Below are positions 1 through 64,000 of a stretch of DNA of 64,000 nucleotides, piece by piece. Under the pieces are notes generated by a model. It saw only the letters and a list, made by a program, of their open reading frames with translations. It did no database searches and was not told the DNA's origin. A program made the position numbers and the translations under genes. Within the stretch, counting starts at the first letter, position 1, and the number at the start of each line of letters is the position of its first letter. The DNA comes from an uncultured Cytophagia bacterium (GTDB lineage: Bacteria > Zhuqueibacterota > Zhuqueibacteria > Thermofontimicrobiales > Thermofontimicrobiaceae). The stretch is taken from assembly GCA_964647995.1 (NCBI GenBank), contig CAZYNP010000028.1, positions 1,151-65,150 of the forward strand, written 5' to 3'.

Positions 1-397
1 TCAATCGCACTTCGGGCGAACGGGGAGCGAGCGCCACAGCGCTGTCCATGGCGGCAAAGCCCTGTTTCATGTACTTCATTTTCTCCCAGGGCAAAAAGGC
101 CTCCCTGGCCTTCATGGTCAAGACCGAGCCGTAGTACACCAGCGCCACAGCATGTTGCGGTTCGATTTTCAACAGTCTCGATAAATAATTTTCTGCCTGT
201 TCGACAGCCGCCTCATCCTCTTCGACACCTGCCAGATCGTGATAGGCTTTGCCAAGTTTCAACAGCAGTTCGGTATTATTGGTATCCGCTGCAAGTTGTT
301 TTTCCCACTGGGGAATCTGGGCCAACAGATAGCCCGAACCGAGCATTCCGACCAGAACGATGGTTTGAACGAACATATAAATTCTGTTTCGCATCAT
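1..397 (-). CDS. Partial CDS running off the window edge. It encodes a secreted TPR-like protein with an N-terminal signal/TM segment (MMRNRIYMFVQTIVLVGMLGSGYLLAQ...).
   Basis: Manual reverse-complement translation from the ATG at about 395-397 gives a hydrophobic N-terminus followed by TPR-like helical repeats (LLKLGKAYHDLAG, AENYLSRLLKIEP). No in-frame stop occurs before position 1. The ORF track does not list it because it is truncated. Confidence 0.45.
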   Translation of the reverse strand, partial: MMRNRIYMFVQTIVLVGMLGSGYLLAQIPQWEKQLAADTNNTELLLKLGKAYHDLAGVEEDEAAVEQAENYLSRLLKIEPQHAVALVYYGSVLTMKAREAFLPWEKMKYMKQGFAAMDSAVALAPRSPEVRL

Positions 398-672
398 AGC
401 CCTCCGTGTTTTGATTGGAAATGAATTTTGAATTTCGGTGGATAAAGATAATGATTTTGGGAAGAAAAAAAATCAAAAAGCGATGGAGGAAGATTTTAAT
501 AGGATAAAGCAGTGGATTTGAGGGATGAGATAAAAAATTATTTGTTTTAGGATGATCTGCTATGAGTGAAGTGAGCTACAGGTTAACTGATAAGAATGCT
601 TACCAATAATCTCTATCGAGTAAAAAATTGCCAGATGTGTCTTCAAGCTAATGATATTTAAATCTTATTCTG

Positions 673-1077
673 CTAAAGTTCTTCCATTTTTTTTGAACGA
701 GGTTTAATAATATAAGCAAACGGTTTTTTGGTTTTACGTGCCGCCTGCTTAATATCAGACCATGAGATAATAATTTTCTCAACCATTTGCCAGTAGGTGT
801 AGCCTTTTTTTGAAGGAGGTTTCAGAAAGATCACTCCCATTTGGTATTTTCTGTATAATTCTCTTTGATGCCTGGTGCGTTGTATATTCAAGTCCTGGGT
901 AATTACAACACCATTCTCATTCGCTATTTTTACAATCCATGTTTCATCACGAGATCCTCGTCCAAAAACATCGGATAGATTGCTCGCTTCAATATTTTCA
1001 TGAGCAAAGGGGCTTTGTAATATATTAAGGGCATTTGCTATTTGGGGTGGAATGTTTTCATCAAAATAAATTTTCAT
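673..1077 (-). CDS. DUF5615-family PIN-like toxin component (MKIYFDENIP... N-terminus).
   Basis: The N-terminus MKIYFDENIPPQIANAL matches the characteristic MxFLxDENxP start of DUF5615 proteins. It is about 134 aa and its start overlaps the stop of the upstream DUF433 gene by 4 nt (ATGA). Confidence 0.6.
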   Translation of the reverse strand: MKIYFDENIPPQIANALNILQSPFAHENIEASNLSDVFGRGSRDETWIVKIANENGVVITQDLNIQRTRHQRELYRKYQMGVIFLKPPSKKGYTYWQMVEKIIISWSDIKQAARKTKKPFAYIIKPRSKKMEEL

Positions 1078-1754
1078 GCAGCCATCCTTTGTTCATACAT
1101 GACGGCGTCGTCAATGTCACTTATCTTTAAATTATAAATTGAAGCAAGGTACTCTTTTTTTTCTCCCGCTGATAGTAATTTAATCAAAGAATTTGTGGTA
1201 ATATTGGTACCAGAGATTATAGGTTGCCCGAAACAATGATGAGGATCAACCACAACAGCATGATCTTTTCCTAAAGGCCAATAGCGTTCAGCTAATTGGG
1301 TTTCTCCATTAAAATCGATTTTTTTGCAAAATGGCTCAATGATTTTTTTAAAAGACTGTTGTAATGATTTGTTTAAATCAATAAGAATAGAATCATTATA
1401 ATCCCAGAAGATCAGTTTACCATCACTCATTAATCTTGATATGGCGAACGGATAGGCGAAGTTTTGCAATTTGGTTAGTTGGTCATGAGCTATCTTGATT
1501 TTTTTAAATGAGACACCAATTTGTCTTAGAGCATGGACGGTAATAATTTCAATCAGGGTATAAAAATTGAAAGCCTTATTTCGTTGTTCTCCCCAGGTAT
1601 AGGTCATGTCGCTGTTATTGATAAAATCAGATTCCCAATATTTTTTAACCCATCTTCCAATTAAGCTTTTGGGGAGACCTAAAATTATTGAAGCTTCAGG
1701 TATTGTAAATATCCCTTCCCCAATTGAAGGTTCAGCTTTTAAATCAATTAACAT
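1074..1754 (-). CDS. DUF433-domain antitoxin-like protein with an N-terminal extension of about 150 aa.
   Basis: The C-terminal segment DPHHCFGQPIISGTNITTNSLIKLL resembles the DUF433 core (CxGKPxIRGTRI). The gene is translationally coupled to the downstream DUF5615 gene, a classic DUF433/DUF5615 pairing. Confidence 0.55.
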   Translation of the reverse strand: MLIDLKAEPSIGEGIFTIPEASIILGLPKSLIGRWVKKYWESDFINNSDMTYTWGEQRNKAFNFYTLIEIITVHALRQIGVSFKKIKIAHDQLTKLQNFAYPFAISRLMSDGKLIFWDYNDSILIDLNKSLQQSFKKIIEPFCKKIDFNGETQLAERYWPLGKDHAVVVDPHHCFGQPIISGTNITTNSLIKLLSAGEKKEYLASIYNLKISDIDDAVMYEQRMAA

Positions 1755-1892
1755 GCTATCTCCTTAAATTTAGCTTGATGGCTAAAAAAATATATAAAAA
1801 TTTTATTTATTTGTCAAGTAATAAATCAACAGAGTACAATAATATTTAAACATGAAGAATTTATGACAGAGCTATCTGGCGCCCAATGAACA

Positions 1893-2267
1893 ACTAACAA
1901 ATCTGTTGACGCTATTTTTTTCTTATATTAAACTGAACTTATTTCAGTTCAATTATCCAATTATATGAACTCGATTCAATTCACTATGAGGAAAATTGCT
2001 CTCAGGAATTTTACAGGCGCTGGCGGACTGGAATCAATAATGGGAAACGGGAGAGATTTTGTGAGGGTGGAAAAATAGTTTTTCTATGTGCAAAACTGGA
2101 TGATCCCAAAATCAAGCAAAGGGAAATAAATAGCTTGCTCGCCGCCATGGATGAGTTCGATGTAACCGAAGGTCTGATCTTAACCCTGGATGAATCAGGA
2201 TCGGAAAAGATCGGCGACAAAAGGATTCGCTGGCAGTCGATCTGGCAATGGCTATTGGAATAGCTAA
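1893..2267 (+). repeat. Direct repeat copy A, about 375 bp and about 95% identical to 3704..4086. It contains a frame-shifted remnant of an AAA+ ATPase (DUF4143-type) C-terminus.
   Basis: By-eye alignment of 1893-2267 with 3704-4086 shows a shared TTGAC...T-rich leader followed by sequence encoding ...KIVFLCATLDDPKIKQREINSLLAAMDEFDVTEGLILTLDESGSEK.GDKRIRWQ.IW.WLLE. In copy A the reading frame is broken near the start (MRKIALRNFTGAGGLESIMGNGRDFVRVEK*). Confidence 0.8.
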
Positions 2268-2322
2268 TCATCTCGCCAAATATTTGCTTGACAATTTGAG
2301 ATTATTTATGTATTTTACTTTT

Positions 2323-3516
2323 ATGACAAACGAAGAATTAATAAACCTGATCGCCAGCGGCGAGGATAGCAAGACACAATTTAAACTTAAATTTGAGAAC
2401 ATTGATAAATTATCTGCTGAAATCGCTGCCATGGCCAATTCCGAAGGTGGAATAATTGTAGTAGGTGTTGGCGATAATGGCGAGATTGTCGGCGTGGAAG
2501 ACCTTCCTAAATTAAATCAATGGATTTCCAATGCTGCTTCTCAAAAAATTCTGCCACCCATTCAGGTCATTACGGATAATGTGATTTACCAAAATAAACT
2601 GGTAGTTTGTATAAAAGTCCCATTGGGTACCAATAAACCTTATGCGGTGAACCAAACTGACTTTTGGGTGAAAGTTGGTGCCGATAAGCGCCGTGCCACT
2701 CGTGAGGAACTGCAGCGATTGATGCAGGCTGCTGCCATATTGCATGCAGATGAAAAATCTGTCATGGGAACAAGCATCAACGATTTAAACTTAGCGTTAT
2801 TTCAAGATTTTTATTTCGAGGAATATGAGCAAGAATTGCCTGAAAATCCCAATGAGGTAGCAACCATACTATCGAATTTGAAATTATTAAAAGAGGGACA
2901 AGCGACGCTGGCGGGGCTATTATTGTTCGGCAAAAAACCCGAGATAATCCTGCCACAATTTGTAATCAAAGCAGTCTGTTTTGTGGGAGAAGATGAAAGC
3001 GAAAATTCATTTATCGATAAAATTACAATTGGCGATATCCTTTCCTCTCAATTCCTGAACACCATGGCTTTTTTTAAGAGGAATCTGAAATATGTTCAGC
3101 GCAATGATTCGTCATTTAATGTAGCGGGTGAGCTGGAAATCCCCGTACGGGCTTTGGAAGAAGCGGTTACCAATGCCCTGCTCCATCGGGACTATTTGAT
3201 CCAAAGCAGCATCCGCATTTTTATTTTCAGAAATCGTATTGAAATTATAAGCCCAGGTGTACTTCCCAATACTGTGACCATTGAAAACATCAAACAAGGG
3301 ATACAGGTCGCCCGCAATCCAATATTGCTGTCTTTTGCTGCTAAATTAAGCCGACATAGGTATGAGGAATTGGGGCTGAAAATTCCATATAGCGGCATTG
3401 GTACGGGGATCAAACGAATTTTGAAAGAATGCAAAAATGCGGGAATTGCCCCGCCAGAATTCATTGAGGATCGGATCACGGGTCAATTCAAGGTGATTTT
3501 TGCTCGAAAAATATAA
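2323..3516 (+). CDS. ATP-binding protein with a divergent AAA (AlbA_2/Schlafen-like) N-terminal domain and a HATPase_c_4 (RecG C-terminal-like) domain.
   Basis: The N-terminus MTNEELINLIASGEDSKTQFKLKF...MANSEGGIIVVGVGDNGEIVGV is the AlbA_2 hallmark. The C-terminus EEAVTNALLHRDY...ISPGVLPN is HATPase_c_4-like. The start is taken at the ATG at 2323 rather than the upstream in-frame ATG at 2248. Confidence 0.7.
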   Translation: MTNEELINLIASGEDSKTQFKLKFENIDKLSAEIAAMANSEGGIIVVGVGDNGEIVGVEDLPKLNQWISNAASQKILPPIQVITDNVIYQNKLVVCIKVPLGTNKPYAVNQTDFWVKVGADKRRATREELQRLMQAAAILHADEKSVMGTSINDLNLALFQDFYFEEYEQELPENPNEVATILSNLKLLKEGQATLAGLLLFGKKPEIILPQFVIKAVCFVGEDESENSFIDKITIGDILSSQFLNTMAFFKRNLKYVQRNDSSFNVAGELEIPVRALEEAVTNALLHRDYLIQSSIRIFIFRNRIEIISPGVLPNTVTIENIKQGIQVARNPILLSFAAKLSRHRYEELGLKIPYSGIGTGIKRILKECKNAGIAPPEFIEDRITGQFKVIFARKI

Positions 3517-3521
3517 TTATT

Positions 3522-3548
3522 GTAGGACAAGATGCCATCTTGTCCTAC
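3522..3548. terminator. Perfect 13-bp-arm palindrome (gtaggacaagatg c catcttgtcctac) immediately 3' of the AlbA_2 gene; likely a terminator hairpin.
   Basis: The inverted repeat is visible in the sequence. A T-rich run follows on the minus strand and a weaker one on the plus strand. Confidence 0.45.
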
Positions 3549-3703
3549 AAAGCATAGCCCCCCAAAATCTGCCTGGTAATATTATCGGGCGTTATGCGTT
3601 TATGTATTAGGTTATTCGCCATAAGCTTTGCAGCCGACGCCAGCCTCCCTCTCACGTTCATCTTATTTGACTCCCGATTAAAATTATTGAATGGCTACAA
3701 AAA

Positions 3704-4086
3704 ATAACTGACAAATGTGTTGACCAGAAGTTTTTTTTCTTTTATTAAGCTGAACTGATTCCGATTCAATTATTCATGTGTGTAAACTCGATTCAATTCA
3801 CTATGAGAAAAAATTGCACTCAGGAATTTTACAGGCGCTGGCGGACTGGAATCTATAACGGGAAACAGGAGAGATTTTGTGAGGGTGGAAAAATAGTTTT
3901 TCTATGTGCAACACTGGATGATCCCAAAATCAAGCAAAGGGAAATAAATAGCTTGCTCGCCGCCATGGATGAGTTCGATGTAACCGAAGGTCTGATCTTA
4001 ACCCTGGATGAATCAGGATCGGAAAAGCTCGGCGACAAAAGGATTCGCTGGCAGCCGATCTGGAAATGGCTTTTGGAATAGCTAAT
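3704..4086 (+). repeat. Direct repeat copy B, paired with 1893..2267.
   Basis: See copy A. This copy retains an intact 101-aa ORF (3776..4081) encoding the ATPase C-terminal fragment. Confidence 0.8.
3776..4081 (+). pseudogene. C-terminal fragment of an AAA+ ATPase (DUF4143 family). It is a gene remnant lacking the ATPase core.
   Basis: The 101-aa ORF ends ...GLILTLDESGSEKLGDKRIRWQPIWKWLLE, the typical C-terminal tail of DUF4143 ATPases. Compare the intact member at 60077..61417 (...IPIEVKSG...LKIFLDEHP...). There is no Walker A/B upstream. Confidence 0.55.
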
Positions 4087-4152
4087 GGCTTCTTTTGAAT
4101 TCGCGATGATTTTGATCTACCTTAGCATCAAAAAAACCTGAACGGGCTGCAG

Positions 4153-4196
4153 AAAAGAATAAAAACCCTTCCGAAGGTTCCAAACCTTCAGAAGGG
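4153..4196 (-). terminator. Rho-independent terminator for the minus-strand gene ending at 4219.
   Basis: The 12-bp stem cccttccgaagg/ccttcagaaggg (one G-U wobble) has a ttccaaa loop and is followed on the minus strand by a U-tract (plus-strand aaaagaataaaaa). Confidence 0.6.
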
Positions 4197-4218
4197 TCAC
4201 GTAATCATTTGAAACGGA

Positions 4219-5595
4219 TTATTTCTTCAATTTTTCCAGCGCCCTTTTGGCATCTTCATAGCTGGAATCTAACTGCAGTGCTGCCTCATACGCTTGTTGC
4301 GCAGCCGCTTTATCACCCTTGAGCTCATAAAGTGCCCCCAGCCGAAAATGAGCGTTGGCCCAGGTGGGTTGATTCTCCCCTGGCTCATGCTGCAAATACA
4401 ACTTCAGGCATTCGATCCCTCGTTCCAGATTGGCCCCCGAAAAAACCGCTGTGCGACCGATCTGATACAAAGCAGGATAATAGTCGGGGTGATTTTTGAT
4501 GATCATTTCAAAAATTTTGAAGGCATTATCGTATTGCTTCTTTTGCTGATACAAAAAGCCAACCTGCATCTCGATTTCGATGGTTTGCTCATGATTATTT
4601 TTGATGAGTTCCTGGACCAGGTGCTCTACCTTTTGAGTGTCGCCTTTTTCCAGCAAAATATTGGCATAGGATGAGGCAAAATAACGATCAATTTTGCCAA
4701 CATTCCCGTTAATGACGCGATCGGCCAGCTCGACCCCTCGATCATAATTACTTTTTGAACTGAGGCAATACATGAGGTAAGACCTGACGAGCATTTGGCT
4801 CTCAGGAAATTTCGATATTAATTGGTCGAAAACTTTACTTGCTTTTTCCGACTGCTCTTTATTCACCAGGCTGCGATAAAAATCTCCAAAAACCACATCC
4901 AGAAATTGGCTAGTGGGAAATTCAGTGGCAAACTCCAGCACGGCTTCGGGACCTGAATAAGTGGCGGCAAAGCGAGCCAATTCATAAGCGGAAACCTCGG
5001 CGCTATCTTTGCCAAACGGCAACATGACTTGCCTGGCTCGTTCTGGCTGGCTCAATATTTTTTGAGCGAACTCCGCCATCTTTTCAAAGGCAAAATTCGA
5101 GCGGTACTTTTCCACCAGCCGAGCCAGAACTGCCACCTCTGCAGGATCTTTTTCATAAGCCTGCATTAAATTCAAGAAGTTGTTTTCACCGTGGTAGGTT
5201 TTTTCCAATGTATCCTTGAATTTTTCGGGAGGTGGGTCATAGCCTAGCACCCGATCGATTTCCTGGCCGTCGGCGGTAACGACCATCACCGTCGATGTGG
5301 CTCGAACCGAGAATTTTTTATAAATCTCATCTCCGTCAGGTTGACCCCGATGGGCGCGAAATAGCAGAAAATTTTGGGTGAGATAGGGATGAAATTGTTC
5401 ATCCTGGAAGAATTGCTTGTCCAGCAATCGGCAGCCACCTCAGCCAGCCGAGTAAAAATCGATCAGAATCTTCTTGCCGTCCTTCGCCGCCGTCGCCATC
5501 GCCTCATCGAATGATCCTTTGAACCAGAGTTCATTCTGAGCAAATAACGGTAGGGCGAAGACCAGAAGGATCAACAGCATCAACGGTTTTTTCAT
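4219..5595 (-). CDS. Candidate selenoprotein with a signal peptide, a thioredoxin-fold (Thioredoxin_7/DUF255-like) domain and C-terminal TPR repeats. An in-frame UGA at 5440..5442 is read as selenocysteine (FYSAG-U-GGC-R).
   Basis: The track ORF (4219..5427) starts at TTG. Manual translation upstream in the same frame gives MKKPLMLLILLVFALPLFAQNELWFKGSFDEAMATAAKDGKKILIDFYSAG-TGA-GGCRLLDKQFF... from the ATG at 5593-5595. The TGA falls at the first Cys of the expected CxxC motif. A 6-7 bp hairpin with a GGACA apical loop lies 11 nt downstream of the UGA (CGAUUGCU GGACA AGCAAUU), consistent with a bacterial SECIS element. Confidence 0.55.
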
Positions 5596-5907
5596 TCCTC
5601 GCTCCTGATTTTGGTTCATGATTGAATAGCTGGATTCGGTTATTTAATTAATCAGCCAATACCGTGGGCCACTACGCATTGACCTGACCTGGCCTGTTCA
5701 CGCCAGACCCTGGAATCGTTCCCGAAAAAATCGTTATCCGGGAGCTATGGCAACAAAATAACCCTAAATTAATTCAAAAAGCAACCAGAAATTATTGAAA
5801 TTTGGGAGCACATCAAATTTAGAAAAAAATATTCAACCGATGGCCCAAATCGCAGCCCATTCATCCCAGAACCATTCTGGCACCGGGGTGACGGAATTGA
5901 GCTCAAG

Positions 5908-7071
5908 CTATTTGATCACTAAATTGAGTCCCGTAAACCTGGTGCCAGTTAGCGGATGATCGTTCTCAATTTCAAATTTGCTCCATTGGTATTGCAGGTC
6001 GAAATGATCGGTGACCAGGCGGAGGGTTCGACTCTCCGGGAAAAACCGAGACGCCAATTTCAGCCACCCGGCCAGACCCACACCAATGCCTCTGGTGGTA
6101 TAGCGAACCTGGCCATCCAGATCTTCGTATCTCCCCTGTTGCAAATACACTACTTCCAGGAAATTGATCTGCCAGCCTAGCATTTGAATACTACTGAAAT
6201 TATTTATGAGCAAATCTTCTTCCTCAGTCGCCCATTGGAACGAACTGAGCGTCCAATCCAGGTTGCGCTGCCGCAGGATCATGCCCAGATCGAAACTCAA
6301 GCCCACCCGGGCCGTGCGTGGCAGAGGATCGGACTGAGAAGCCTCGATGTAGGTAATTTCGTCTCCGATATTCCTCATGGCATAGGCCAGCTTGGTAGTG
6401 ACAAACGGCTGCAGGATGCCATGTTTGGATAAGGAAATCGCCAGCGGTTGGCGAATTAAATCCAGCACTGGAACCTGCGCTATGGCGCCGATGTCGAAAG
6501 CGGTCGCTTCGGCCTTGATATCTTTCCATTTTTCCTGCGAAAAGGTTTTCCCCAATCGGCTATCGATTAATTTGATGCTCAGCCCGAAACCCGCTGTAAT
6601 TGCGCCTTGCCAGCCCAAACCGATGGTAATGGCCTCCGATTTTTCCCAGACTTTAAAGGGGCCAAATACCTCACCAGCAGCGTTCTCACAACTTTGGCTT
6701 CCGAGGTCCAGGTATGTTCTTTGAAAACCGATGCCAGCGCTCAGCGCTCCCGGCAATTTAAACCCCACGTTAAAAGCTTTGTTATCGTAAAAAATATCAT
6801 TCGTAATGGCAGGCAACCAGCTCACTCGCTGCGGATAAAAGCCCATCGAAAATCGATGGTTCAGAGAAAAGAGGCCCAGGGTGGCAGGATTATAGAATGC
6901 GATCATGGCGTCCGTTTCGGGCAGGCTCAGAAAAGTCTGTCCCAAGCCATTGGCACGAGGGGACGGGGAAATCAGCAAGAACAAGCAGGCGGCATCGGAT
7001 GCGGCGAAACCAGTGCTCGCCAAAAAACAGATCGCAATAAGAGCCATCAGGACGAGTTTTAGGGTTTTCAT
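5908..7071 (-). CDS. Outer-membrane beta-barrel protein of the PorV/PorQ-like (FadL-like) family; T9SS-associated.
   Basis: It has a signal peptide. The N-terminal motif SPRANGLGQTF...DAMIAFYNPATLG resembles the ARAxALGGA...NPAGL signature of PorV/PorQ/PorP-type barrels, and the size is 387 aa. Other T9SS cargo proteins lie in the window. Confidence 0.45.
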   Translation of the reverse strand: MKTLKLVLMALIAICFLASTGFAASDAACLFLLISPSPRANGLGQTFLSLPETDAMIAFYNPATLGLFSLNHRFSMGFYPQRVSWLPAITNDIFYDNKAFNVGFKLPGALSAGIGFQRTYLDLGSQSCENAAGEVFGPFKVWEKSEAITIGLGWQGAITAGFGLSIKLIDSRLGKTFSQEKWKDIKAEATAFDIGAIAQVPVLDLIRQPLAISLSKHGILQPFVTTKLAYAMRNIGDEITYIEASQSDPLPRTARVGLSFDLGMILRQRNLDWTLSSFQWATEEEDLLINNFSSIQMLGWQINFLEVVYLQQGRYEDLDGQVRYTTRGIGVGLAGWLKLASRFFPESRTLRLVTDHFDLQYQWSKFEIENDHPLTGTRFTGLNLVIK

Positions 7072-7528
7072 TTTTCACTCCTTCTGATCGGTTAACTTTG
7101 GACTGCGACGTTTAATTTATTAAACTCTGGACAACTTCCACAGGTTTCCGCAATTATTCAATATTGCCTGAACTCAACCAACCGAATTACCGAAAGACAA
7201 CAGCAGATGAGATCGGTATCCGTTTTCCAGTCCGGTAATTCGATTTTCTGTTCATCACACCTGACGGCCAAAAATTGCTTGACAATCATTGATAAAAATT
7301 GTATCTTTCCAGCCTTTTGAAACCACCGGATGTTAGCGAATTTTGATATAGTTATCGCTATACCGCCTGGAAGTTTTTTTTGGCCACGGATGTTAAATTC
7401 AGAGCGGTTGGGATCGAATTTGGGGGATGGTTCTGGTGTGCATTTAGTTCTTCATTATCTGGGCAATTAGATTCAAGGCGATATCGAATCCGGTGAAACT
7501 ATTCACTTTCTGCTACTGGAGATTTGAA

Positions 7529-8557
7529 ATGAGACGATTAGCGAAACTTTGGCAGCGCGGAAAAGATTTTTTAGGGGTGGAAATACCCATCATGGCCGGC
7601 GCTATGACCTGGATTTCGGATCACCGACTGGTGACAACGGTCTGTAATCATGGCGCATTCGGCTGCATGGCCGGGGGCAATATGCCACCGGAAGCTTTTT
7701 CGCAAGAGATCGATAAAATCAAGCGACTAACCGATAAGCCCTTCGCGGTGAATTTGATCACTATTGCGCCGAATTATCAGGAACATCTACGCATTGCGGC
7801 GACCAAACAGGTGCCGTTCATTATTTTCGCCGGCAGCATTCCCAAGGGGTCTGAAATCAAAATCGCCAAAGACAGCGGCGCCAGAGTTCTGGCCTTTGCC
7901 TCCAACGAAAGCATCGCCGAAAGGATGCTCGCTTCCGGCGTGGATGCGCTGATTCTGGAAGGGAGCGAAGCCGGTGGCCATATTGGGCATGTGTCGCTGA
8001 TTATTTTACTGCAACAGGTGCTTTTCACCATCCAGGATAAGCCGGTTTTCGTAGCGGGAGGCATCGCCACCGGCAAATTGATGGCACATCTGCTGTTGAT
8101 GGGAGCCGCAGGGATTCAGATGGGCACACGCTTTGTGATGACCGAAGAGTGTCAGGTGCATCCCAAATTCAAAGAGGCATTTATCAAAGCCAAAGCCCGA
8201 GACGCCGTGGCCACACCTGCCGTGGGTTCGGAATTGAATGTGGTCGCAGTTCGTGCCATTCGCAATAAAGGGATGGCTGAATTTGCTGATCTCCAGATGG
8301 ATTTGATTCAAAAACATCGTCGAGGAGAAATTACCAAAAAAGATGCTCAGTATCAGGTGGAGAATTATTGGGTCGGTGCACTGCGTCGGGCAGTTCAGGA
8401 CGGTGACGTAGATTATGGGTCATTGATGGCTGGTCAAAGTGTGGGGTTGGTCCATAAAGTCCAACCCATGAAAGAGATGTTTGACGAAATCATCGGCGAA
8501 GCCGAAGCTGAACTCGAAAGCATTTATCAACGGTTAGGGTGCGAAGCTGCAGTTTGA
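7529..8557 (+). CDS. Nitronate monooxygenase / NPD-family (FabK-like) flavin oxidoreductase.
   Basis: LGVEIPIMAGAMTWISDHRLVTTVCNHGAFGCMAGG and GSEAGGHIG motifs are typical of the 2-nitropropane dioxygenase family. A GGAG ribosome-binding site precedes the ATG at 7529; the track ORF begins upstream at 7493. Confidence 0.7.
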   Translation: MRRLAKLWQRGKDFLGVEIPIMAGAMTWISDHRLVTTVCNHGAFGCMAGGNMPPEAFSQEIDKIKRLTDKPFAVNLITIAPNYQEHLRIAATKQVPFIIFAGSIPKGSEIKIAKDSGARVLAFASNESIAERMLASGVDALILEGSEAGGHIGHVSLIILLQQVLFTIQDKPVFVAGGIATGKLMAHLLLMGAAGIQMGTRFVMTEECQVHPKFKEAFIKAKARDAVATPAVGSELNVVAVRAIRNKGMAEFADLQMDLIQKHRRGEITKKDAQYQVENYWVGALRRAVQDGDVDYGSLMAGQSVGLVHKVQPMKEMFDEIIGEAEAELESIYQRLGCEAAV

Positions 8558-8567
8558 TCCAAAAATT

Positions 8568-8600
8568 ACTGACCGGTCGTTTTTAGCGACCGGTCAGTTT
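8568..8600. terminator. Bidirectional terminator hairpin between the convergent NMO and dodecin genes.
   Basis: A 12-bp perfect inverted repeat (actgaccggtcg / cgaccggtcagt) has a tttttag loop and T-rich flanks. Confidence 0.55.
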
Positions 8601-8656
8601 CAATACGATACCAACTGGTGTGACAATACGGGAAAATGCTTGGGCGGTATGAAAAG

Positions 8657-8848
8657 CTACTTCACTTCTGCTGCCACTTTTAATTTCACCTGAAATTCAA
8701 CCTCATTCCCCTTGACCGCGCCTCGCTCTTCCACAATTTCGAACCAATATAGCTTATGGCCACCCTCCAAGAGCTTCTTAACCGCACTTTTTACCGCGTC
8801 TGAAAAACTAACGTTTGATATGCCAACCACTTCCATCATGTGGATCAT
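8657..8848 (-). CDS. Dodecin family flavin-binding protein.
   Basis: It is a 63-aa protein and the tail ...VEFQVKLKVAAEVK matches the dodecin C-terminus. It sits in a redox gene cluster. Confidence 0.55.
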   Translation of the reverse strand: MIHMMEVVGISNVSFSDAVKSAVKKLLEGGHKLYWFEIVEERGAVKGNEVEFQVKLKVAAEVK

Positions 8849-8895
8849 GTTATTTCTCCTTCATTTCATCTTGCTTATTTTGTGTATTACCAGTT

Positions 8896-9519
8896 TTATT
8901 CGGGATAGGCCAGAGCCTGCTCGATTGCTCGAACCACTTCTTCGTCTTCCGGAGCGGTACGAGATCCAAATCGAGCCACGATCTTTCCCTGACGATCAAT
9001 CAAGAATTTATTGAAATTCCAGCTAATATCACCGGCAAATTCAGGATTGGTCTCCTTCTCTGTCAGGTATTTATATAGCGGCGCAATGTCTTTTCCTTTC
9101 ACCGAAATTTTGGAAAACATGGGAAAGGTCACCTGGTAATTGACCGAACAAAACTGTTTGATTTCTTCGTTGCTGCCGGGCTCCTGTCCCAGGAAATTAT
9201 TGGCAGGAAAGCCCAAAATCACCAAGCCTTTATCCTTGTATTGCTGGTAGATTTTCTGCAATCCCGCGTACTGTGGGGTATAGCCACAACGACTGGCCAC
9301 ATTCACAATCATGATTACTTTGCCTTTATACTGCTCCAGCTTCTGATCTTTGCCATCAATATCTTTCATTGTAAAGTCATAGATGGATTTCATTTTTTCG
9401 CCTCCTGTCTGTTCATTTGATCGCACGGCTCGATTAGCAATGCCGAGCCCGAGCAATCCCATCAACATCATCGTCATAATTTTCTTCATGGTAAATTCTC
9501 TCCTGAATTCATTAGTCAT
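8896..9519 (-). CDS. gpx: Glutathione peroxidase (Cys form) with a signal peptide.
   Basis: The VNVASRCGYT active-site motif and the WNFNKFLIDRQGKIVARF C-terminal motif are present. Confidence 0.8.
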   Translation of the reverse strand: MTNEFRREFTMKKIMTMMLMGLLGLGIANRAVRSNEQTGGEKMKSIYDFTMKDIDGKDQKLEQYKGKVIMIVNVASRCGYTPQYAGLQKIYQQYKDKGLVILGFPANNFLGQEPGSNEEIKQFCSVNYQVTFPMFSKISVKGKDIAPLYKYLTEKETNPEFAGDISWNFNKFLIDRQGKIVARFGSRTAPEDEEVVRAIEQALAYPE

Positions 9520-9833
9520 GCCAATTAATTTTTATCCATTAGATGCCCGCGAATCTAAAGAGATTCAGCAAGCCAGATGAAAATTAAACAAGTTGCCAAG
9601 GATTTGGGGACACAATCAACTACTGTCAGCAGGACATCAGCCATATCCCCGCAGCAAACGCCCAACCTTGCCGCGCACTCAAGCCTTTATTCTACTACTC
9701 GATATTCAGCGACCCGCTTAGCTCCACAAACCTTCATGGCCCAATCATCATTTCTATAAAATAAAAAACGGATCCCATTTTGACCAGAACAATGGAATCC
9801 GTTATGACCAAAGCATTTAAGGCAGATTTGCGG

Positions 9834-10340
9834 TTAGAATTTTTTGAATTTGTTGCTTGGGACACCGCATACCGGGCATTTATCCGGCAGATCGCCGTCG
9901 ATCTGCGTATAGCCACACACTGGACAGATGTAAACGGTCTTAAGGGCGAAGTCTTTGCCCTGTTTGACCTTTTCTTTTGCTTCTTGATAGTAGGCAGAAT
10001 GTATTTTTTCGGCTTCCACTGCATAATAAATGGATTTTTCCGCACCCTTTTCATTTTGCAGTTTGGCGATGGCGTCATAGGCCGGGTACATCTCCTCCAC
10101 CTCAAAGTTTTCGCCGTTTATGCCGGTCTGCAAATTTTCCTCGGTTTTGCCGATATAGCCGAGATTCCGAGCATGGTTGGTTGCATGAACCTGTTCGGCA
10201 TAGGCAATGGCTTTGAATAGTTTGGCAATGTTGGGATAACCTTCACTCTCAGCGACATCGCTGAAAACCAGATATTTCATGTGCGCCATGGATTCGCCGG
10301 CGAAAGCTTCGTTCAATGATTTTTCAGTCATCTTTTTCAT
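9834..10340 (-). CDS. rbr: Rubrerythrin with a ferritin-like diiron domain and a C-terminal rubredoxin-like CxxC...CxxC domain.
   Basis: FAGESMAHMKYL...EHATNH and the C-terminal ICPVCGY...KCPVCG are present. Confidence 0.8.
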   Translation of the reverse strand: MKKMTEKSLNEAFAGESMAHMKYLVFSDVAESEGYPNIAKLFKAIAYAEQVHATNHARNLGYIGKTEENLQTGINGENFEVEEMYPAYDAIAKLQNEKGAEKSIYYAVEAEKIHSAYYQEAKEKVKQGKDFALKTVYICPVCGYTQIDGDLPDKCPVCGVPSNKFKKF

Positions 10341-10455
10341 GACTAACCTCTCCAGTTGATAATATGAATCTTAAATTAGGTTAATTATTGTCTATTTCGC
10401 CCAGAAACCAGAGGTGATTGCCAGGACAGATATTGGACATAGCTCGATCGGCACG

Positions 10456-10959
10456 CTAAACCATCGGCCAGAACCGATTGTCATACCATACGCTCTCTTG
10501 CAGCGCCTTATCCAATTCACTTAAAAATTGCAAATGGGTCTTTTCCCAATTGGCCAGCCAATCGAAAAGCTCTTTTTCCAGACCATCGCCGGTGGCCTGG
10601 CCGCGTTGCGAATAGAATCTGACCGCATTCTCCTCCATGCCCATAGCCGCAGCAATGGCCGCAGCCTCGTAGCTCGCAGCGGTAATCTGTTCGCGTATTT
10701 TTTGGGTCAACACCGCGTTGCTAATTCCGGGAGAAGATTGCTCATAACTGATTTCCGATAATTTGCCAGCTCGTACCAGGCTGGCATAGTGCCGCGAGAG
10801 GATGTCGATATGCTTTTCTTCCTCTGCGGCCATGGTCTCGAAGACCTCTCTAACAGCTTCGCTGGCAGTATTGCGGGCTGTTGCTTCGTAGAAGGCTTTG
10901 CCCCTGCGTTCCAGCAAAATCGCGCCTTTGATGATGTCCAATGCTTGCTCGTTTTTCAT
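10456..10959 (-). CDS. Rubrerythrin-family ferritin-like protein (erythrin-type, no rubredoxin domain).
   Basis: Ferritin-like helices with paired ExxH-type motifs (AAEEEKHIDIL; MEENAVRFY) and a size of 167 aa. Confidence 0.55.
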   Translation of the reverse strand: MKNEQALDIIKGAILLERRGKAFYEATARNTASEAVREVFETMAAEEEKHIDILSRHYASLVRAGKLSEISYEQSSPGISNAVLTQKIREQITAASYEAAAIAAAMGMEENAVRFYSQRGQATGDGLEKELFDWLANWEKTHLQFLSELDKALQESVWYDNRFWPMV

Positions 10960-10984
10960 GCCTTGCTCCTTCTATTTTTCAGGA

Positions 10985-11404
10985 TCAGTTAGCGTTCTCT
11001 GCTTTCATGAGGCATTCGCTACAAATACCTTTGAAATATCCATGAATGCTCTCAATCCGATGTCCCTCCACGCACATCTCTTCCTGGTAGACACAGGTGA
11101 CATCCAGATCGATGATTTTGCCGCATTGGCGACAAAAAAAATGATGATGCGGTTGCAGGATGTATTCATAGCGGATTTCGGACTCGGTTATGGTCAACAC
11201 ATCAACCAGGTGGTATTTCCGAAAAATATCCAGAGTGTTGTACACCGTGGTTTTTGATAGCGTGGGGACCTTTTTGTAAAGCGCAGCATAGATCATATCC
11301 ACGGTGGGATGGGAATGATTCTTGTCCAGATATTCCAGGATTTTCAAGCGCTGAAAGGTTGGCTTGATGCCGCGGTCGACCAGGATCTGTTTGTATTTTT
11401 CCAT
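10985..11404 (-). CDS. perR: Fur-family transcriptional regulator, likely the peroxide-responsive PerR.
   Basis: Fur-family features are present: the DNA-binding helix PTFQRLKILEYL, the HHHFFCRQCGKIIDL metal site and a C-terminal CxxC. It is adjacent to the rubrerythrin/peroxidase genes. Confidence 0.7.
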   Translation of the reverse strand: MEKYKQILVDRGIKPTFQRLKILEYLDKNHSHPTVDMIYAALYKKVPTLSKTTVYNTLDIFRKYHLVDVLTITESEIRYEYILQPHHHFFCRQCGKIIDLDVTCVYQEEMCVEGHRIESIHGYFKGICSECLMKAENAN

Positions 11405-11414
11405 TTTGATATTT

Positions 11415-11445
11415 TTCTGATTTGATAATCATCCCTAATTTAGAT
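11415..11445. promoter_or_regulatory. Candidate Fur/PerR box in the perR promoter region (tgatttgataatcatccctaattt).
   Basis: GATAATCAT resembles the Fur-box core GATAATGAT and lies about 10-40 bp upstream of the perR start. Confidence 0.3.
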
Positions 11446-11718
11446 TCAATATAATTTAAAATAAATACAAAGTCAAGTGGTTTTTTCACTGTTCTGAGAA
11501 AAGAAATCTGCCGCGACCAATATCGATGTCGCAATTAGTACTTGAGGTAACGCCATCGTTACTCCAGGCTCTGATTCGATGGGACCAACAATTTTTCAGG
11601 GCAACCTTTGCCCAACCGACTGCCCTGGTTAATGGCCTAAGCTTCGCCAAAACTAACTGCCTCCAGGTGGAAATTTGGAGCGAAATTCTCGGTTTGACGA
11701 AATTCCCAATCGTTGGGA

Positions 11719-11768
11719 CAAAAAAAATCCAACTGCCAAAACGGGAGCATCCGGTTTAGCAGTTGGAT
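11719..11768 (-). terminator. Rho-independent terminator downstream of the BNR-repeat gene (minus strand).
   Basis: A 10-bp stem atccaactgc/gcagttggat with a 22-nt loop is followed on the minus strand by an 8-U tract (plus-strand aaaaaaaa at 11719-11726). Confidence 0.5.
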
Positions 11769-11882
11769 GATTCAGGCCCGGAAAATTGAATTAGGTCATC
11801 AAAGCGTATCTTCCGAAAAACGGGGATAACATTAGCCCCTGATTCTGTGCCTCGAGCAGTATTGCCAATGCAACCGATGCCA

Positions 11883-14339
11883 TTACTTGATGAGTACCAG
11901 CTTCCTGGTCGCCTCAAAATTGCCGGTCTTCAAGCGATAGAAATAAACGCCAGAGTTCAGCGACCAGCCCCGATCATCCGCGCCCAGCCAGATAATCTTA
12001 TGCAGGCCTGCGGTTTTTCGCTCATTCAAAAGCGTCGCCACTTTCTGGCCCAGCAGATTATAGATCTCCAGCGTCACCTGTGCGCTGGACGCCAATTCAA
12101 ATTGGATGGTGGTTTCGGGATTGAACGGATTGGGTGTATTCTGATAGAGCATAAACCGGCCCGGTACAATTACTTCCCGTGTGGGTGAAAATTGAACCGC
12201 CCCATTCGCATCGATTTGCTTGAGCCGATAATTAAACGCCCCACTCCCGACCGGATTATCGATAAAACGATAATGCTGTGCTTCCGTGGTTGTCCCATGG
12301 CCCGGCACGAATCCGATGTTCAACCAGATGGTGGCACCCGGATTTTGACGCTCTACGGCAAAGCCGTAGTTATTTGATTCGCTGGCTGTGGACCAGTTCA
12401 ATTCCACCCGACTGTTGCTCCATTGCGCATCAAACGAGCTGAGCTCCACCGGCACAATCAAGCTCATCGATTTGAGGATGGTACTATAGGTTCCAACGAC
12501 CCAGCCTACATTTTCATCAATGATCGAGATATCAAACAGGCTGTTAACGGTTCCAATATCAACTTTGTACCAGGTGGCGCCGCCATTCATGGTTTTTAGC
12601 AAAGCGCCTTCCAGGCCTTGTTTAACCGCCCAACCCACCAGCGGGTTGAGAAAGTATATTTTCCGAATATAGTCCGGCTGAGCATTGATGAACTGTTCGC
12701 TCCAGGTTTGGCCGCCGTCCGTGGTTTTTAGGAGCGAATTGCCGCCAATCCAGCCGGTGGTATCATCGATGAAAAAGACCGAATAGAATTTTTCCGTGCG
12801 ACCGGTGGTAACCATGGTCCAGTTAGTGCCGGCGTTTTCGGTGAGCAGTACTGCGCCATTTTCGCCGACAGCCCAACCGCGCTTATTGTTGATAAAATAG
12901 ATATCATGCAGCGTGGCCATCACCGGGCAAGCCTGGCGGGTCCAGTTGGTTCCCCCATCGGTCGTATGCAGAATGATGGAAGAATCCGCCGAGACATTGC
13001 CGCCACAAATCCAGCCAGTATCTTTATCTTTGAAGAAACAGGCATTGAGAAAAAATCTGGTGTTGGCATTCTGAGGCAACCAGTTGCTGCCGCCATCAGT
13101 GGTGTGCAAAATCAGACCCCACTCGCCAATGGCCCACCCCATCTGGTCGTCCACGAAGAAAATATCATAAAGCGTCTCTGAGCTTGGCGTGGTTTGGGCA
13201 ATCCAGTGTTCGCCGCCATCCGTACTCTTCATAATAGTCTTATTTGGGCCGACGGCCCAGCCGATGTATTCAGTGACGAAATTCACACCGAAGAAATTCC
13301 AGACTGCGGTCCCCAAGCTCTTTTCTTGCCAAACGGAGCCGTTATCTTCCGAGCGTATGATCACTCCAGCATTGCCCACGGCCATTACCACATTGGAGTT
13401 ACTGAACCGCACCGAATTCAAATTGCGCAACACATTGCTAATCCCCGCGTTCCAGGTTAGGCCACCATCGTCGGTTCGATACACGGCGCCGTCTTTGCCC
13501 ACCGCGCAACCGACATTGGCGTCCCTGAATGTGATAGACCATAAGGGCGTGTTAGGAACAGTTTGCGATCGCTGAACCCAGGTAAGCCCGCCATCGGCAG
13601 TGTAGATGATCATGCCCGGCGCAGTGATGCCATCGCCGACCGCCCAGCCCTGGAATGCATCAACGAACGATATCGAAAATACTTCTTTGGTCAACCGCGT
13701 ATAAATTGGGGTCCACGTTTGCCCCCCATCTTCAGTTCTCAGAATGATGTCTTCGGGATTTTGGGGAGCCAGGACGTATTTGCTGCCAGCAGCCCAGCCG
13801 AGATTAGGATTACAAAACTGAACTGCGTTCAATACGCTGGCCGCGGCATTTTCAAATACCGTCCAATTCTGTCCACCATCGGTCGTTTTTAGCATTACCC
13901 CAATTTTTTCATTGGACTTTATTTTATAGCCCACGGCCCAGCCGTTGAGATTGTCATGAAAGTATAACCCTCGAATTTCAGCGATATCGGGAATGGTTTG
14001 CGCCGACCAGTTGTTGCCGCCATCGCTTGTTTTCAAGAGGATGCCATTGCTGCCACCGGCCCAGCCGTTATCGCGGTCGCTAAAAAAGACCGCCAGCAAA
14101 TTGCTACTGCTGCCGCCACAATAATGAGCCACGCTCCAATTTTGGCCGCCATTGCTGGTGGTGATAACGGTGCTCACGTCGCCAACGGCGATGGCGGATT
14201 GACCATCAAACAGCCAGATATCGTGGAGCGGATTGCCCTGTGGTTTTGGATTTTGCCAGAACCACTGCTCTGCGGTCTGGGCAATGCTGATGGTCGCCCA
14301 AATAACAATAAGCATCAGCGTCGTCAAACATTTTCTCAT
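11883..14339 (-). CDS. Secreted BNR/Asp-box beta-propeller protein (Ycf48/xyloglucanase-like repeats) with a C-terminal T9SS sorting domain.
   Basis: Many S/TxDGGxxW repeats are present (TSNGGQNWS, KTSDGGNNWS, KTTDGGQNWT, RTEDGGQTWT and others). The C-terminus YQNTPNPFNPETTIQFEL...GVYFYRLKTGNF...LVLIK matches the Por_Secre_tail pattern. It has a signal peptide. Confidence 0.75.
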   Translation of the reverse strand: MRKCLTTLMLIVIWATISIAQTAEQWFWQNPKPQGNPLHDIWLFDGQSAIAVGDVSTVITTSNGGQNWSVAHYCGGSSSNLLAVFFSDRDNGWAGGSNGILLKTSDGGNNWSAQTIPDIAEIRGLYFHDNLNGWAVGYKIKSNEKIGVMLKTTDGGQNWTVFENAAASVLNAVQFCNPNLGWAAGSKYVLAPQNPEDIILRTEDGGQTWTPIYTRLTKEVFSISFVDAFQGWAVGDGITAPGMIIYTADGGLTWVQRSQTVPNTPLWSITFRDANVGCAVGKDGAVYRTDDGGLTWNAGISNVLRNLNSVRFSNSNVVMAVGNAGVIIRSEDNGSVWQEKSLGTAVWNFFGVNFVTEYIGWAVGPNKTIMKSTDGGEHWIAQTTPSSETLYDIFFVDDQMGWAIGEWGLILHTTDGGSNWLPQNANTRFFLNACFFKDKDTGWICGGNVSADSSIILHTTDGGTNWTRQACPVMATLHDIYFINNKRGWAVGENGAVLLTENAGTNWTMVTTGRTEKFYSVFFIDDTTGWIGGNSLLKTTDGGQTWSEQFINAQPDYIRKIYFLNPLVGWAVKQGLEGALLKTMNGGATWYKVDIGTVNSLFDISIIDENVGWVVGTYSTILKSMSLIVPVELSSFDAQWSNSRVELNWSTASESNNYGFAVERQNPGATIWLNIGFVPGHGTTTEAQHYRFIDNPVGSGAFNYRLKQIDANGAVQFSPTREVIVPGRFMLYQNTPNPFNPETTIQFELASSAQVTLEIYNLLGQKVATLLNERKTAGLHKIIWLGADDRGWSLNSGVYFYRLKTGNFEATRKLVLIK

Positions 14340-14583
14340 ACATCCACCTCATGTTTGGTTAATGGATTTTGCGAATGCAACAACTACATCGTGGATGCAG
14401 CGCGGGCAGATGGGCAAGATGCAGTACTCTTGTGAACCAGAAGTACAATTTTTAGCTAAACCAAATTAAACAATTGTCACAAAAATAGCAACATATTTTT
14501 CGCTACGCCTAAAAAATGTTTTCTCACCACGGATCGGCATCGAGTTGAGCGCAATCGAGGCCATTGTGCTCCTTCGGTGTCAG

Positions 14584-16041
14584 CTAACCAGCAAACATAT
14601 CGATCTGTAACTGCTGACTGGCCTGTTGCTTCACCTTCTTCTCCCGAACCCGCTTCAATTCATCTTTGATCAGAAACAATTCCCGTCGAAATTGCAGTGG
14701 CGTCTGAATCTCCATTTGTTGGGCCAATTTCAAGGCCGTCTCCAGCAACTCACCAGCTTTTTCCAGTTTCTGGCTTTTCAAATAATAGGTAGCCAGTCCC
14801 CAATATCCCCAAAAGCTTTGGGGACCGATTTCGATGGCGCACTCAAAAAGCTGTTCGGCCGTCTTGAGATGCCGCTGCTTCAGCAATATATGACCATAGT
14901 CAAAATAGTTCTTGGCATCCATCGGGTCCTTCAAAATGGTAAAAAAGAAGAAGCGATCCCGCTGGTTCTCCCAATATTTGCGCATGCTGATTTTGGCAGC
15001 CAGCAGGGTAATGAGAAAGATATTATTGGCCAGGGGGTTTTTGTTCTTTAACGTATGGATGGCCAGATCAAGCTGCTCGGTTCGTTCCCCAGCCGCCGCT
15101 TTGGGCCGCAACTTTTCCAGCCGCTTGATCAAGGTCGGTAGCAGCGATGGGAGGTCTTTTTCGGCACTTTTCAAAATGGCGCCATAAAGCTGGCGGGCCA
15201 GCGCCTCTTGCTGCTGATCGGTAACCATCTCCGACAGAAAATTGGGATCGTTCAAATCCGCCGCAAAAAGTTGGTGTAAATACAAAGGCAGGTGCACCAA
15301 CTCATCGAAATAAATCTCAATCACCACCTCCCCGCGCAGCAGGGCAGACACGATCCCCTCGAAAGGAACGATCTCCTGATGCTCGATCAACAACTTCCAG
15401 AAGATCGGCCACTGGCAAATTTGTCGGGTCTTTTGCAGAATAATCGGGTCACGGGTAAGCAACTCCGGGTCTTTGATTTTTAAACTGTCCATCCCTTCCA
15501 GTAACACCGTGAGGGAATCGATGAAACGCAGGCCATCCTTGAGCGAGAGATTGAAGATAATCTCCCAGAGCGGATTGTCTTCCATGGGCAAGCCCAGGTC
15601 CGTGTGGGATTGCAAAAACACCAGCGCCGTCATCAGCGAGTCCTGCTCGATGCCACCATGGCTGACTTTGAGAAGCTCGTTGAGCAGTTTCTCCTGGGTC
15701 ATCCGAATGAACTCCCGGGTGATAAATTTTGGTAGCACTTTAATGCGAATGGCCCGTCGGAATTCCACTGGATTTTTGATATGCTCGAACTTCTTCGGGT
15801 CGGAATCCACCAGGTCGCGGATTTCGCGCAGCAACTCCAGTTCATCAAACCGCAGTGTTTTTAGTTCAGTTCGCGAGGTGAGCAAATGGGAGATATTTTC
15901 AGAGTTGTAGATCAATCGTTCCAGACTGGATTTGGGTGGCCGGGCGGCTTTTTTGCGATCCACCAGCATTTCATTGATGAATTCGAAACGCAGCGGCGAT
16001 TTTAGGATTTCGGCGTTTGGTTTTAGCTCGTTCACAGTCAT
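14584..16041 (-). CDS. Hypothetical 485-aa protein with C-terminal TPR-like repeats.
   Basis: It is a long ORF with C-terminal TPR-like helices (EQLFECAIEIGPQSFWGYWGLATYYLKSQKLEKAGELLETALKLA). I recognise no catalytic motif. Confidence 0.5.
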   Translation of the reverse strand: MTVNELKPNAEILKSPLRFEFINEMLVDRKKAARPPKSSLERLIYNSENISHLLTSRTELKTLRFDELELLREIRDLVDSDPKKFEHIKNPVEFRRAIRIKVLPKFITREFIRMTQEKLLNELLKVSHGGIEQDSLMTALVFLQSHTDLGLPMEDNPLWEIIFNLSLKDGLRFIDSLTVLLEGMDSLKIKDPELLTRDPIILQKTRQICQWPIFWKLLIEHQEIVPFEGIVSALLRGEVVIEIYFDELVHLPLYLHQLFAADLNDPNFLSEMVTDQQQEALARQLYGAILKSAEKDLPSLLPTLIKRLEKLRPKAAAGERTEQLDLAIHTLKNKNPLANNIFLITLLAAKISMRKYWENQRDRFFFFTILKDPMDAKNYFDYGHILLKQRHLKTAEQLFECAIEIGPQSFWGYWGLATYYLKSQKLEKAGELLETALKLAQQMEIQTPLQFRRELFLIKDELKRVREKKVKQQASQQLQIDMFAG

Positions 16042-16058
16042 CGATCAATGTCCAGGAG

Positions 16059-16655
16059 TTAAACTTTTTGAAATAGCAGTTGCTCTTGCATCATTGTTCG
16101 CATCTGGGCTTGCAATCGAAAATTGTTCTGACGACCAAGCGCGGCAATCTGCGCCGCAGTCCTGGGAAAAAGTCCATGCCCCAATAATCGACGCAAACAG
16201 GTCCAGAGACCTGGCGGAGCAGACGTTATGATCAAGCAACCAGTTGATGACAGGATCCGTTGGGCTTCGTAAAAAATGCCAGCAGCATCGCGCAGATATT
16301 CGGTCAATCCCACAGCCACTACCAGGTCGGCGACGGCTGGCTTTAGCGGCAACCGACCGGCCTCACCTTGCATCAAGCAGGCAGTAGGAACATGCTGTTT
16401 TGCTTGCTGCAACATGATAAAATTGCTGTCAATTCCAATCACCAGTGCGAAGCGGTTCAACCAGCGAAGCACATTTCCATTTCCGGTTCCGACATCGACG
16501 GCAATACCGGCCCCAGCGACAACAACCGACTGCAGCAGGCGTTGCAGGTTCTGGTTTTCCCGCTCCAAAATTCGGTTGAATGGAAAACGAGATCGAAACA
16601 AACAATATAATCTCGCCCGCTGTCGCCAGAGACGCTCTTCAGCCCAAAAATTCAT
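16059..16655 (-). CDS. Class I SAM-dependent methyltransferase.
   Basis: It carries motif I VDVGTGNGNV and motif II-like DLVVAVGLTEYL. Confidence 0.6.
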   Translation of the reverse strand: MNFWAEERLWRQRARLYCLFRSRFPFNRILERENQNLQRLLQSVVVAGAGIAVDVGTGNGNVLRWLNRFALVIGIDSNFIMLQQAKQHVPTACLMQGEAGRLPLKPAVADLVVAVGLTEYLRDAAGIFYEAQRILSSTGCLIITSAPPGLWTCLRRLLGHGLFPRTAAQIAALGRQNNFRLQAQMRTMMQEQLLFQKV

Positions 16656-16765
16656 ACCAATCTATTTTCATTGCATTCAGAAATGAACCCGCCCGGAGAT
16701 CGAAAATCCGTAGCCTCATTTCTGACCACCCAAAATTTCAACAACGACTATTCCGAAAAGTCGCT

Positions 16766-18016
16766 TTATTTATAAAGCAAATATTTTTCGCGCAGCAATC
16801 GAAATGTATCCAGCTTTGCCTGCCAGCTCTGGATTATTTCCTGCGCCGACTTCCCTTCATCGATCGCTCGCGGCGTATCATCATCGCCAAACATCAGCAG
16901 CGGACTACGGGCGGATTTCCAGGCGAATTTATCGGGGTGCAATTTTTTAATCGCACAAATGAGATGCAGTCCAAATGAAACAGCCGGGAATCGATGCGGA
17001 TCAGTAATGGTGAACGACAGACCGTTACAGCGTTGGCCCTCGAATTTCGGATTCATCGCAATGCCCGGCAGGTCGATGGGAATAAACGACGTGGTGTCGC
17101 ATTCGATTCCGGGGATGTTTTCTTTCCGGAGCAACTCGGCCAGGGCAACATGGTCCAGCCAGGGTGCGCCAATGGTTTCGAATGGCCGTAGCGTCCCCCG
17201 GCCCTCCGCGACATTGCAGGCTTCCAACAAACCAATCCCCGGGTACAGCAAGGCAGTGGTCGGTGAAGTCATGTTCGGTGAAGGCTTTATCCAGCGCCAG
17301 CCCAGCTCCGGATACCAGCAGCGACGATCCCAATTCAGCAACGGAATGATGGTCAGGCGACAGCGCACACCATTAGCCAGCCAGCCCTCTTCATTGAACA
17401 ACCGCGCCAGTTCGCCAATCGTCATCCCATGGCGCAGGGCAATGGGATGAATGCCGACAAATGAGGTATATTCCTTTTCTAATACTGGACCTTCCACCAT
17501 CACGCCGGTAATGGGATTGGGGCGATCGAGCACCACAAAATGGATATTGTTTTCGGCCGCGGCCTCCATGCATAGCGACATGGTGCTGATATAGGTGTAG
17601 AATCGGGTACCGACATCCTGAATATCAAAGACCAGCACATCAATATTGGCCAGCATGGCCGGCGTCGGCTTGTTGGTAGCGCCATAAATGCCAAAGATCG
17701 GCACCCCAGTCTGAGGATCTTTCTGGTCATTGATGGTGTCACCGCCTTCCACGTCCCCCCGGATGCCATGCTCCGGGGCAAACAGCGCCACCAATTTCAC
17801 ACCAGGAGCGCGATAGAGCAAATCGATGACATGCGTGCCATTGGCATCCACTCCGGTTTGATTGGTGATCAATCCCACTCGCTGGTTTTGAATGATCTCC
17901 AGTTTGCTATCCAGCAACACATCAATCCCGAATTTGAGCGGTGGCGAAGCAGTTTCCTGAGAACAGGCAATAACGAGGAGCATTGTCCAGAAGATGGTCC
18001 AACCAGATTTTTGCAA
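16766..18016 (-). CDS. DUF1343 family protein (NamZ-like exo-beta-N-acetylmuramidase) with a signal peptide.
   Basis: LKFGIDVLLDS...RVGLITNQTGVD...LFAPEHGIRG is characteristic of DUF1343/NamZ. Confidence 0.65.
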   Translation of the reverse strand: MQKSGWTIFWTMLLVIACSQETASPPLKFGIDVLLDSKLEIIQNQRVGLITNQTGVDANGTHVIDLLYRAPGVKLVALFAPEHGIRGDVEGGDTINDQKDPQTGVPIFGIYGATNKPTPAMLANIDVLVFDIQDVGTRFYTYISTMSLCMEAAAENNIHFVVLDRPNPITGVMVEGPVLEKEYTSFVGIHPIALRHGMTIGELARLFNEEGWLANGVRCRLTIIPLLNWDRRCWYPELGWRWIKPSPNMTSPTTALLYPGIGLLEACNVAEGRGTLRPFETIGAPWLDHVALAELLRKENIPGIECDTTSFIPIDLPGIAMNPKFEGQRCNGLSFTITDPHRFPAVSFGLHLICAIKKLHPDKFAWKSARSPLLMFGDDDTPRAIDEGKSAQEIIQSWQAKLDTFRLLREKYLLYK

Positions 18017-18119
18017 TGAAGTGACTCCCTTTTTAAATTTTAGGCGTTGTCAAAAACAACCTGAGATTTGCCCCCAAATCCGATCCGATAATAACCTCAT
18101 TCACAACGCCTGGCTTTGG

Positions 18120-19973
18120 TTACAATACGATATCGGTCCCGATCAAAATTTTGATATCGAACGAAGCGGCATTGGAAATTTGGACTGGTGTACCCAGGCG
18201 TTTTTTCAACGCCAGGGCCTTTTTGTTTTGCGATGCAGGACACTGGATAAATGTGCTGGGATAGTTCTTTTTATCGGCATTGCGATAATCGACCACTGTG
18301 ATCTTCTCATTTTCCAGCGGCTGACCATCCAGTAGTTGATTCATACGCGCAGCGAGGCCGGTAAGCGGAGAACCATTTAAAATTTCCACGTAGCAATCTT
18401 CCGTGGGAGGCGTTGTCGGAACGATGGCTTTGATTCCGGGCAGCTTAAAATTTGCACCCAGCACCAGCGTCAAATCCAATGGGTGCGTTTCCGGACTTAC
18501 CTGGAAATAACGCGCAAACAAGCGCTGATAGGCTGCGACCCGTTCCTGAATCGCCTGATTCTTTTCGGGCTCCAGGCCGCGCCGCCAGATGATCTTCGAC
18601 TTTTTCAAGCGAATGGTCGATTTTATCTTATTGATCTTATCCGCCGAGGCAAGGCTTTTCATGTCGCTCAGATAACTATCCAGGTTCAATTTTGGCTGGA
18701 ATGTACCGTCCAGCACGGCTACGTGCAGAGCAGTACCAGCGGGAGTGACCATTGATGGCTCTTCGACCGCTGGAGTCGGTTCGTAGCTGGACTCGTCTTC
18801 CAATGGCAAACGCTCCAATTCACTTTCATCGGGAACAGTCGGCGTCTGATCCATTTTCGCCGGTAATGGTGGCGGTTCCTGGCTCTTTTCTTCAATTGAG
18901 GGGGCAGTCAACGAAAACCAAAGTTGTGGGCCATATTGAAAAATCAGAAAAAAGATGAGTAGCGAAAGCAGAATCGTCCCGGCGATTTTCATGATGTTCT
19001 TAAACGGCACGTTAGCTACCGGCCGCCCCCCTTCTTTTCGTTTGATCAGTGGCCGTCGCAGGTCCCGATCCTGGGCAAAGTCGGTTACGGTTTGTGTCTC
19101 CTCCGGCGGCATCTCGCTGATCCGTACCGGTGACCGATAGCGAACGCCTTTGATGGTGATCTGACGCTCGGCTGGTTCTGGTGGCGTTTCGATTTTCGGT
19201 GGCGGCAATTCTTCAGGGGCATCGACACGCTTGATGCTTTTCATTTTCACCATCAGTGCAGTAGCGTCATCTTTGTTTTGCTGATCCGCCGCTTGCTTGA
19301 CAATGCTATCGCAAACACTCTGAGCAGTCGGCAATGAAACCAGCGCTTGCAGCTCCGACTCCGACATCCCGGCATAAGCACCATCGGTGCACAGCAGGAT
19401 CGCATCGCCTATCTGCAGTTTCCGTTCGCTGAGATCAACCTGCACCTGCTCGCTGAGACCCAAAGCCCGCACCAGCGCCAAATCATCTTCTGGTAACATG
19501 GTGCGTTCACTCACCTCGATGGCATGGCACTGCGTCAGCTTTTCCAGGCGACTGCCGCTTAAAAAATAGGCGCAACAAGAACCAACATGAGCCACGTGCA
19601 ACGTGTCCTGATGGATCACCGCGGCAGTAAGGGAACAGGACATTCGATTGGCCGGGCGGGATTCGACATTGGTATCATAGACAGCCAGATTGGCATTGCT
19701 AATCGCCCTGATCAGCATTTCGGGCACCGAACCAACCCAGGGGCTATCAAAGTATTCAGCAATGACAGTTTGCAGCGCCAGTTTGGCCGCCGTGGCTCCG
19801 GCACCCTCCGGGCCGTTCCCATCCGCGATGACCAGCATCTGCCCGCGCAATAGCAGCACCTCGGCTTCCTTCGGGAAATAGTAGCCGATCAAATCTTCAT
19901 TCTGTGCGTGGCCTATCCCCGGAACCGAGCTCTTGCCCAATTCCAGACTGAAAATCATATTGTTATTCGACAA
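18120..19973 (-). CDS. Multidomain protein with a PP2C-type Ser/Thr phosphatase, a Pro-rich linker, one TM helix and a C-terminal LytR_C (cell-envelope-related) domain.
   Basis: PP2C motifs are present (LVIADGNGPEGAGATAAKLA, LLCTDGAYAGMSE). A hydrophobic segment (IMKIAGTILLSLLIFFLIF) is the single TM helix. The C-terminal VEILNGSPLTGLAARMNQLL...ITVVDYRNAD resembles the LytR_C domain. Confidence 0.55.
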   Translation of the reverse strand: MSNNNMIFSLELGKSSVPGIGHAQNEDLIGYYFPKEAEVLLLRGQMLVIADGNGPEGAGATAAKLALQTVIAEYFDSPWVGSVPEMLIRAISNANLAVYDTNVESRPANRMSCSLTAAVIHQDTLHVAHVGSCCAYFLSGSRLEKLTQCHAIEVSERTMLPEDDLALVRALGLSEQVQVDLSERKLQIGDAILLCTDGAYAGMSESELQALVSLPTAQSVCDSIVKQAADQQNKDDATALMVKMKSIKRVDAPEELPPPKIETPPEPAERQITIKGVRYRSPVRISEMPPEETQTVTDFAQDRDLRRPLIKRKEGGRPVANVPFKNIMKIAGTILLSLLIFFLIFQYGPQLWFSLTAPSIEEKSQEPPPLPAKMDQTPTVPDESELERLPLEDESSYEPTPAVEEPSMVTPAGTALHVAVLDGTFQPKLNLDSYLSDMKSLASADKINKIKSTIRLKKSKIIWRRGLEPEKNQAIQERVAAYQRLFARYFQVSPETHPLDLTLVLGANFKLPGIKAIVPTTPPTEDCYVEILNGSPLTGLAARMNQLLDGQPLENEKITVVDYRNADKKNYPSTFIQCPASQNKKALALKKRLGTPVQISNAASFDIKILIGTDIVL

Positions 19974-20537
19974 TTTCCTCTCCCCAATTTTAAATCCATC
20001 CAGCCTGCGATGACAATATAAAAGTTAACAAGTTAAAAATCAAGTAAAAAATAAGTTACCGCGCAAAACCTTACCTGCCAGCAGATGACGAATGCCCATT
20101 GAGGCGGAGGACAAGAACGCGGTGCCAGCAAAATCCGTTTTCACTCATCAAAGTTTCTGGCGGTGAAGGTTCGGTAACCACCAGGTTGGCCATATCACCA
20201 GATCAGAATATGATTTCGGTCATTTCACCAAACTAACCGCAGTTGGTGGCATCTCAGAACCAGCAGCTCTCTATTTCAACTCTCTTTTAACTGCAATAAT
20301 CACAGCAAAGTAATAGTGGCCATTTTTTAAGTTATGATAGCGGTGTTTTTGGCACAAGCTTTGAATGAACGCTAATGGAATTCCATGAATGGAACCCGTA
20401 CCAATTGCAATCAGGCAGTCGGGCACCATTCCCAAGGGTGATGCAACATTGAGTCAGTCTGGCTGCCTGGTCTATTTTTTACACTGGTGATTAGACCCAA
20501 TCTTTCCCAATCATCAATTTAAACCTAAGGAGCAAAC

Positions 20538-21995
20538 ATGCGATCAAAATGTCTACTGGCAGTTTTATTGATGAGCTTATTATTCATCAATTCAGTTTTC
20601 TCCCAGACCTGGGATCAGGCCACAGGTATCGGATTCACTGGCAATGGCATCAAATTTCTTGGCGGCGCAGTAGATCGAGCCGCATTGGGACTTGGCGGCG
20701 GGCTATCACTCAAATATGGCGCTTCACCTTATGTCATGTTCGATCTGAATGCCAATTATGGCAGTTTCAAGCCAACGGTTGACGGCTCGTGGTACAAGAA
20801 AGATGCCAGTGCACCTTTCCGTACCTTCCTTCTGCCGGTGTCGTTGGATATTCGCTTTACACCGGTTTCCGATGGTCGTGTGAAGCCCTACTTTACCTTT
20901 GGCGGTGGGCTGTTGCTCTGGGATTTGCGCAACGTGGCCGGCACCGACAAGAGCTTTTTTGGCGATTATGAACTGCGCTGGGGCGATAGTGTTCATAAGG
21001 GAACTCAGCGTGAATTTGTATTCAAAGGTGGCCTGGGCCTGGAACTCTTTTTCACCCATGCGGTGTCGCTGGATCTGCAGGCGGGAATGCAGTCGTTACT
21101 CAACAACGATCCCAAAGACAATGTTGGCTACGGCGATGCCAACAATTACGCCGCCACCGGCCGGGTTGGACTCAACTTCTACCTGGACTATTACAAGGAC
21201 ACCGATAAAGATGGGATCGAGGATAAAAAGGATGCCGATCCCTTGCGCCCAGAAGATGTCGACGGTTTCAAGGACGATGATGGCGCACCCGATGACGACA
21301 ACGACAATGACGGCGTGCCTGATCTAAGCGACAAAGCGCCCAATCTGGCCGAAGACAAAGATGGCTTCCAGGACGATGATGGCGTGCCCGATCCCGATAA
21401 CGACGGCGATGGCATTCTGGATGTTAACGATAAGGCGCCTAATGAAGCCGAAGACATGGATGGCTTCAAGGATGGTGATGGAATGCCCGATCCCGACAAC
21501 GACGGCGATGAGATCCTGGATGTCAACGATAAGTGCCCTGGAACGGATGCGACCGTTGCTAACGGCGAGAATACCAAAGAAACTTTCAATGGCTATCAGG
21601 ATGACGATGGTTGCCCTGATACCAAGCCAGTACCAGTTCAGTTAGAAAAGACAGGCGCAAAACTGGTACTCAAAGGAGTGAATTTTGAAACCGGCAGCGC
21701 AACGCTAACCAAGGAATCCTATGCGATTCTGGATGAAGTAATTGCTGGTTTGCGCGATAACAAAGATGTCAGCATTGAGATCCGTGGTTATACCGACAGT
21801 CAGGGGGCTGCGGCAGCCAATCAGAAATTATCGGAACGTCGCGCCAATACGGTGCTGCAATATCTGGTTACCAATGGCATCGAGCCCACCCGCTTGAAAG
21901 CGGTAGGCCTGGGCGAGAAGGATCCGATTGCATCCAATAACACACCCGAGGGACGCGCGCAAAATCGACGCATCGAGTTTGTGCGCACTAAGTAA
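20538..21995 (+). CDS. OmpA-family outer-membrane protein with an N-terminal beta-barrel, thrombospondin type-3 (TSP3) calcium-binding repeats and a C-terminal OmpA peptidoglycan-binding domain.
   Basis: It has a signal peptide and a good ribosome-binding site (AAGGAG). The Asp-rich D.D.DG..D..D repeats occur five to six times. The C-terminus IEIRGYTDSQG...LSERRANTV...NRRIEF is the OmpA signature. Confidence 0.8.
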   Translation: MRSKCLLAVLLMSLLFINSVFSQTWDQATGIGFTGNGIKFLGGAVDRAALGLGGGLSLKYGASPYVMFDLNANYGSFKPTVDGSWYKKDASAPFRTFLLPVSLDIRFTPVSDGRVKPYFTFGGGLLLWDLRNVAGTDKSFFGDYELRWGDSVHKGTQREFVFKGGLGLELFFTHAVSLDLQAGMQSLLNNDPKDNVGYGDANNYAATGRVGLNFYLDYYKDTDKDGIEDKKDADPLRPEDVDGFKDDDGAPDDDNDNDGVPDLSDKAPNLAEDKDGFQDDDGVPDPDNDGDGILDVNDKAPNEAEDMDGFKDGDGMPDPDNDGDEILDVNDKCPGTDATVANGENTKETFNGYQDDDGCPDTKPVPVQLEKTGAKLVLKGVNFETGSATLTKESYAILDEVIAGLRDNKDVSIEIRGYTDSQGAAAANQKLSERRANTVLQYLVTNGIEPTRLKAVGLGEKDPIASNNTPEGRAQNRRIEFVRTK

Positions 21996-22031
21996 TCCAA
22001 GCGTAACTTTTTCGCTCCCATTTACGCTGAA

Positions 22032-22064
22032 GGCAACAGTCGCTGTGACTGTTGCCTTTTTTTA
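22032..22064 (+). terminator. Rho-independent terminator of the ompA-like gene.
   Basis: ggcaacagtc gctgt gactgttgcc is followed by ttttttt. Confidence 0.75.
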
Positions 22065-22605
22065 TTTCGATCGCTGCATGCCGTATAAATTCTTTATCCG
22101 CCAGCCACTGATCACGTGCCTTGTTAGAGACCATTCATCGAAGATAGCGGCAAGCAAGCAAAAATAGCCTTGATTTTATCATTGAAAAGTGCTAAACTTC
22201 TATTGGCAATTTCAAACTGATCCTTTTTCACCCTGGTCATAAACCGGATTTCTCGTTCAGCAATTTGGACAGCAAAATACAGCAATAAACTAATAGGGTC
22301 AAATCGGTAGCGGATTCGGCTGGTTACTAAAGTTAATAAGTTTTTATGAATTGGTCTCGCATACCAGTTCGATTAACACCTTAGTAACACCTGAAATTCT
22401 CAGATGGAAATGATTGTCAATAGACGCCCAGCGAAACGCACGATAAAACACAGAACGCACTTTCGATTTTTTGACTTTCATGTCATTCTGGGTATTTTGT
22501 GGTCAGAAAGCTTTAATTTTCCATCGACATGGTTCATTTTAGAAATTCAGGTAACATCTAAAAATCCGTAATAGCAGAAACCTTTAAGTTTGGATCCGAT
22601 TTACC

Positions 22606-24264
22606 ATGGTTGGCAGAATCCAACAACGGCGGGGTCTCCTCAGAGCCATTGCTTTCTGGCTAAGTTATATCGTCTTGCTCGCATCGCTACGCAGCGAGCA
22701 CAACCCGCAGCGACGACCCACCGGGGGCCACATAACCACCCTGCCACCGCTTCAGCCAGACATCATCGTTGCGCCAGGCGCTGCACAACCTCCAGCGTTG
22801 CCAGACAGCTTTATGAGTTCCAGCCATCGTTTCAACATCCACTATACCACCTTCGGCTCTGATGCCCCGCCCGCGGAGGATGCCAATCACAATGCAGTCC
22901 CCGATTACATCGAACAGATCGCCGCCGCCTTCGATGAAAGCTATCGCGTGGAAATAGAACAGCTCCATTATCGCGAGCCGCCGTCCTTCCAAAACGGCAC
23001 TATGCCCTACCACATTTATGTTCTGAATCTGGGCAATACCAGCGGCCTAACCATCACCGAACTGAAGGACTCCAGCGCTGCGGAAGAAAAAAATGTCTCC
23101 AGCCACATTCTGTTTGAAAATGACTTTGTCGGGCCCGATTTTCATGTTCAGGGTGACGAAGCCATTCGGACCACGGCCGCCCATGAATTTTTTCATGCTA
23201 TCCAACTGGGTTATGTATTTCGCAAAAGCGATAGTTTCTTTTATGAGTTGACCGCGGTCTGGATGGCCGATCGGGTGTTTGATGAGATCGACAAGCATTT
23301 CTATTATCTGGATTATTTTTTCGCTGCGCCAGAGATTCCACTGACTGGCGTGTCGTTTACCATTCCCAATGTCTTCAAACACATCTATGGCTCATGCATC
23401 TTTGCCTTTTACCTGGCCGAAAATTTTGGCATCGATGCCATCCGCTGGATCTGGGAACAGATGCCCGAACAATCCGCCTTGTTGGCCGTGGATCAGCTAT
23501 GCCGAAAGCAGGGCAGCCGTCTTGAGGCTGAATTGGTAAAATTCGCCACCTGGAATTTTTTCACTGGCTGCCGGGCTCAGCCTGGCTATTCGTATTCCGA
23601 AAGCTCACTCTTGCCCGAAATCCGCACCGAAATGGATACTTTGATCCAATATTATCACCAACAGGAGGGAACAGGCTATTTTCTCACAGCCGCCTATTTT
23701 ATTTTTCAGCCCATGGCTGATGGCGAGTTCCGGGTGGTGCTTACGACCGAGCACAAGTCCCACTGGCGGTTGGGAGTCGCGGTTTACGATGCCCTTCGTC
23801 TGGAAACTTTTATCGCTGCACCTGACGAAGAAGTTCACTTGAAAGACATCACCACCGAGCAAAAGATAGTTATCATTCCCTGCAATGTCGATTATACTCA
23901 CAATCCGACCCTGATTTATTTCAAGGAACAGCCCGAGAGCTACACTTTCTATCTGCAGCGGGAAACCAGGCTGCAGCCCGATCTGGCCCGGCCATTTCAA
24001 ATCGAAAAAATTTATCCCAATCCGTTTTCCATCGGAGTCACCTTTTGGATCAAAAAATTGGATTCGGCACCACTATCGATCCAGATTTTCAATATCAATG
24101 GCGAGCAGGTGGCTTGTCTGGCCGAGGAATTGACCATGACCGATCTGACACAGATTCACTGGCGTCCCTCGATGCAGGCAAGTCGGTTAGCTGCGGGAAT
24201 TTATCTCTGTCGATGCTCCAGCCGGGAATATTCAGAAACGATCAAGTTGATCCTCTATCGCTAA
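22606..24264 (+). CDS. Secreted zinc metalloprotease (HExxH) with a C-terminal T9SS sorting domain.
   Basis: It has the AAHEFFHAIQ zincin motif. The C-terminus KIYPNPFSIGVTFWI...NINGEQV...GIYLCR matches the Por_Secre_tail pattern. Confidence 0.6.
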   Translation: MVGRIQQRRGLLRAIAFWLSYIVLLASLRSEHNPQRRPTGGHITTLPPLQPDIIVAPGAAQPPALPDSFMSSSHRFNIHYTTFGSDAPPAEDANHNAVPDYIEQIAAAFDESYRVEIEQLHYREPPSFQNGTMPYHIYVLNLGNTSGLTITELKDSSAAEEKNVSSHILFENDFVGPDFHVQGDEAIRTTAAHEFFHAIQLGYVFRKSDSFFYELTAVWMADRVFDEIDKHFYYLDYFFAAPEIPLTGVSFTIPNVFKHIYGSCIFAFYLAENFGIDAIRWIWEQMPEQSALLAVDQLCRKQGSRLEAELVKFATWNFFTGCRAQPGYSYSESSLLPEIRTEMDTLIQYYHQQEGTGYFLTAAYFIFQPMADGEFRVVLTTEHKSHWRLGVAVYDALRLETFIAAPDEEVHLKDITTEQKIVIIPCNVDYTHNPTLIYFKEQPESYTFYLQRETRLQPDLARPFQIEKIYPNPFSIGVTFWIKKLDSAPLSIQIFNINGEQVACLAEELTMTDLTQIHWRPSMQASRLAAGIYLCRCSSREYSETIKLILYR

Positions 24265-24520
24265 AACTGCGCCGGTGCCAGAAATCGTGTGCCCCAAACG
24301 CCATTCGACAGCGGGCGACGCAGCTCATAGCATTGTGTGTCTATTCGAGACCACGCATGACACGCATGAGCGGAGCAAGAAACAATTTTTCCGATCGTGA
24401 AGTTAATTGAGCAATTCATCAGGTCTATTTTCGCGATAGCCATCACCTTCTGAAAACGCGCTAACAGAGATGCTACGTACCGAAGGGCGGCTATCTTTTC
24501 CATCACCAGCGGAGGGAAAA

Positions 24521-25594
24521 ATGCTCTGGGAAGAGCGATGGCATCCTTTACGAGAAGAATGGGTGATCGTAGCCGCCCATCGTCAGGGTCGACCCTGGAG
24601 TGGCGAAACGGTACCCGGGCCCCAGGCAGAGCTGCCGGATTATGTGGCCGACTGCTATTTATGTCCGGGCAATGTGCGCGCCAGCGGAAAGCACAATCCC
24701 AATTATCAGCAAACATTCGTTTTCGACAATGACCATCCTTGTGTCGGCCTCAACGCACCGTTGAATTTAGAGACTCCCACCGGTAGCTATCGCAATCGGC
24801 CAGCCACCGGCATCGCGCGGGTCGTCTGTTACAGCCCCAGGCATAATTTGACGCTGGCAGAATTGGCCATTCCCGACATCGTGAACCTGCTGCACGTGTG
24901 GCAGGAACAGTATTGTGAGCTGGGCAACCTGCCCGAAATCGCCCATGTGTTGATATTTGAAAATAAAGGTGAGGTAGTCGGCGTATCCAATCCGCATCCA
25001 CATTGTCAGATCTATGCCACCAATTTTGTATTTAAATTGATCGAAACCGAGGCCAGGGTATGCCAGCATCATCTGGCCACTACCGGCCGGGTGCTTTTTC
25101 AGGACATCATCCGGGCGGAACAGGATGACGGCCGGCGAATCATCGTCGAGAACGATTCGGCCATCGCCTTTGTGCCGTACTTCGCCCGATACGCCTACGA
25201 AGTCTACCTGGCGCCGAAAGCTACCCATCCCAGCCTGGCCGCACTTTCCGCAGCCGAACTGACCGATCTGGCGCAGGCGCTAAAAACCGTTCTGATCAAA
25301 TTTGATAATCTCTGGCAGATGCCGTTTCCGTATGTCATGCCGTTGCATCAAGCGCCCACCGACGGCGGTGATTATCGTGGCTTTCATTTTCATATTGAAT
25401 TTCATCCTCCACTGCGGAAACCGAATTTATTGAAATACCTGGCCGGGCCGGAAATCGGCGGCGGCAATTTTTTGAGCGACACCTCGCCCGAAGAAAAAGC
25501 CGCCGAACTCCGGGCTCAATCCGCTGTCCATTATAAACAGGCCAGCACCGGTTCAGTCGGCACAGACCCGGTGGCTGACCAATTTTCGAAGTGA
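24521..25594 (+). CDS. galT: Galactose-1-phosphate uridylyltransferase.
   Basis: It has the CYLCPGN zinc site and the HPHCQI HIT-like active site. A GGAGGG ribosome-binding site precedes the ATG at 24521; the track ORF starts upstream at 24470. Confidence 0.8.
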
Positions 25595-25612
25595 CCAAGA
25601 TTTCGAGGCAAT

Positions 25613-27079
25613 ATGTACCAACTCATCCAGGGATCAACTCAGCAATATCACGCGGTTCGTTCGCTCATCGACATACTCAATACACTGCCTCAGCATCCCA
25701 TCGCCGAGGCTCGCACCTTATTCGATCCGGCAGGGGAACTGATCATTGCGCGGGCCCCGGGGCGGCTGGATGTGATGGGTGGTATTGCCGATTATTCAGG
25801 TTCGTTGGTGCTCCAATTGCCGCTGCGCGAAGCGACGATGATTGCGCTCCAGCGACATAGCGAGCGCAGCTTGAAAATTGTGAGCTTGCAGGCCGCTGAA
25901 AATCACCGCCAGGCATATTTTCAAATGCCCCTAACTGAGCTGGAAACCGGCGGGCATCCGATTACTTATGAAGCTGCTCAGGCATATTTCCAGCGACACT
26001 CCGGGCAAGAATGGGCGGCCTACGTCGCGGGTGCTTTTCTGGTGTTGCTGCGGGAGCAGCAGGTCCAGTTTGCAGAAGGGGCAAGCATGCTGATTCATTC
26101 CGAGGTGCCGGAGGGCAAAGGTGTCAGCTCCTCGGCCGCGCTGGAGGTGGCCGCCATGCAGGCTATCGCAGCCGCCTTTGATCTGTCCATCGAGCCCCGG
26201 GAAATGGCATTGCTATGTCAAAAAGTTGAGAATCTGGTCGTCGGTGCCCCCTGTGGCATTATGGATCAGATGACCGCGGCATGCGGTGAGGAGAATCGAC
26301 TCCTGGCCCTGCTGTGCCAGCCGGCAAAGTTGCAGGGCACGCTGGATATTCCCGAAGCGATCGCCATCTGGGGCCTGGACTCTGGCGAACGGCATTCGGT
26401 CTCTGGATCGGATTATACCTCGGTGCGAGTCGGTGCTTTCATCGGCTACCGGCTAATTGCTGCGCTCAGCCAGCTCAACGTGCAGCCACGGAGGAATTCT
26501 CAGACGGTTCAGATTGACGATCCCTTTTGGCATGGCTATCTGGCGAATATCACTCCGTCGCTTTTCGAGCAACAATACGCAGGCCAATTGCCCGAGCAGA
26601 TATCTGGCCGCCTCTTTCTGGCGCAATATGGCGGCACCACCGACCGCATCACCACGGTTCAGCCGGAGCGAGAATACGCCGTGCTGCGGCCGACCGCGCA
26701 TCCGATTTATGAACATTTTCGCGTGCAAACCTTCGCGGAACTACTTGCCAGCAACATCACCGAACGAAAATTGCAATTATTGGGTGAATTGATGTATCAA
26801 TCTCATGCCAGTTACTCTGCCTGCGGATTGGGCTCAGCGGGTACCAACCGGTTAGTGGAATTGGTTCGTCAATTTGGCCCAGCCCACGGCCTTTATGGCG
26901 CCAAAATCACCGGCGGCGGTAGCGGCGGCACCGTAGCGATCCTCGGCCAAAAAGATAGCATTTCCAGCATCCAGGAAATAGCAGCAATCTACGCGGCAGA
27001 AAGGGGATATGAACCCTATATTTTCAAAGAGTCGTCCGGAGGGGCAGAACACTTTGGGGTGCTCAAGGTGAGACAGTGA
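25613..27079 (+). CDS. galK: Galactokinase-family GHMP kinase.
   Basis: It has the GHMP motif PEGKGVSSSAA and the galactokinase-like signature APGRLDVMGGIADYSG. It lies immediately downstream of galT. At 488 aa it is longer than the E. coli GalK. Confidence 0.65.
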   Translation: MYQLIQGSTQQYHAVRSLIDILNTLPQHPIAEARTLFDPAGELIIARAPGRLDVMGGIADYSGSLVLQLPLREATMIALQRHSERSLKIVSLQAAENHRQAYFQMPLTELETGGHPITYEAAQAYFQRHSGQEWAAYVAGAFLVLLREQQVQFAEGASMLIHSEVPEGKGVSSSAALEVAAMQAIAAAFDLSIEPREMALLCQKVENLVVGAPCGIMDQMTAACGEENRLLALLCQPAKLQGTLDIPEAIAIWGLDSGERHSVSGSDYTSVRVGAFIGYRLIAALSQLNVQPRRNSQTVQIDDPFWHGYLANITPSLFEQQYAGQLPEQISGRLFLAQYGGTTDRITTVQPEREYAVLRPTAHPIYEHFRVQTFAELLASNITERKLQLLGELMYQSHASYSACGLGSAGTNRLVELVRQFGPAHGLYGAKITGGGSGGTVAILGQKDSISSIQEIAAIYAAERGYEPYIFKESSGGAEHFGVLKVRQ

Positions 27080-27107
27080 CAGGAAACCCGCTGCATCTCG
27101 CCGATTT

Positions 27108-27542
27108 TTATTCATCGCCTCGAGGGATGTATCGTCGCTGCTGCTTGACCTCGCTACGCTTTCGCTTGAGCTCCAATCGCTGCCATTTCGAATACAGCGA
27201 GGGTTTTCTTTTGCGCCGCGCTTTGGGCTTGTGCGCCGCCTTTCGAATGAGCTCGATCAATCGTTGGAGGGCATCTTCACGATTTTTCAATTGAGATCGG
27301 AACCGACGCGCGGAAATAATCAATTCGCCGTTTTCATTGATGCGGCTGCCTGCCAGTTTCAATAACCGCTCACGCACCTCCTCAGTCAATGATGGCGAAC
27401 GTCGCACATCAAATCGCAACTGCACCGCGGTGGCAACTTTGTTGACATTCTGCCCGCCCGGTCCCGAGGAGCGAATAAATTCTTCTTGAATTTCGTTTTC
27501 GTTGATAAAAATGCTGTCTGTGATTTGAATCATGGCTTGCAA
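27108..27542 (-). CDS. arfB: Alternative ribosome-rescue factor ArfB (peptidyl-tRNA hydrolase, YaeJ family).
   Basis: It has the GGQ motif (SSGPGGQNVNKV) and a basic C-terminal tail (KPKARRKRKP...). Confidence 0.8.
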   Translation of the reverse strand: MQAMIQITDSIFINENEIQEEFIRSSGPGGQNVNKVATAVQLRFDVRRSPSLTEEVRERLLKLAGSRINENGELIISARRFRSQLKNREDALQRLIELIRKAAHKPKARRKRKPSLYSKWQRLELKRKRSEVKQQRRYIPRGDE

Positions 27543-27827
27543 TTGAATAATTCACTATCTAATCTTCCGACCTCGCAGTCGATCCCAATGAATCTGTCAA
27601 CCGTTGACAGCCAGTGCTATGTTTTTCGAGGCTCACGGAGCGTCGGTCATGGCCTGGATGGCTATCGACAATATACCATTTTGCGTGGTAAATGTCAATA
27701 AAATATTCGTGCTGGAAATTTGGGATAGGAATTCTTCTTGACTATTGAACATAAAAATGGTATTATTAGGTAGATTCTACGCAACCATTAACATCACTCT
27801 TTATGAGAGAAAGCAATCGAACCCAAA

Positions 27828-30059
27828 ATGGATATAACCAGGCTACCCGAATCATTAACCACTTTGTTGAAAAACCACTATTCCAATGAGACAATTCATG
27901 TTGCGATTGCCTCCGATGTGACGAGGCGACTGATGTATGGCGAGGAGTGGCTGATTGCCACCGACAAACAAATTGCCATCTTTGTCGCTGACGATGGTGC
28001 TTTTCGCATCATTTCTTCGCATCCGCTGTGCGACATCAACAAAATCGAAGCGGTTAATTTAACGGGCAGCGGTGTGGTCGAGATTTCGGTCAATGGCCAG
28101 CCCCATCGTGTGATTTATTACTCCAATGCTCGGACTCCTGATTTTGCCCATGCCGTGGAGCAAATCAAAGCGCTGCTGGAGGGCCGGCCCACTGATACGG
28201 TACCATTGCATGATCACAACAGAAAAAAATGTGAGCGCTGCGGCTTACCCATACCTGCCGACTTGAAAAAATGTCCGCGCTGCACGGAACGCTGGAAAAC
28301 CCTCCGCCGAATTTTTGCCTTTGTTCGGCCATACCGGGTGCAACTGATCTTCATCTTTTTGTTGCTAATTGCTGGCACCGGTTTTGGTTTGATCACACCC
28401 TATCTGAGCAAGTTGTTCATCGATGTGATTCTCAAACCCAATCCTCAGAGCGGGCTATTTGAACAGGCTCACTGGCTCCCCCTGGCCGCACTGGCCATGT
28501 TGTTGGCCTACGCTGCACAAAGCGTATTCAACAGTCTCCACCTGCGGTTGACTGGTGTGGTAGGAAATAATACAGTCTACGATGTCCGCGCAGCCATTTA
28601 CAAAAAACTTCAAGAACTCTCGTTGGCCTTTTTTGATAAATATCAGACCGGCGCGCTCATGGCACGGGTAAACCAGGATACCCGCGAGCTTCAGCATTTT
28701 TTGGTCGATTTCATTCCCATCACGCTGGAAAGCCTGTTGATACTCATCGGTGTCGGCATTTTGCTGTTCGTTTTGAGCTGGAAGCTTACCCTGTTGGTGC
28801 TAATCCCCATCCTGGCAACCATTCTGTTTTTAAAGAAGATTTATTTCAAAATATATCTGTTTTTCCGACGCTTCTATCATCGCCGTTCCCGCTTGAGCGC
28901 GCTGATCAATGATTCCTTATCTGGAATTCGCGTGATCAAAGCCTTTGGACAGGAAGATGAGGAGATCAAAAAATTCGACGCCAAAAGCCGAGCTTTTCTG
29001 GAAGCGGGGATCGATCTCGAAATCAAATGGAGCCTCTATTCCCCAATCTTTCAATTCCTGATTATGCTGGGATCGATTATTATCTGGTTCATCGGTGGGA
29101 AATATATCGTTGCTGGCTGGATGAGCCTGGGGGATGTGGTGGCTTATGCCGGTTACCTGTGCATGTTCTATCGGCCAGTGTTCTTTCTGATTCGTTTGCT
29201 CCAGCTCATCACCAGTTCGCTCAGTGCGGCGGAACGGGTTTTCGACGTTATCGATACCGAGGTACAGGTAAAAGATGCCCCCAATGCCAGCGCGATGCCG
29301 ACGATCCAGGGAAGGATCGAATTCCAGAATGTCACCTTTGGCTATGATCCCTATAAGCCCGTGATCAAAGACCTGAGTTTTGTCATCAACGCCAATGAAA
29401 TTGTGGGATTGGTGGGCAAAAGTGGCGCAGGGAAAAGCACTATTATCAATCTGGTATGTCGGCTGTACGATGTCGATAAAGGTGCCATTCTGGTGGATGG
29501 CAAGGATGTGCGGACGATAAAATATCACGATCTACGCCAGCAGATTGGGGTGGTGTTGCAGGATACTTTTTTATTTAACGGGACAATCTATGAAAATATT
29601 GCCTACGCCAAACCCAATGCCAGCACCGAGGAAGTCATCGAGGCGGCGATGGCGGCTTACGCCCACGAGTTCATTTTGACCAAGCCAGATGGCTACGATA
29701 CCGAAGTGGGCGAACGCGGCAATAAATTATCTGGTGGCGAAAAGCAGCGCATCGCCATTTCCCGGGCGATTCTGCGCGATCCCCGGATTCTCATCCTGGA
29801 TGAGGCGACTTCGTCGCTGGATACTGAGACCGAGAAGAAGATTCAAGATGCCCTGCGCCGGCTAACCCGAGGTCGCACCACCATTGCCATTGCCCATCGG
29901 CTGTCCACGTTGCGCAACTGCGATCGCCTGTTCGTTATCGATGAAGGCAAGCTGGCAGAGATCGGCACTCATAAAGAGTTGATGGAGAAGAAAGGAATTT
30001 TTTATAATCTCGTCACGGTACAAAAAGAACTTTCAAAAATAGTGGCGGTAAGTGGTTAG
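27828..30059 (+). CDS. ABC exporter (fused permease and ATPase, MsbA-like) with an additional roughly 170-aa N-terminal cytoplasmic domain containing a C4 zinc ribbon.
   Basis: It has Walker A GKSGAGKST, the signature LSGGEKQRIAISRA, Walker B ILILDEATS and six predicted TM helices. The N-terminal domain ends CERCG...CPRC. Confidence 0.75.
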   Translation: MDITRLPESLTTLLKNHYSNETIHVAIASDVTRRLMYGEEWLIATDKQIAIFVADDGAFRIISSHPLCDINKIEAVNLTGSGVVEISVNGQPHRVIYYSNARTPDFAHAVEQIKALLEGRPTDTVPLHDHNRKKCERCGLPIPADLKKCPRCTERWKTLRRIFAFVRPYRVQLIFIFLLLIAGTGFGLITPYLSKLFIDVILKPNPQSGLFEQAHWLPLAALAMLLAYAAQSVFNSLHLRLTGVVGNNTVYDVRAAIYKKLQELSLAFFDKYQTGALMARVNQDTRELQHFLVDFIPITLESLLILIGVGILLFVLSWKLTLLVLIPILATILFLKKIYFKIYLFFRRFYHRRSRLSALINDSLSGIRVIKAFGQEDEEIKKFDAKSRAFLEAGIDLEIKWSLYSPIFQFLIMLGSIIIWFIGGKYIVAGWMSLGDVVAYAGYLCMFYRPVFFLIRLLQLITSSLSAAERVFDVIDTEVQVKDAPNASAMPTIQGRIEFQNVTFGYDPYKPVIKDLSFVINANEIVGLVGKSGAGKSTIINLVCRLYDVDKGAILVDGKDVRTIKYHDLRQQIGVVLQDTFLFNGTIYENIAYAKPNASTEEVIEAAMAAYAHEFILTKPDGYDTEVGERGNKLSGGEKQRIAISRAILRDPRILILDEATSSLDTETEKKIQDALRRLTRGRTTIAIAHRLSTLRNCDRLFVIDEGKLAEIGTHKELMEKKGIFYNLVTVQKELSKIVAVSG

Positions 30060-30557
30060 ATGATAAAATTATTATCTCCCAGCGAATTGACCTTTGACCT
30101 ACAAACCAATGGCCGGCTGCGGCTGACAATGAGCAACGGGAAAACATACGCGCCAATCACCTGTGTGGCGCTATTTCCTCTTTCCCGGCCCCAGGGCTAT
30201 ATTGCTATTTCAGTTCAACAGAATGGTGCTACGGAAGAGATTGGCATTATCCGGGAGCTCAGCGAACTGCCGCTGGAGCAACGAGCGTTGGTCGAGCAAG
30301 AGCTTCAATTGCACTATTTTTGTCCCCGAATTTTGAATATTCATAAAATCACTTCCAAGTATGGCGTGGATCAATGGCAGGTGGCGACTGATCGCGGAGA
30401 AAAGCAGTTCGTGGTGCAGGATGCGAAAGAAAATGTCACCATTCGGGACGATGGTTTGATCGTGATCACCGATTTCGATGGTTGCCGATATCAGATTCGG
30501 GATTATCGCCAACTGCCCTGGCCAGCCCGGATGAGGCTCGAGCAGGCGCTGTTGTAG
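30060..30557 (+). CDS. Small conserved hypothetical protein translationally coupled to the ABC exporter (stop and start overlap as TAGATG); possibly DUF1854-like.
   Basis: It is a 165-aa ORF whose start abuts the ABC gene stop. The DUF1854 assignment is from memory of that family lying beside ABC transporters and is uncertain. Confidence 0.4.
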   Translation: MIKLLSPSELTFDLQTNGRLRLTMSNGKTYAPITCVALFPLSRPQGYIAISVQQNGATEEIGIIRELSELPLEQRALVEQELQLHYFCPRILNIHKITSKYGVDQWQVATDRGEKQFVVQDAKENVTIRDDGLIVITDFDGCRYQIRDYRQLPWPARMRLEQALL

Positions 30558-30760
30558 CTGAAAACGGGAGTGGCAGCGTGCTGGATTTTTGGTATCATGC
30601 CGAAAATTAGCGATTATTTCTGACCGCTTTGATGATTCGACAAAAATAGAATCTTGATAATTTCAAAATTTTGTATTATATTTTATTGCTTGAGCAATTC
30701 GGTAAAACTCGGGGGCAGATCATGATCGATCTGGTTGAATCTTCATATTGAGCCTGGAAA

Positions 30761-32644
30761 TTGGTAGGAGCAGACTTGAGAGAAATTATCGGAACCAGTA
30801 ACCGAATTCTGGAGATCGATCTTGCGAATCGAAAGGTAACTGAATTCCCAATCACCGAACAGGAGCGTCAGCTTTATCTGGGGGGCAAAGGCCTGGGCTT
30901 AAAACTCTTGGCTGAGCGATTACAGCCGGGCATCGATCCTTTGGGAGAAGAAAATATTATCGCCTTGATGCTGGGCGTTTTGATGGGCACCGGTGCGCCC
31001 TGCAGCGGCCGGTTCGTGGCGCTCACCAAATCCCCGCTCACCGGCATCATGGTGTCTTCTTCTTGCGGCGGGCCATTTGGCATGGCGGTCAAAACCGCCG
31101 GGTATGATGGTCTGTTGATCAGGGGCAAATCTGAAGCGCCCATCTATCTGGAGATCGATGCGGACGGGGTAACATTTCACAATGCCGCGGCGTTATGGGG
31201 CAACGACACGGAAGAAACGCAAACGTTATTAAATTTGAATAAGACGGATGGCGCATTGGTCATTGGCCCGGCTGGAGAAAATAGGGTCCGCTTTGCCAAT
31301 GTTCGGTCCGGAAGTCGCTTCTTCGGTCGTGGCGGTATCGGAGCAGTTTTCGGCGCCAAGAATTTGAAAGCCATCGTGGCGCGTGGGGGAAAGTATAAAA
31401 TTGTTCCTCGAGACCCGAAGGCTTTTAAAAAGGTCCAACAAAAAGCGGTTAAACAGATCAATAAGAATTTAATCACCGGCAAGCTGTATCGCAATTATGG
31501 TACAGCGTCGAATTTCAAATTTTGTCAGCGCGGCAATATTGTTCCGGTGGAAAATTTTCGGTACGGCGATCACGACCGGATCGACAACGTGACCGGGGAG
31601 ACGATGCAGGCGAAATATCAAACCCGGCCGTACCCCTGCATCCCCTGTTCCATTTTATGCGGCCATAAGGGTACTTATCCGGACGGCAGCAGGTACAAAA
31701 TTCCCGAATATGAAACCACCGCCATGCTCGGCCCCAACCTGGGCATTTTCGATACCGATATCATCACTCAGTGGAATGAGCAGTGCGGCAAACTGGGGCT
31801 GGATACCATTTCGACAGGTGCGACGTTGGCCTATGCCATGGAAGCCGGGGAACAGGGCCTATTTCCCACCCCATTGAAATTCGGATCGCCCGAGGGAATT
31901 GGAGACACCATCGAAGCGATAGCCTATCGTCGGGGATTTGGCGCCGAGCTGGCCAACGGCACGCGCTGGCTGTCTGAAAAGTATGGCGGCAAAGAATTTG
32001 CCATGCAGGTGAAAGGGATGGAGTTGCCAGCCTACGATCCTCGGGGATCATGGGGGCAGGGGCTTTCGTACGCCGTGGCCAATCGCGGGCCCTGCCATCT
32101 CTCGGCCACAACCTTTGCGCTGGAAGTTTTTTTGAATTATTTAAATCCCTATTCCACCCGCTCCCGTGCCGAGTTCGTCACTCTTTTCGAGGCCATTTAC
32201 AACGGCGTGAATTCGTTGCACATTTGCCTGTTCACCACCTGGGCTTTTTTAATGGAGCCGCCAATCGTGAAATATACGCCCACGCCGCTGTTGAGATTTT
32301 TCATGCAATATTTGCCAAAGCTGGCCCAGAAATTTATGGATTTGAGGGTGTTTTGCCAGCTCTATGAGTCCATCACCGGTATCAAAATGAATCCGAAGCA
32401 ATTGTTGACCATCGGACATCGGATTCATCTGCTGGAGCGCTACCTGAACACCCGCGAAGGCATCTCCCGCAAGGACGATACATTGCCCGATCGGTTCTTG
32501 AAAGAAGGCCGAAAAAATGATCCTGCTAACCGCACCGTACCGCTCGACAAAATGCTGGACCGGTACTACCGGCTGCGGGGTTATGATGAGAATGGTATTC
32601 CCACAACCACGACATTGAAAAAATATGGCATTAATATTGACTAA
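30761..32644 (+). CDS. aor: Aldehyde:ferredoxin oxidoreductase (tungsten-containing AOR family).
   Basis: It has the AOR N-terminal domain (RILEIDL...YLGGKGLGLKLL...GRFVALTKSPLTG) and an internal Cys-rich region (CIPCSILCGH). Its length of about 620 aa is typical. The start is TTG at either 30761 or 30776. Confidence 0.7.
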   Translation: MVGADLREIIGTSNRILEIDLANRKVTEFPITEQERQLYLGGKGLGLKLLAERLQPGIDPLGEENIIALMLGVLMGTGAPCSGRFVALTKSPLTGIMVSSSCGGPFGMAVKTAGYDGLLIRGKSEAPIYLEIDADGVTFHNAAALWGNDTEETQTLLNLNKTDGALVIGPAGENRVRFANVRSGSRFFGRGGIGAVFGAKNLKAIVARGGKYKIVPRDPKAFKKVQQKAVKQINKNLITGKLYRNYGTASNFKFCQRGNIVPVENFRYGDHDRIDNVTGETMQAKYQTRPYPCIPCSILCGHKGTYPDGSRYKIPEYETTAMLGPNLGIFDTDIITQWNEQCGKLGLDTISTGATLAYAMEAGEQGLFPTPLKFGSPEGIGDTIEAIAYRRGFGAELANGTRWLSEKYGGKEFAMQVKGMELPAYDPRGSWGQGLSYAVANRGPCHLSATTFALEVFLNYLNPYSTRSRAEFVTLFEAIYNGVNSLHICLFTTWAFLMEPPIVKYTPTPLLRFFMQYLPKLAQKFMDLRVFCQLYESITGIKMNPKQLLTIGHRIHLLERYLNTREGISRKDDTLPDRFLKEGRKNDPANRTVPLDKMLDRYYRLRGYDENGIPTTTTLKKYGINID

Positions 32645-32708
32645 CGTTCAATCGTAATCATAAATCAGATCACTTATGTTGACCTGAGCACTGAATTTGG
32701 AGGGAGAG

Positions 32709-34508
32709 ATGTTTCAAAGTATTCCGCACCTGTTGTTCAACACTATCGAAAAATATCCTGATAAAGATGCACTGCGATTTCGCCGCGGCGGCAAGCTGCG
32801 ACGATTTACCTATCGCGAATTTGGGGAGCTGATCCAAACCCTGACCCATGGACTGGCGGCCAGGGGCTTGCAGCCCGGTGATAAAATTGCGATCCTCTCG
32901 AACAATCGGCCCGAATGGACGATTGCGGACTTTGCCGGCCTTTCCTTGCGCGGGGTGGTAGTTCCTATTTACCAGACATTACCACCCAATCAGATTGCCT
33001 ACATCTTGAACGATTCCGAAGCAAGGGCTATTTTTGTGGAAGATGAACACCAGTATGAAAAAATTGTCCAGATCCGAAAAAAGCTACCTCGGCTTAAATT
33101 TGTGTTCTCATTTCAGGAAATTCCGGATACCAAAGGACTGGTGCAATCATTTGAAGAACTGCTGGCAGATGGCAAAGAACATCAACGCCAGCAACCGAAC
33201 TTCTACTACGAATCGATCAATCACATCGAACCCAGAAAAATTTGCAGCATGGTGTACACTTCGGGAACCACGGGCGATCCCAAAGGCGTGATGCTGCATC
33301 ACCATGGATTCATCACCGATATTATAAATGCCGACGCCGTTTTGAATATTGTCGCGGCAGATGTCTTCCTGTCATTTCTACCCCTGAGCCATCTCTACGA
33401 ACGCCTGGCGGGCCACTGGACACCGATGTACAAAGGCGCAACCATTCACTATTCCCAGAGCATCGACACGGTCATCGACGATATCGCCGAAGCGAAACCC
33501 AGCGTAATCGTAAGTGTTCCCCGGCTGTATGAAAAAATCGCCGCCCGAGTACTGGAACAGGTAGAAACAGGGTCGGAACTCAAGAAAAAGATCTTCTATT
33601 GGGCACTGGCCGTGGGCCGCAAATATCACGATCAGCGGATCGATGGCAAAATCTCCTTCAAAACGAGACAGCAGCATAAGCTGGCTAATAAGCTGGTATT
33701 CCAAAAAATCAAAGATAAAATGGGCGGGCGACTCAGATTTCCTATTGCCGGGGGAGCGCCGCTGGCCGTGGAAACGCTAAAATTTTTCGAGGCGCTGGAC
33801 ATGCAGATCATCGAGGGCTATGGCATGACCGAAACACATCTGATTATCACGCTGACGCCAGCCGGCAAATCCCGCTATGGTTCCTGCGGCAAGCCCATCA
33901 ATGAGGTTCAAGTAAAAATTGCCAGTGACGGCGAGGTCTTGATCAAAGGGCCGACAGTTATGGCGGGTTATTATAAAAAACCGGAATTGACCAAAGAGGC
34001 GATTGACAACGATGGCTGGCTCCACACCGGCGACATCGGCTATCTGGATAATGAAAACTATTTATATTTGACCGATCGCAAGAAGAACATCCTGATCACT
34101 TCTGGCGGGAAAAATATCGCTTCCGCTCCCATTGAAAATGCTTTGAAGGCCAGCAAGTACATTGATGAAGTCTGCCTGATCGGGAACAATCGCAAGTTCG
34201 TTAGTGCGCTGATTGTGCCAGACTTCGATAATTTGAAAAAATGGGCACAGCAGCACGACCTTGATGTTACCGATAATAACGCGTTGGTGGAGCAGGCTGC
34301 GGTTAAAGATTTCGTATGGCAGGAGGTGGAGCGCCTCCAGACCGATTTCGCCCGTTTTGAGCAGGTAAAAAAAATCGCCCTGCTGCCGACGCCATTTACC
34401 ATTGACAAGGGCGAATTGACACCCAGTCTGAAGGTAAAACGGAATGTGGTCGAGCAAAATTATAAAGACCTGATCGATAAAATTTATCAAAGCGAACATG
34501 TGGTGTGA
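32709..34508 (+). CDS. Long-chain fatty-acid--CoA ligase (AMP-binding enzyme, FadD-like).
   Basis: It has the MVYTSGTTGDPKGV AMP-binding motif and the GYGMTE motif. A GGAGGGAGAG ribosome-binding site precedes the ATG at 32709. Confidence 0.75.
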   Translation: MFQSIPHLLFNTIEKYPDKDALRFRRGGKLRRFTYREFGELIQTLTHGLAARGLQPGDKIAILSNNRPEWTIADFAGLSLRGVVVPIYQTLPPNQIAYILNDSEARAIFVEDEHQYEKIVQIRKKLPRLKFVFSFQEIPDTKGLVQSFEELLADGKEHQRQQPNFYYESINHIEPRKICSMVYTSGTTGDPKGVMLHHHGFITDIINADAVLNIVAADVFLSFLPLSHLYERLAGHWTPMYKGATIHYSQSIDTVIDDIAEAKPSVIVSVPRLYEKIAARVLEQVETGSELKKKIFYWALAVGRKYHDQRIDGKISFKTRQQHKLANKLVFQKIKDKMGGRLRFPIAGGAPLAVETLKFFEALDMQIIEGYGMTETHLIITLTPAGKSRYGSCGKPINEVQVKIASDGEVLIKGPTVMAGYYKKPELTKEAIDNDGWLHTGDIGYLDNENYLYLTDRKKNILITSGGKNIASAPIENALKASKYIDEVCLIGNNRKFVSALIVPDFDNLKKWAQQHDLDVTDNNALVEQAAVKDFVWQEVERLQTDFARFEQVKKIALLPTPFTIDKGELTPSLKVKRNVVEQNYKDLIDKIYQSEHVV

Positions 34509-34659
34509 TTTTAGATTTTACCTGAATTCACTGCTGTCCAAGATAATTTGAATATCTAAATTTGCTCATTGTAAAATCGGCCACTAAAAGTAAATTCATT
34601 CGTTTTTCAAAATGAGGTTCTATTTCCACCTCGCCGCCGGTTGGCGGATGATATTTTGC

Positions 34660-34706
34660 TGTCCCAAATGCTCGATGAGAAATCGTGTTTGGGACAAGAG
34701 TGTTTT
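34660..34706 (+). terminator. Candidate terminator hairpin downstream of the fadD-like gene.
   Basis: A 9-bp stem tgtcccaaa/tttgggaca with a 18-nt loop is followed by gtgttttt. Confidence 0.3.
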
Positions 34707-34710
34707 TCAA

Positions 34711-35290
34711 CAAGGTAATAAGGTTTCTACTACCACGGATTTTGATATGTTACTAAGGTTTTCATCAGCCTGAGACACAAGACCAATTCAGAAGACCCTA
34801 TTAACCTTAGTGCCTGATTTCAAAAATCCGTTTAGGGCTTGAAAGCGTCTGACTATTAAAAATAACATCCCGCTTAGCAGGATCAATTCCTGCTGGCGTT
34901 GACTATTTCTACTTGGCGGGATGGAGTTAGCGTGGTAACCCTAAAATGCTCCCGCATGAAATTATGGAATGATGTACCAAATTCAACAGGGTCCATAGGA
35001 TTTGATCCATTCCCTGGCTGAAAAAAAATGATTAACCTTAGTAACCAGGTCGGCCCAGGACCGCCCGAACCTTATTACCTTATCGGGAATATTCCTTAAA
35101 AGAAAAATAAGCGAATAAGGTTTAGCATCGGTGGATCACCTGATGCTCCTAAGGTTAATAAGGTCTAATGGATTTGGTCTATTAAACCGAGCTTTGGTGA
35201 TTGAAATAAAATCGTGTCAAACGAATTTAATTTTTTCTTACTTTGAGTATTTCAGCAGAATGGGAGTAAGCTGTAAACCTTTTAATAACC
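34711..35290. repeat. Dispersed motif family ((T)AAGGT(T)AATAAGGT / TTACTAAGGTTAA) with about eight copies in both orientations in a 970-bp non-coding region.
   Basis: Copies are at 34711, 34748, 34798(rc), 35030(rc), 35067(rc), 35112, 35148 and 35275(rc). Two (34711 and 35067rc) are the identical 14-mer AAGGTAATAAGGTT. Confidence 0.6.
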
Positions 35291-35477
35291 CATACCGAGT
35301 GCGCTCAGCTTACATCATCAGGCCGGACATAAGTGGCACTTGATGCTTCGCTGGCGTCCTGATTGACGGTTGGATTGCGAAGGGAGGTCTTGTGGTTATT
35401 GGCCTGTTCTGCCGCCAACGATGAAACGGGTGACTGGAGTCCGGTGTGGGCTCTATCAAAATTGAGGAGAAACGTTT

Positions 35478-38456
35478 ATGCCCATTTTGGCGACTGATCT
35501 TCAAGCGAACAGCATCATCCATGGTTTTCAGATCAAAAAAATCAGTCCCCTGTCCGATCTCAACATGATCGCTATCGAACTGGTCCATCTGAAAACCGGC
35601 GCCAGGCTGTTGCATCTTTACACGGATGATGCCGAGAATCTGTTTTCCATCAGCTTTCCAACCCCGCCGCTGGACAATACCGGTATTCCGCATATCCTGG
35701 AGCATTCCGTTCTGGCCGGCTCTCGCAAATTTCCAGTGCGAGAACCCTTTTTCGAGATGGTGAAAATGAGCATGGCCACGTTCATCAATGCCATGACCGG
35801 CTGGGATTGCACATACTACCCCGTCGCCAGCAACGTGAAACAGGATCTGTTCAATCTGGCGGAGGTCTATTTCGATGCGGTCTTCAATCCGCTATTGACC
35901 GAAATAACTTTCAAGCGAGAAGCCCACCACCTGGTCCCGTTGCAGCCAAACAAGCCGCTGGGAAAATTGGCCATCAATGGCATTGTTTACAACGAAATGA
36001 AAGGTGTTTTTTCTGATCCAGAGTCAATTTTGTATCGGACAATGGAGCGTGGTCTATTTCCAGATACGGTTTACGGCAGGGAATCGGGCGGCGATCCTGA
36101 TTTTATCCCCGAATTGACCTACGAACAGTTGCAGCAGTTTCATCGGACCTATTACCATCCCAGCAATAGCTATTTCTTCTTTTACGGCGACATTCCAACG
36201 CGGGATTATCTTCAATTTTTGAAAGATCGGCTGGATGCATTCGAGCGACGACCAGTGCAGCCGGACCTTCGGCCACAGCCTCGCTGGCAACAGCCCCGCA
36301 AAATGATGGAATCCTATCCCATCGGCGAAGCTGAACCCAGCCAGGAAAAAACCTATCTGGCGATCAACTGGTTGGTCGGACGCGGCACCAATCCGCTGGA
36401 CGTGGCCAGCCTCTATATTTTGAGCTTGATCCTGCTGGGCAATGAGGGCTCGCCGCTCAAAAAAGCCATCATTGATTCCCATCTGGGCCAGGACCTTATT
36501 TTCTCCGGCTTTCATTCGGTCGGATTGGAGACGACGTTTCGAGTGGCCCTGAAGGGATCGGAAGCCGATCGCTACGATGCTTTCGAAAAATTGGTGCTGG
36601 ACACGCTGGCGCAAATTGCCGCCAGGACGATTGAACCGGAACGGATCGCGGCTGCCTTTCAGCAAGCCAGCTACCACTACCTGGAGATATTGCCAGAATA
36701 TCCTCTGGACCTGATGGAACGCGTCCTGGAAGGGTGGATCTACGGGATCGAGCCGCTGACCTTTGTGCGAATGAAAGAACATCTGGCCGAGTGCCGGCTG
36801 CGAGCACAGTCGAATCCCCAATTTTTCAATCAACTGATTCGCGATCGACTGCTGGACAATTGCCACCGCCTATCGCTGATTCTATCTCCAGATTCGCAGT
36901 TACAATCCCGGCGTGATGCTCAACTGGCTCAAAAGCTGCAGCAGTTGCGCGAGAGATTTTCTAAGGATGAGATGCATAGAATTGCCGAAGCCGCGGCTGA
37001 AGTCGAGCGGATTTCGGGCGAACCCAATTCACCTGAGGCGCTGGCCACATTGCCCCAGCTCAAGCTGAGCGATCTGCCCCGTCGACCCGCGCACATTCCA
37101 ACCAGCCTGGAGAAACTGGCCGGTGGGGTCGATTTTCTGCACAACGATGTCTTTTCCAACGGGGTCACTTACCTTTATCTGCATTTTGATCTGAAGGGAT
37201 TGCCGCGGCACCTCTGGCCATTTCTACCCCGATATGCGGAGGCCATTCGCAAAATGGGCGCGATGGGACAAAATTATGAGCAGATCGCCAGTCGCATGGC
37301 CGCCAGCACCGGCGGCATCCACTGTTGGCCTTCGTTCACCAAACACGCGGTTGACCCTGAACAGTCGATCTGGGGACTAAAATTCAAGCTCAAAACCCTG
37401 GATGAGCAAGTTGAGCCGTCGCTGCAGTTGTTGCACGATTTGTTGTTCGGCGTGGATCCACGGGACGGTCATCGCTTGCAGGATGTGCTGCGCCAGGCGG
37501 TAACCAGATACCGCACCAGCCTGGTCCATGACGGCGCCGATACGGCTGGTCGCCACGCGGCACGAGGGTTTACGCCCGAAGGCTACCTTTCCGAACTGGT
37601 GAATGGGCTGCCCCAGTTGGAGCTGACCGAAGCGATGAACCGCGAGTTTGAAACCAGGCAACATGAGTTGATGCGCCACATCGAGGAAATTCGCAACTTC
37701 ATTCTCGACCCGGGCCGGCTGACCGTGAGTTTCACCGGTTCCGATCGCAGCGCCATTGCCGTACGACGTCATATTTCAGAGTGGATCCAGCGGATGCCCC
37801 AGGGAGTCATCAAAGAGTCGCCAATCGGCTTTATGCCCTATGAACAACCGCCCGTCGAGGGACTTGCAGGTCCCATGCAGGTGGCCTTTTGTGTGCAGAT
37901 TTTGCCAGCTCCGCATGTGTCACAACCAGAAATGGCCGCCTTAAAATTAGGGACTCGAATCATCTCGGTGGAATATATTCTCAATGAAATCCGTTTCAAA
38001 GGCAATGCTTACGGCGCCTGGTGCAACTACAATGGTCTGGATCAAGAAATCGAATTTTGCTCCTATCGCGATCCGCATATTGTCCGTACCCTGAAAGTCT
38101 TCGACGCGGTCCTGAAATATGTGCGCCAGGCCGACTGGACCTCCGGCGATATCGATCGTGCGATTATCAGCACTGCCAAGCGCTTTTTGGAACCCATTCG
38201 CCCCAAAGAGGCGACTGAGAACGCGCTGCATCGCCATCTGACCGGCCAGACCGCGGCCATCCGGGAACAACACTATGCCCAAATTCTTGCGGCCACCCCA
38301 AACGATGTAAAACGCACCACGCTGGAAGTGCTGGCGGAAAGCCTCAAGCGACGAGCAATCTGCGTTGTTTCCAGTCGCCAGAAGCTGGAGGAAGCCAATC
38401 GTCACCTCCCACGGCGGCCGTTGATCATCGAAGACATTTTGAAATCCGGCGCTTAG
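35478..38456 (+). CDS. M16-family zinc metallopeptidase (PreP/pitrilysin-like, M16C).
   Basis: It has the inverted zinc motif HILEHSVLAGS (HxxEH). The 992-aa length is typical of PreP-type enzymes. A GAGGAG ribosome-binding site is present. Confidence 0.75.
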   Translation: MPILATDLQANSIIHGFQIKKISPLSDLNMIAIELVHLKTGARLLHLYTDDAENLFSISFPTPPLDNTGIPHILEHSVLAGSRKFPVREPFFEMVKMSMATFINAMTGWDCTYYPVASNVKQDLFNLAEVYFDAVFNPLLTEITFKREAHHLVPLQPNKPLGKLAINGIVYNEMKGVFSDPESILYRTMERGLFPDTVYGRESGGDPDFIPELTYEQLQQFHRTYYHPSNSYFFFYGDIPTRDYLQFLKDRLDAFERRPVQPDLRPQPRWQQPRKMMESYPIGEAEPSQEKTYLAINWLVGRGTNPLDVASLYILSLILLGNEGSPLKKAIIDSHLGQDLIFSGFHSVGLETTFRVALKGSEADRYDAFEKLVLDTLAQIAARTIEPERIAAAFQQASYHYLEILPEYPLDLMERVLEGWIYGIEPLTFVRMKEHLAECRLRAQSNPQFFNQLIRDRLLDNCHRLSLILSPDSQLQSRRDAQLAQKLQQLRERFSKDEMHRIAEAAAEVERISGEPNSPEALATLPQLKLSDLPRRPAHIPTSLEKLAGGVDFLHNDVFSNGVTYLYLHFDLKGLPRHLWPFLPRYAEAIRKMGAMGQNYEQIASRMAASTGGIHCWPSFTKHAVDPEQSIWGLKFKLKTLDEQVEPSLQLLHDLLFGVDPRDGHRLQDVLRQAVTRYRTSLVHDGADTAGRHAARGFTPEGYLSELVNGLPQLELTEAMNREFETRQHELMRHIEEIRNFILDPGRLTVSFTGSDRSAIAVRRHISEWIQRMPQGVIKESPIGFMPYEQPPVEGLAGPMQVAFCVQILPAPHVSQPEMAALKLGTRIISVEYILNEIRFKGNAYGAWCNYNGLDQEIEFCSYRDPHIVRTLKVFDAVLKYVRQADWTSGDIDRAIISTAKRFLEPIRPKEATENALHRHLTGQTAAIREQHYAQILAATPNDVKRTTLEVLAESLKRRAICVVSSRQKLEEANRHLPRRPLIIEDILKSGA

Positions 38457-38471
38457 CCGAGGAGCAATGAA

Positions 38472-39110
38472 ATGAGCAGCCTCACGGAAGATATTTTGAA
38501 ATTATTGTTCTCGATTCTGATTGGAGGACTCATTGGCACTGAGCGCGAGTTTCGCGATAAGGCGGCAGGTTTCCGTACCATCATCTTCATTTGTGCGGGC
38601 GCCACGCTATTCACCATGCTTTCGGCCAAATTGGGCGCACCGCAGGACGTGGCACGGATCAGCGCCAATATTGTTACAGGCATTGGCTTCCTCGGTGCGG
38701 GAGCGATTTTGCGCGCCAGCGGCCGCATTGTCGGGCTCACCACCGCCTCCACCATCTGGCTTACGGCAGCGATTGGCATGGCGATTGGCGCCGGGCAATT
38801 TGTTTTGTCTCTGGTGATGACCGGCCTAACGTTGATCGTGCTCTGGCTCTTCCCATATATTGAAGAATGGATTGGCAAAATTCATGATGTTCGAACTTAT
38901 GAAATACGCTGTGCCGTGGGCGCCGATAAAATCGAACATTTCAAGGCGATTTTCGATCATCATCATTTGCGCCTAAAGTTGAGCAAGCATTGCAAGGTCG
39001 AAAACAACCGGATGGTCTGCACTTTTTTGACCACGGGTGCGCCCAAAAATCATGATCAGGCGGTCACCGAGTTGCTGGCTGATGAAAACGTTCACTCGCT
39101 GAACTTTTGA
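38472..39110 (+). CDS. mgtC: MgtC/SapB family membrane protein.
   Basis: The N-terminus LLFSILIGGLIGTEREFRDKAAGFRT is diagnostic of MgtC. Confidence 0.75.
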   Translation: MSSLTEDILKLLFSILIGGLIGTEREFRDKAAGFRTIIFICAGATLFTMLSAKLGAPQDVARISANIVTGIGFLGAGAILRASGRIVGLTTASTIWLTAAIGMAIGAGQFVLSLVMTGLTLIVLWLFPYIEEWIGKIHDVRTYEIRCAVGADKIEHFKAIFDHHHLRLKLSKHCKVENNRMVCTFLTTGAPKNHDQAVTELLADENVHSLNF

Positions 39111-39243
39111 TCCGGCCAATACTACTTTGGTAACCGGCGCCGCTTTGGTTCCCTGGTGAGCGCCAAAGCTTGGACTGGAATTCATCCGCAAGGATGTTAA
39201 ATTTGAGGTCGGAACATTTTGGCACTCCGACCGCCCCTATGAA

Positions 39244-40323
39244 ATGGAGCATTTGGGCATGGAAATGCCGGTTCGAAAGCGAATTTGTCTATTCAGCCTG
39301 TTGATTTTACTTGGCTGCCATTCACGATGGCAGCGGGTGGATCAGCTTTTTGAGATGTACGACCAGCCGAATGCGCCCGGTGCGGCCATGATGGTGATCA
39401 AGGACGGCAAGGCAATTCTAAAGAAAACCTATGGGCTGGCGCATGTTGAAAGAGGCGTGCCTGTAACCAGTAATACCAACTTTCGCCTGGCGTCGGTGAC
39501 CAAACAGTTCACCGCCATGAGCATTCTGATGTTGATCGAAACGCAGCAACTCGCGCTGGAACAAACACTCAAGGATATTTTTCCGGATTTTCCCGATTAT
39601 GGCCGCAAGATTACCGTACGCCATCTGCTGACCCACTCTTCGGGATTGATCGATTATGAAGATTTGATTCCGGATTCCGCCACCAGCCAGGTGCTCGACC
39701 GCGATGTATTACGGTTGATGATGGCGCAGGACTCGACCTACTTCGAGCCGGGCACTCAGTATCGATATAGCAACTCGGGGTATGCGGTGCTGGCAATGAT
39801 TGTCGAAAAAATTACGGGGCAATCCTTTGCGGCATTTTTAAAAAGTCGCATTTTCGATCCTCTGGGCATGAGCGGCACTGTTGCGTTTGAAAACGGCATC
39901 TCCGAGGTGAGCCATCGTGCCTATGGCTATGCCCACGAAAACGGCAGCTTCATATTTCGTGACCAGAGTCCCACCAGCGCCGTGTTGGGCGATGGGGGCA
40001 TTTATTCCTCGATTGAGGACCTCTATAAATGGGACCAGGCCCTTTACACCGATGCGCTGGTGGCTTCACAAACACTGGCCATGGCCTTTACCCCAGCAGT
40101 TCTCGCCGATGGCACGCCATTGGATTATGGCTTCGGCTGGAGGATCGATACCTACCGTGGCCATCAGCGACTGCATCATACGGGACAAACCTGCGGCTTC
40201 ACGACGATCATTCAGCGCTATCCACAGCTTCATTTTTCGATCATTATTTTGACCAATCGCCATGAACCCATGCTCACCGAACTGGCAAATGCCGTGGCCG
40301 ATCTGTACCTGTCGCAACAGTAG
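39244..40323 (+). CDS. Serine hydrolase of the beta-lactamase (class C/PBP-like) family; likely a lipoprotein.
   Basis: It has the S-x-x-K motif LASVTKQFTAM, a Y-x-N motif (RYSNSGY) and a lipobox-like LLGC. Confidence 0.65.
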   Translation: MEHLGMEMPVRKRICLFSLLILLGCHSRWQRVDQLFEMYDQPNAPGAAMMVIKDGKAILKKTYGLAHVERGVPVTSNTNFRLASVTKQFTAMSILMLIETQQLALEQTLKDIFPDFPDYGRKITVRHLLTHSSGLIDYEDLIPDSATSQVLDRDVLRLMMAQDSTYFEPGTQYRYSNSGYAVLAMIVEKITGQSFAAFLKSRIFDPLGMSGTVAFENGISEVSHRAYGYAHENGSFIFRDQSPTSAVLGDGGIYSSIEDLYKWDQALYTDALVASQTLAMAFTPAVLADGTPLDYGFGWRIDTYRGHQRLHHTGQTCGFTTIIQRYPQLHFSIIILTNRHEPMLTELANAVADLYLSQQ

Positions 40324-40399
40324 GAGCGAAACAACCATCATGTTGGAGTCCAAGTTCTTGTTCATATATCTCATTTGAGTCACAACAACGGAGACATCT

Positions 40400-41686
40400 A
40401 TGAACCGCACAATCGCAATCATACTTGGTGGCGGTCGTGGCACGCGACTTTTTCCGCTGACCCTGGAGCGCGCCAAACCGGCCGTTAGTTTCGCAGGCAA
40501 ATATCGACTGATCGACATCCCCATTTCCAACTGCATCAACTCTGGCATCAAGCGGATGTTTGTGCTCACCCAATTCCTTTCCGCCAGCCTCCATCGGCAT
40601 ATCATGCAGACCTACCAGTTCGACGTATTTTCTGATGGATTCATCGATATTCTGGCCGCCGAGCAAACGCCAGAAAGTTCGAGCTGGTTTCAGGGAACCG
40701 CCGATGCGGTACGGGCGACGCTCCGGCATACGCTGTATTATGACGCCGAACAAATTCTGATCCTTTCCGGGGATCATCTTTATCGGATGAACTACGCCGA
40801 ATTGATCGCTTATCATCGCCAACAGAAAGCCGATATTACCGTTGCCGTCTATCCCGTGTCTGTGGAAGACGCGCCTGAATTGGGCCTGTTGAAGGCCAAA
40901 GTCAGCGGCGAAGTCACCCATTTTTATGAAAAACCCCGGGAGCCCGAGATAATTAGCCAATTTCGCGCGCCGCAGGGTCTCTTTAGAGCTCGCGGTTTAG
41001 CAGTAGAGCGAGAAAGCTATTTGGCCTCGATGGGGATTTATGTGTTTCAGCCGAAGGTGCTCAGGAGCACGCTGGCCGATTTTTCGAAGACGGATTTTGG
41101 CAAACATATCATCCCCGGCGCCGTTGGGAATTATCGCGTATTTGCCTATCCTTTTACCGATTACTGGAAGGACATCGGCACGATTCGTACCTTTTTCGAC
41201 GCCAATATCTCGCTAACGCTGCCGGATCCACCCTTCAAGCTGTACTCCCGGCACTGGCCGTTTTATACACGCACTCGCTCGCTGCCGCCGAGCCGCATCA
41301 TGCGCTCCGAGATTCGCGATAGCATTTTGAGTGATGGCTCGGAAATCGTTGGGGCGCGCGTGGTTCATTCCATCATTGGGGTTCGCAGCAATGTGCGTGA
41401 GGGGACCTTGCTGGATGAAGTGGTAATGCTTGGTGCGGATTTTTTTGATAGTGATGACATGATGCGCGATCGTCCACGCAAGGATGATTCGCTGCCGCCG
41501 CTGGGCATTGGCCGCAACTGTGTTATCGAACGCGCCATTATCGACAAAAATGCCCGGATTGGCGATAATGTAATCATCCGCAACAAAGCCGCCGTGCAGA
41601 AGCTGGAAGGCAAAAATTATTGGATTCAAGATAATATCACGGTCATTCCCAAAAATGCCGTCATTCCAGCCGGAACCGAAATCTAA
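40400..41686 (+). CDS. glgC: Glucose-1-phosphate adenylyltransferase.
   Basis: The N-terminus AIILGGGRGTRLFPLT...KPAVSFAGKYRLIDIPISNCINSG matches GlgC. It also has a C-terminal left-handed beta-helix region. Confidence 0.8.
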   Translation: MNRTIAIILGGGRGTRLFPLTLERAKPAVSFAGKYRLIDIPISNCINSGIKRMFVLTQFLSASLHRHIMQTYQFDVFSDGFIDILAAEQTPESSSWFQGTADAVRATLRHTLYYDAEQILILSGDHLYRMNYAELIAYHRQQKADITVAVYPVSVEDAPELGLLKAKVSGEVTHFYEKPREPEIISQFRAPQGLFRARGLAVERESYLASMGIYVFQPKVLRSTLADFSKTDFGKHIIPGAVGNYRVFAYPFTDYWKDIGTIRTFFDANISLTLPDPPFKLYSRHWPFYTRTRSLPPSRIMRSEIRDSILSDGSEIVGARVVHSIIGVRSNVREGTLLDEVVMLGADFFDSDDMMRDRPRKDDSLPPLGIGRNCVIERAIIDKNARIGDNVIIRNKAAVQKLEGKNYWIQDNITVIPKNAVIPAGTEI

Positions 41687-41731
41687 ATTTCGTTCCCTCG
41701 TTTTTTAACTGTGTTTTGATTTGAGGAAGTT

Positions 41732-43387
41732 ATGCAATCAATCAGCCAATTTCTCATCGACAATCCCATCGTGCTGTTGTTTACCATCATCGGCCTGGGA
41801 TATCTGCTGGGTAGCCTCAAAATTGGTGGTCTCAACCTGGGAGTGGCTGCGGTGTTATTTGTGGGCATCGCTTTCGGTGCCATCGACAATCGCCTGGATC
41901 TGCCAGAGTATATTTACATTATTGGCCTGGTGCTATTCGTTTACGCCATCGGTCTTCATGCTGGACCAGGATTCTTCGCCTCGTTCCAGAAACGGGGATT
42001 GCGCATCAATATGATGGTGGTGCTGATGTTGACCTTTGGCGCAGTATTGACCATGATCTTGTGGAAAATCCTTGGCGTTTCGGTTCCCAGCATGGTGGGT
42101 CTCTATTGTGGGGCGCTCACCAATACGCCGGCACTGGCAGCCACAGTAGAAACCATCAAAAATATGGCCAAGGACCTATCGCCAGAAACCCTTCGCTTTT
42201 ATTTGAACAGTCCGGTCGTTACGTATGGCCTGGCGTACCCATTTGGCGTGTTGGGCGTTATCCTCTGGTTTTATCTGTTTGCCCGATATATGAAAGTCGA
42301 TTTCAATCAAGAAGCGCAGGTTTCGGAATCCGATGTGATCTTCACCCGCACCTTTCGCGTGACCAATCCCGGCGTTATTGGGAAAACGGTGAGCGAAGCG
42401 TTGAATTTCTATGAGCGACCGGGATTTGTGCTCAGTCGTATCCAAAAAGGGGATGAAATTTCCATTGTCGCGCCCGATACAGTGCTGGGACAGAATGATC
42501 ACATCGTGGCGGTGGGGAATGCGACGGCCTTGGAGCGAGCCCGGGTGCTGTTCGGCGAGTTGGCCAAAAAGCATCTGGACATTGCCGAGGAACCAGGGCA
42601 ATACAGCTACCGGCGCATTTTTGTGTCCAGCCGGGATGTGGTGGGCAAACGCATCGGCGAGCTGCAGCTCCAGAAAAAGTTCAATGCCACCATCACCCGG
42701 TTGCGCCGCGGCGATGTGGATTTTGTCCCGTCGGCGGATACAATTTTGGAATTGGGCGACCGCATCCGGGTGGTGACGCTACGCCAGAACCTGGATCAGG
42801 TGACCAAATTCTTCGGCGATTCCATTCGTGCTGTCTCCGAAACCGATTTCCTGTCGCTGTCACTGGGAATCGTACTGGGCGTGTTCGTGGGTACCATCCC
42901 GTTTCCGCTGCCCAATGGCATGACCTTCAAATTTGGTTTCGCCGGCGGCCCACTCATCGTCGCCCTGATCCTGGGCCGACTGGAACGTACCGGACCCATC
43001 ACCTGGAGTCTGCCTTACAGCGCCAATCTCCTGCTGCGCCAGATCGGACTCATCTTTTTTCTGGCGGCCATCGGCACCAAAGCCGGCCATGGCTTTGCCG
43101 TCACCTTCAAGACCGGCGGCTGGGGCTTTATCATCGCCGGAGCCATTATTACTTCGGCGGTAACTGTTCTCACCCTGTTGGTTGGATATAAATATTTCAA
43201 ATTACCCATGGCCGCAGTGATGGGCATTATGTCTGGCATCCAAACCCAGCCCGCCTGCCTGGCCTACGCCAACCAGCAGGTGCAGAACGAGCTGCCCAAT
43301 GTTTGGTACGCCACTGTTTACCCCGCGGCGATGGTGGCCAAGATCATTCTGGCTCAGGTGATCATTTCCATGTTTTTGCTATTGTAG
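41732..43387 (+). CDS. YidE/YbjL (AspT-like) duplicated-domain transporter with two TrkA_C (RCK_C) domains.
   Basis: It starts with the characteristic MQSISQFLIDNPIVLLFTIIGLGYLLGSLKIGGLNLG and has two internal cytoplasmic RCK_C-like segments. Confidence 0.7.
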   Translation: MQSISQFLIDNPIVLLFTIIGLGYLLGSLKIGGLNLGVAAVLFVGIAFGAIDNRLDLPEYIYIIGLVLFVYAIGLHAGPGFFASFQKRGLRINMMVVLMLTFGAVLTMILWKILGVSVPSMVGLYCGALTNTPALAATVETIKNMAKDLSPETLRFYLNSPVVTYGLAYPFGVLGVILWFYLFARYMKVDFNQEAQVSESDVIFTRTFRVTNPGVIGKTVSEALNFYERPGFVLSRIQKGDEISIVAPDTVLGQNDHIVAVGNATALERARVLFGELAKKHLDIAEEPGQYSYRRIFVSSRDVVGKRIGELQLQKKFNATITRLRRGDVDFVPSADTILELGDRIRVVTLRQNLDQVTKFFGDSIRAVSETDFLSLSLGIVLGVFVGTIPFPLPNGMTFKFGFAGGPLIVALILGRLERTGPITWSLPYSANLLLRQIGLIFFLAAIGTKAGHGFAVTFKTGGWGFIIAGAIITSAVTVLTLLVGYKYFKLPMAAVMGIMSGIQTQPACLAYANQQVQNELPNVWYATVYPAAMVAKIILAQVIISMFLLL

Positions 43388-43821
43388 AACCGAATGGCCC
43401 CGGGCCATGAATCTGCAACCTGGCTGAGACTGGTCCGATTATCAACGTTGAATATTTGATTGATTTTTGCAAAACAAATTTTTAAATTGATTCCCGGATA
43501 AAGTGATTTATCGAATTCATTCTTGAAAACGCTGAATGCAATGGCCCAGAGTTGCCCCGGCTGAGGCTCTCGTTCAATATGCGGCGTCGCGATTTTCGCT
43601 CAGCTCGGCGGAATTGGTTCAATCGAACCTCAACGCATTTTTGCTGGATCGAGTTCAGCGAAGTTCGATCGAACCGCGAAAACAATCGACCGAGCTTAAC
43701 GTTCCGACGCGCGGGGAATTCGACCCATTGCTCATAACCAATCCTGATCAATAGCGCAAAACGTGACCGTCAGCCGACACTCGTCGGGCAAGGCACATGT
43801 CTCAAATTTCGGAGGAAGGAA

Positions 43822-45006
43822 ATGCCAACATCCAATGCTACTGGAAACGCTATCCAAATTCTCTCTTTCTCGAACCAGACTTCGGAAGACAAAAAGCTGC
43901 TCAAAAAATTCATCGACTTCCACTGGCAACACTATCAAAATGAGCCTCAATTTATTCCGCTGCTGAATTACGAGTACCTCGGCTTCAAGCTGATCGGCAT
44001 CCACGGCTTCTTCGAGCCGGATAATTTGTTTTTCAAACACGCCGAGATGAAATTCTTTCTCGCCATGAAAGGCGCAGAAGTGGTTGGCCGCTGCAATGCC
44101 TTTATCAATTACAATCACAACCAACATTGGAAGGATAAAGTAGGATTCTTTGGCCAGTTTGAATGCATCGAGGATCAAGCAGTCGCGGATCGGCTGTTGC
44201 AGGCCGCAGCGGATTGGCTGAAATCCAAAGGTATGGATACCATTCGCGGGCCGCAGAATTTGCCAGTGAATGAAGCCACGCCCGGCGTGATGACCGAGGG
44301 ATTCAACTCGCGACCGGTAATTTATTACATGTACAACAAACCGTACTATGCAGACCTGCTAAAAAAAGCCGGCTTGACGCCGGTCAAACGCGTGCTCTCC
44401 TGGGAAGTGCCGGTAATGGATCCGCGCTATGAAATGCTCGAAAAGATGGCCAAAGAAGCCATCGCAAAATATGGGGTGACCATCGAAACCTGGGCGGAGC
44501 GACCACTGGCGGTCCGCAAAAAGGAAATGCTGGAAATCTATAACGATGCCTGGAACGACAACTTCGGCTTTGTGCCGTTCACCGAGGAGGAGTTCAATGT
44601 GATTGTCGATGATATGCAGCTTATCATGGACAAGAGTTTGTTTGTGATTGTCTACGTTCAAGGCGAGCCGGCGGGATTTTTTGGCGGTGTGCCCAATATC
44701 AATGAGAAAATGAAACCGCTGGCGTTCTGCAAAAAATGTGAATTGCTGCGTGCGGCCAAAATGCTGCTCACCAAAGGCGGAGCCAGGGGATTTCGATTGG
44801 GCTATCTGGGCGTTAAACGAAAATTCCAGCGCCTGGGTCTGGCAATGGTCATGTTATGGCAACAAAAAGCTTATGCCCAGAAAAAGGGCTACGAATATTG
44901 CGATATCGGCTGGGTGCTGGAGGACAATATGCCCGTCATCAAATTGGTGGAAATGATGCAAGGCTCGTTTTCAAAAGCCTACACGATTTTTCAGAAAGCG
45001 ATCTGA
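43822..45006 (+). CDS. Large GNAT-fold-like hypothetical protein (394 aa) of unknown substrate.
   Basis: The central region RGFRLGYLGVKRKFQRLGLAMVMLWQQKAYAQKKGYEY resembles a GNAT acetyl-CoA binding fold. The assignment is weak. Confidence 0.4.
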   Translation: MPTSNATGNAIQILSFSNQTSEDKKLLKKFIDFHWQHYQNEPQFIPLLNYEYLGFKLIGIHGFFEPDNLFFKHAEMKFFLAMKGAEVVGRCNAFINYNHNQHWKDKVGFFGQFECIEDQAVADRLLQAAADWLKSKGMDTIRGPQNLPVNEATPGVMTEGFNSRPVIYYMYNKPYYADLLKKAGLTPVKRVLSWEVPVMDPRYEMLEKMAKEAIAKYGVTIETWAERPLAVRKKEMLEIYNDAWNDNFGFVPFTEEEFNVIVDDMQLIMDKSLFVIVYVQGEPAGFFGGVPNINEKMKPLAFCKKCELLRAAKMLLTKGGARGFRLGYLGVKRKFQRLGLAMVMLWQQKAYAQKKGYEYCDIGWVLEDNMPVIKLVEMMQGSFSKAYTIFQKAI

Positions 45007-45131
45007 GGCGAATGTTGAATCTGGCATCGCCGGCGAAACCGGCATGGAACTGGTCAATGCTTCGTTTTTAGAATAGGAGCAATTCATTCCGTCCACAACC
45101 AGGTGGGCACTGGCGCCCCAATCACTCAAGA

Positions 45132-45162
45132 AAGCCGCTTATATAATAAGCGGCTTTTTTTT
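45132..45162 (+). terminator. Rho-independent terminator after the GNAT-like gene.
   Basis: aagccgcttat ataa taagcggctt is followed by tttttttt. Confidence 0.75.
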
Positions 45163-45532
45163 GAGTCGGCCGAATCGTTCATCGCTGTCATGAGACGTAT
45201 GTTGCGCCTGGTTACTTCTGCTGTTAGCAATTTGGTTAATGCTAACTGCAATTCTAAAATGGACATGATTATCAATAATTCTCCCATGGAACGCACGCAA
45301 AAGCATTGACAGCATTTCTTATTTTTCGGATTCCGTGTCATTCCGGGTATTCAGTATGCCAAAGGTTATCATCTCCATCGTCACGGTTCGTTTTAGAAAT
45401 TTGGGTGCTATTCAAATCTGACAAAATTTCCTGAGCGAAGGAATAAAATCTGTTGCCTATTCCGCCGCAGTCTATAACAGCAGCTTACCTTGAGCAATAC
45501 GTCAATTGCCCAAATTTACTGCATTGCCCACC

Positions 45533-46150
45533 TCATCTTTTCAAGACCTTGAAGGCTATCCCGCGCCCCTGTTGCTGCATGATCGCCAGATTGATCCAGG
45601 CCAGCGCCAATTGTTCCAGCAAATTGACTTTATCGACGCCGCCAAAATCATAGCATTCGGCAAATCCCAACTCCTTTGACAACCGTTGCGCCACTTCTTT
45701 CGCCCGGGATGAATCACCGGCCACGAACATGTCGATCCCGGTTCCATCATACGTTGGATTTTCCAGATTTTCAAAGCCCGTGGAATTGAAGCATTTCACC
45801 ACATGCTTGCAATTCGTCAATGCCAGCAGGGCTTCCACGCCATTTTGGTAGGGATCGGGTTTGACAAAAACAGCATTGGTCGTATCGATGATCACCTTAT
45901 TTTTCACATCGCCGAACCCCCGGGCCAGGTCAGGAATGGCCGTCGGAGGGGTCGCAATGACAATCACCTCAGCCGCGGCCACTGCGTCGCTGATCGCATG
46001 GGCGGAAATGTGTTGATGATATTGAAGCAATTTGGTCACCTTGCTTTCGGCAACATTTCTAACACCGAGCAAAATTTGATGTCCGGCTCTGGCAAGTCCT
46101 CTGGCCAGGGCGCCGCCAACATTGCCCGAGCCAATCATGGCAATTTTCAT
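45533..46150 (-). CDS. NADPH-dependent F420 reductase-like / pyrroline-5-carboxylate reductase-like NAD(P)-binding protein.
   Basis: It has the Rossmann motif MKIAMIGSGNVGGALARGL and the 205-aa size is typical of Npd-type reductases. Confidence 0.6.
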   Translation of the reverse strand: MKIAMIGSGNVGGALARGLARAGHQILLGVRNVAESKVTKLLQYHQHISAHAISDAVAAAEVIVIATPPTAIPDLARGFGDVKNKVIIDTTNAVFVKPDPYQNGVEALLALTNCKHVVKCFNSTGFENLENPTYDGTGIDMFVAGDSSRAKEVAQRLSKELGFAECYDFGGVDKVNLLEQLALAWINLAIMQQQGRGIAFKVLKR

Positions 46151-46372
46151 TGTTTAACTCCCTCTCATTTTGATTTAATGACTACCGAACCGCATTCTGA
46201 AACTGAAAGACTTGAGCGCAATTTAAATTCACATCCCAATCCATTCGACCGGATGAACCTGTTTTCACAGGAGGATTAGCTTCGATAGCTTTCATCCTGG
46301 TCATCAAGTTCATCCGATCGGGAATTTCCGGCAAAGGTGAAACGCTCTCACCGGGTGGATGGCCATGATCAA

Positions 46373-47266
46373 TTAATTGTTCTGAAATGCATGAGCAAAC
46401 ACCTGAGCGAATTGTTCGATCGTTGTCGGCGTGGTGGTATCTGATGTCCGTCGGGCATCGCTCAACACCCGGCCTTCGTTCATGCTTTCCACAAATTCGT
46501 TCATGGCATTGGCCATGTTTTCGCTTAACCCCCATCCCTGGATCATTCCCAATTTCGCATCTTCATAGCTGGCTTCCATGTATTTGAGGTCAGGCTTGCC
46601 AATGGCCTGGCCCACAACCCGGGCGATTTCAGTATAGGTCACATCTCGAGGGCCGAGAACATAATGCACATTGCCCACACCCTGAAAGTCCAGCTTGAGC
46701 AGTCTCCGGGCCGCCACCTCGGCGATATCTTTGGTGGCCACCATCGGGAATCTCAAATCGGCTTTGACCGGGGAGGACATGAATCCCATCATCTTGATCA
46801 TTCCAATTTGACCAAGAATATTTTCCATAAAATAAGAGGGCCGCAGGTGCAGCACATTCAGCCCTGGGATTCGATTCAATCGTAGCTCGAGGTCGCGCAG
46901 CCCCTGAACCACTCCGGCTTTTTCTGGCAAATGAGCCCCAACACTGCTCAACGTCACTGCATAGCGAACACCATTGCCCTCGATGGCGCTGGCAATGCTT
47001 TCAGCCATCTGATTCTGATAGCTGCGATAATCATTCGTTTTAAAATTGGGGGGAATCATGGCATAAACCGCGGTGGCACCCTCAAAAGCCCCGGTCAAAA
47101 AACTGGCATCGGCAATATCACCGACGGCCGCCTCAGCGCCCAACGCCACCAGCTCGTTCACTTTTGCTTTGTCCCGACTGATAGCCCGAACTTTCTTCCC
47201 TGCCTTGAGCAATGCTTGCACGATCGGTTTGCCTGTATTTCCCGTTGATCCCATAATGACGTACAT
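46373..47266 (-). CDS. NmrA-family NAD(P)H-binding protein (atypical SDR).
   Basis: The N-terminus IMGSTGNTGKPIVQALLKAGKKVRAISRD is diagnostic. The start is taken at the ATG preceded by GGAGAT; the track ORF extends to 47296. Confidence 0.65.
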   Translation of the reverse strand: MYVIMGSTGNTGKPIVQALLKAGKKVRAISRDKAKVNELVALGAEAAVGDIADASFLTGAFEGATAVYAMIPPNFKTNDYRSYQNQMAESIASAIEGNGVRYAVTLSSVGAHLPEKAGVVQGLRDLELRLNRIPGLNVLHLRPSYFMENILGQIGMIKMMGFMSSPVKADLRFPMVATKDIAEVAARRLLKLDFQGVGNVHYVLGPRDVTYTEIARVVGQAIGKPDLKYMEASYEDAKLGMIQGWGLSENMANAMNEFVESMNEGRVLSDARRTSDTTTPTTIEQFAQVFAHAFQNN

Positions 47267-47875
47267 AATTATATCTCCTTGTTGATTTTTTCTCATGAAA
47301 TTTCATCCGACTTTTCAAAAAAGATCGGAGCGAGTTAGAGTTTAAAAAATCCGTTTCCTGTTCCCCAAATACTTCTGATTGCCTGCCCCCATCAAGCTCA
47401 ATGACCCTCTCGCCGTCAGGACAATCGACCAGGCGATGGCAATGGCCAGGCCTTTATTTTGTCCCTGCTGCGCCAAAGAGCAATTTTCGTAACATGCCCG
47501 TTATCGAACCACTCCATCCCCGATGGGATTGGAGCTGAAGCGAGCATTCACTTACCGCATTGATAAAATATGTCCCATTACCGACAGAATTATGGCACAC
47601 ACAAAGAAGAAATATGTCGCCGCCCGCCATCAGGCAGATGAAATGCAATTTTCCGATTTTCAACGTGCCGAGCCCCTGGCCTGACAAAACGCCAGTTACC
47701 CCCACTAAACCCTTTCGCGCCTGCACCGACAAAAATATCCTCCACTGACCAATCGTTGCGGTTGATATTCCCGGTCGAATTTTACCCATTCGGCAGCAGG
47801 GAATTATTTTTCTGTCCACCGAAAACCTGGCTCCTCAGCGAGGATTCCCGCAATTCATCGAAGCCAGGTACTGAA

Positions 47876-48577
47876 TCACCACCGCAAGCCAATGGCGATT
47901 GTCAAAAACTCCATGAATGGACCTGACAACTGGCAGACCCCGGCAAATCGCTCCATAAAATTGATTTCGCAGGCCTGTTGTTCATTGAACTGGCAGAAGA
48001 GATACAGGTCTTTCAACTTTAGAACCTCGATCAGCGGATGGTGCGGATCATACCCTCTGGGCGCGGTCTTGAATTTTTCCCCCTCCAGCGTGAAAGTAGC
48101 GGCAAATTTCTCATCGCCAAAAATCTGCTGCCAGCGATCGGGATGGGCGACGATAGCATCCCGAATTCTTCCCAGCGTTTCGGCATCGGGCTGCCAGACC
48201 CCAATGGCAGTGAACACGTTGTCGGGTTCCAGATGCAGATAAAAGCCCGGGGCATGGGCATCCCTGGCGCTTTCATGTCGGAACTGAATTCCCGCATGGG
48301 TTTTATAAGGACTTTTATCCGGCGAAAAGCGAACGTCCCGATAAATCCGAAACAGCGAGCCACCCATCTTGCGAGCATCAGCCTCGAAATGCGGGCTGAT
48401 TTTTGCCAGATAAGGGGCAAAATCGGCTATAAATCTGAGCAGTGGCTCTCGCACCACTGCCTCGTAGCGATCCTTGTTTTCCTCGAACCAGGCTCGGTCG
48501 TTATTCAGCTTCAACTCTCTCAAAAAATCAAACAGCGCAGGGGTAATGTAAGGTGAAAAATTTTGATGATCGTTCAT
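47876..48577 (-). CDS. DUF2461 (TIGR02453) family protein.
   Basis: The N-terminal FDFLRELKLNNDRAWFEENKDRY motif and the R(I)YRDVRFSPDKSPYK motif are characteristic of this family. Confidence 0.6.
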   Translation of the reverse strand: MNDHQNFSPYITPALFDFLRELKLNNDRAWFEENKDRYEAVVREPLLRFIADFAPYLAKISPHFEADARKMGGSLFRIYRDVRFSPDKSPYKTHAGIQFRHESARDAHAPGFYLHLEPDNVFTAIGVWQPDAETLGRIRDAIVAHPDRWQQIFGDEKFAATFTLEGEKFKTAPRGYDPHHPLIEVLKLKDLYLFCQFNEQQACEINFMERFAGVCQLSGPFMEFLTIAIGLRW

Positions 48578-48747
48578 GGTCTCGTTTCCTTTGGATATTT
48601 TAATTCCATTCAAAATTTCCAATATCCAAAAATCAAAACTCAAATAAATTTCAATCCTCAATGCTCAAAATTCCAAAAAGTGTGCTTTATTGAAATTTTG
48701 GGATTGAATATTATTTGTTGTTTGTTTTTTGTGGTTTGAAATTTCAG

Positions 48748-49713
48748 CTAAAAGCGTTTTGTATAACCATGACAATACGGATGATGCCCCGTCTTCTGAT
48801 AGTAGGATTGGTGGTACCGCTCCGCCTCCCAGAACGTATCCGCCTTCGTTAATTGCGTAGCCACTTTGTAACCTTTGTCCTTCAAAATTTGGATTAGCTT
48901 CTCCGCAATCTGCTTTTGCTCCTCATTCACATAAAAAATCTCGGAGCGATATTGCTGGCCAATATCAGGCCCCTGGCGATTGACCTGAGTGGGATCGTGA
49001 ATTTCAAAAAACAGTCGAGCTAAAGTTTCAAAATCGGTCTGGGACGGATCGAACACGACCTCCATGGTCTCGGCATGGCCTGTATTGCCTTCGCAGACAT
49101 CGTCGTAGGTGGGATTTTTCAGATGTCCACCCATATAGCCCACTCGGGTGGAGAGCACGCCTTTTTCTTTTTGAAAGAAATATTCCACGCCCCAAAAACA
49201 GCCGCCGGCAAAATAGGCTTTTTCAGTTTTCACTTCTGCTTTTGTTTTTTCATCAGCAGGAATGAAATTCATCGAGATCGAATTCACGCAATGTCGGGTA
49301 TTCTTGGCGGTAAATCCTTCTCCCAAAAATACATGCCCGAGGTGACCGCCGCAGTTGGCGCAGACGATTTCGGTGCGAATGCCATCGGCATCGGGAATTC
49401 GCTTTACCGCTCCAGGGATTTCATCATCGAAGCTGGGCCAGCCACAGCCCGAATCGAATTTGTCTTCGGAGCGATACAGCGGCGCCCCACATTGCTTGCA
49501 CGTGTAAGTCCCCTTTTCTTTGTGATTGTAATACTTGCCCGTAAACGGCCTCTCCGTCCCTTTGTGAAGAATCACCCGTTGTTCCTCTGGAGTCAATTGA
49601 TTGTACTTCATACCACTATCCTGCTTTGTTTTATCCTGTGAAATTAAACTGATCGCAGCTATTGATACGACCAAAATCATCATAGAAATGATAATTGTTT
49701 TCATTTTAATCAC
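48748..49713 (-). CDS. msrAB: Bifunctional peptide-methionine sulfoxide reductase (MsrB-MsrA fusion) with a signal peptide.
   Basis: The MsrB zinc site is CKQCGAPLY...CANCGGHLGHVF and its catalytic region is GCGWPSF. The MsrA motif is GGCFWG. Confidence 0.8.
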   Translation of the reverse strand: MIKMKTIIISMMILVVSIAAISLISQDKTKQDSGMKYNQLTPEEQRVILHKGTERPFTGKYYNHKEKGTYTCKQCGAPLYRSEDKFDSGCGWPSFDDEIPGAVKRIPDADGIRTEIVCANCGGHLGHVFLGEGFTAKNTRHCVNSISMNFIPADEKTKAEVKTEKAYFAGGCFWGVEYFFQKEKGVLSTRVGYMGGHLKNPTYDDVCEGNTGHAETMEVVFDPSQTDFETLARLFFEIHDPTQVNRQGPDIGQQYRSEIFYVNEEQKQIAEKLIQILKDKGYKVATQLTKADTFWEAERYHQSYYQKTGHHPYCHGYTKRF

Positions 49714-49998
49714 CTGCCATTAATAACCTTTCAAAGGTTTAAAGCCTTCGACAGGGTTAGTTCAATATTTAATTGCATTGTCGAAAGAAATTCTCCAACG
49801 GATTGAAACAAGCCAACTGATTAGATAACTATTTATAAATCCGTTGGGTTGTTTCTATCCGTTAGTAAAAAGCTTGGCTTGCTTTCAGGATCTCAAAAAA
49901 ACTCCTTATGCAATTTCCATTATCCCAATCCCTTTTTTGCCATTTTTCACATCCTCAAACTATTTCTATCTGCCGTTTCACGATTCACCTAATCCACA

Positions 49999-50850
49999 TC
50001 ACGATTTTATAAACGTCCCATTCCGATATTCCTGGAACGCCACCATCAATTCCTCATCCGTATTCATCACAATCGGCCCGCGCCAGGCGATGGGCTCGTT
50101 CAATGGCTTGCCCGAAACCCATAGAAACCGAACAGGATCCGCCTGGGTCTGAATCTTGACCCTATCCCCCTGGGTGAAAACAATTAGATGATCGGCCTGA
50201 ACGGAGTCAGCGCTATCGGGATCGAAATAACCGCTGCCCTGAAACACAAAAGCAAACGTCTTGTAATCGGGTTTGGTAGCGATTTCTAATTCCGCATGTG
50301 GAGCGATGGCGACATCAAAATATTCGGTATCCACCACCAAATCCTGAACAGGGCCGTTCGTGCCATTCATTTGTCCTGCAATTATTTTAATCTTCACATT
50401 GGGATTGGGCGAAAACTCGGGGATGGTCTCGCTCCTGACATCCCGATACCTGGGTGCCATCATTTTATGCGACTTCGGCAGATTGACCCAGAGCTGAAAT
50501 CCCCGCATCTCTCCCTCAAATCGTTTTGGCATTTCCTGATGAATGATGCCGCTGCCCGCTGTCATCCATTGCACATCGCCCGAGTAGATCACCCCCCTGT
50601 TGCCCAGGCTATCGCCATGTTCCACCTCGCCCGCCAGCATGTAGGTCACCGTCTCGATCCCCCGATGCGGATGCCAGGGAAAGCCAGCGAGATAGTCCTC
50701 GGGATCATCCGATCCGAAATGATCGAGCAAAAGAAACGGATCGAGCAACGGCTTTTCATAATAGCCGAACACCCGCTTCAATTTCACCCCTGCTCCTTCG
50801 AGGGTCGGCTTGCTTTTTAGAATCTGATTAATTTTTCGGAATCCATTCAT
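49999..50850 (-). CDS. Pirin family cupin protein.
   Basis: It has the HPHRGIETVTYMLAG...H motif. Confidence 0.75.
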   Translation of the reverse strand: MNGFRKINQILKSKPTLEGAGVKLKRVFGYYEKPLLDPFLLLDHFGSDDPEDYLAGFPWHPHRGIETVTYMLAGEVEHGDSLGNRGVIYSGDVQWMTAGSGIIHQEMPKRFEGEMRGFQLWVNLPKSHKMMAPRYRDVRSETIPEFSPNPNVKIKIIAGQMNGTNGPVQDLVVDTEYFDVAIAPHAELEIATKPDYKTFAFVFQGSGYFDPDSADSVQADHLIVFTQGDRVKIQTQADPVRFLWVSGKPLNEPIAWRGPIVMNTDEELMVAFQEYRNGTFIKS

Positions 50851-50933
50851 GGTCTATTTCCTTTGACATTTTTAATTTCAGTTTAGGCGTCACCTGATCG
50901 AAAGAGTCGTAGCCGATAACAAGATGAAAACGG

Positions 50934-51488
50934 TTATTTAAACACCACTCTGGCCGTCGCATCTTCTTTGTAAAAAATCTCATGTCCATCCACCCATTGG
51001 CCGTTCTGAAGATATTGTGATTTACTATGCATTCTGCCATCGGGCAGCAACTCCCCAATGGCCTTCACTTCGGTGATGCCATTCGGATTGCCCGTCACCA
51101 GTTCGTGGCTGATCAATTTTTCCCCATCCACGGTAAATGTGCCGGTCGTGTAGAATCCTGCTGTGGTAAAATAAAAAAACAACAGTTGCTGTTTGTCCCT
51201 GTCCCAATAAATAATGGTCTCGCCACCATAGCTTCCATCATTGACCGAATGCATTATCCTGATGGCCTGACCATTCAGAATCAGTTCCCAGCGAGAGACA
51301 TCTACCATCGGTTTTTCGGCGGTGGCGTTGGCAAATTCACCCCGCCAGGTCTTGCCCACGAACGGCAGAAAAGGCTTCAGATGCTCATTGACCACAGGTT
51401 GATCGCTGGCAGGCTGGGCTTGTTGACCGTAAGCCGAAGCCGATATGAGCATTCCCAGCATCAGACTAACAAAAAAATGCTTATTCAT
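50934..51488 (-). CDS. Secreted hypothetical protein (184 aa).
   Basis: It has a signal peptide (MNKHFFVSLMLGMLISASAYG) and is beta-rich. I recognise no motifs. Confidence 0.45.
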   Translation of the reverse strand: MNKHFFVSLMLGMLISASAYGQQAQPASDQPVVNEHLKPFLPFVGKTWRGEFANATAEKPMVDVSRWELILNGQAIRIMHSVNDGSYGGETIIYWDRDKQQLLFFYFTTAGFYTTGTFTVDGEKLISHELVTGNPNGITEVKAIGELLPDGRMHSKSQYLQNGQWVDGHEIFYKEDATARVVFK

Positions 51489-52007
51489 CCATTCCTCCCT
51501 CAGTTAATATTGCTTAACGCCACCTGGCATAAGTTAAACGATCCAGGTTCGCACTTGCTCCCACCGAACTGAACTCCCATCGAAAAATTTTGTTTTAAAG
51601 TCCCCATACCTTGCCAGGTATTTCATCACAACTCAATTTCTCACCCACATATTTTCACCAGGTGCCATGCCATATCCCCCAAACTCCTTGCGCTATCACT
51701 TCCGCTTGCCTCGCTCGAAGTCGGAGTTTTGGAGCAATGGAGTGCTGCGGATTTCTAACTGTCATTCATTACTCCATCACTCCAATGCTTCATCACTACA
51801 TCATTTCAAAACCATGCATCTAAATTTTCAAATCAAAATGACAGGGTCGACTCCAGATAGCAACAGGCAGCCGACCCTGTCTGTGCGGAGGGTAGTTCTT
51901 CTATTTGCAACTCGATTTCGAGCCAGCACTATCCGAGTAAATCAGCTTTGCCCGCTCATTTCAGGAATTATGCCAATTGCTCCAATTTCTCGATTGGCCA
52001 ATTAGCG

Positions 52008-52138
52008 AAATTCGTTTCGTTAGTGCAATTAGCGGTCTCATCGAGTCTACCACCGATGTCACCACTAACCCGAGTCACACACTCCGCCTCATCAGAAAAT
52101 TAGCGGAATTCGTTTAATTGGCGTCATTAGCGGTCCAC
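52008..52138. repeat. Two copies (A1 at 52008-52049, A2 at 52096-52138) of an AATTAGCG-rich short repeat family; orientation is inverted relative to the B copies at 55184-55470.
   Basis: A1 is ccaattagcgaaattcgtttcgttagtgcaattagcggtctc. A2 is aaaattagcggaattcgtttaattggcgtcattagcggtccac. Both share AATTAGCGRAATTCG and ATTAGCGGTC with the B elements. Confidence 0.7.
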
Positions 52139-52159
52139 TTTGGCCGTCGCTTCCCCTTA

Positions 52160-52768
52160 TCACTTCATCGCCGCATGAAATTTCTCCGCCACGGCCTTCC
52201 AATTGACCACATTCCACCAGGCCTCGATGTAATCGGGACGTCGGTTCTGGTATTTCAAATAGTAGGCGTGTTCCCAGACATCGATGCCCAGGATCGGCGT
52301 CATCCCCTCGCTGATCGGGCTATCCTGATTGGCCGTGCTGCTCACCATCAAGCGACCAGCTTTGACGCTCAGCCAGGCCCAGCCGCTGCCAAAGCGGGTG
52401 GCTGCGGCATTGGAAAATTTTTCTCTAAACGCCTTAAAATCGCCAAACTCTTTTTTGATCGCCGCTGCTAGATCGCCTGTCGGTTCACCGCCTGCGTTTT
52501 TCGCCATAATTTCCCAGAATAATATATGGTTCACATGGCCGCCGCCGTTGTTCCGAACCGCCGTGCGTATGGCCTCGGGCACAGCGTTCAAATCTGCCAA
52601 TAATTTTTCCACGCTATCAGCTTGAAAATTGGCCGATTCCAGCGCTTTATTCAAATTGGTGGTATAAGCCACATGATGCTTGTCATGATGAATCTCCATG
52701 GTGCGCGCATCGATATAGGGTTCTAAGGCATCATAAGCATAATGTAAATTCGGTGTCTTGAAATTCAT
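52160..52768 (-). CDS. sod: Fe/Mn superoxide dismutase.
   Basis: [25 protein letters not shown], the metal-ligand motifs and the C-terminal DVWEHAYY are present. Confidence 0.85.
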
Positions 52769-53007
52769 AATTTGCTCCTTCTATGTTTTGATTCATGTTT
52801 TCATCTTAAAAATTTTTTCCAACGGATTGATGAAGCCAACGGATAATTTTATTAATATCATTTTCTCAGATTTAGCATCAACATCCACATCCAATTAGCC
52901 GATCCACCTGTCATCGTCCCCCTTTTGGAGGATGCCAGTGGGATGTTATTCATCTTGAAACAGGGGAATTAACATCTATGAGTGCAATTTAACTCAATAT
53001 CATTGAA

Positions 53008-53032
53008 ATACCAGACCAAATTGGTCTTATTT
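53008..53032. promoter_or_regulatory. Operator-like palindrome ATACCAGACCAAATTGGTCTTATTT (core AGACCAA-A-TTGGTCT) in the sod upstream region; a near-copy lies at 55911..55935.
   Basis: It is a 15-bp perfect inverted repeat, and 21 of 25 positions match the site directly upstream of the Rrf2 regulator gene. Confidence 0.45.
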
Positions 53033-53064
53033 GTGTAGAAAAAAATTTCTCAATCACGATTAAA

Positions 53065-53159
53065 AACGATTACTAAACCTGAAAAGTTTAGTAATCGTTG
53101 TCCCCTGTTATTTGGAGGTACAATTACCAAACTTGAAAAGTTTGGTAATTGTACCTCCC
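53065..53159. other. Two adjacent perfect hairpins (14-bp and 19-bp stems) with near-identical 7-nt loops (cTGAAAA / tTGAAAA), lying 3' of the RNA ligase gene.
   Basis: The first is aacgattactaaac ctgaaaa gtttagtaatcgtt. The second is ggaggtacaattaccaaac ttgaaaa gtttggtaattgtacctcc. On the minus strand the first is followed by a T-rich run, so it may act as a terminator. Confidence 0.6.
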
Positions 53160-53208
53160 CACTTGTTTCTCCCCAATTACCCAGTTACCCAATTACCTAA
53201 TCACCCAA

Positions 53209-54219
53209 CTACTCTTCATATTTCAACAAAAACTCAGGATTCACGACCTTGAAGCTCAGCCTTCCCAATTCAGGATCTTGCGCCTCGACAACGGGTCGGA
53301 TGACAATGCCTTCCCTGGGAATATCGGGATTGAGCACGCTTTTGTCATTGGACAGCGCCACCAGACCATCCACATCGTGCGTACCCAGGATGTAATCGTC
53401 GCGAATAATGGGCACGGTCTCGAATCCTGCCTCTCTGGCCAGGGCCACAAATTCCTCATAATTCAAATAGACAAAGCGATCGATGTCGAAGATGCTATAG
53501 ATCAGCACCTGGTGGCCAGGCAGTTTATATTTATTGCCCTGAATTTTCGGTCCCAGTATCTCCCCCTGAAAGGCGATGTTGCGATGGAGCTTTCGCAGTT
53601 TGCCCTCGATGTCGTGCAAGCGAGCGACCATCCAGTGGATATTGGTCTCGGTCTCCAGCAACTCCAGATTGCGAGAGCAAACGCCAAACTCACTATCCCG
53701 AATGTAATAGGTGGCGCTGGTGCCATCCACCTTTTCGGTAATATAGCAACGCTGGCCCACGTTTTCAGGTCGGGTGAGCACATCGGGCACGGATTGGATG
53801 CGCATCTCGTCGGTTTTGGGGATGAACCCAGGGAAACTGCCTTTTACCTGGCCGCTGGTCATCACGGCTGGCGGCGGCTCATATTTTTTAATTCCCAGCA
53901 GCTCGGTGACATCCATTCCCTCGCTGATCGGAACGTTTTCCAGCTCTTTGATCTGATGAATAGGAAAAGCAATGCCCTGCGAAATCTGTCCCCGCAGCTT
54001 CACGGTCTTGATCCTGAACTTCCGTGGCCGCAAAAATTCATATTCGGGCTTTTCGGGCAACATGCTGTCGATCTCACAATAGACGCAATAGTCACCCACT
54101 TTGAAATCTCCCTTCTTGACCACCAGTTGCCAGCCCAGCACGGTGGCCTTTTCAATCTTGTCCGCCTCGGGAATTGGCTCCAGACTTTTGATCCGCTGGA
54201 TCGTAGCTAATTTTCTCAT
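53209..54219 (-). CDS. ATP-dependent RNA ligase of the Rnl5 family (DraRnl/NgrRnl-type; TIGR02306-like).
   Basis: It has the N-terminal OB-like domain MRKLATIQRI...ADKIEKATVLGWQLVVKKGDFKVGDYCVYCEIDS and the nucleotidyltransferase motif I ITEKVDGTS with Lys at about residue 163. At 336 aa both the size and the lysine position match DraRnl (342 aa, Lys165) as I recall it. Confidence 0.7.
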   Translation of the reverse strand: MRKLATIQRIKSLEPIPEADKIEKATVLGWQLVVKKGDFKVGDYCVYCEIDSMLPEKPEYEFLRPRKFRIKTVKLRGQISQGIAFPIHQIKELENVPISEGMDVTELLGIKKYEPPPAVMTSGQVKGSFPGFIPKTDEMRIQSVPDVLTRPENVGQRCYITEKVDGTSATYYIRDSEFGVCSRNLELLETETNIHWMVARLHDIEGKLRKLHRNIAFQGEILGPKIQGNKYKLPGHQVLIYSIFDIDRFVYLNYEEFVALAREAGFETVPIIRDDYILGTHDVDGLVALSNDKSVLNPDIPREGIVIRPVVEAQDPELGRLSFKVVNPEFLLKYEE

Positions 54220-54254
54220 TTTTAGACTCCTTTTTCGTCTTGAGTGCCTTTTTT

Positions 54255-54598
54255 AAATATTTTCTCTCCCAGAAACGATATCCCACCGAAATGAATTTTT
54301 AGAATTTTTATTATCAGGGAAGCGGCTTCCTATTACCCTCTATTACCGAATTGCCCAATTATTTTAAAATATTTTTTCCCACAGAAATGAAATCCCACCG
54401 AAATGGATTTTTAGAATTTTTATTATCAGGGAAGTGGCTTCCTATTACCCTATTACCGAATTGCCCAATTATCTTAAAGTATTTTTTCCCACAGAAATTA
54501 AATCCCACCGAAATGAATTTTTAGAATTTTTATTATCAGGGAACGGGCTTCCTATTAACTTATTACCCTATTACCCAATTACCTAATTGCCCAATCCC
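54255..54598. repeat. Tandem array of three units of about 114 bp, each containing TTTTCCCACAGAAATGAAATCCCACCGAAATG, TTTTTAGAATTTTTATTATCAGGGAAGYGGCTTCC and CCTATTACCGAATTGCCCAATTA.
   Basis: The units are at 54255-54370, 54371-54480 and 54481-54598 and are more than 90% identical. The array lies between the trx-like stop (54599) and the RNA ligase start (54219). Confidence 0.8.
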
Positions 54599-55228
54599 CT
54601 AACGACCCGATTTCCACTTGATATTACACCCAATACTTGGTTTTTGATCCTGGCTCACGGGCTTGCCAGCGATGATGGCCTCCAGCGCCGCCCGAAGGTC
54701 TTCGCCCGTTACAGGAATATCATTACTGGGCCGAGAGTCATCCATCTGGCCCCGATAGACCAATTTCAAATCTTTATCGAAAACATAAAAATCAGGCGTA
54801 CAGGCGGCCAGATAGGCACGGGCGACCTCCTGGGATTCGTCGTAAAGATAAGGGAACGGATAACCGAACTGCTTCGCCACTTTTTTCATCTCTGCTGGAG
54901 AATCTTCGGGGTAGCCCTGCACATCGTTGGAGCTAATGGCAATGAATGAAATTCCTTTCGACAGGTAATCCTTTGCCAATTGCACCAACCCTGTTCGAAC
55001 GTGCTTAACAAACGGGCAATGATTGCAAATAAACATCACTACTGTCGCCGTATCCGATTTTAGCTCTTGCAACGATAGTACTTTTCCAGAAATGGTATCG
55101 GGCAATTTGAAATCAGGCGCCGATGTTCCCAACGGCATCATGTTCGATGGCGTGACTGCCATTTGTTCCTCCGCTTTATTTGTGACCGCTAATTTCGCGA
55201 ACGAGACGAATTTCGCTAATTGGCGCAA
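54599..55228 (-). CDS. Thioredoxin-fold protein (AhpC/TSA-redoxin/TlpA-like) with a CxxC motif (CNHCPF).
   Basis: APDFKL...VVMFICNHCPFV is a redoxin-type motif. The start may be the internal Met (MAVTPSNMMPLG). Confidence 0.6.
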   Translation of the reverse strand: MRQLAKFVSFAKLAVTNKAEEQMAVTPSNMMPLGTSAPDFKLPDTISGKVLSLQELKSDTATVVMFICNHCPFVKHVRTGLVQLAKDYLSKGISFIAISSNDVQGYPEDSPAEMKKVAKQFGYPFPYLYDESQEVARAYLAACTPDFYVFDKDLKLVYRGQMDDSRPSNDIPVTGEDLRAALEAIIAGKPVSQDQKPSIGCNIKWKSGR

Positions 55229-55470
55229 TTAGATTAATTCGCGAAATTAGCGGTCAACTGTATTCGTCCAAAGCAATTGCTGTCGACAGAGCAAAAGATT
55301 TCTGACCGCTAATTTCGCTAATTGATAAGAATTTCGCCAATTGATGATTGGCCTGCATTTCGATTCGTAAATCTATGAAGCCATGCATTTTTGTTTGTAC
55401 CCCAATCACTTCAAACTCAAAAATTAATAATTCGCGCAATTAGATTAATTCGCGAAATTAGCGGTCAACC
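55184..55470. repeat. MITE-like palindromic elements with 18-bp terminal inverted repeats GACCGCTAATTTCGCGAA / TTCGCGAAATTAGCGGTC. B1 (55184-55258) is a 75-bp complete element. B2 (55304-55351) and B3 (55429-55470) may be the two ends of a 167-bp element.
   Basis: The terminal inverted repeats are perfect. The right half of B1 and B3 are identical over 37 nt. The family is shared with the A copies at 52008-52138. Confidence 0.7.
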
Positions 55471-55476
55471 CAGAAT

Positions 55477-55902
55477 TCAATAGCTTGTGGAAAATTTCTT
55501 CTCAAAATCTTTGAGCGTAATTTCATCCAATAAATTGACCAATTTCGATTGAATGTCCTCCATGGATTTTCGGATCAGGCAATTGCGCTCCCGCTCGCAG
55601 ACCGTTTCCTCGTCAGCATCCAGGCAATCGGCGATAGCAATTGGGCCGTCAATAGCCGTGATCACCGAGGAAATATTGATGCGATCGATGGGCTGGGCTA
55701 AGTAATAGCCCCCTTTTACACCTTGCACAGAGATCACCATTCCACTTTTCACCAGGCTCTGCAGAATTTTTCCCATCAGCTCCAGCGAAATGTTATATTT
55801 ATCCGATAGCTCCCGTGCAGTTGTCAACTCATCAGGCGATTTCTTTGCCATGTGCAGGAGGGCGATCAAAGCGTATTCCACTTTTTTGCTGAATTTCATC
55901 AT
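55477..55902 (-). CDS. Rrf2-family transcriptional regulator (IscR/NsrR-like) with three candidate Fe-S ligand cysteines.
   Basis: The N-terminal HTH is KKVEYALIALLHMAK...LTTARELS and a GG(Y)YLA-like region is present. Cysteines lie in ...ADCLDADEETVCERERNCLI. Confidence 0.7.
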   Translation of the reverse strand: MMKFSKKVEYALIALLHMAKKSPDELTTARELSDKYNISLELMGKILQSLVKSGMVISVQGVKGGYYLAQPIDRINISSVITAIDGPIAIADCLDADEETVCERERNCLIRKSMEDIQSKLVNLLDEITLKDFEKKFSTSY

Positions 55903-55910
55903 CAGAAGTT

Positions 55911-55935
55911 ATACCAGACTGAATTGGTCTTACTT
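55911..55935. promoter_or_regulatory. Operator-like motif ATACCAGACTGAATTGGTCTTACTT, 9-33 bp upstream of the Rrf2 start codon; paired with 53008..53032.
   Basis: It is similar to the sod-upstream palindrome, and its position is consistent with an autoregulatory operator. Confidence 0.4.
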
Positions 55936-55952
55936 TAGCTCAAAATAAAAAT

Positions 55953-56200
55953 CATTTTTTTCCAATGATTTCACCCACTGAAACGCCTGGCGAAAAAATT
56001 TGTTCCAAAATAGGACTATGGAGGTCGGATTTAAAATTGGAATTCTATTTTTAAATTTCGTTAGCGAAAAGGAATGATTTTTCTCCCACAGAAATGGAAT
56101 CCCACAGAAAAGAAAACTTAGGTTTTATTGATAGATGCTCTGTTTTCTGATTTTAAAAAAAGACTTTCTCTCCCACCGAAATGGAATCCCACAAAAATAG
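55953..56200. repeat. Three dispersed copies of the TTTYTCCCACMGAAATGGAATCCCAC motif (also present in the 54255-54598 array) in the Rrf2/sigma divergent intergenic region.
   Basis: Copies lie at 55953-55985, 56075-56110 and 56163-56200. Confidence 0.6.
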
Positions 56201-56388
56201 AGTTTGATCCTTAATTCTGGGCGCTTTTATTTTGCCAAATGGTGGATCGCCTCCTGGCGGTTTTGAAGGCTAAAAACATGTTCATTGAGCCAGGAATGAA
56301 TTATCTCGATCTTGATGTAAGGCCCTCTTTTTTATTTCAAAGAAAAAAAATATCAAATAATTTTCATTTGAATTTGTTATATTAGTGT

Positions 56389-56979
56389 ATGGAGCTGGAG
56401 AACATGAAGGCGACGGAAGCTTTGGTCGAACGCTATCGCCAGGGCGATCATGCTGCTTTTGACCAGTTAATACAAGAGCATGGCAGGCCGCTATACAATT
56501 TCATACTTTCTATGACCAAAAGCAAGTCGCTGGCCGACGATGTCTATCAAGAAACCTGGAGTCGGGTCCTTCACCACCTCGATGACTATCGAGAGCAGGG
56601 GCAATTTAAATGCTGGCTGTTCCAGATCGCCAACCATCAATGCCTGAATCACCTGCGATTGCTCAGACGAGTCTTTGTGCCATTGACCGAGATAGTCAAT
56701 GTCGAGAGCGAAGCGAACCTAATCATCAGCGGTTCCAATCCTGATCCCGGGCCTGATGAAAAATTGGAGCGCAACGAACGCCTCAAATGGGTTTGTGCGT
56801 GCGCTCAACAATTGCCCATCAAGCAGCGTCAGGTTTTTCTCTTGAAAATGAACAGCGATCTGACATTCAAAGAGATTTCAATGATTTTGAACCGACCGTT
56901 GAATACTGTGCTCACGCAGATGCGAACGGCACTTTTGACCATGAGGAAAAAACTAAAGGCCATTTATGATGAAGTGTAA
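56389..56979 (+). CDS. ECF-type RNA polymerase sigma-70 family factor.
   Basis: Region 2 (DVYQETWSRV...FKCWLFQIANHQCLNHLR) and a region 4 HTH (FKEISMILNRPLNTV) are present. Confidence 0.75.
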   Translation: MELENMKATEALVERYRQGDHAAFDQLIQEHGRPLYNFILSMTKSKSLADDVYQETWSRVLHHLDDYREQGQFKCWLFQIANHQCLNHLRLLRRVFVPLTEIVNVESEANLIISGSNPDPGPDEKLERNERLKWVCACAQQLPIKQRQVFLLKMNSDLTFKEISMILNRPLNTVLTQMRTALLTMRKKLKAIYDEV

Positions 56980-57409
56980 ATTTGACAGGTCAAAATTAAT
57001 TTTATACCTATTCAATGAAGTTACCTCAGCCGAAAGAGAGGAAATTTCCGCTCACATCGAATCCTGCGAGGTGTGCGCCTTAGAACTTGAACAGCTAAGT
57101 TCCGTTCGGAGTCGCTGGCCCAACCAGCCCATCGCCGATCCGCCCTCTCTTCATATTGTCAAAACGCCAGCGCGGCAGAAACTGGTTCGCCAGCCTCGCC
57201 GAGCCAGGAGAGTTCGGCGGCTGATACCTGCTCTGGGCTTTGCCATTGTGCTGGCTATCATTGCATTTTCACTGATCTGGCGGTTGGCGATCAATAAGCG
57301 ATCCAATTATTGGAGCATCGAAAATAGCTGGGAAGGACCCTATCGGTATCAGTTCGAAAGAATAGATCGTACCATTGAGATGATCAAGAATGATGAATTT
57401 TTTAACTAA
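56966..57409 (+). CDS. Anti-sigma factor (zf-HC2 type) with one TM helix.
   Basis: It has the HxxxCxxC motif AHIESCEVCALEL and a TM segment (LIPALGFAIVLAIIAFSLIW). Its start overlaps the end of the sigma gene. Confidence 0.6.
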   Translation: MMKCKFDRSKLILYLFNEVTSAEREEISAHIESCEVCALELEQLSSVRSRWPNQPIADPPSLHIVKTPARQKLVRQPRRARRVRRLIPALGFAIVLAIIAFSLIWRLAINKRSNYWSIENSWEGPYRYQFERIDRTIEMIKNDEFFN

Positions 57410-57459
57410 TGACGGCAGGATAAGATAGCATCTTGTCCCGCAATTAATGGAGGTGTAAC

Positions 57460-58635
57460 ATGAACAATCTACAAAAAACATTATTGAGCTTTGTTTTTGT
57501 ATTGCTATTCTGTTTTAAAACGCTGGCGCAAGAGATGGGCGCTATCGAAGGAACTGTAACATCCACAGATGGAAAGCCGATTCCTGGCGCAACAGTGATT
57601 TTTAAAAATACCACCAAAAAGTTGTCGACAGATTTTGATGGGAAATTCATAGCCGAAAAAATGTATCCAGCCAAATATACTGCTTTCGTCTTCAAATACG
57701 GCTACAAAACCTTCTTAAGAGATGATGTGAAAGTGGGAGCGGGACTGACGACTGCGCTTGAAATCACTCTCGAACGTGACCCGAACAACCAGGGCTGCGG
57801 CACAATTGCAGGGCGAATTATTGATAAAAATGATAAACCGATTGCTGATGCCAAAATAATCATCGCCGAATCTTTTGTCCCTAAATCAGATGATATTGTT
57901 ACCATCGAAGATTTTATTCTCAAGGGGGCGCAGATCGAAGCCAGCTCTGACCGAGATGGTAATTTCATCATTAAAAATGTTCCTCCAGGCAGGTTCACTG
58001 CCTTTGCGATGAAAGATGGCTACCAATCATTTATGTATTTTTCGATCTATGTTGAAACTGGGCAGACAAAAACAATCGAAGCGAAATTATCTGAGCAAAA
58101 ATATTCATTCATATACGGCAAAGTCAAATCAACCGATGGAGAGGCAATTCCAGGCGCCAATATCACTTTAACAGGGACTCGGCTGGGCGCTGCTTCAGAT
58201 CCACTTGGCAATTTTATCATTAAGGAAGTTCCACCTGGCAAATATATTTTAAAGGTTGCGATGTTGGGATTTAACCCCTATCAACAATCAATTGCTGTCG
58301 AGAAAAACAAGCACCAGAAATTAGCAGTTACAATCGAACCTGATATTTCATTTAAATTGGAGAAGAAATCAGATCTGCAAGCTTACGAAGATCGGTTAGA
58401 AGAATTGCGCCAGGCGTATTTCCTTGCTGAATCAGAAACGGATCGGGATGAGACTAGAAAACAAATCCGAGCACTCCTCGAAACCATGTTCGATTTAAAA
58501 GAAAAAGAATACGCCAAGAATATCGAAGCGAAGAAGCGCAACATTCAATCGCTGGAACAGTTACAAAAATATCGTGCCGAAAATAAAGACGATATAATAG
58601 AGCGCCGACTAAAAGAATTGCTGACGGTTTATTAA
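57460..58635 (+). CDS. Secreted protein with three carboxypeptidase-regulatory-like (CarboxypepD_reg) beta-sandwich domains and a C-terminal coiled coil.
   Basis: It has a signal peptide and a GGAGG ribosome-binding site. The repeated pattern is G.V.S.DG.PIPGA.V.....R....D.G.F.I..VPPG.Y. Confidence 0.6.
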   Translation: MNNLQKTLLSFVFVLLFCFKTLAQEMGAIEGTVTSTDGKPIPGATVIFKNTTKKLSTDFDGKFIAEKMYPAKYTAFVFKYGYKTFLRDDVKVGAGLTTALEITLERDPNNQGCGTIAGRIIDKNDKPIADAKIIIAESFVPKSDDIVTIEDFILKGAQIEASSDRDGNFIIKNVPPGRFTAFAMKDGYQSFMYFSIYVETGQTKTIEAKLSEQKYSFIYGKVKSTDGEAIPGANITLTGTRLGAASDPLGNFIIKEVPPGKYILKVAMLGFNPYQQSIAVEKNKHQKLAVTIEPDISFKLEKKSDLQAYEDRLEELRQAYFLAESETDRDETRKQIRALLETMFDLKEKEYAKNIEAKKRNIQSLEQLQKYRAENKDDIIERRLKELLTVY

Positions 58636-58720
58636 TTTCCACAAACCAGGGAGTTAAGGCGTAAGCCTTACATATTAACTCCTTAGTCTAATGACATTTT
58701 TTTGGTGGAGGATTTTGAAA

Positions 58721-59902
58721 ATGCAATCAATAAAAATATACTCCTATATTTTGATCTCCTCACTTTTTTTCTTTACGTATTTGCATGGGCAACCATCAGG
58801 TTGGCAAGGGAAAACAGAAATCAAAAAGAATATTCACTATATTTACAATCCAAAACAAGGTTTATGGGACGATGATCCTTCAAAACAAATTACGTTAGAA
58901 AAACGATTCAGCATCGGGTATTACGAAGGACCAGAGGATTATCTTTTTGCATTAGTTAGAGAAGTCATCGTTGATAGCAATGGCAGGATAATCGTGCTTG
59001 ATAAGGATTGCGTGCGAATTTTTGATCAATCGGGTAAGCATGTCCTGACTTTCGGCAGCGAAGGCGAAGGGCCTGGCGAATTTAAAATTCCTCGAGGAAT
59101 GGCATTGGATGATAATGGCAATATTTATATCTATGATTCCATTTTGCAGCGAGTGTCAGTTTTTGATTCGGTTGGCAAATTTATCAGAAGCATTCGGTTG
59201 AATGACAGAATGTTTGGCAAGATTGGATTAAAGTCAAATCATGATATCGTTCTATCGAGAATGATTCTGTTCGATCCTCGAATGCCCGATCAGTTTAAGG
59301 ATCATAAGCTCATTCGATTATACAATCAAAAAGGGAAAAAGCTTGCCTCGTTTTTCGAAGCTGAATTAATTGTCAACAATGGACCTTTTGGTCGGGAACA
59401 ATTTTCCTGGTGCTATTTCCAATTATTGAAAGGGGATACTTTGATCGGTGGCTATAATTACCCTTACAAAATTCATCTTTTTGATCCGAACAATAAGCTC
59501 TTCAAAGTCATTCAGCGGGAGTCACCCATTTTTTCGAAACCGAGTCTGCTATCATCTCAAATGAAAATGATGGATGGCAATATCTTTGAAACAAAAGCCC
59601 TGGCGTTACGGGCATCGATCTGGGATATTTTTGTTTTGCCAGATGGAAAATTTTTCGTTTATATTAAAGACAATGGTCCCGATTATAAAGAGCACTTCTC
59701 AAAAAATGCACTCGGCTCCCAGGAGGGAACCATGGTGCTTGATCTATACGATAAAAACGGCTATTTTTTGAAAAGCTATCCTTATGTGAACGAGAAATAT
59801 GGCAAGATAATATTTGTCGATGCCGAGGGATATTTGTACACGGCGATTGGTCCCAGTGAGCTTATTCCTGGCGTGACGAAATGGCGGATATCTTTTGAAT
59901 AA
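58721..59902 (+). CDS. Secreted beta-propeller protein (NHL / 6-bladed TolB-like repeats).
   Basis: It has a signal peptide (MQSIKIYSYILISSLFFFTYLHG) and repeated D.NG.IYV.D segments (DSNGRIIVLD, DDNGNIYIYD). A GGAGG ribosome-binding site lies 10 nt upstream of the ATG at 58721. Confidence 0.5.
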   Translation: MQSIKIYSYILISSLFFFTYLHGQPSGWQGKTEIKKNIHYIYNPKQGLWDDDPSKQITLEKRFSIGYYEGPEDYLFALVREVIVDSNGRIIVLDKDCVRIFDQSGKHVLTFGSEGEGPGEFKIPRGMALDDNGNIYIYDSILQRVSVFDSVGKFIRSIRLNDRMFGKIGLKSNHDIVLSRMILFDPRMPDQFKDHKLIRLYNQKGKKLASFFEAELIVNNGPFGREQFSWCYFQLLKGDTLIGGYNYPYKIHLFDPNNKLFKVIQRESPIFSKPSLLSSQMKMMDGNIFETKALALRASIWDIFVLPDGKFFVYIKDNGPDYKEHFSKNALGSQEGTMVLDLYDKNGYFLKSYPYVNEKYGKIIFVDAEGYLYTAIGPSELIPGVTKWRISFE

Positions 59903-59910
59903 TTAGAACA

Positions 59911-60043
59911 ACCTTGATTTTTGACCATCCCCGCTCCCATTTTACCTTGATTTTTGACCATAACTGCTCTCATTTTACCTTTCTTTTTAACCATAATTAT
60001 ACAAAAATATCCTTGATTTTTAGCCATAATCTTTGTATTATTT
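59911..60043. repeat. Four tandem copies of a roughly 33-bp unit (ACCTTGATTTTTGACCATNNCNGCTCNCATTTT), degenerating towards 3', upstream of the DUF4143 ATPase gene.
   Basis: The units are at 59911-59943, 59944-59976, 59977-60010 and 60011-60043. The first two are about 85% identical. Confidence 0.7.
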
Positions 60044-60076
60044 ATCCAGTTGGCTCATTAAATCAAAGGTGCGGGT

Positions 60077-61417
60077 TTGAAAAGAATCGTTTTTGAAGCA
60101 TTAAAACGCTGGAAGGATAGCCCCCAGCGCAAGCCGATTTTGCTTCGCGGAGCTCGACAGGTCGGGAAGACTTACATTGTGCGGGAACTGGGGAAATTGT
60201 TCCCCGATTTCGTGGAGATCAATTTTGAGTTGTTGCCCGACGCCAGCAAAATTTTTGAGCGTGATCTACTGCCCGAGCGGATTATTCGAGATCTATCGCT
60301 TTTTATTGGCCGAAAAATTGAACCTGGACAGTCACTATTATTTTTGGATGAAATCCAGGCAGCGCCGAAAGCCATCCAGGCCCTGCGCTATTTCTATGAA
60401 CTGCTCCCGCAGCAGCATATTATCAGCGCTGGCTCACTGCTTGATTTTGAGCTGGAAAAAATCGGAATGCCTGTCGGCAGGGTAACTTCGATTTATATGC
60501 ACCCCATGTCCTTTTTGGAGTTTCTGGCCGCTAAAAATGAGCCTTTGCTGATCGAAATGATCCTGGAACATGATGTCCCGTCAAAGGTGTCTGAAGTCGT
60601 TCATCATAAATTGCTCCATCTGTTAGGCGAATATTTGGCCATTGGTGGGATGCCAGAAGCAATGCAGAGCTGGCTCGATAGCGAGGATTTGAACAAATGC
60701 GGGGCGATCCATCGGACCATTATCGATTCATTTCGCCAGGATTTCAATAAATATGCGACCAGGTTTCAGATCAAATACCTTGATGTGCTGTTTGATGCCA
60801 TTCCCGCCTTGTTAGGACAAAAATTCAAGTTCAGCAATATCCCTGGTGAATATCGAAAGCGGGATCTGCTGCCTGCCCTGGACCTATTAATCAAAGCAGG
60901 TATAGCTCATAAAATCCTCCATAGCTCAGGCACAGGTATTCCGCTGGGGGCGACTGTCAATGGCGACAAATTTAAGCTGCTATTTGTTGACATCGCACTG
61001 GCACAGACGATTTTGGGACTGGACACCACCTCCTGGCTGCTCGATCCCGAACTCAACTTGATCAACAAAGGCGCTATTACCGAGGCATTTGTAGGACAGG
61101 AGTTACTGGCTTATTCGCTGTTTGATGTGAAAGGCCAACTGTATTATTGGCATCGAGAAGCCAGAGCCAGCAACGCCGAGATCGATTATCTAATTCAAAA
61201 ACAGAACCTGGTGATTCCCATTGAAGTGAAAAGCGGCGCTCCTGGCAAATTAAAGAGCCTGAAAATTTTTCTTGACGAGCACCCAAATTCAACTCAAGGC
61301 ATCCGCTTTTCCAGCCAAAATTACGATGCAACCAATGGCATTCAGAATCTGCCGCTCTATGCGGTGGCCAGAATCATGGAAGCGCAGCAATCCCATTTCC
61401 TGTCGCTGATTCATTAG
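60077..61417 (+). CDS. AAA+ ATPase with a C-terminal DUF4143 domain (ATP-binding protein, AAA_14-like).
   Basis: It has Walker A GARQVGKTY, Walker B LLFLDEIQ and the C-terminal DYLIQKQNLVIPIEVKSG. The ORF can only start at the TTG at 60077 because an in-frame stop lies at 60059-60061. Confidence 0.7.
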   Translation: MKRIVFEALKRWKDSPQRKPILLRGARQVGKTYIVRELGKLFPDFVEINFELLPDASKIFERDLLPERIIRDLSLFIGRKIEPGQSLLFLDEIQAAPKAIQALRYFYELLPQQHIISAGSLLDFELEKIGMPVGRVTSIYMHPMSFLEFLAAKNEPLLIEMILEHDVPSKVSEVVHHKLLHLLGEYLAIGGMPEAMQSWLDSEDLNKCGAIHRTIIDSFRQDFNKYATRFQIKYLDVLFDAIPALLGQKFKFSNIPGEYRKRDLLPALDLLIKAGIAHKILHSSGTGIPLGATVNGDKFKLLFVDIALAQTILGLDTTSWLLDPELNLINKGAITEAFVGQELLAYSLFDVKGQLYYWHREARASNAEIDYLIQKQNLVIPIEVKSGAPGKLKSLKIFLDEHPNSTQGIRFSSQNYDATNGIQNLPLYAVARIMEAQQSHFLSLIH

Positions 61418-61453
61418 GTGGGGTTGGTGGAGGGGTTAAGTAGGTTGAGTGAG

Positions 61454-62659
61454 TTAAGTAAGTTGAGTGAGCGGGGCTGACTGCATGGTGGGGATTGTTT
61501 CGCCATTGAGCGTCAGGTAGCTCCGCAAGAGATGAACCGTCAGGCAGGAGTGAACAGGCAGGATGGTCAGCAGATCTCCAATGTGCACCTGATTAAAAAA
61601 TTGCGGATCGGTTTTGATGATCCCATGCTCCTGGGATAGCGCCGAGACATAGGCATGGGAGATGACGGCACCCCAGCCTCGTTCCTCGAAGGGCGCCACG
61701 TAGCCGAAAATTTTATTGCTCTGGTTATCAACAATGAATTCTTTCGAGAGATGAACCGCTCCCCCGTAAATCACGATCTCGTTCCGCTCCCGATGTTTTG
61801 CCACCACAGGACAGGCCACGGCCACAGCAATATCTTGCTCCGCACAGGAGCCAATGGTCAATTGCATGACATCATAAAAAACAAAATTGCCCGGCCGAAT
61901 CTCATCCACACCGCTGAAATCATCCCTAACGCTGCAGCAAGGTGTATCGCCAATAGAAAGTTGAGTCCCCGAGAACCCCTTTTCGATCAGCTTCTGCTGG
62001 AGTTGCTGCAGTTTTTCAACCATGTCGTGATAAATTTTCCTGACCTCAGCCGCGGAACGGGCTTGATAGGCATGTCCTGCATGAGTTAATAATCCTGTGA
62101 ACGCCATCTTTTTTGATCGGCCAATCAGGCGAGCCAGGGCGATCACTTCATCGAATTGATCCCAAGAAACTCCCGTGCGATGATAGCCGACATCGATCTT
62201 CAGCCATACCCCAACCTGATATTGGAGATTTCGATCCAAAAAAGCAGCCGTCTGCTCCGATTCTACCAGTAGACTTAGATGAATCGACGCAGCGAGCTTA
62301 TTGATCGCTTCGATCTCCAGAATATTCACAGGAAAGGCAATGGTAATATCATCCCAGCCATGCTGGGCAAAATACTGCGCCATCTCCACCGATGACACGG
62401 TGATGGAAGCAACGCCGCACTCCCGAAACCATTCTCCGATCCGGGCGGATTGATGGGTTTTGAAATGGGGGCGAAAACGCACCCGGCTGTTCGCTGCCTT
62501 AGCTGCCATGCGGTGGATATTGGCGAGGGCTCGTTTTGCATGCAAAATAAGGGTTGGCCGCGAAATCGGCAGGTTATCAACGATACTATTTTTTGGATCA
62601 GAAATATCGGAAGCCGCGCTCATTATGTTCTCTCCCAAGGGACTCAATTGGTCTACCAT
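61454..62659 (-). CDS. PLP-dependent enzyme of the alanine-racemase-N / D-serine dehydratase-like (DSD1 / D-threonine aldolase) family.
   Basis: The PLP-lysine context is RVRFRPHFKTHQSARIG and a C-terminal D-Ser-dehydratase-like domain is present. Confidence 0.6.
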   Translation of the reverse strand: MVDQLSPLGENIMSAASDISDPKNSIVDNLPISRPTLILHAKRALANIHRMAAKAANSRVRFRPHFKTHQSARIGEWFRECGVASITVSSVEMAQYFAQHGWDDITIAFPVNILEIEAINKLAASIHLSLLVESEQTAAFLDRNLQYQVGVWLKIDVGYHRTGVSWDQFDEVIALARLIGRSKKMAFTGLLTHAGHAYQARSAAEVRKIYHDMVEKLQQLQQKLIEKGFSGTQLSIGDTPCCSVRDDFSGVDEIRPGNFVFYDVMQLTIGSCAEQDIAVAVACPVVAKHRERNEIVIYGGAVHLSKEFIVDNQSNKIFGYVAPFEERGWGAVISHAYVSALSQEHGIIKTDPQFFNQVHIGDLLTILPVHSCLTVHLLRSYLTLNGETIPTMQSAPLTQLT

Positions 62660-62845
62660 ACTACTTCATTCAACTCGACGCAATTATCTCCAGGTCATGA
62701 TGGCGTGCCTTGGATCAACATGCCACGCTATAAAATACAATATTCCGCGACAGTTGCAACCAAATTTTTGCAAATCTAATTTTATTTTTGGACTCGATCA
62801 TTCCGATCCACCTGCGGCTATTTTGGAAGATCGGCAAATTTTAGG

Positions 62846-62874
62846 TTGACAAAGGCAATGAGTTTTGTTAAATT
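62846..62874 (+). promoter_or_regulatory. Sigma-70-like promoter: TTGACA, a 17-nt spacer, then TAAATT.
   Basis: The hexamers are seen directly in the sequence, and it lies upstream of a 400-nt leader preceding the DASS transporter gene. Confidence 0.4.
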
Positions 62875-63282
62875 AGTGTGGCGATCTAAACATCATTGCT
62901 CGGAGCAACTGCCACAGCTATTCGGAAAGTCCTGTCGATTTGCGCTCGGAGAAACCGTGGGACTTTCGGCTGCGCGCTCCACTACCGGAATCTCCCAGCC
63001 AAAGATCAATGCCTGGCGCCGGTTCGTTCAGAGGCGAGGGCAGATCATGGCTCAGATGGCCATGGCCGCGGTGCTTTGAGAGAGGCCAATCACAGTTGCG
63101 CACATCGGAGTCGGGTGTTTCGCATGGTTGCCGGAGAATTTATTAGCCTTAACAACTTCGCTTCCCAGCGGATAAGTTAACCATACTAAATCCGATTTTG
63201 GAAAAATACGCCGAAATCAGAGCTTGATAAAACCAGAACTCTGTTCATTTTTCCCGTACCTGAACACAGAAAGACACGCGAA

Positions 63283-64000
63283 ATGATTGAAGATGAACCT
63301 GGCCTTGCTACCCCTGAGATCAACGAAGCGATCTCATCCGGCGAAAAGCAATTCGATCGGATGCGCCGCACCATTAGCCTCTTTCTCGGTCCGTTGGTTT
63401 TCATTATCTTGCTGATACTGCCGCTACCGGCCCTGACCCCATCCGCCCATCGACTGGCTGCTGTTTTCGGGTGGGTGCTGATTTATTGGGTTGGCGAAGC
63501 TTTGCCGATTCCGGTAACTTCGCTGCTGGGGCCGGTCCTCTGCGTTATTTTGGGAATTGCGCCGGCCAGTACCATTTTTGCTCCATTTGCCAATCCCATT
63601 ATTTTTCTGTTCATTGGCAGCTTCATGTTAGCCCGGGGCATGATGGAACAGCAGCTCGATCAACGCATTGCACTCAGCATCCTCTCGCTGCGCTGGGTTG
63701 GCAACAGCCCTGCCCGCCTTGTGATTGTTGTTGCAGCGATACCCATTCTGCTATCAATGTGGATCAGCGACAGCGCCACCACGGCCATGATGTATCCGAT
63801 TCTGATGGGAATCGTTACATCGTTGAGCGCGCTATCGAAATCCGCGACCAAACAGCTTGTTTCAACCCGGTTTAGTACCGCGCTGCTCTTAGCCATCGCG
63901 TATGCCGCGCTTATCGGTGGTACCGGCACACCCGTGGGGACACCGCCCAATCTGATTGGTATCGCCATGATCGACCGGCTCTTGCACGTGAAAATCTATT
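63283..64000 (+). CDS. Partial CDS running off the window end: DASS/SLC13 (divalent anion:Na+ symporter, CitT-like) family transporter.
   Basis: Manual translation from the ATG at 63283 gives MIEDEPGLA...LFLGPLVFIILLILPLP...VFGWVLIYWVGEALPIPVTSLLGPVL...IGGTGTPVGTPPNLIG. No stop occurs before the window ends. The ORF track omits it because it is truncated. Confidence 0.65.
   Translation, partial: MIEDEPGLATPEINEAISSGEKQFDRMRRTISLFLGPLVFIILLILPLPALTPSAHRLAAVFGWVLIYWVGEALPIPVTSLLGPVLCVILGIAPASTIFAPFANPIIFLFIGSFMLARGMMEQQLDQRIALSILSLRWVGNSPARLVIVVAAIPILLSMWISDSATTAMMYPILMGIVTSLSALSKSATKQLVSTRFSTALLLAIAYAALIGGTGTPVGTPPNLIGIAMIDRLLHVKIY

Follow-up and report, generated by a model that had tools for sequence, protein, structure and literature searches.

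Internally deleted copies of a DUF4143-type ATPase gene form direct repeats on both sides of a TrlG-like AlbA_2 gene

PDC-S01 is a very common, unvalidated single-gene candidate that combines an ATPase with a PD-(D/E)XK domain (PMC12988326; PMC3424549). AlbA_2 domains are statistically associated with defence loci (PMC12988326; PMC12680541). In the TRL operon of Photorhabdus laumondii (trlR-trlF-trlG), which includes the regulator TrlR and is associated with a temperature-restriction phenotype, and in plasmid TrlF/TrlG pairs, the partner of TrlG is TrlF, an SMC/AAA_21-type, Ppl-like protein. The window (the whole 64,000-nucleotide stretch of DNA analysed here, to which all coordinates refer) contains a TrlG-like gene between two direct repeats derived from a PDC-S01-type gene. 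The region was compared with the corresponding loci of two related strains (L001 and L016) and of an outgroup (L017), and has the following organization:

673..1754, minus strand: DUF433 (1074-1754) and PIN_10-DUF5615 (673-1077) gene pair with a 4-nt overlap
1882..2268, plus strand: repeat copy A, an ATPase pseudogene with an internal deletion; promoter, leader and codons 1-19 are followed by about 70 codons of the 3’ end
2288..2322, plus strand: predicted AlbA_2 promoter (TTGACA-17-TATTTT), ending 6 nt before the ATG
2323..3516, plus strand: AlbA_2 (Schlafen-like) + HATPase_c_4 gene, intact, 397 aa, TrlG homologue (PF04326, E 5e-22; PF13749, E 2.8e-18)
3517..3696, no strand: spacer between AlbA_2 and copy B, shared with L001 and L016; a hairpin with a 14-bp stem lies at 3520-3550
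3697..4086, plus strand: repeat copy B, an ATPase pseudogene with the internal deletion of copy A
3776..4081, plus strand: 101-aa ORF (92 aa in the JGI call), a chimeric reading frame and no gene

The direct repeats were confirmed at 1882/1893-2268 (copy A) and 3697-4086 (copy B), essentially where a sequence-only reading of this DNA had placed them; they are ~93% identical overall, slightly less than the ~95% given there. That reading was also right about the intact AlbA_2/HATPase_c_4 gene between them and the DUF433/DUF5615 pair upstream on the minus strand. The 5’ limit of copy A was set by homology to L001 copy A and to the region upstream of full-length L011 genes (‘CCCAAT...’). The repeat search yielded two segments, 1992-2268/3810-4086 (277 nt, 97%) and 1915-1995/3732-3812 (81 nt, 84%). 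Segment by segment, 81 of 99 positions are identical in 1893-1991 (82%), 94 of 98 in 1992-2089 and 174 of 179 in 2090-2268 (96-97%); the alignment has 4-5 gap columns, and about 27 of the 376 aligned positions differ, indels not included. The similarity is far above the chance level, and in both copies it stops 5 nt past the stop codon (TAG CTAAT). No further copies were found within the 64-kb window, and no inverted repeats in its positions 1-8000.

Each repeat is an AAA_14/DUF4143 (PADLOC PDC-S01) ATPase gene with an internal deletion. The landmarks, all on the plus strand, are as follows:

1906..1934, plus strand: ATPase promoter remnant, -35 hexamer TTGACG
1934..1983, plus strand: leader; its operator-like palindromes are TGAACTTATTTCAGTTCA, which is perfect, and TGAACTCGATTCAATTCA, which has 1 mismatch
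1996..2052, plus strand: the gene’s own TTG start, preceded by GAGG, with codons 1-19 of the N-terminus (tblastn with P0004 residues 3-21: 74% identity, E 9e-5)
2038-2040, plus strand: premature TAA of copy A, W15 to stop (TGG to TAA, codon 15)
2047..2056, plus strand: deletion junction of copy A, from alignment to the 5’ and 3’ ends of full-length L011/P0004, same in copy B; junction string GGGAAACGGGAGAGATTTTGTGAGGG
2053..2263, plus strand: C-terminal ATPase remnant of copy A (tblastn with P0004 residues 376-434: 76% identity, E 7.5e-24)
2053-2083, plus strand: degraded part of this remnant, with small deletions
2084-2260, plus strand: last 59 codons of copy A, followed by the stop codon at 2261-2263
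Copy B, plus strand: degenerate palindrome 3751-3768; TTG start 3814; TAA 3856-3858; junction near 3865-3874; last 59 codons 3902-4078; stop 4079-4081

What remains in both copies is the 5’ part of the gene (promoter, leader with its palindrome, SD, TTG start and codons 1-19), followed directly and in a different frame by about 70 codons of the 3’ end; approximately codons 20-358 (~340 codons, roughly 1.0 kb) are missing from both. In tblastn searches with P0004/P0005 (434 aa, AAA_14 + DUF4143), residues 1-21 matched 2002-2058/3814-3876 in frame 1 and residues 376-434 matched 2084-2260/3902-4078 in frame 2, residues 22-375 being absent from both copies. At the N-terminus, SGILQALADWNQ*WETGEI of the repeat aligns with SGIIQALADWNPWWETGKV of the ATPase, the start region of copy A matches the L011 gene start at 42 of 50 nt, and the 19-21 retained codons are 62-74% identical to full-length family members. 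Downstream of the junction, 2053-2090 aligns, with small deletions, with the C-terminal ‘...ETDFVIRE..IALQVCAK’, and the last 59 codons are 73-76% identical to P0004 and 92-95% to L001 copy A. The copies are colinear across the junction with zero gaps, and the change of TGG to TAA at codon 15 is common to both; the same junction and the same premature TAA in A and B therefore point to one deletion event, later duplicated or gene-converted. No obvious long microhomology that would explain the deletion was seen at the junction.

Thus the N-terminus, C-terminus, promoter and leader retained in the repeats all align with full-length members of the PDC-S01/COG1373 family, and the proposed origin from the DUF4143-type ATPases holds. 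In L001, a 266-aa ORF with PF13635 (E 6.7e-21) reads in frame into the corresponding segment and is identical at 54 of the last 59 codons. PF13173 (AAA_14 P-loop), found in relatives P0004-P0017, gave no Pfam match for the repeat ORF at E up to 10. PF13635 (DUF4143) is missing from the window copies and present in the allelic copy A of L001 and L016 (E 6.7e-21); hence the repeats are derived from the family, yet encode no members of it. Other details of the sequence-only reading had to be revised. What it took for the last 100 codons or so includes only ~70 C-terminal codons, 59 of them well preserved, and 1996-2052 is the start of the gene. Copy B, described as intact, has lost ~340 codons and carries TAA at codon 15, its ORF starting from an ATG in the 5’ UTR. 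Copy A is frame-shifted only in the limited sense that a 1-nt difference near 1990 takes this fortuitous ATG out of frame. The ATPase gene at 60077-61417, suggested for comparison, has no similarity to the repeats, and its product is 23% identical over 136 aa to their parent family.

For the 5’ 100 nt of the repeats, the matching sequence at the unrelated loci L011 and L012 is the promoter and 5’ UTR of full-length genes; the promoter of copy A aligns with TTGACA-17-TATATT of the full-length L011 gene, its spacer being 4 nt shorter. The leader palindrome TGAAC-N8-GTTCA is conserved, copy A being its sole perfect match in 64 kb, and it is degenerate in copy B. GAAC-N8-GTTC was found at a fixed position in 18 of 20 upstream regions of the repeats’ ATPase family, a set that includes proteins only ~50% identical. 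No covariance model of Rfam 15 matched 1700-4300 at E up to 1. A strongly conserved palindromic putative operator in the leader of PDC-S01, a very common and uncharacterised defence-candidate family, is a modest lead for follow-up.

The product of the AlbA_2 gene, whose true start is probably the ATG at 2323, aligns over its whole length with a plasmid TrlG-type protein (43% identity, E 2e-110); the proteins are colinear, of ~385-400 aa, with N-terminal PF04326 and C-terminal PF13749. Exact look-ups of the window protein (397 and 422 aa) gave no match, and orthologues in related strains are 87-97% identical. The promoter hexamers and their distance to the ATG are kept in L001, L016 and L017, the sequence of the spacer being variable; as far as its sequence indicates, the gene is expressed from this predicted promoter of its own, and the transcript is probably leaderless.

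The upstream DUF433/PIN pair (PF04255, E 8.4e-12; PF18478, E 1.3e-19; PF18480, E 1.2e-3) has the layout of a type II toxin-antitoxin system, with two small, overlapping adjacent genes encoding a DUF433 protein and a PIN-like predicted toxin. It is present in the window and in the outgroup L017, and absent from L001 and L016. Together with the PDC-S01-type ATPase, this pair supports the view of the neighbourhood as a variable, defence-type region. No integrase, plasmid or phage genes were found nearby, and no recombinase among the neighbouring ORFs.

The sequence-only reading had proposed comparing related strains for presence or absence of the AlbA_2 cassette. AlbA_2 orthologues were found in L001, L016 and L017, with an ATPase 3’ end upstream in each. 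In L001 and L016, the same gene is ruined in another way at position A, where codons 148-434 (287 codons) are left as an in-frame fragment; this fragment has its own stop codon and ends 60 nt before the AlbA_2 ATG, and the promoter and codons 1-12 lie 3.4 kb upstream, with an ECF-sigma cluster between. In L017 (~83% nt identity) a 3’-end vestige, ATGGCGATTAGAATCGCTAAT, is found in the same place (score reached in 1 of 1000 shuffles), and copy B is absent. From the fragments in L001 and L016 and the vestige in L017, the position of an ATPase gene directly upstream of AlbA_2 is ancestral. Since neither position A nor position B carries a full-length ATPase gene in any of the strains found, this ancestral state is reconstructed, not observed. 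Copy B is 99-100% identical in L001, and in L016 it has the same junction.

The two copies resemble each other in a mosaic fashion. Over the first 99 nt, A and B are 82% identical, but copy A of the window and of L001 89%; from 1992 on, A and B are 96-99% identical. At 2154 and 2185-2186, both copies of L016 have bases peculiar to that strain. The base at 2094 differs by locus in all three strains, and that at 2246 distinguishes A from B where readable (copy B of L016 ends early). The mosaic pattern and the variants shared in L016 support the earlier suggestion that recombination within the ATPase family shaped the locus. At 2041 and 2049 the window copy A has the ancestral base and the resident copy B a derived one, and at 2094 and 2246 copy A has A-type bases; therefore copy A was not merely overwritten recently by the present copy B, and recent B-to-A gene conversion as the sole event is contradicted. 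To the left of ~2322 the window is ~3% diverged from L001, compared with 0.5-0.9% to the right, which points to additional recombination between strains.

The repeats are probably two copies of one deleted ATPase pseudogene allele, brought to both positions by homologous exchange. Starting from the observed anatomy, the common junction and stop codon, the alternative alleles elsewhere and the mosaic, concerted pattern, we infer how the events were ordered, and that the copying took place by conversion, as follows. First, an ATPase gene of the repeats’ family would have stood directly upstream of the TrlG-like AlbA_2 gene. Second, another ATPase copy would have stood, or arisen, downstream of it; a decayed paralogue, a duplication and an integration are candidate sources of copy B. 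Finally, the deleted allele would have come to occupy both positions through homologous exchange between the two copies, the likely route being ectopic gene conversion, that is, repair of a double-strand break with the deleted paralogue as template. The repeats encode no functional protein and are neutral wreckage; recombination between them may favour the loss or amplification of the 1.8-kb AlbA_2 unit. The locus is a product of ordinary decay and recombination in a defence-type neighbourhood, and no new kind of element.

A duplication-mediated insertion, also considered in the sequence-only reading, could have occurred only in a modified, Campbell-type form, and we regard it as unlikely. A circle carrying a deleted ATPase copy, AlbA_2 and the spacer would have entered a full-length ATPase gene already at the locus by recombination within the 3’ end common to both, giving the order ATPase - AlbA_2 - spacer - deleted copy, which is the ground plan of L001 and L016; copy A of the window would have been converted later. 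The two direct repeats indeed bracket exactly one gene and a spacer, and a crossover in the last 59 codons gives exactly the L001-type order. A parallel was found in Thermoanaerobacterales L006, where a 67-nt 3’ remnant of a PF09820/PF08011 ATPase gene precedes an AlbA_2 homologue and a full-length ATPase gene with the same 3’ end follows it. However, AlbA_2 already adjoins the ATPase 3’ end in the outgroup L017, which is without copy B, so importation of AlbA_2 is unnecessary. Moreover, the scheme needs a prior deleted copy beside AlbA_2 elsewhere, and the surroundings are free of integrase, plasmid and phage genes.

Three unrelated partner families were found upstream of TrlG-like genes: TrlF; PF09820 + PDDEXK_9; and AAA_14 + DUF4143. 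This repeated placement right behind unrelated NTPase genes is another modest lead for follow-up. It is conceivable, though we consider it improbable, that TrlG-like AlbA_2 nuclease genes are the constant effector of a modular two-gene system with an interchangeable, apparently dispensable upstream NTPase partner; in this clade the ATPase partner seems to have been destroyed in three independent ways, AlbA_2 being intact throughout. If so, TGAAC-N8-GTTCA would be the putative binding site of a regulator of PDC-S01 genes, possibly an autoregulator, and the two remnants could titrate this regulator or pass regulated transcription on to AlbA_2. The idea of an obligate ATPase-AlbA_2 pair was dropped: AlbA_2 was absent within 3-8 kb at all 18 metagenome loci of the P0004 family and at L011-L014, and the AlbA_2 homologue in L018 has no adjacent ATPase gene.

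It is very unlikely that the repeats are a non-autonomous mobile element, derived from a mobile ATPase cassette by reduction to the two ends that mobilisation requires. An internal deletion that spares both gene ends, in two copies, is MITE-like, and at the unrelated loci where full-length family genes occur, the homology has sharp limits, starting ~60 nt before the -35 hexamer and ending ~8 nt past the stop. But these ends are ordinary gene boundaries without terminal inverted repeats or target-site duplications, the 64-kb window contains no more copies, the chimeric ORF forms a single one-contig cluster among 5.8 billion proteins, and no repeat-type junction was found in 18 metagenome family loci. 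A transposon, MITE or integron cassette was thus dismissed (no terminal inverted repeats, target-site duplication, recombinase or attC site), as was an IS. Two further candidates were rejected, a diversity-generating retroelement (no RT ORF nearby; mixed A/B substitutions A/C, T/C, C/A and A/T, not adenine-specific) and a tandem duplication of the repeat with AlbA_2 (the sequence past copy B is unlike the AlbA_2 promoter and start).

Still less probable is that copy B encodes a functional small protein (92-101 aa), or that the promoter and operator left in the repeats have a regulatory role, such as that of an operator decoy or of read-through control of AlbA_2. The ORF begins at a 5’-UTR ATG and reads the N-terminal codons in the wrong frame. 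It is open in the window and in L001, but it is missing from copy A and from copy B of L016 (where the call is 30 aa only), and it has no Pfam match. Against 5.8 billion proteins it found only itself and one 32% match to an unrelated C-terminal fragment, and a first metagenome scan with the 101-aa ORF found nothing. A reading of the whole ORF as the ATPase C-terminus was rejected as well, being based on a weak gapped tblastn match (QEFYRRWRTG... to KEFYY-WKNS...); the same nucleotides fit the N-terminus far better in the other frame (14/19, ungapped), and the upstream DNA fits the family promoter and leader. The palindrome of copy A is intact and points into AlbA_2, but that of copy B is degenerate, the promoter spacer of copy A is shortened, and AlbA_2 has a conserved promoter of its own. 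The last 59 codons of A and B differ by 4 nonsynonymous and 1 synonymous changes, which argues against either role. The publicly annotated 92-aa ‘hypothetical protein’ is an artefact.

The sequence-only reading had also suggested that AlbA_2 replaced the body of one DUF4143 ATPase, the repeats being two halves or edges of a single disrupted gene. ATPase-derived sequence does flank AlbA_2 on both sides, but each repeat holds both the 5’ and the 3’ end, so AlbA_2 is not inside one split gene; AlbA_2 lies downstream of the ancestral ATPase in L001, L016 and L017, the 287-codon fragment of the first two having its own stop codon, and we give this reading hardly any credence. An assembly artefact, a collapsed or duplicated repeat, has a negligible probability: short-read contigs do break within both copies, but the copies differ at ~7% of positions (besides indels) and so are no assembly duplication, L001 and L016 independently assemble AlbA_2 - spacer - copy B as well as ATPase 3’ end - AlbA_2, and independent Logan contigs, 100% identical to window positions 1-2030 and 3998-12755, break where a genuine two-copy genome predicts, ≤1 nt from the forced branch points of a graph whose k we take to be 31.

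The attractive reading of the locus is thereby corrected, AlbA_2 being no cassette swapped into an ATPase gene and copy B no intact remnant. The locus provides a strain-resolved example of decay and recombination in a defence-type neighbourhood, with one ancestral ATPase gene in three different wrecked states and one loss-of-function allele at two loci.

Among known systems, PDC-S01 includes the gene that gave rise to the repeats: P0004 matches PDLC04787 with E 5e-112 and is 83% identical to the A-copy of L001, and the fragment in L001 matches PF13635 and, weakly, Mrr_cat. The window copies differ in being pseudogenes without the whole AAA_14 domain and the Pfam-defined DUF4143 domain, and the intact gene of the window at 60077-61417 belongs to another subfamily (23% identity). 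The AlbA_2 gene shares the architecture of TrlG, with PF04326 at residues 14-125 and PF13749 near the C-terminus (PMC7554251), and likewise lies directly downstream of an NTPase gene. Unlike in the TRL operon, the upstream partner is or was a DUF4143 ATPase instead of TrlF and is destroyed in every strain seen, and there is no trlR; the search for TrlF or TrlR homologues beside AlbA_2 found none, its neighbour being the DUF4143 ATPase remnant. Direct repeats that contain a gene 3’ end and bracket a short accessory segment resemble attL/attR-type elements; however, integrase and excisionase are absent, the repeats also contain the gene 5’ end, and the bracketed gene is ancestral to the locus (L017). 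Finally, the mosaic similarity of A and B, the shared variants of L016 and the identical deletion junction resemble concerted evolution by ectopic, including pseudogene-templated, conversion between paralogues, with the difference that the shared state here is a ~1-kb deletion, a loss-of-function allele.

The sequence-only reading had placed direct repeats around the AlbA_2 gene, with a DUF433/DUF5615 pair upstream, and the repeat search, alignment and Pfam matches bear this out:

Upstream of the repeats, minus strand: overlapping DUF433 and PIN_10 (DUF5615) genes
About 1893 to 2268: copy A (left limit from gapped alignment)
2323-3516, plus strand: intact AlbA_2 ORF between the copies; PF04326 (SLFN_AlbA_2, E 5e-22) and PF13749 (HATPase_c_4, E 2.8e-18)
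About 3704 to 4086: copy B (left limit from gapped alignment)

The repeat search of the window returned one pair of 277 nt (1992-2268 / 3810-4086, 97% identity) and a second of 81 nt (1915-1995 / 3732-3812, 84%), with a 1-nt indel between the two pairs. Both copies end 5 nt past a stop codon (TAG CTAAT). They agree at 81 of 99 positions in 1893-1991, 94 of 98 in 1992-2089 and 174 of 179 in 2090-2268; about 7% of positions differ.

The 101-aa ORF of copy B (3776-4081) matched no Pfam family and had no similarity to the window's intact AAA_14 + DUF4143 gene (60077-61417), the comparison first proposed for the repeats; among 5.8 billion proteins it matched only itself and one 94-aa fragment. Looking up its protein by exact match pointed to a contig of a sister strain, L001 (JGI 3300045276). 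On that contig a 266-aa ORF, matching PF13635 (E 6.7e-21) and, weakly, Mrr_cat, has the repeat's last 59 codons as its own in-frame end (54 of 59 identical to copy B). The open frame of this fragment runs upstream to family residue 148, and a search with it retrieved full-length AAA_14 + DUF4143 relatives, namely P0004 and P0005 (434 aa, 83-84% identity) and P0006 from KSB1 MAGs (69%). Their N-termini read xNSGIIQALADWNPWWETG..., and frame 1 of the repeat at 2002-2058 reads SGILQALADWNQ*WETGEI. In tblastn, ATPase residues 1-21 map to 2002-2058 / 3814-3876 in one frame, and residues 376-434 to 2084-2260 / 3902-4078 in a different one. Over its 5' 100 nt, the repeat aligns with promoter and 5'-UTR sequence that full-length genes have at unrelated loci (at one, L011, an SD and then a GTG or TTG start come after TTGACA-17-TATATT), and 2053-2090 aligns, with small deletions, with the C-terminal '...ETDFVIRE..IALQVCAK' region. 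From the tblastn ends and these alignments, each repeat can be read as a whole ATPase gene minus about codons 20-358, made up of promoter, leader, start, codons 1-19, an out-of-frame join near 2047-2056 and approximately the last 70 codons. Each copy thus holds both ends of the gene, and the proposal that the repeats are C-terminal remnants of a cassette swap is rejected.

The deletion junction is common to both copies, with gap-free alignment across it, as is a TGG to TAA change at codon 15. The 92-aa protein called by JGI begins at a 5'-UTR ATG and reads the N-terminal codons in the wrong frame; it is missing from copy A, where a 1-nt difference puts the ATG out of frame, and from copy B of a second sister strain, L016 (JGI 3300038379, about 95-97% identical). 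Because junction and stop are shared and the ORF is a wrong-frame chimera, the description of copy B as intact and copy A as frame-shifted was a misreading; judged by sequence, one pseudogene allele is present twice.

Over window 2090-13996, L001 has 99.1-99.5% identity. Copy B, with an identical junction, is present in both sister strains, and the DUF433/PIN pair is absent from both. At position A they share a structure unlike that of the window: promoter and codons 1-12 (L001 4774-4892), 2.7 kb of foreign sequence, then ATPase codons 148-434 ending 60 nt before the AlbA_2 ATG. In the foreign segment (L001 4893-7597, and likewise L016), an ECF sigma factor, a zf-HC2 anti-sigma factor and a secreted 388-aa protein stand in for codons 13-147; L001 4893-5420 is without a called gene. 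The outgroup L017 (JGI 3300033149; AlbA_2 87% identical in amino acids, about 83% in nucleotides) shares with the window the left flank (TPR gene, PIN, DUF433) as well as AlbA_2 and its promoter. All that is left of the ATPase between flank and AlbA_2 is a vestige of its 3' end (ATGGCGATTAGAATCGCTAAT against ATGGCTATTGGAATAGCTAAT), whose score was reached by just one of 1000 shuffles and which lengthens to about 110 nt under looser alignment. L017 is without copy B, and its downstream genes are different; its ECF sigma/anti-sigma/zinc-ribbon set (7024-8699) sits past AlbA_2 and is on the opposite strand. Since an ATPase 3' end precedes AlbA_2 in L001, L016 and L017, an ATPase gene directly upstream of AlbA_2 appears to be ancestral, and it is seen in three independent states of destruction.

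The two loci also appear to have exchanged sequence. The first 99 nt of the window's copy A are 89% identical to L001 copy A versus 82% to copy B, and from 1992 on copy A is 96-99% identical to copy B. Within the last 59 codons, position 2094 is locus-specific: each of the three B copies has the B-type base, and the A copies of the window, L001 and L016, like the outgroup gene, have the A-type base. Position 2246 splits likewise where readable (L016 copy B stops short of it). Positions 2154 and 2185-2186 are strain-specific, common to both copies of L016. Such a pattern is characteristic of gene conversion that has occurred repeatedly between the loci. Copy A cannot simply have been overwritten in recent times by the resident B, since it still has the ancestral bases at 2041 and 2049. 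Window and L001 diverge by roughly 3% left of about 2322 and by 0.5-0.9% to its right, and the window genome is itself probably an inter-strain recombinant near that point. Four nonsynonymous to one synonymous differences between the copies in the last 59 codons, a promoter spacer 4 nt short in copy A and a degenerate leader palindrome in copy B are consistent with neutral decay.

The most likely history involves two paralogous ATPase copies, one deletion and subsequent homologous exchange. A PDC-S01-type ATPase (PDC-S01 being a PADLOC phage-defence candidate family) would have stood upstream of a TrlG-like AlbA_2 gene, and a second copy would have stood or arisen downstream. A single deletion would have removed about 1 kb from one copy, and in the window lineage homologous exchange between the retained ends would have put the deleted allele at both loci, probably by double-strand-break repair templated by the deleted paralogue. 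Insertion or replacement would instead have disrupted copy A in the L001/L016 lineage, and in the L017 lineage it would have been deleted almost entirely. The main rival is Campbell-type integration, in which a circle carrying the deleted copy, AlbA_2 and the spacer entered via the shared 3' end. The L001 arrangement would then follow in a single step from a crossover within the last 59 codons, and L006 (Thermoanaerobacterales) has a parallel layout; however, AlbA_2 already stands beside the ATPase 3' end in L017, which lacks copy B, and a recombinase is absent nearby.

An assembly artefact fails the tests, given the divergence of the copies, the independent sister assemblies and the Logan breakpoints. 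AlbA_2 - spacer - copy B, as well as ATPase 3' end - AlbA_2, were assembled independently in L001 and L016. Logan contigs (SRR10095342, SRR10095340) match window 1-2030 and 3998-12755 with 100% identity, and end within 1 nt of the branch points forced in a de Bruijn graph of k = 31, which we take to be the Logan k, by the identical runs 2001-2035 / 3819-3853 and 2095-2209 / 3913-4027. For the middle stretch (2031-3997) in its exact present form, the window assembly is the sole source. A functional small protein (the copy B ORF) and MITE-like, DGR and integron readings each fail their defining tests.

The parent family of the repeats is PDC-S01 (P0004, E 5e-112); the window's other ATPase scores E 2.7e-137 with a different PDC-S01 model. 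PDC-S01 is a very common, experimentally unvalidated candidate combining an ATPase with a PD-(D/E)XK domain (PMC12988326), and DUF4143/COG1373 is among the listed PD-(D/E)XK families (PMC3424549). In the ATPase subfamily of the repeats the leader carries an operator-like palindrome, TGAAC-N8-GTTCA(A), just past the -10:

Window 1934-1951, 1966-1983 and 3751-3768: operator-like palindrome
Upstream regions of L011, L012, L025-L038 and L041: the same palindrome

Of 20 upstream regions, 18 have GAAC-N8-GTTC at -62/-63, -78 or -81 relative to the start codon, among them regions of about 50%-identical proteins with non-aligning flanks, and a second site or half-site often follows about 32 nt downstream. 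Invariant arms around a variable spacer suggest a DNA site bound by a protein, not an RNA hairpin; no Rfam match was found for the palindrome. In an unrelated metagenome, L041 (Ga0247727_10128511, 100-460) is another wreck of this ATPase family, retaining the promoter, both palindromes and the first 59 codons (through Walker A GKST) before unrelated DNA cuts in; such 5' remnants may be common. The conserved putative operator is worth carrying forward.

Elsewhere in the window, 59-aa and 402-aa ORFs (4219-5619, minus strand) form one frame with a single in-frame TGA (5440-5442), and L001 has the same split call. The translation, ...DFYSAG*GGCRLLD..., reads as the redox motif U-G-G-C; the protein is of Thioredoxin_2/TPR type and has a signal peptide, and a 7-bp hairpin begins 10 nt past the TGA; no Rfam SECIS match was found, and the gene is a candidate selenoprotein. 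Three tandem 99-nt Asp-codon-rich coding repeats (…DGFKDDDGAPDDDNDNDGVPD…; 21252-21548) in a 485-aa ORF (20538-21995) look like calcium-binding, thrombospondin-type-3-like repeats. Two adjacent inverted-repeat pairs of 51 and 74 nt (22229-22399 and 34652-34811, 74-78% complementary), about 12.3 kb apart, bracket a block of large plus-strand ORFs. Repeat families are densely packed in 51554-56213:

Within 51554-56213: six copies of a 48-nt unit (TTTTCTCCCACAGAAATGAAATCCCACCGAAATG...)
Within 51554-56213: four copies of a 42-nt AATTAGCG-rich unit
54228-54559: three tandem copies of a 110-nt unit
51997-52040 / 55181-55224: 44-nt inverted pair, 89% complementary

The AlbA_2 gene has its own promoter, TTGACA-17-TATTTT (window 2288-2325; L001 8488-8525; L017 5580-5617), with hexamers and spacing kept in L001, L016 and L017 and a variable spacer sequence. 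It stops 6 nt short of the ATG, which suggests a leaderless mRNA; the 422-aa call, which begins within the repeat (ATG 2248), probably overextends the gene. The product is a full-length homologue of plasmid TrlG-type proteins (43% identity, E 2e-110), whose genes overlap an upstream 'TrlF family AAA-like ATPase' by 19 nt; on the IncC plasmid pNDM102337 this pair lies inside a type I R-M operon. The Photorhabdus operon trlR-trlF-trlG restricts growth at 36 C, the selected mutations being all in trlG and none in trlF (PMC7554251), and bacterial AlbA_2 domains are statistically linked to defence loci and carry a Schlafen/SAMD9-type nuclease site (PMC12680541). Closer homologues (58-60% identity), from Thermoanaerobacterales and other metagenomes, lie directly behind a PF09820 + PF08011 NTPase-nuclease gene. 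Three unrelated NTPase families are found directly upstream of TrlG-like AlbA_2/HATPase_c_4 genes: TrlF (SMC/AAA_21-type, Ppl-like), PF09820 + PF08011, and AAA_14 + DUF4143. Loci with TrlG-like genes behind NTPases are:

L006 7900-11200 and L007 1-2520
L019-L023
L043 and L044 (plasmids NZ_CP026566.1, NC_019045.2)

The pairing is not obligate, and the recurrent order of NTPase gene then TrlG-like gene across these families should be carried forward. At L006 AlbA_2 lies between a 67-nt 3'-end remnant of the PF09820/PF08011 gene, upstream, and a full-length copy with the same 3' end, downstream, which mirrors the repeat - AlbA_2 - repeat layout of the window. The case, though well documented, is one of ordinary gene decay and ectopic recombination in a variable defence-type neighbourhood and is not new in kind.

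Follow-up and report, generated by a model that had tools for sequence, protein, structure and literature searches.

A predicted exported selenoprotein joining a thioredoxin fold to a TPR superhelix in a candidate-division KSB1 bacterium

The window (i.e. the whole 64,000-nucleotide stretch of DNA that was analysed) carries on its minus strand, from 5595 to 4219, what is very probably one gene for an exported selenoprotein of 458 residues from a candidate-division KSB1 bacterium. We put the probability of this reading, which is based on comparison of sequences, at close to nine in ten (0.88).

Gene structure and conservation of the in-frame UGA

On the minus strand, a single frame runs from an ATG at 5595–5593 to a TAA at 4221–4219, with a TGA at 5442–5440 as its sole in-frame interruption. 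A preliminary description of this DNA had claimed that the frame continues upstream of a TTG through one TGA to an ATG, and translation of the minus strand confirmed this. Its count of 457 residues should be corrected, as the full coding sequence (4219..5595) specifies 458 residues and a stop. The same arrangement, with one in-frame UGA, was found in all 21 related loci. The open reading frame that is called mechanically (4219..5427) has its TTG start within the hairpin discussed below, and extending it upstream adds 56 codons (51, the UGA and the four for GGCR). A Shine–Dalgarno sequence, AGGAG, is located at 5602..5606 (minus strand), 6 nt upstream of the ATG, and is found at an equal distance from the ATG in 11 of 11 orthologous loci. 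Because this AGGAG is conserved, ATG 5595 is favoured as the true start over TTG 5427 or ATG 5619.

The added segment had also been described as containing a clean signal peptide. Reading directly from the sequence, we assign a putative signal peptide to 5539..5595 (minus strand), MKKPLMLLILLVFALPLFA, which is followed by QNE and has no lipobox. All of the orthologues have an equivalent, in which an n-region rich in K/R and a hydrophobic core lead to an A-x-A-like end. Beyond the 3′ end of the coding sequence there is an intrinsic terminator (4164..4198, minus strand), found by a terminator scan and visible in the sequence as a 16-bp stem and then a T-run.

The signal peptide is followed by a thioredoxin-fold domain of the DsbD-gamma/Thioredoxin_7 type (residues 26–129; 5209..5520, minus strand). 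In a Pfam scan run with U replaced by C, Thioredoxin_7 (PF13899) scored 44.3 bits over residues 26–88 and Thioredoxin_2 (PF13098) scored 35.7 bits over residues 36–129, the cutoff being 27 in both cases. From the coverage of these two families, the fold therefore spans the TGA in one frame, which supports the earlier proposal of a thioredoxin-fold N-terminus in the added segment. The PDB entry 2KUC matched residues 26–128 with E = 1e-11 and DsbD-gamma chains matched at ~1e-3, while in NCBIfam the domain was most similar to DsbD and TsoB, at their C-terminal ends.

The TGA is preceded by KKILIDFYSAG and followed by GGCRLLDKQFF, such that the U of DFYSAG-U-GGC takes the place of the first Cys in the CxxC motif of thioredoxins. 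The predicted redox motif, U-G-G-C (codons 52–55; 5431..5442, minus strand), aligns with CGPC in 2KUC, with CQGC in P0100, the Cys form inside the subfamily (FG-C-QGC), and with CKWC or CGWC in the wider family. The first Cys of the W-C-GPC of 2KUC aligns with the TGA column.

The 21 related loci were recovered from different metagenomes and MAGs and have protein identities of 28–99%. All have a TGA at the predicted selenocysteine codon (codon 52; 5440..5442, minus strand) and, in the same frame, conserved sequence on both sides of it: the signal peptide and W-F-x-G-[ST]-[FL]-D-[ED]-A, then DF[FY]S..-U-G.C. In an exhaustive search, ~45 clusters (at 50% identity) started at the residue right after the motif; therefore, gene callers truncated every one of them at the same place. 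A separate upstream ORF of 51 residues was also output by the gene callers, and every named relative in the databases is a truncated ‘tetratricopeptide repeat protein’ without the signal peptide and the active site. Counted by cluster, Sec outnumbers Cys by ~40 to 1 in the subfamily. The 44 relatives in the wider Trx7-TPR family include ~21 Cys forms (including those of loci L022, L038 and L057) and ~22 Sec forms. Several paralogues, of 400–730 residues, are present in KSB1 genomes. Judged at the level of sequence, the comparison shows that codon 52, the UGA, is a conserved and selected sense position at the N-terminal nucleophilic Cys of CxxC. The TGA had been placed exactly at the first Cys of this motif, and Cys is indeed the residue found there in 2KUC, in P0100 and in the ~21 Cys-form relatives.

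The copy of the gene in the window has two substitutions at nearly invariant positions, P101S and T139N. Codon 101 (5293..5295, minus strand) is the cis-proline position of the thioredoxin fold, which is Ser (TCG) here and Pro in relatives, e.g. CCG in locus L004. In our alignment (A1), the corresponding column 45 (A-T-P-T-V) is Pro in 90% or more of the sequences. The presence of Ser for the cis-proline could mean that the window copy is altered in function or that a base was miscalled.

The remainder of the protein, from residue ~140 to 458 (4222..5178, minus strand), is an all-helical TPR superhelix according to Pfam, AlphaFold and Foldseek. The Pfam families TPR_14, TPR_6, TPR_2 and TPR_1 were above their cutoffs over residues 306–453. 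The AlphaFold model, which covers the 402-residue part of the protein and has the thioredoxin active site outside it, is all-alpha with 20+ helices and a mean pLDDT of 87.8. The best Foldseek matches were an eight-repeat consensus TPR (CTPR8) and the TPR domain of OGT (E ~1e-7); the PDB fold search gave generic TPR matches only and no functional homologue. The combination of thioredoxin and TPR domains had been called unusual. This does not stand, since the same combination is the defining architecture of CnoX/YbbN (PMC10998233) and the layout is also a common one among relatives of the Cys form.

A hairpin downstream of the UGA

The mRNA is predicted to form a bacterial SECIS core hairpin at 5411..5429 (minus strand), with a 7-bp stem and a GGACA apical loop at 5422–5418. 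This hairpin, GAUUGCU-GGACA-AGCAAUU, includes one G-U pair, starts at the 11th nt after the UGA and has its apical GG at +21/+22. The published bSECIS criteria are an apical loop of 3–9 nt with G as its first two bases, an upper stem of 4–16 bp, a UGA-to-loop distance of 16–37 nt and an MFE of −7.5 kcal/mol or lower (PMC13188914, Fig. 2). Here, the loop has 5 nt and starts with GG, the stem has 7 bp, the spacing between UGA and loop is 17 nt and the 40-nt region has an MFE of −8.8 kcal/mol; the core hairpin alone gives −6.3 kcal/mol.

When the single sequence was compared with shuffled versions over a 61-nt stretch, the fold was not significant (z = −1.2). Across relatives, the hairpin was the MFE structure in 22 of 22 sequences. 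In the covariation analysis, 94% of cells were paired, compared to 13–56% when the partners were slid. Three of the seven stem pairs are altered on both sides, with some of these changes altering the encoded amino acids (L008/L009), and cells with double changes make up only 5 of 126. Codons −1 to +17 are ~100% codon-identical among 10 orthologues, compared to ~0.2–0.6 elsewhere. The pairing is lost in a close Cys orthologue (L038) and kept in its Sec sibling (L032). As the stem largely overlaps the conserved codons for L-L-D-K-Q-F, its conservation could in part reflect constraint on the protein. The invariant TGA column (21 of 21), the covariation and the loss of synonymous variation are what indicates that the hairpin is not a chance structure. 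The comparison shows that the predicted mRNA hairpin 11 nt downstream of the UGA is conserved at the RNA level. A SECIS-like hairpin with a GGACA loop at this distance had been noted from the window sequence, and the 7-bp stem, its fit to the bSECIS ranges and its covariation all bear that observation out.

For the wider family, the mean MFE was −12.2 kcal/mol for Sec forms and −9.4 kcal/mol for Cys forms, a difference that is too weak to be used alone. Recurring hairpins at a set position were more informative in this Sec/Cys comparison than the mean MFE.

A second hairpin, GGAUGAA-CAAU-UUCAUCC, was folded at 5387..5404 (minus strand). The corresponding region, codons +12 to +17, is codon-identical in 10 of 10 orthologues and the hairpin is absent in the paralogues L013–L020. 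It is possibly an orthologue-specific SECIS extension.

Host and other readings of the UGA

The window is syntenic with the KSB1 MAG JAPDQM01, and we assign it to KSB1 from this synteny and from the named relatives. Scanning a contig collection (genome_contigs) for exact matches to 58 nt around the TGA gave none, and the 402-residue ORF has no identical entry on record. In this phylum, selA, selB and selD have been reported for clades I, III and IV, with clade II reportedly without them (PMC9012183), and predicted Sec-type [NiFeSe] hydrogenases have also been reported (PMC13582414). In the 64-kb window and the fetched flanks we found no selA, selB, selD or tRNA-Sec: none of the 40 window ORFs had a Pfam match to the three genes, and a search of the window and 26 loci for tRNA-Sec and Rfam families found none, the window itself having no tRNA.

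A scan of the window for other TGA-interrupted ORFs gave no credible second selenoprotein. A neighbouring GPx and peroxiredoxin were considered as selenoproteins and rejected, both being Cys forms, as was a GPx-like match in locus L017, which is a Cys redoxin. Comparing the gene neighbourhoods of the orthologues gave no conserved operon partner; a DsbD_2-like gene lies 2 kb away in L070, but in this one locus and not as a conserved neighbour. The preliminary description had drawn attention to an adjacent AlbA_2 cassette. Because the neighbourhoods are not conserved among orthologues, its proximity has no visible bearing on the gene.

We weighed three other explanations of the in-frame UGA. It might be read as Trp, Gly or Cys without selenium, either under a reassigned code or by near-cognate read-through, and a reassignment of the code-4 or code-25 type would likewise give a conserved in-frame TGA with homology on both flanks. 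However, TGA is the ordinary stop codon of 11 of the 40 long window ORFs and interrupts no other window gene in frame. In addition, the position affected is the catalytic Cys of CxxC, where homologues have Cys rather than Trp or Gly, and a conserved, covarying hairpin at an fdhF-like spacing would be left unexplained. That the window gave no Sec machinery would fit decoding without selenium, but selABD are reported for the phylum (PMC9012183). Such decoding is in our judgement very unlikely.

We regard it as similarly improbable that the region gives two products, a secreted peptide of 51 residues, for which the UGA would be a true stop, and a TPR protein of 402 residues starting at TTG 5427. 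A split of this kind would run through the active site of one thioredoxin fold, and the 402-residue form would have neither the signal peptide nor beta1 nor the nucleophile of CxxC. The TTG is not preceded by a Shine–Dalgarno sequence, whereas the AGGAG before ATG 5595 is conserved, and the TTG is a Leu codon within both the conserved L-L-D-K-Q-F block and the hairpin stem. Gene callers and NCBI do annotate all of the relatives in this divided form, but the Cys-form relatives are single continuous proteins. To our knowledge, UGA recoding is never 100% efficient, and some of the 51-residue product is therefore expected anyway.

A pseudogene with a nonsense mutation, or a miscalled TGC or TGG, at which P101S and T139N could hint through relaxed constraint or base-calling errors, is effectively refuted by the comparative data: the same TGA recurs in 21 independent loci and ~45 representative clusters, it is no one-off and persists at protein identities as low as 28%, the orthologues are under purifying selection over their full length, and the frameshift raised in the preliminary description is absent, the upstream homology being in frame at all 21 loci.

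Possible function and comparison with known systems

If the UGA encodes selenocysteine, then by analogy with established bacterial Sec insertion, SelB–GTP–Sec-tRNASec would bind the predicted bSECIS hairpin and selenocysteine would be delivered when the UGA reaches the A site of the ribosome, allowing translation to continue. The putative Sec-pathway signal peptide would direct the protein to the periplasm. There, the DsbD-gamma-like thioredoxin domain, with a selenolate as its nucleophile, may act as a thiol-disulfide (or sulfenate) reductase or isomerase, and the TPR superhelix of ~320 residues may serve as a platform that binds a client or partner. This assignment comes from the domains only and, although possible, is on balance doubtful. 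The protein would then be a functional analogue of the Trx+TPR chaperedoxin, sited in the cell envelope.

Trx-fold UxxC selenoproteins and the Trx+TPR architecture are both well known already. The Trx-TPR selenoprotein described here is apparently uncatalogued, with its relatives deposited only as truncated ‘TPR proteins’. We tentatively propose that exported Trx7-TPR proteins form a large and almost exclusively Sec family (40 or more clusters at 50% identity) that is absent from selenoprotein inventories, with this gene as its type example, and that the protein is perhaps a periplasmic selenium-dependent ‘chaperedoxin’ in which a selenolate centre would be coupled to a TPR client scaffold for envelope protein repair. 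Such a finding leaves the understanding of Sec decoding and of thioredoxin chemistry unchanged. Recognizing the Sec codon would restore a family of exported redox proteins and enlarge the selenoproteome of an uncultured phylum. The strong bias towards Sec over Cys, together with the lack of the canonical Trp, would make the family well suited to studying why certain Trx-fold enzymes keep selenium. The fdhF-like SECIS with its natural compensatory variants would provide a test set for SelB–SECIS recognition beyond Proteobacteria.

The closest described selenoproteins are those of the predicted ‘Thiol:disulfide interchange protein’ family, which has a PF13098 domain and a UxxC motif (PMC13188914, PMC9312934; exemplar WP_011366075.1). 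By its description, this family shares with the present protein a Trx-like fold with Sec for the first Cys of CxxC, a UGA followed directly by a bSECIS hairpin, and the existence of Cys homologues. The protein described here differs from it in its C-terminal TPR superhelix of ~320 residues, in having Gly rather than Trp before the predicted Sec (SAG-U-GGC) and in belonging to a subfamily that is overwhelmingly Sec (~40 to 1).

None of the curated NCBIfam selenoprotein models came near its cutoff. The Trx7/PDZ selenoprotein (NF041199) also combines a Thioredoxin_7-type domain, Sec (predicted here) and a protein-interaction domain, but its motif is CxxU, with Sec second, and its partner domain is PDZ instead of TPR; its score was 16.5 bits (cutoff 300). 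TsoB (NF045694) scored 36.9 bits against 805, and no other selenoprotein model matched. The best sequence relatives of the thioredoxin domain are DsbD-gamma and 2KUC (a ‘putative disulphide-isomerase’), with a shared periplasmic location that for the present protein is a predicted one. The NCBIfam DsbD model (NF001419) scored 34.1 bits (cutoff 330), with only the gamma part aligning (positions 466–571 of 574). Unlike DsbD, the present protein has no membrane or alpha domains, has a predicted Sec for Cys and is fused to TPRs.

The archetypal bacterial SECIS is that of Escherichia coli fdhF. The hairpin described here resembles it in starting ~11 nt after the UGA, in the position of the loop GG (+21/+22, compared to +22/+23 in fdhF) and in the folding energy of the core (−6.3 compared to −5.7 kcal/mol). 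The loop is GGACA here and GGUUC, GGAUC or GGGUC in the paralogues, in contrast to GGUC (+22 to +25) in fdhF. Furthermore, the stem is AU-rich and has no bulged U, and it is followed by the second, orthologue-specific hairpin.

CnoX/YbbN has the same order of domains, with an N-terminal Trx fold and a C-terminal TPR domain (PMC10998233, PMC8129009). CnoX is a cytoplasmic protein with a classical Trx domain (in E. coli, SxxC), a short TPR region and no Sec (PMC10998233, PMC8129009), whereas the present protein has a putative signal peptide, a domain of the DsbD-gamma/Thioredoxin_7 type, a predicted UxxC and a much longer TPR region. As neither NCBIfam nor the searches of PDB sequences and of folds gave a match to CnoX/YbbN, the likeness is architectural only. 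By this analogy, it is plausible that the two proteins share a logic in which a redox-active site would be coupled to a client-binding scaffold.

One frame interrupted by a single TGA

On the minus strand a single frame runs from an ATG at 5595–5593 to a TAA at 4221–4219, and its sole interruption is a TGA at 5442–5440 (KKILIDFYSAG-*-GGCRLLDKQFF). The mechanical ORF list divides it into a 59-aa ORF up to the TGA and a 402-aa ORF from a TTG at 5427. The preliminary description had recorded the frame, TGA and hairpin at 5595–4219 accurately; its read-through extension stands, although the product has 458 residues rather than 457. When the TGA is translated as Cys, Pfam identifies Thioredoxin_7 at residues 26–88 (44.3 bits; cutoff 27) and Thioredoxin_2 over residues 36–129. 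Both matches cross the TGA, so one thioredoxin fold covers it without a change of frame. C-terminal to the Trx domain, TPR families match residues 306–453.

The product starts with a signal peptide lacking a lipobox (residues 1–19), followed by the Trx domain (residues ∼26–129; active site U52-G-G-C55), which is nearest to periplasmic Thioredoxin_7/DsbD-gamma-type domains. From approximately residue 140 to the end, the TPR region is confidently modelled as an all-helical superhelix (pLDDT 87.8), with 8-repeat consensus TPR proteins and the OGT TPR domain as its best structural matches. A terminator lies at 4198–4164 on the same strand. On its domain content, the protein is best read as a putative exported oxidoreductase of thiol-disulfides or sulfenates: its selenolate would attack client disulfides, and clients or partners would dock on the TPR scaffold.

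Two codons depart from the family consensus. Codon 101 (5293–5295, minus strand) is Ser TCG at the Trx-fold cis-Pro (A-T-P-T-V), whereas at least 90% of relatives have Pro in this column and the 99%-identical locus L004 (protein cluster P0001) has CCG. Codon 139 (5179–5181, minus strand) is Asn where Thr is nearly invariant. Either a real strain variant or base-calling error may account for these substitutions; in Trx-family proteins, replacing the cis-Pro with Ser or Thr makes mixed-disulfide intermediates more stable. L004 itself (JGI24188J35168_1003002) matches the window at 99% identity as far as gene nucleotide ∼1043 (window ∼4553) and is unrelated thereafter, which indicates a putative assembly break, chimera or rearrangement inside the TPR-coding region of that sample.

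Conservation of the UGA and its pairing with cysteine

At the protein level, 26 orthologous clusters (50–99% identity) were recovered, each of ∼402–404 aa, covering only 88% of the query and sharing a start at the same Leu codon (MLDKQFF). DNA was then obtained for 2 loci in genomes and 65 in metagenomes. All 21 subfamily loci (28–99% identity) have an in-frame TGA at the same column, preceded in the same frame by a signal peptide and W-F-x-G-[ST]-[FL]-D-[ED]-A ... DF[FY]S..-U-G.C. An exhaustive HMMER search over 1.84 billion representatives gave ∼45 clusters (50% identity clustering), some sharing as little as 25% identity with the present protein, whose matches start at their own residue 1–2, so that every one had been truncated at one and the same point. 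Only P0100 is full-length, and it has Cys (…QFHAFG-C-QGCDLL…). Relatives are annotated in databases as a shortened TPR protein everywhere, and the stand-alone 51-aa ORF that gene callers emit just upstream in other assemblies is the orphaned N-terminus.

Within the wider exported Trx7-TPR family, the column holds TGA in ∼22 loci (DW-U-KWC, DW-U-TWC, TW-U-KYC) and Cys in ∼21 (DW-C-KWC, TW-C-GWC), including near-orthologous pairs such as L032 (Sec) and L038 (Cys). In 2KUC, the best match with a solved structure (E = 1e-11), the residue aligned with the UGA codon is the first Cys of WCGPC. The proposed location of the TGA at the first Cys of CxxC is thus confirmed by P0100, the wider-family Cys loci and 2KUC; such Sec/Cys pairing at one column is the classical signature defining selenoprotein families (PMC13188914). 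The subfamily is unusually Sec-dominated, and its active site is not preceded by the canonical Trp.

Sec-containing Trx-TPR paralogues of several length classes were found in KSB1 and related metagenome bins: P0074 (733 aa), P0124 (515 aa), P0092 (452 aa) and L013–L020 (∼510 aa). They have expanded repeat regions with recurring ‘NLESAL...YGP’ units, and databases cut all of them at the UGA; the family appears to have diversified mainly via its TPR part. The wider-family relative L053 (Ga0326597_10001878), with S-K-W-S replacing C/U-x-x-C, is a natural redox-dead variant that retains the Trx-TPR architecture, a hint that the scaffold has some role apart from redox chemistry.

The hairpin 3′ of the UGA and alternative readings

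The hairpin GAUUGCU-GGACA-AGCAAUU (5429–5411) is the minimum-energy structure. It is not significant from this single sequence (z = −1.2), so its meaning is settled by comparison with related sequences. The same hairpin is predicted 3′ of the UGA in 22 of 22 sequences. Across an 18-sequence alignment, standard pairs occupy 94.4% of cells, compared to 13–56% in controls with the 3′ partners displaced along the alignment. Both sides have changed in three of the seven stem pairs, and the observed covariation score was reached by none of 500 shuffles. In loci L008 and L009 the stem reads AUCGCU/AGCGAU and the peptide changes from L-L-D-K-Q to S-L-D-E-R; such compensatory changes alter the protein, which suggests that selection maintains the RNA pairing rather than the peptide. 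Codons −1 to +17 around the UGA are essentially codon-identical among 10 orthologues (∼0.2–0.6 elsewhere in the gene), the footprint that would be expected from an RNA element inside coding sequence.

Each published bSECIS constraint (PMC13188914, Fig. 2) is matched: a 5-nt loop that opens with GG, a 7-bp stem and a UGA-to-loop spacing of 17 nt. The SECIS-like hairpin of the preliminary description is therefore borne out by the bSECIS criteria and by covariation and synonymous constraint in relatives. The 40-nt region folds with −8.8 kcal/mol and the hairpin core alone with −6.3 kcal/mol, similar to the core of the E. coli fdhF SECIS (−5.7 kcal/mol), which has the same geometry (loop GGUC at +22 to +25; GGACA at +21 to +25 here). 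In wider-family Sec forms, comparable hairpins place a (U)GGA-type loop at +18 to +22, and pairing is kept in L032 and lost in its Cys orthologue L038.

A second hairpin, GGAUGAA-CAAU-UUCAUCC (5387–5404, minus strand), lies beyond the SECIS core, separated from it by 6 nt. The codons it covers are the same in 10 of 10 orthologues, and the structure is absent from paralogues L013–L020; it may be an orthologue-specific SECIS extension, or a pause or regulatory element.

Two independent genes split at the UGA are an implausible reading. The break would run through the active site of the Trx fold and deprive the large product of its signal peptide, and the supposed TTG start codes for a conserved Leu within the hairpin stem. 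The Shine-Dalgarno sequence AGGAG (5606–5602, minus strand), kept 6 nt before ATG 5595 in all orthologues, favours the upstream start. A frameshift or nonsense pseudogene, the former raised in the preliminary description should the upstream homology lie in a different frame, is excluded: that homology is in the same frame, and TGA and frame are kept in every relative. Genetic-code reassignment is rejected because TGA terminates 11 of 40 long window ORFs and no other pair of window ORFs is joined by a plausible in-frame TGA, as under the standard code. We put the probability at about 0.88 that, as first described, the gene truly encodes a selenoprotein; its SECIS is convincing.

Host setting and known systems

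No tRNA-Sec, selA, selB or selD was found in the 64-kb window or the fetched flanks. The named relatives of the selenoprotein are all from candidate division KSB1, in whose MAGs selA, selB and selD are reported from clades I, III and IV, not clade II (PMC9012183), and which is among the phyla with predicted Sec-containing group 4 hydrogenases (PMC13582414). Given these reports, the Sec machinery is likely to be present in the host genome.

On the evidence of synteny and of the named relatives, the window belongs to a KSB1 bacterium. Its upstream block encodes a 387-aa protein of no assigned family, nitronate monooxygenase, GPx, two rubrerythrins and a BNR/T9SS protein, and shows synteny to JAPDQM010000009.1, a KSB1 MAG, at 54–95% protein identity. 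The 387-aa ORF (5908–7071, minus strand) lies directly upstream of the selenoprotein gene; its N-terminus resembles a signal sequence, and Pfam gave nothing at E ≤ 1e-5; its JAPDQM01 counterpart (54% identity) occupies the same position (locus L001, 8484–9728). Oxidative-stress genes at 8896–10959 and 48748–55228 encode GPx, two rubrerythrins, an MsrB-MsrA fusion, pirin, Fe/Mn SOD and AhpC/TSA peroxiredoxin, all Cys forms and none Sec; the GPx is exported (motif VASRCGYT). Orthologue neighbourhoods are not conserved, and this enrichment is common only to the closest relative. Two large secreted proteins (11883–14339 and 22606–24264) have type IX secretion C-terminal sorting domains (Por_Secre_tail), which indicates a diderm, T9SS-bearing organism, consistent with a periplasmic destination for the predicted exported selenoprotein.

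Few kinds of bacterial selenoprotein are commoner than Trx-fold UxxC proteins encoded with a bSECIS next to the UGA. Curated NCBIfam selenoprotein models gave no match to this Trx7-TPR family, and it is unmentioned under TPR or tetratricopeptide in two recent selenoprotein inventories and absent from the searchable literature. It may already be subsumed in the ‘Thiol:disulfide interchange protein’ family (PF13098, UxxC) listed in reviews (PMC13188914, PMC9312934). The Trx7/PDZ family in the same reviews has CxxU, whereas the present protein has UxxC. Trx plus TPR is the defining architecture of CnoX/YbbN proteins (PMC10998233), which are cytoplasmic, whereas the present protein is predicted to be exported; the exported Trx7-TPR layout is also common among Cys forms, so the architecture is not unusual, contrary to the preliminary description. 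With both the UxxC/bSECIS kind and the Trx-TPR layout already described, mechanism and architecture are known; the gene is of use for annotation and for SECIS/SelB comparative work, and would not surprise a specialist.

Follow-up and report, generated by a model that had tools for sequence, protein, structure and literature searches.

The DNA analysed here, called the window throughout, is a stretch of 64,000 nucleotides from an uncultured bacterium, the closest genomes to which are candidate division KSB1 MAGs. At the protein level its M16 peptidase shares 85% identity with that of JAPDQM01, and nucleotide identity over the flanking genes is ~81%. KSB1, or Zhuqueibacterota, is a member of the FCB superphylum (PMC11683472, PMC9012183). 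Our subject is the intergenic spacer at 34509-35477 (969 bp), hereafter locus A. On its left lies an AMP-binding (fadD-like) gene (32709-34508, plus strand), and on its right a gene for an M16C/PreP-type peptidase (35478-38456, plus strand), the ATG of which, at 35478, is preceded by a GAGGAG ribosome-binding site. The wider neighbourhood consists of AFOR, AMP-binding, M16, and MgtC genes.

A sequence-only reading of this spacer had described about eight copies of a motif, TAAGGTTAAT, in both orientations, two of them an identical 14-mer, together with several small hairpins. All eight listed instances are present, the one at ~35276-35289 being the most degenerate; the 14-mer AAGGTAATAAGGTT was recovered at both of its sites (34712-34725, plus strand, and 35068-35081, minus strand); and the hairpins are there as well. 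The clustering is also non-random. The 64-kb window has nine TAAGGTT sites, and a segment of 438 bp, 34719-35156, accounts for seven of them. With a Poisson background rate derived from shuffling, the probability of at least seven occurrences in 438 bp is ~1e-14, or ~1e-12 when corrected for the number of windows. The clustering of TAAGGTTAAT is therefore genuine, but it arises from three stacked palindromic repeat units, which we call U_a, U_b, and U_c, and every motif instance in the earlier reading is an m box of one of these three (Table 1).

The layout of the repeat unit, U, was defined from four-way and seven-way alignments of its copies. At full length U is ~370 nt and contains a ~140-nt imperfect hairpin with two boxes on each arm: m1 and m2, in direct orientation, share an arm, and the opposite arm carries m3 and m4 as inverted copies. 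The consensus of these arm boxes is (GG)TTACTAAGGTTAATAAGGT, and the box-to-box spacing from m1 to m4 is 34/50/34 bp. Box m1 is AATAAGGTT and box m2 is GGTTACTAAGGTTAATAAGGT, whereas m3 is the inverse of m2 and m4 the inverse of m1. As m1 and m4, the intervening spacers, and m2 and m3 are mutually complementary, the core of U is a ~140-nt imperfect palindrome. The main hairpin is flanked by a second, smaller hairpin module, X, and the complete order is X hairpin, m1, m2, m3, m4, second X, a short GC hairpin, and a tail ending in half an X.

In the spacer, U_b stands head-to-head with U_a and in tandem with U_c. Perfect inverted repeats of 12 and 14 nt, 273 and 342 nt apart, are found in this region; the inverted-repeat pairs I3, I7, I13, and I17 coincide exactly with m-box pairings, and the long-range inverted repeats of the spacer are pairings between the arms of neighbouring units. 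Against a profile of the hairpin domain U_a matches at E=8e-37 (nhmmer), and it should be remembered that U_a is among the four sequences from which this profile was built. The right end of the block formed by U_b and U_c, block R, was placed at 35289-35308 by two independent comparisons. For U as a whole, neither a target-site duplication nor exact left termini were recognised; every available paralogue contig begins inside the element.

Table 1. Repeat units, inserted elements, and conserved flanks, in window coordinates
Feature	Position	Strand	Parts and remarks	Evidence
fadD-side flank	34509-34529	+	follows the stop codon (TTTTAGATTTTACCTGAATTC); common to all strains of the species; outside the variable array	alignment of the window, L037, L045, L046, and L047
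U_a, full-length unit	34530-34900	-		alignments; 80% identity over 256 nt to L042 1817-2072
U_a, X1-like hairpin	34866-34900	-		
U_a, m1	~34835-34857	-	degenerate	
U_a, m2	34793-34812	-	followed by the loop	
U_a, m3	34749-34760	-		
U_a, m4	34712-34725	-		
U_a, X2 hairpin	34652-34710	-		
U_a, GC hairpin	34631-34647	-		
U_a, tail/X3	34530-34625	-		
U_b, diverged unit	34906-35085	+	begins with an X1'-like region	manual alignment; nhmmer match 35083-35022, E=7e-3
U_b, m2	~34965-34990	+	degenerate; followed by the loop	
U_b, m3	35031-35045	+		
U_b, m4	35068-35081	+		
U_c	35095-35289	+		nhmmer E=1.4e-3; paralogue L056; orthologue L044; ORF-product proxies P0204-P0207
U_c, m1	35107-35122	+		
U_c, small hairpin	35126-35147	+		
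U_c, m2	35146-35165	+	followed by a shortened loop	
U_c, 3' parts		+	degenerate m3/m4; last box ~35276-35289	
Block R (U_b and U_c)	34906-35289	+		89.9% identical to L056 1-386
M16 leader/promoter region, ancestral	35290-35477	+	without motif boxes	conserved in all strains
Locus B, 5' part of U	22226-22389	+	X1, m1, m2, loop, m3	76% over 164 nt to L042
E2 MITE within the locus-B U	22390-22551	+	between m3 and m4	profile E=2e-48 (copy itself in profile)
Locus B, 3' part of U	22552-22600	+	spacer, m4	E=5e-7
Second E2	45245-45405	+	convergent spacer GNAT / F420-oxidoreductase-like	E=1e-42 (copy itself in profile)

Comparison of strains tells us which parts of the spacer belong to the locus. Strains at 94-97% nucleotide identity were collected by way of 90% protein clusters, and their flanking genes are 94-99% identical to one another. 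The closest, L037 (JGI 3300045276, contig Ga0495054_000173), is a near-identical strain with a spacer 99.3% identical to that of the window. Between the same two genes, the orthologous spacers measure 969 bp in the window, 971 bp in L037, 551 and 555 bp in L046 and L047, 234 bp in L045, and 213 bp in the sister species L007. At locus A the U hairpin domains are confined to the window, L037, and L044, and are absent from the ~94%-ANI strains and the sister species. What all strains have in common is the last ~190 nt, that is, the M16 leader, and the ~20-35 nt after the fadD-like stop only. The M16 leader is 85-93% identical to its counterparts in L046, L047, L045, and L044, and its last ~90 nt are still recognisable in L007. 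The spacer is thus hypervariable and the U units within it are dispensable.

Fragments of U nonetheless persist in the ~94%-ANI strains, namely X, the tail, and ~20 nt at the end of block R, and some of the differences between strains must therefore be deletions or replacements and not simple empty sites. L045 has kept only an m4-like box, an X module, and a portion of the U_a tail; in L046 and L047 an X module survives, and a second kind of element, E2, stands where the U hairpins would be. Between the window and L037, five differences lie within 40 nt, and a C-to-G change and a CC insertion among these match the L056 paralogue described below; this suggests either that copies have converted one another or that the assembly has mixed up repeats. 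In addition, eight independent contigs (L001, L038, L044, L048, L049, L050, L051, and L056) stop at or inside repeat blocks, as expected of multi-copy repeats that break short-read assemblies.

U is also dispersed. A pattern scan of metagenomes, in a collection that evidently lacks the source JGI sample, returned five hits, one of which, L042 (Ga0067045_1052561), is a true relative; we rejected the other four as AT-rich chance matches. L042 carries a ~375-nt non-coding U element upstream of a FAAL-like gene, among neighbouring genes that differ from those of the window. It is 80% identical over 256 nt to window positions 34556-34811 (minus strand), and its positions 1717-1880 are 76% identical over 164 nt to window positions 22226-22389. 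A further copy was found on L056, a contig of the sister-strain MAG GCA_053496195.1, upstream of a GH127 glycosidase gene; here the contig begins inside the element, and its first 386 nucleotides align with block R over 387 nt. Lastly, when a 70-aa ORF lying over U_c was used as the probe in an exhaustive HMMER search, four database “proteins” (P0204-P0207) were returned at 61-78% identity. P0204 maps to L056; P0207 is found on the 106-kb JGI contig that holds the window's twin, outside the window; and P0205 and P0206 come from two other NCBI contigs. Three further copies of U are therefore implied by P0205-P0207.

Together with locus A and its three units, and with the protease locus described below (locus B), these bring the documented loci to ~8. 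Identity between unlinked loci is 76-90% over 140-390 nt, and the genes beside U are unrelated to one another (M16, T9SS protease, GH127, FAAL-like). The profile search, which covered ~0.5 Mb of sequence, mostly from other phyla, added no hairpin-domain copies: its matches were the spacer units, locus B, L042, and their orthologues only. A protein-word search for other copies with a 61-aa ORF of the spacer as the probe gave a self-match only. Scans of viral contigs for the U and E2 patterns gave zero and one chance match, respectively, and nothing similar was found among plasmid and phage sequences by BLAST with U and with the spacer. No transposase, RAYT, or recombinase gene was seen among the window genes examined or in the flanking sequence retrieved for copies.

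The database “proteins” raise the matter of coding potential. JGI calls the 61-aa ORF (minus strand) as a gene and the 70-aa ORF (plus strand) has the four “homologues” just mentioned, yet we find it scarcely credible that either of these, or any other small protein, is a product of the spacer. The “homologues” agree over the repeat alone, across the first ~53 residues, after which they diverge in sequence and length, with unrelated C-termini. Apart from its own JGI gene call the 61-aa ORF has no match, and the L042 copy is frameshifted relative to it. Substitutions between the window and L056 are spread 8/6/6 over the three codon positions, and the ORF part is no better conserved than the remainder (divergence of 12.8%, vs 8.3% in the non-ORF part). 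There are no Pfam matches in the spacer. A gene in another genetic code or frame, a possibility that the earlier reading had raised against itself, was also looked for, and no long frame opens under any single stop-codon reassignment. Its statement that the spacer holds no convincing ORF is therefore borne out: P0204-P0207 are products of spurious reading frames that overlie a DNA element which is itself conserved, and U evolves without codon constraint.

Locus B is where the two kinds of element meet. The earlier reading had pointed to related motif copies near 22318-22390, upstream of a T9SS (Por_Secre_tail/DUF6055) protease gene; these are real, and they form part of a homologous element of ~220 nt. 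This U copy stops 17 nt short of the protease start codon (ATG at 22606), and in every strain examined its hairpin is interrupted by E2. The inserted E2 is flanked by TAACA at 22385-22389 and again at 22552-22556, and excising E2 with one TAACA restores a contiguous U that aligns with L042 and U_a. The spacer between the OmpA and T9SS genes is 610 bp long here; that of the sister species has 198 bp and carries neither U nor E2. Strains L050 and L051 differ upstream of E2.

E2 itself is ~162 bp (161-166), non-coding, and bounded by terminal inverted repeats of 25-30 nt, its ends being CCTGAAATTCTAAAATGGAC... and ...TTCATTTTAGAAATTCAGG according to a six-sequence alignment and profile matches. 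The second window copy has a TGCTA duplication (45240-45244 and 45406-45410), and TAATA flanks E2 on both sides in L051; no target duplication was seen at the copy in L046 and L047. These last two strains provide the third E2 locus, the fadD-like/M16 spacer, where E2 is found in them only. With its small size, terminal inverted repeats, 5-bp target duplications, and dispersed, polymorphic copies, E2 is a classical MITE. These copies, their duplications, and the insertion into U tell us that this lineage harbours active small non-autonomous transposons, which nest in these spacers.

A large structured ncRNA was another suggestion of the earlier reading. We regard it as quite improbable that U is a structured ncRNA gene family, or that a single ~600-nt ncRNA is made from the spacer. 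The Rfam 15 covariance models, a search that the same reading had proposed for the spacer, gave zero matches in the window at the gathering score and only noise at E<=10, the best sub-threshold match being nhaA-II at 24 bits against a cutoff of 70 bits; a tRNA/tmRNA scan found none. The spacer does fold more strongly than its shuffled versions (plus strand, z = -4.2; minus strand, z = -7.2), but strong folding on both strands is what palindromic DNA produces. Similarly, long non-coding sequence is conserved at several loci, and terminator-like hairpins with T-runs are found on the plus strand (including 34631-34647 and X), both of which would suit an RNA. Against this, RNAalifold on the four hairpin copies found no compensatory change at any of 23 pairs, with several pairs broken (n=4, hence of low power); the element is missing in close strains; and at the protease locus E2 sits inside the hairpin in all strains examined. 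As far as these four copies tell, U evolves without base-pair constraint as well.

The sequence-only reading had also considered a regulator-binding array. An array specific to this locus is not supported, given that the boxes are embedded in a conserved module of 140-390 nt found beside unrelated genes, and that ~94%-ANI strains and the sister species lack this module in the corresponding spacers and have no boxes before the orthologous M16 and T9SS genes. The other half of the idea, a protein that recognises the boxes, is retained in altered form: such a protein, whether transposase, recombinase, or host factor, is plausible.

A regulatory role could also be carried by the mobile unit itself. 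U would then be a mobile cis-regulatory cassette that brings a promoter/operator to genes for secreted or degradative enzymes, with the TAAGGTTAAT boxes as operators. At all four loci of readable orientation (M16 peptidase, T9SS metalloprotease, GH127, and FAAL-like), a U copy precedes the next gene and has the same orientation, which is weak evidence at n=4; co-orientation of this kind is not predicted by purely selfish insertion. At the protease gene, the ancestral upstream region, as seen in the sister species, is gone, and transcription must therefore begin within one of the two elements, U or E2, or else pass the upstream terminator. The boxes are also the best-conserved part of the unit; the rest of U, however, is as conserved as the boxes (80-90% over hundreds of nucleotides), which is beyond what operator selection alone would produce. 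Furthermore, the direction of U_a is into the fadD-like 3' end, there are no boxes in the conserved M16 leader, and in close strains the same genes are expressed without U. On balance we hold this explanation to be distinctly unlikely.

A related thought is that each U unit is an inverton, an invertible promoter cassette of the sort found in Bacteroides, with the inverted boxes as recombinase sites; a flip would turn the downstream gene on or off. The host belongs to the FCB superphylum (PMC11683472), the perfect inverted repeats of 12 and 14 nt are separated by 273 and 342 nt, homologous cassettes precede genes for secreted enzymes, and contigs break at inverted repeats. In spite of this we judge it very improbable. 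Only one orientation was found across the assembled strains and paralogues compared, the window agreeing with L037, block R with L056, and locus B with L052; there is no invertase gene nearby; the inner inverted-repeat pair spans ~40 nt only; and presence/absence, nesting, and truncation are a better fit to transposition and recombination. Even when the cassette and the inverton are taken together they remain unlikely. A further version of this thinking sees in U more than selfish DNA: as a mobile regulatory cassette (a promoter/operator unit or a recombinase-flipped switch) with its paired TAAGGTTAAT boxes bound by one trans-acting protein, it would repeatedly have been recruited in KSB1 bacteria to positions before genes for secreted or degradative enzymes (T9SS metalloprotease, M16 peptidase, and GH127 glycosidase), joining them in a common, strain-variable regulon, and to this we give a small chance.

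Finally, a degenerate iteron-type element had been put forward, and the spacer could in principle be an iteron-type replication origin or the remnant of a plasmid or phage: it has repeated short boxes, it is non-coding, and it is slightly AT-rich (GC 0.43 vs ~0.50). The boxes, however, form inverted pairs (34/50/34 bp) instead of regularly phased direct repeats. There are no rep, dnaA, or partition genes, and the flanking genes are of the housekeeping type. DnaA boxes number zero in the spacer and six in the window, where 5.3 are expected. Nothing similar was found among plasmid or phage sequences, and the array is dispensable in close strains. The chance that an origin or such a remnant lies here is vanishingly small, and the iteron-origin reading is effectively refuted. 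The GC-skew minimum at 55-56 kb was also inspected as an origin, and neither dnaA nor a DnaA-box cluster is found there. Readings as attC sites, dif/Xer sites, a CsrA sponge, or a retron-like element were weighed on the sequence and dropped: neither the boxes themselves nor their spacing and symmetry between strands fit, and linked genes are lacking.

We consider it likely, therefore, that the spacer is a mosaic of palindromic, dispersed, non-coding repeats of the BIME/REPIN/MITE kind in a hypervariable intergenic hot spot of KSB1. Because U is scattered through the genome and missing at the same spot in relatives, we take it to be selfish or mobile, and not a dedicated array, origin, or RNA gene. 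U would spread or duplicate at the DNA level, perhaps with the help of a transposase or recombinase that acts in trans and recognises the paired arm boxes. Alternatively, by analogy with BIME-, REPIN-, and MITE-type elements, it may spread when copies recombine with or convert one another. Any influence on nearby genes would be a by-product of insertion: hairpins may come to lie at the 3' end of the fadD-like transcript, and any promoter supplied at the protease gene would be incidental.

What should the reader take from this? The U and E2 families appear to be undescribed for KSB1/Zhuqueibacterota, although the kind of element (REP/BIME, REPIN, BOX, ERIC, Correia, MITE) is well known. We would caution those working with uncultured phyla that long, repeat-rich spacers may be stacked small mobile repeats, and that such repeats break short-read assemblies, attract false gene annotations (five or more database “proteins” in this case), and can pass for regulatory arrays or ncRNAs. 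On the practical side, U and E2 could serve as strain markers. If the co-orientation with hydrolase genes were to hold genome-wide, U would be a case of repeat-mediated rewiring of gene expression.

It remains to place these elements among known systems, a comparison that for the BIMEs and REP clusters of enterobacteria and the REPINs of Pseudomonas was made by description only. REPs are palindromes of 20-40 nt, present in hundreds of copies and associated with a RAYT (Y1 transposase) gene. Like U, BIMEs and REPINs are extragenic, non-coding, clustered palindromes in alternating or tandem arrangement; they form mosaics with other conserved short modules and strain-variable arrays, and they can be hairpins at the 3' end of transcripts. 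The likeness is architectural only: U has a 140-nt hairpin in a ~370-nt unit in place of 20-40 nt, no GTAG-type head is evident, no RAYT or other Y1 transposase was seen among the window genes examined, the copy number is probably much lower, and no sequence similarity is apparent.

U also resembles BOX (Streptococcus pneumoniae), ERIC, and Correia/NEMIS (Neisseria), which are likewise modular or palindromic intergenic repeats of 100-400 nt with strong predicted structure, located near gene starts or ends, variable between strains, and sometimes a source of promoters or processing sites. The phylum (KSB1) and the sequence of U are unrelated to these, U has two boxes per arm and the extra X module, and the TA target duplications of Correia elements were not seen. 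Classical bacterial MITEs, which are non-autonomous and derive from DDE insertion sequences, are a fit for E2, including its nested insertion into another repeat; strict terminal inverted repeats and target duplications, by contrast, were not recognised for U. The arms of U also recall the TnsB sites of Tn7 and the L1-3/R1-3 sites of Mu, where at least two direct boxes of ~15-20 bp are found on each arm and the arms are mutually inverted. The ends of Tn7 and Mu flank kilobases of cargo, whereas the arms of U are ~50 bp apart. The hairpin with two boxes per arm suggests that U has a specific DNA-binding partner, which makes it a candidate for study.

Several other repeats lie in the window, and two further stretches of note lie in other contigs; their coordinates are collected here.

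Coordinates of the repeats, genes and spacers considered (window positions unless a contig is named)
Feature	Position	Strand	Detail
Direct repeat, first copy	1889-2268		384-nt pair, 91.7% identity
Schlafen AlbA_2 + HATPase_c_4 gene	2248-3516	+	
Direct repeat, second copy	3703-4086		
OmpA-family gene	20538-21995		
Coding tandem repeat	21267-21533		99-nt unit, 2.7 copies, Asp-rich
Putative DUF6055 metalloprotease gene	22606-24264		T9SS-sorted
Its sister-species orthologue	L053 3001-4662		
Short palindromic-stretch copy	51993-52040		49 nt
Unannotated ORF	53149-54210		353 aa
Non-coding tandem repeat	54253-54581		three 110-nt units, 90% matches
AhpC/TSA gene	54599-55228	-	
Repeated palindromic stretch	55180-55470		
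Cumulative GC skew minimum	~55000-56400		
Stretch upstream of FAAL-like gene	L042 1-2396		~2.4 kb
E2-to-leader segment	L046 2690-2812		~120 nt; equivalent in L047

The non-coding tandem repeat sits between the unannotated ORF and the AhpC/TSA gene, and the palindromic stretch has that same gene on one side and an Rrf2-family regulator gene on the other, with its short copy close to a superoxide dismutase gene. The palindromic sequence may be an operator common to oxidative-stress genes, or a further repeat family among them.

At the GC skew minimum, gene strand changes from mostly minus (45.5-55.9 kb) to plus (from 56.4 kb). Neither a dnaA gene nor a DnaA-box cluster was found at this minimum, where the adjoining genes are those for an ECF sigma factor and the corresponding anti-sigma factor.

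The direct repeats bracket the Schlafen gene, an arrangement that resembles the footprint of a duplication or an insertion. No ORF with a Pfam match occurs in the L042 metagenome-contig stretch, inside which the contig's copy of U, the dispersed palindromic repeat unit, falls; this may be another long spacer rich in repeats. In the related strains L046 and L047, the segment from the MITE E2 to the conserved M16 leader has no match among the other sequences compared.

The Asp-rich tandem repeat lies within the OmpA-family gene. Identity to the sister-species orthologue is only 63% for the putative DUF6055 metalloprotease, against 85% for the M16 peptidase from the same contigs; the secreted protein therefore evolves much faster.
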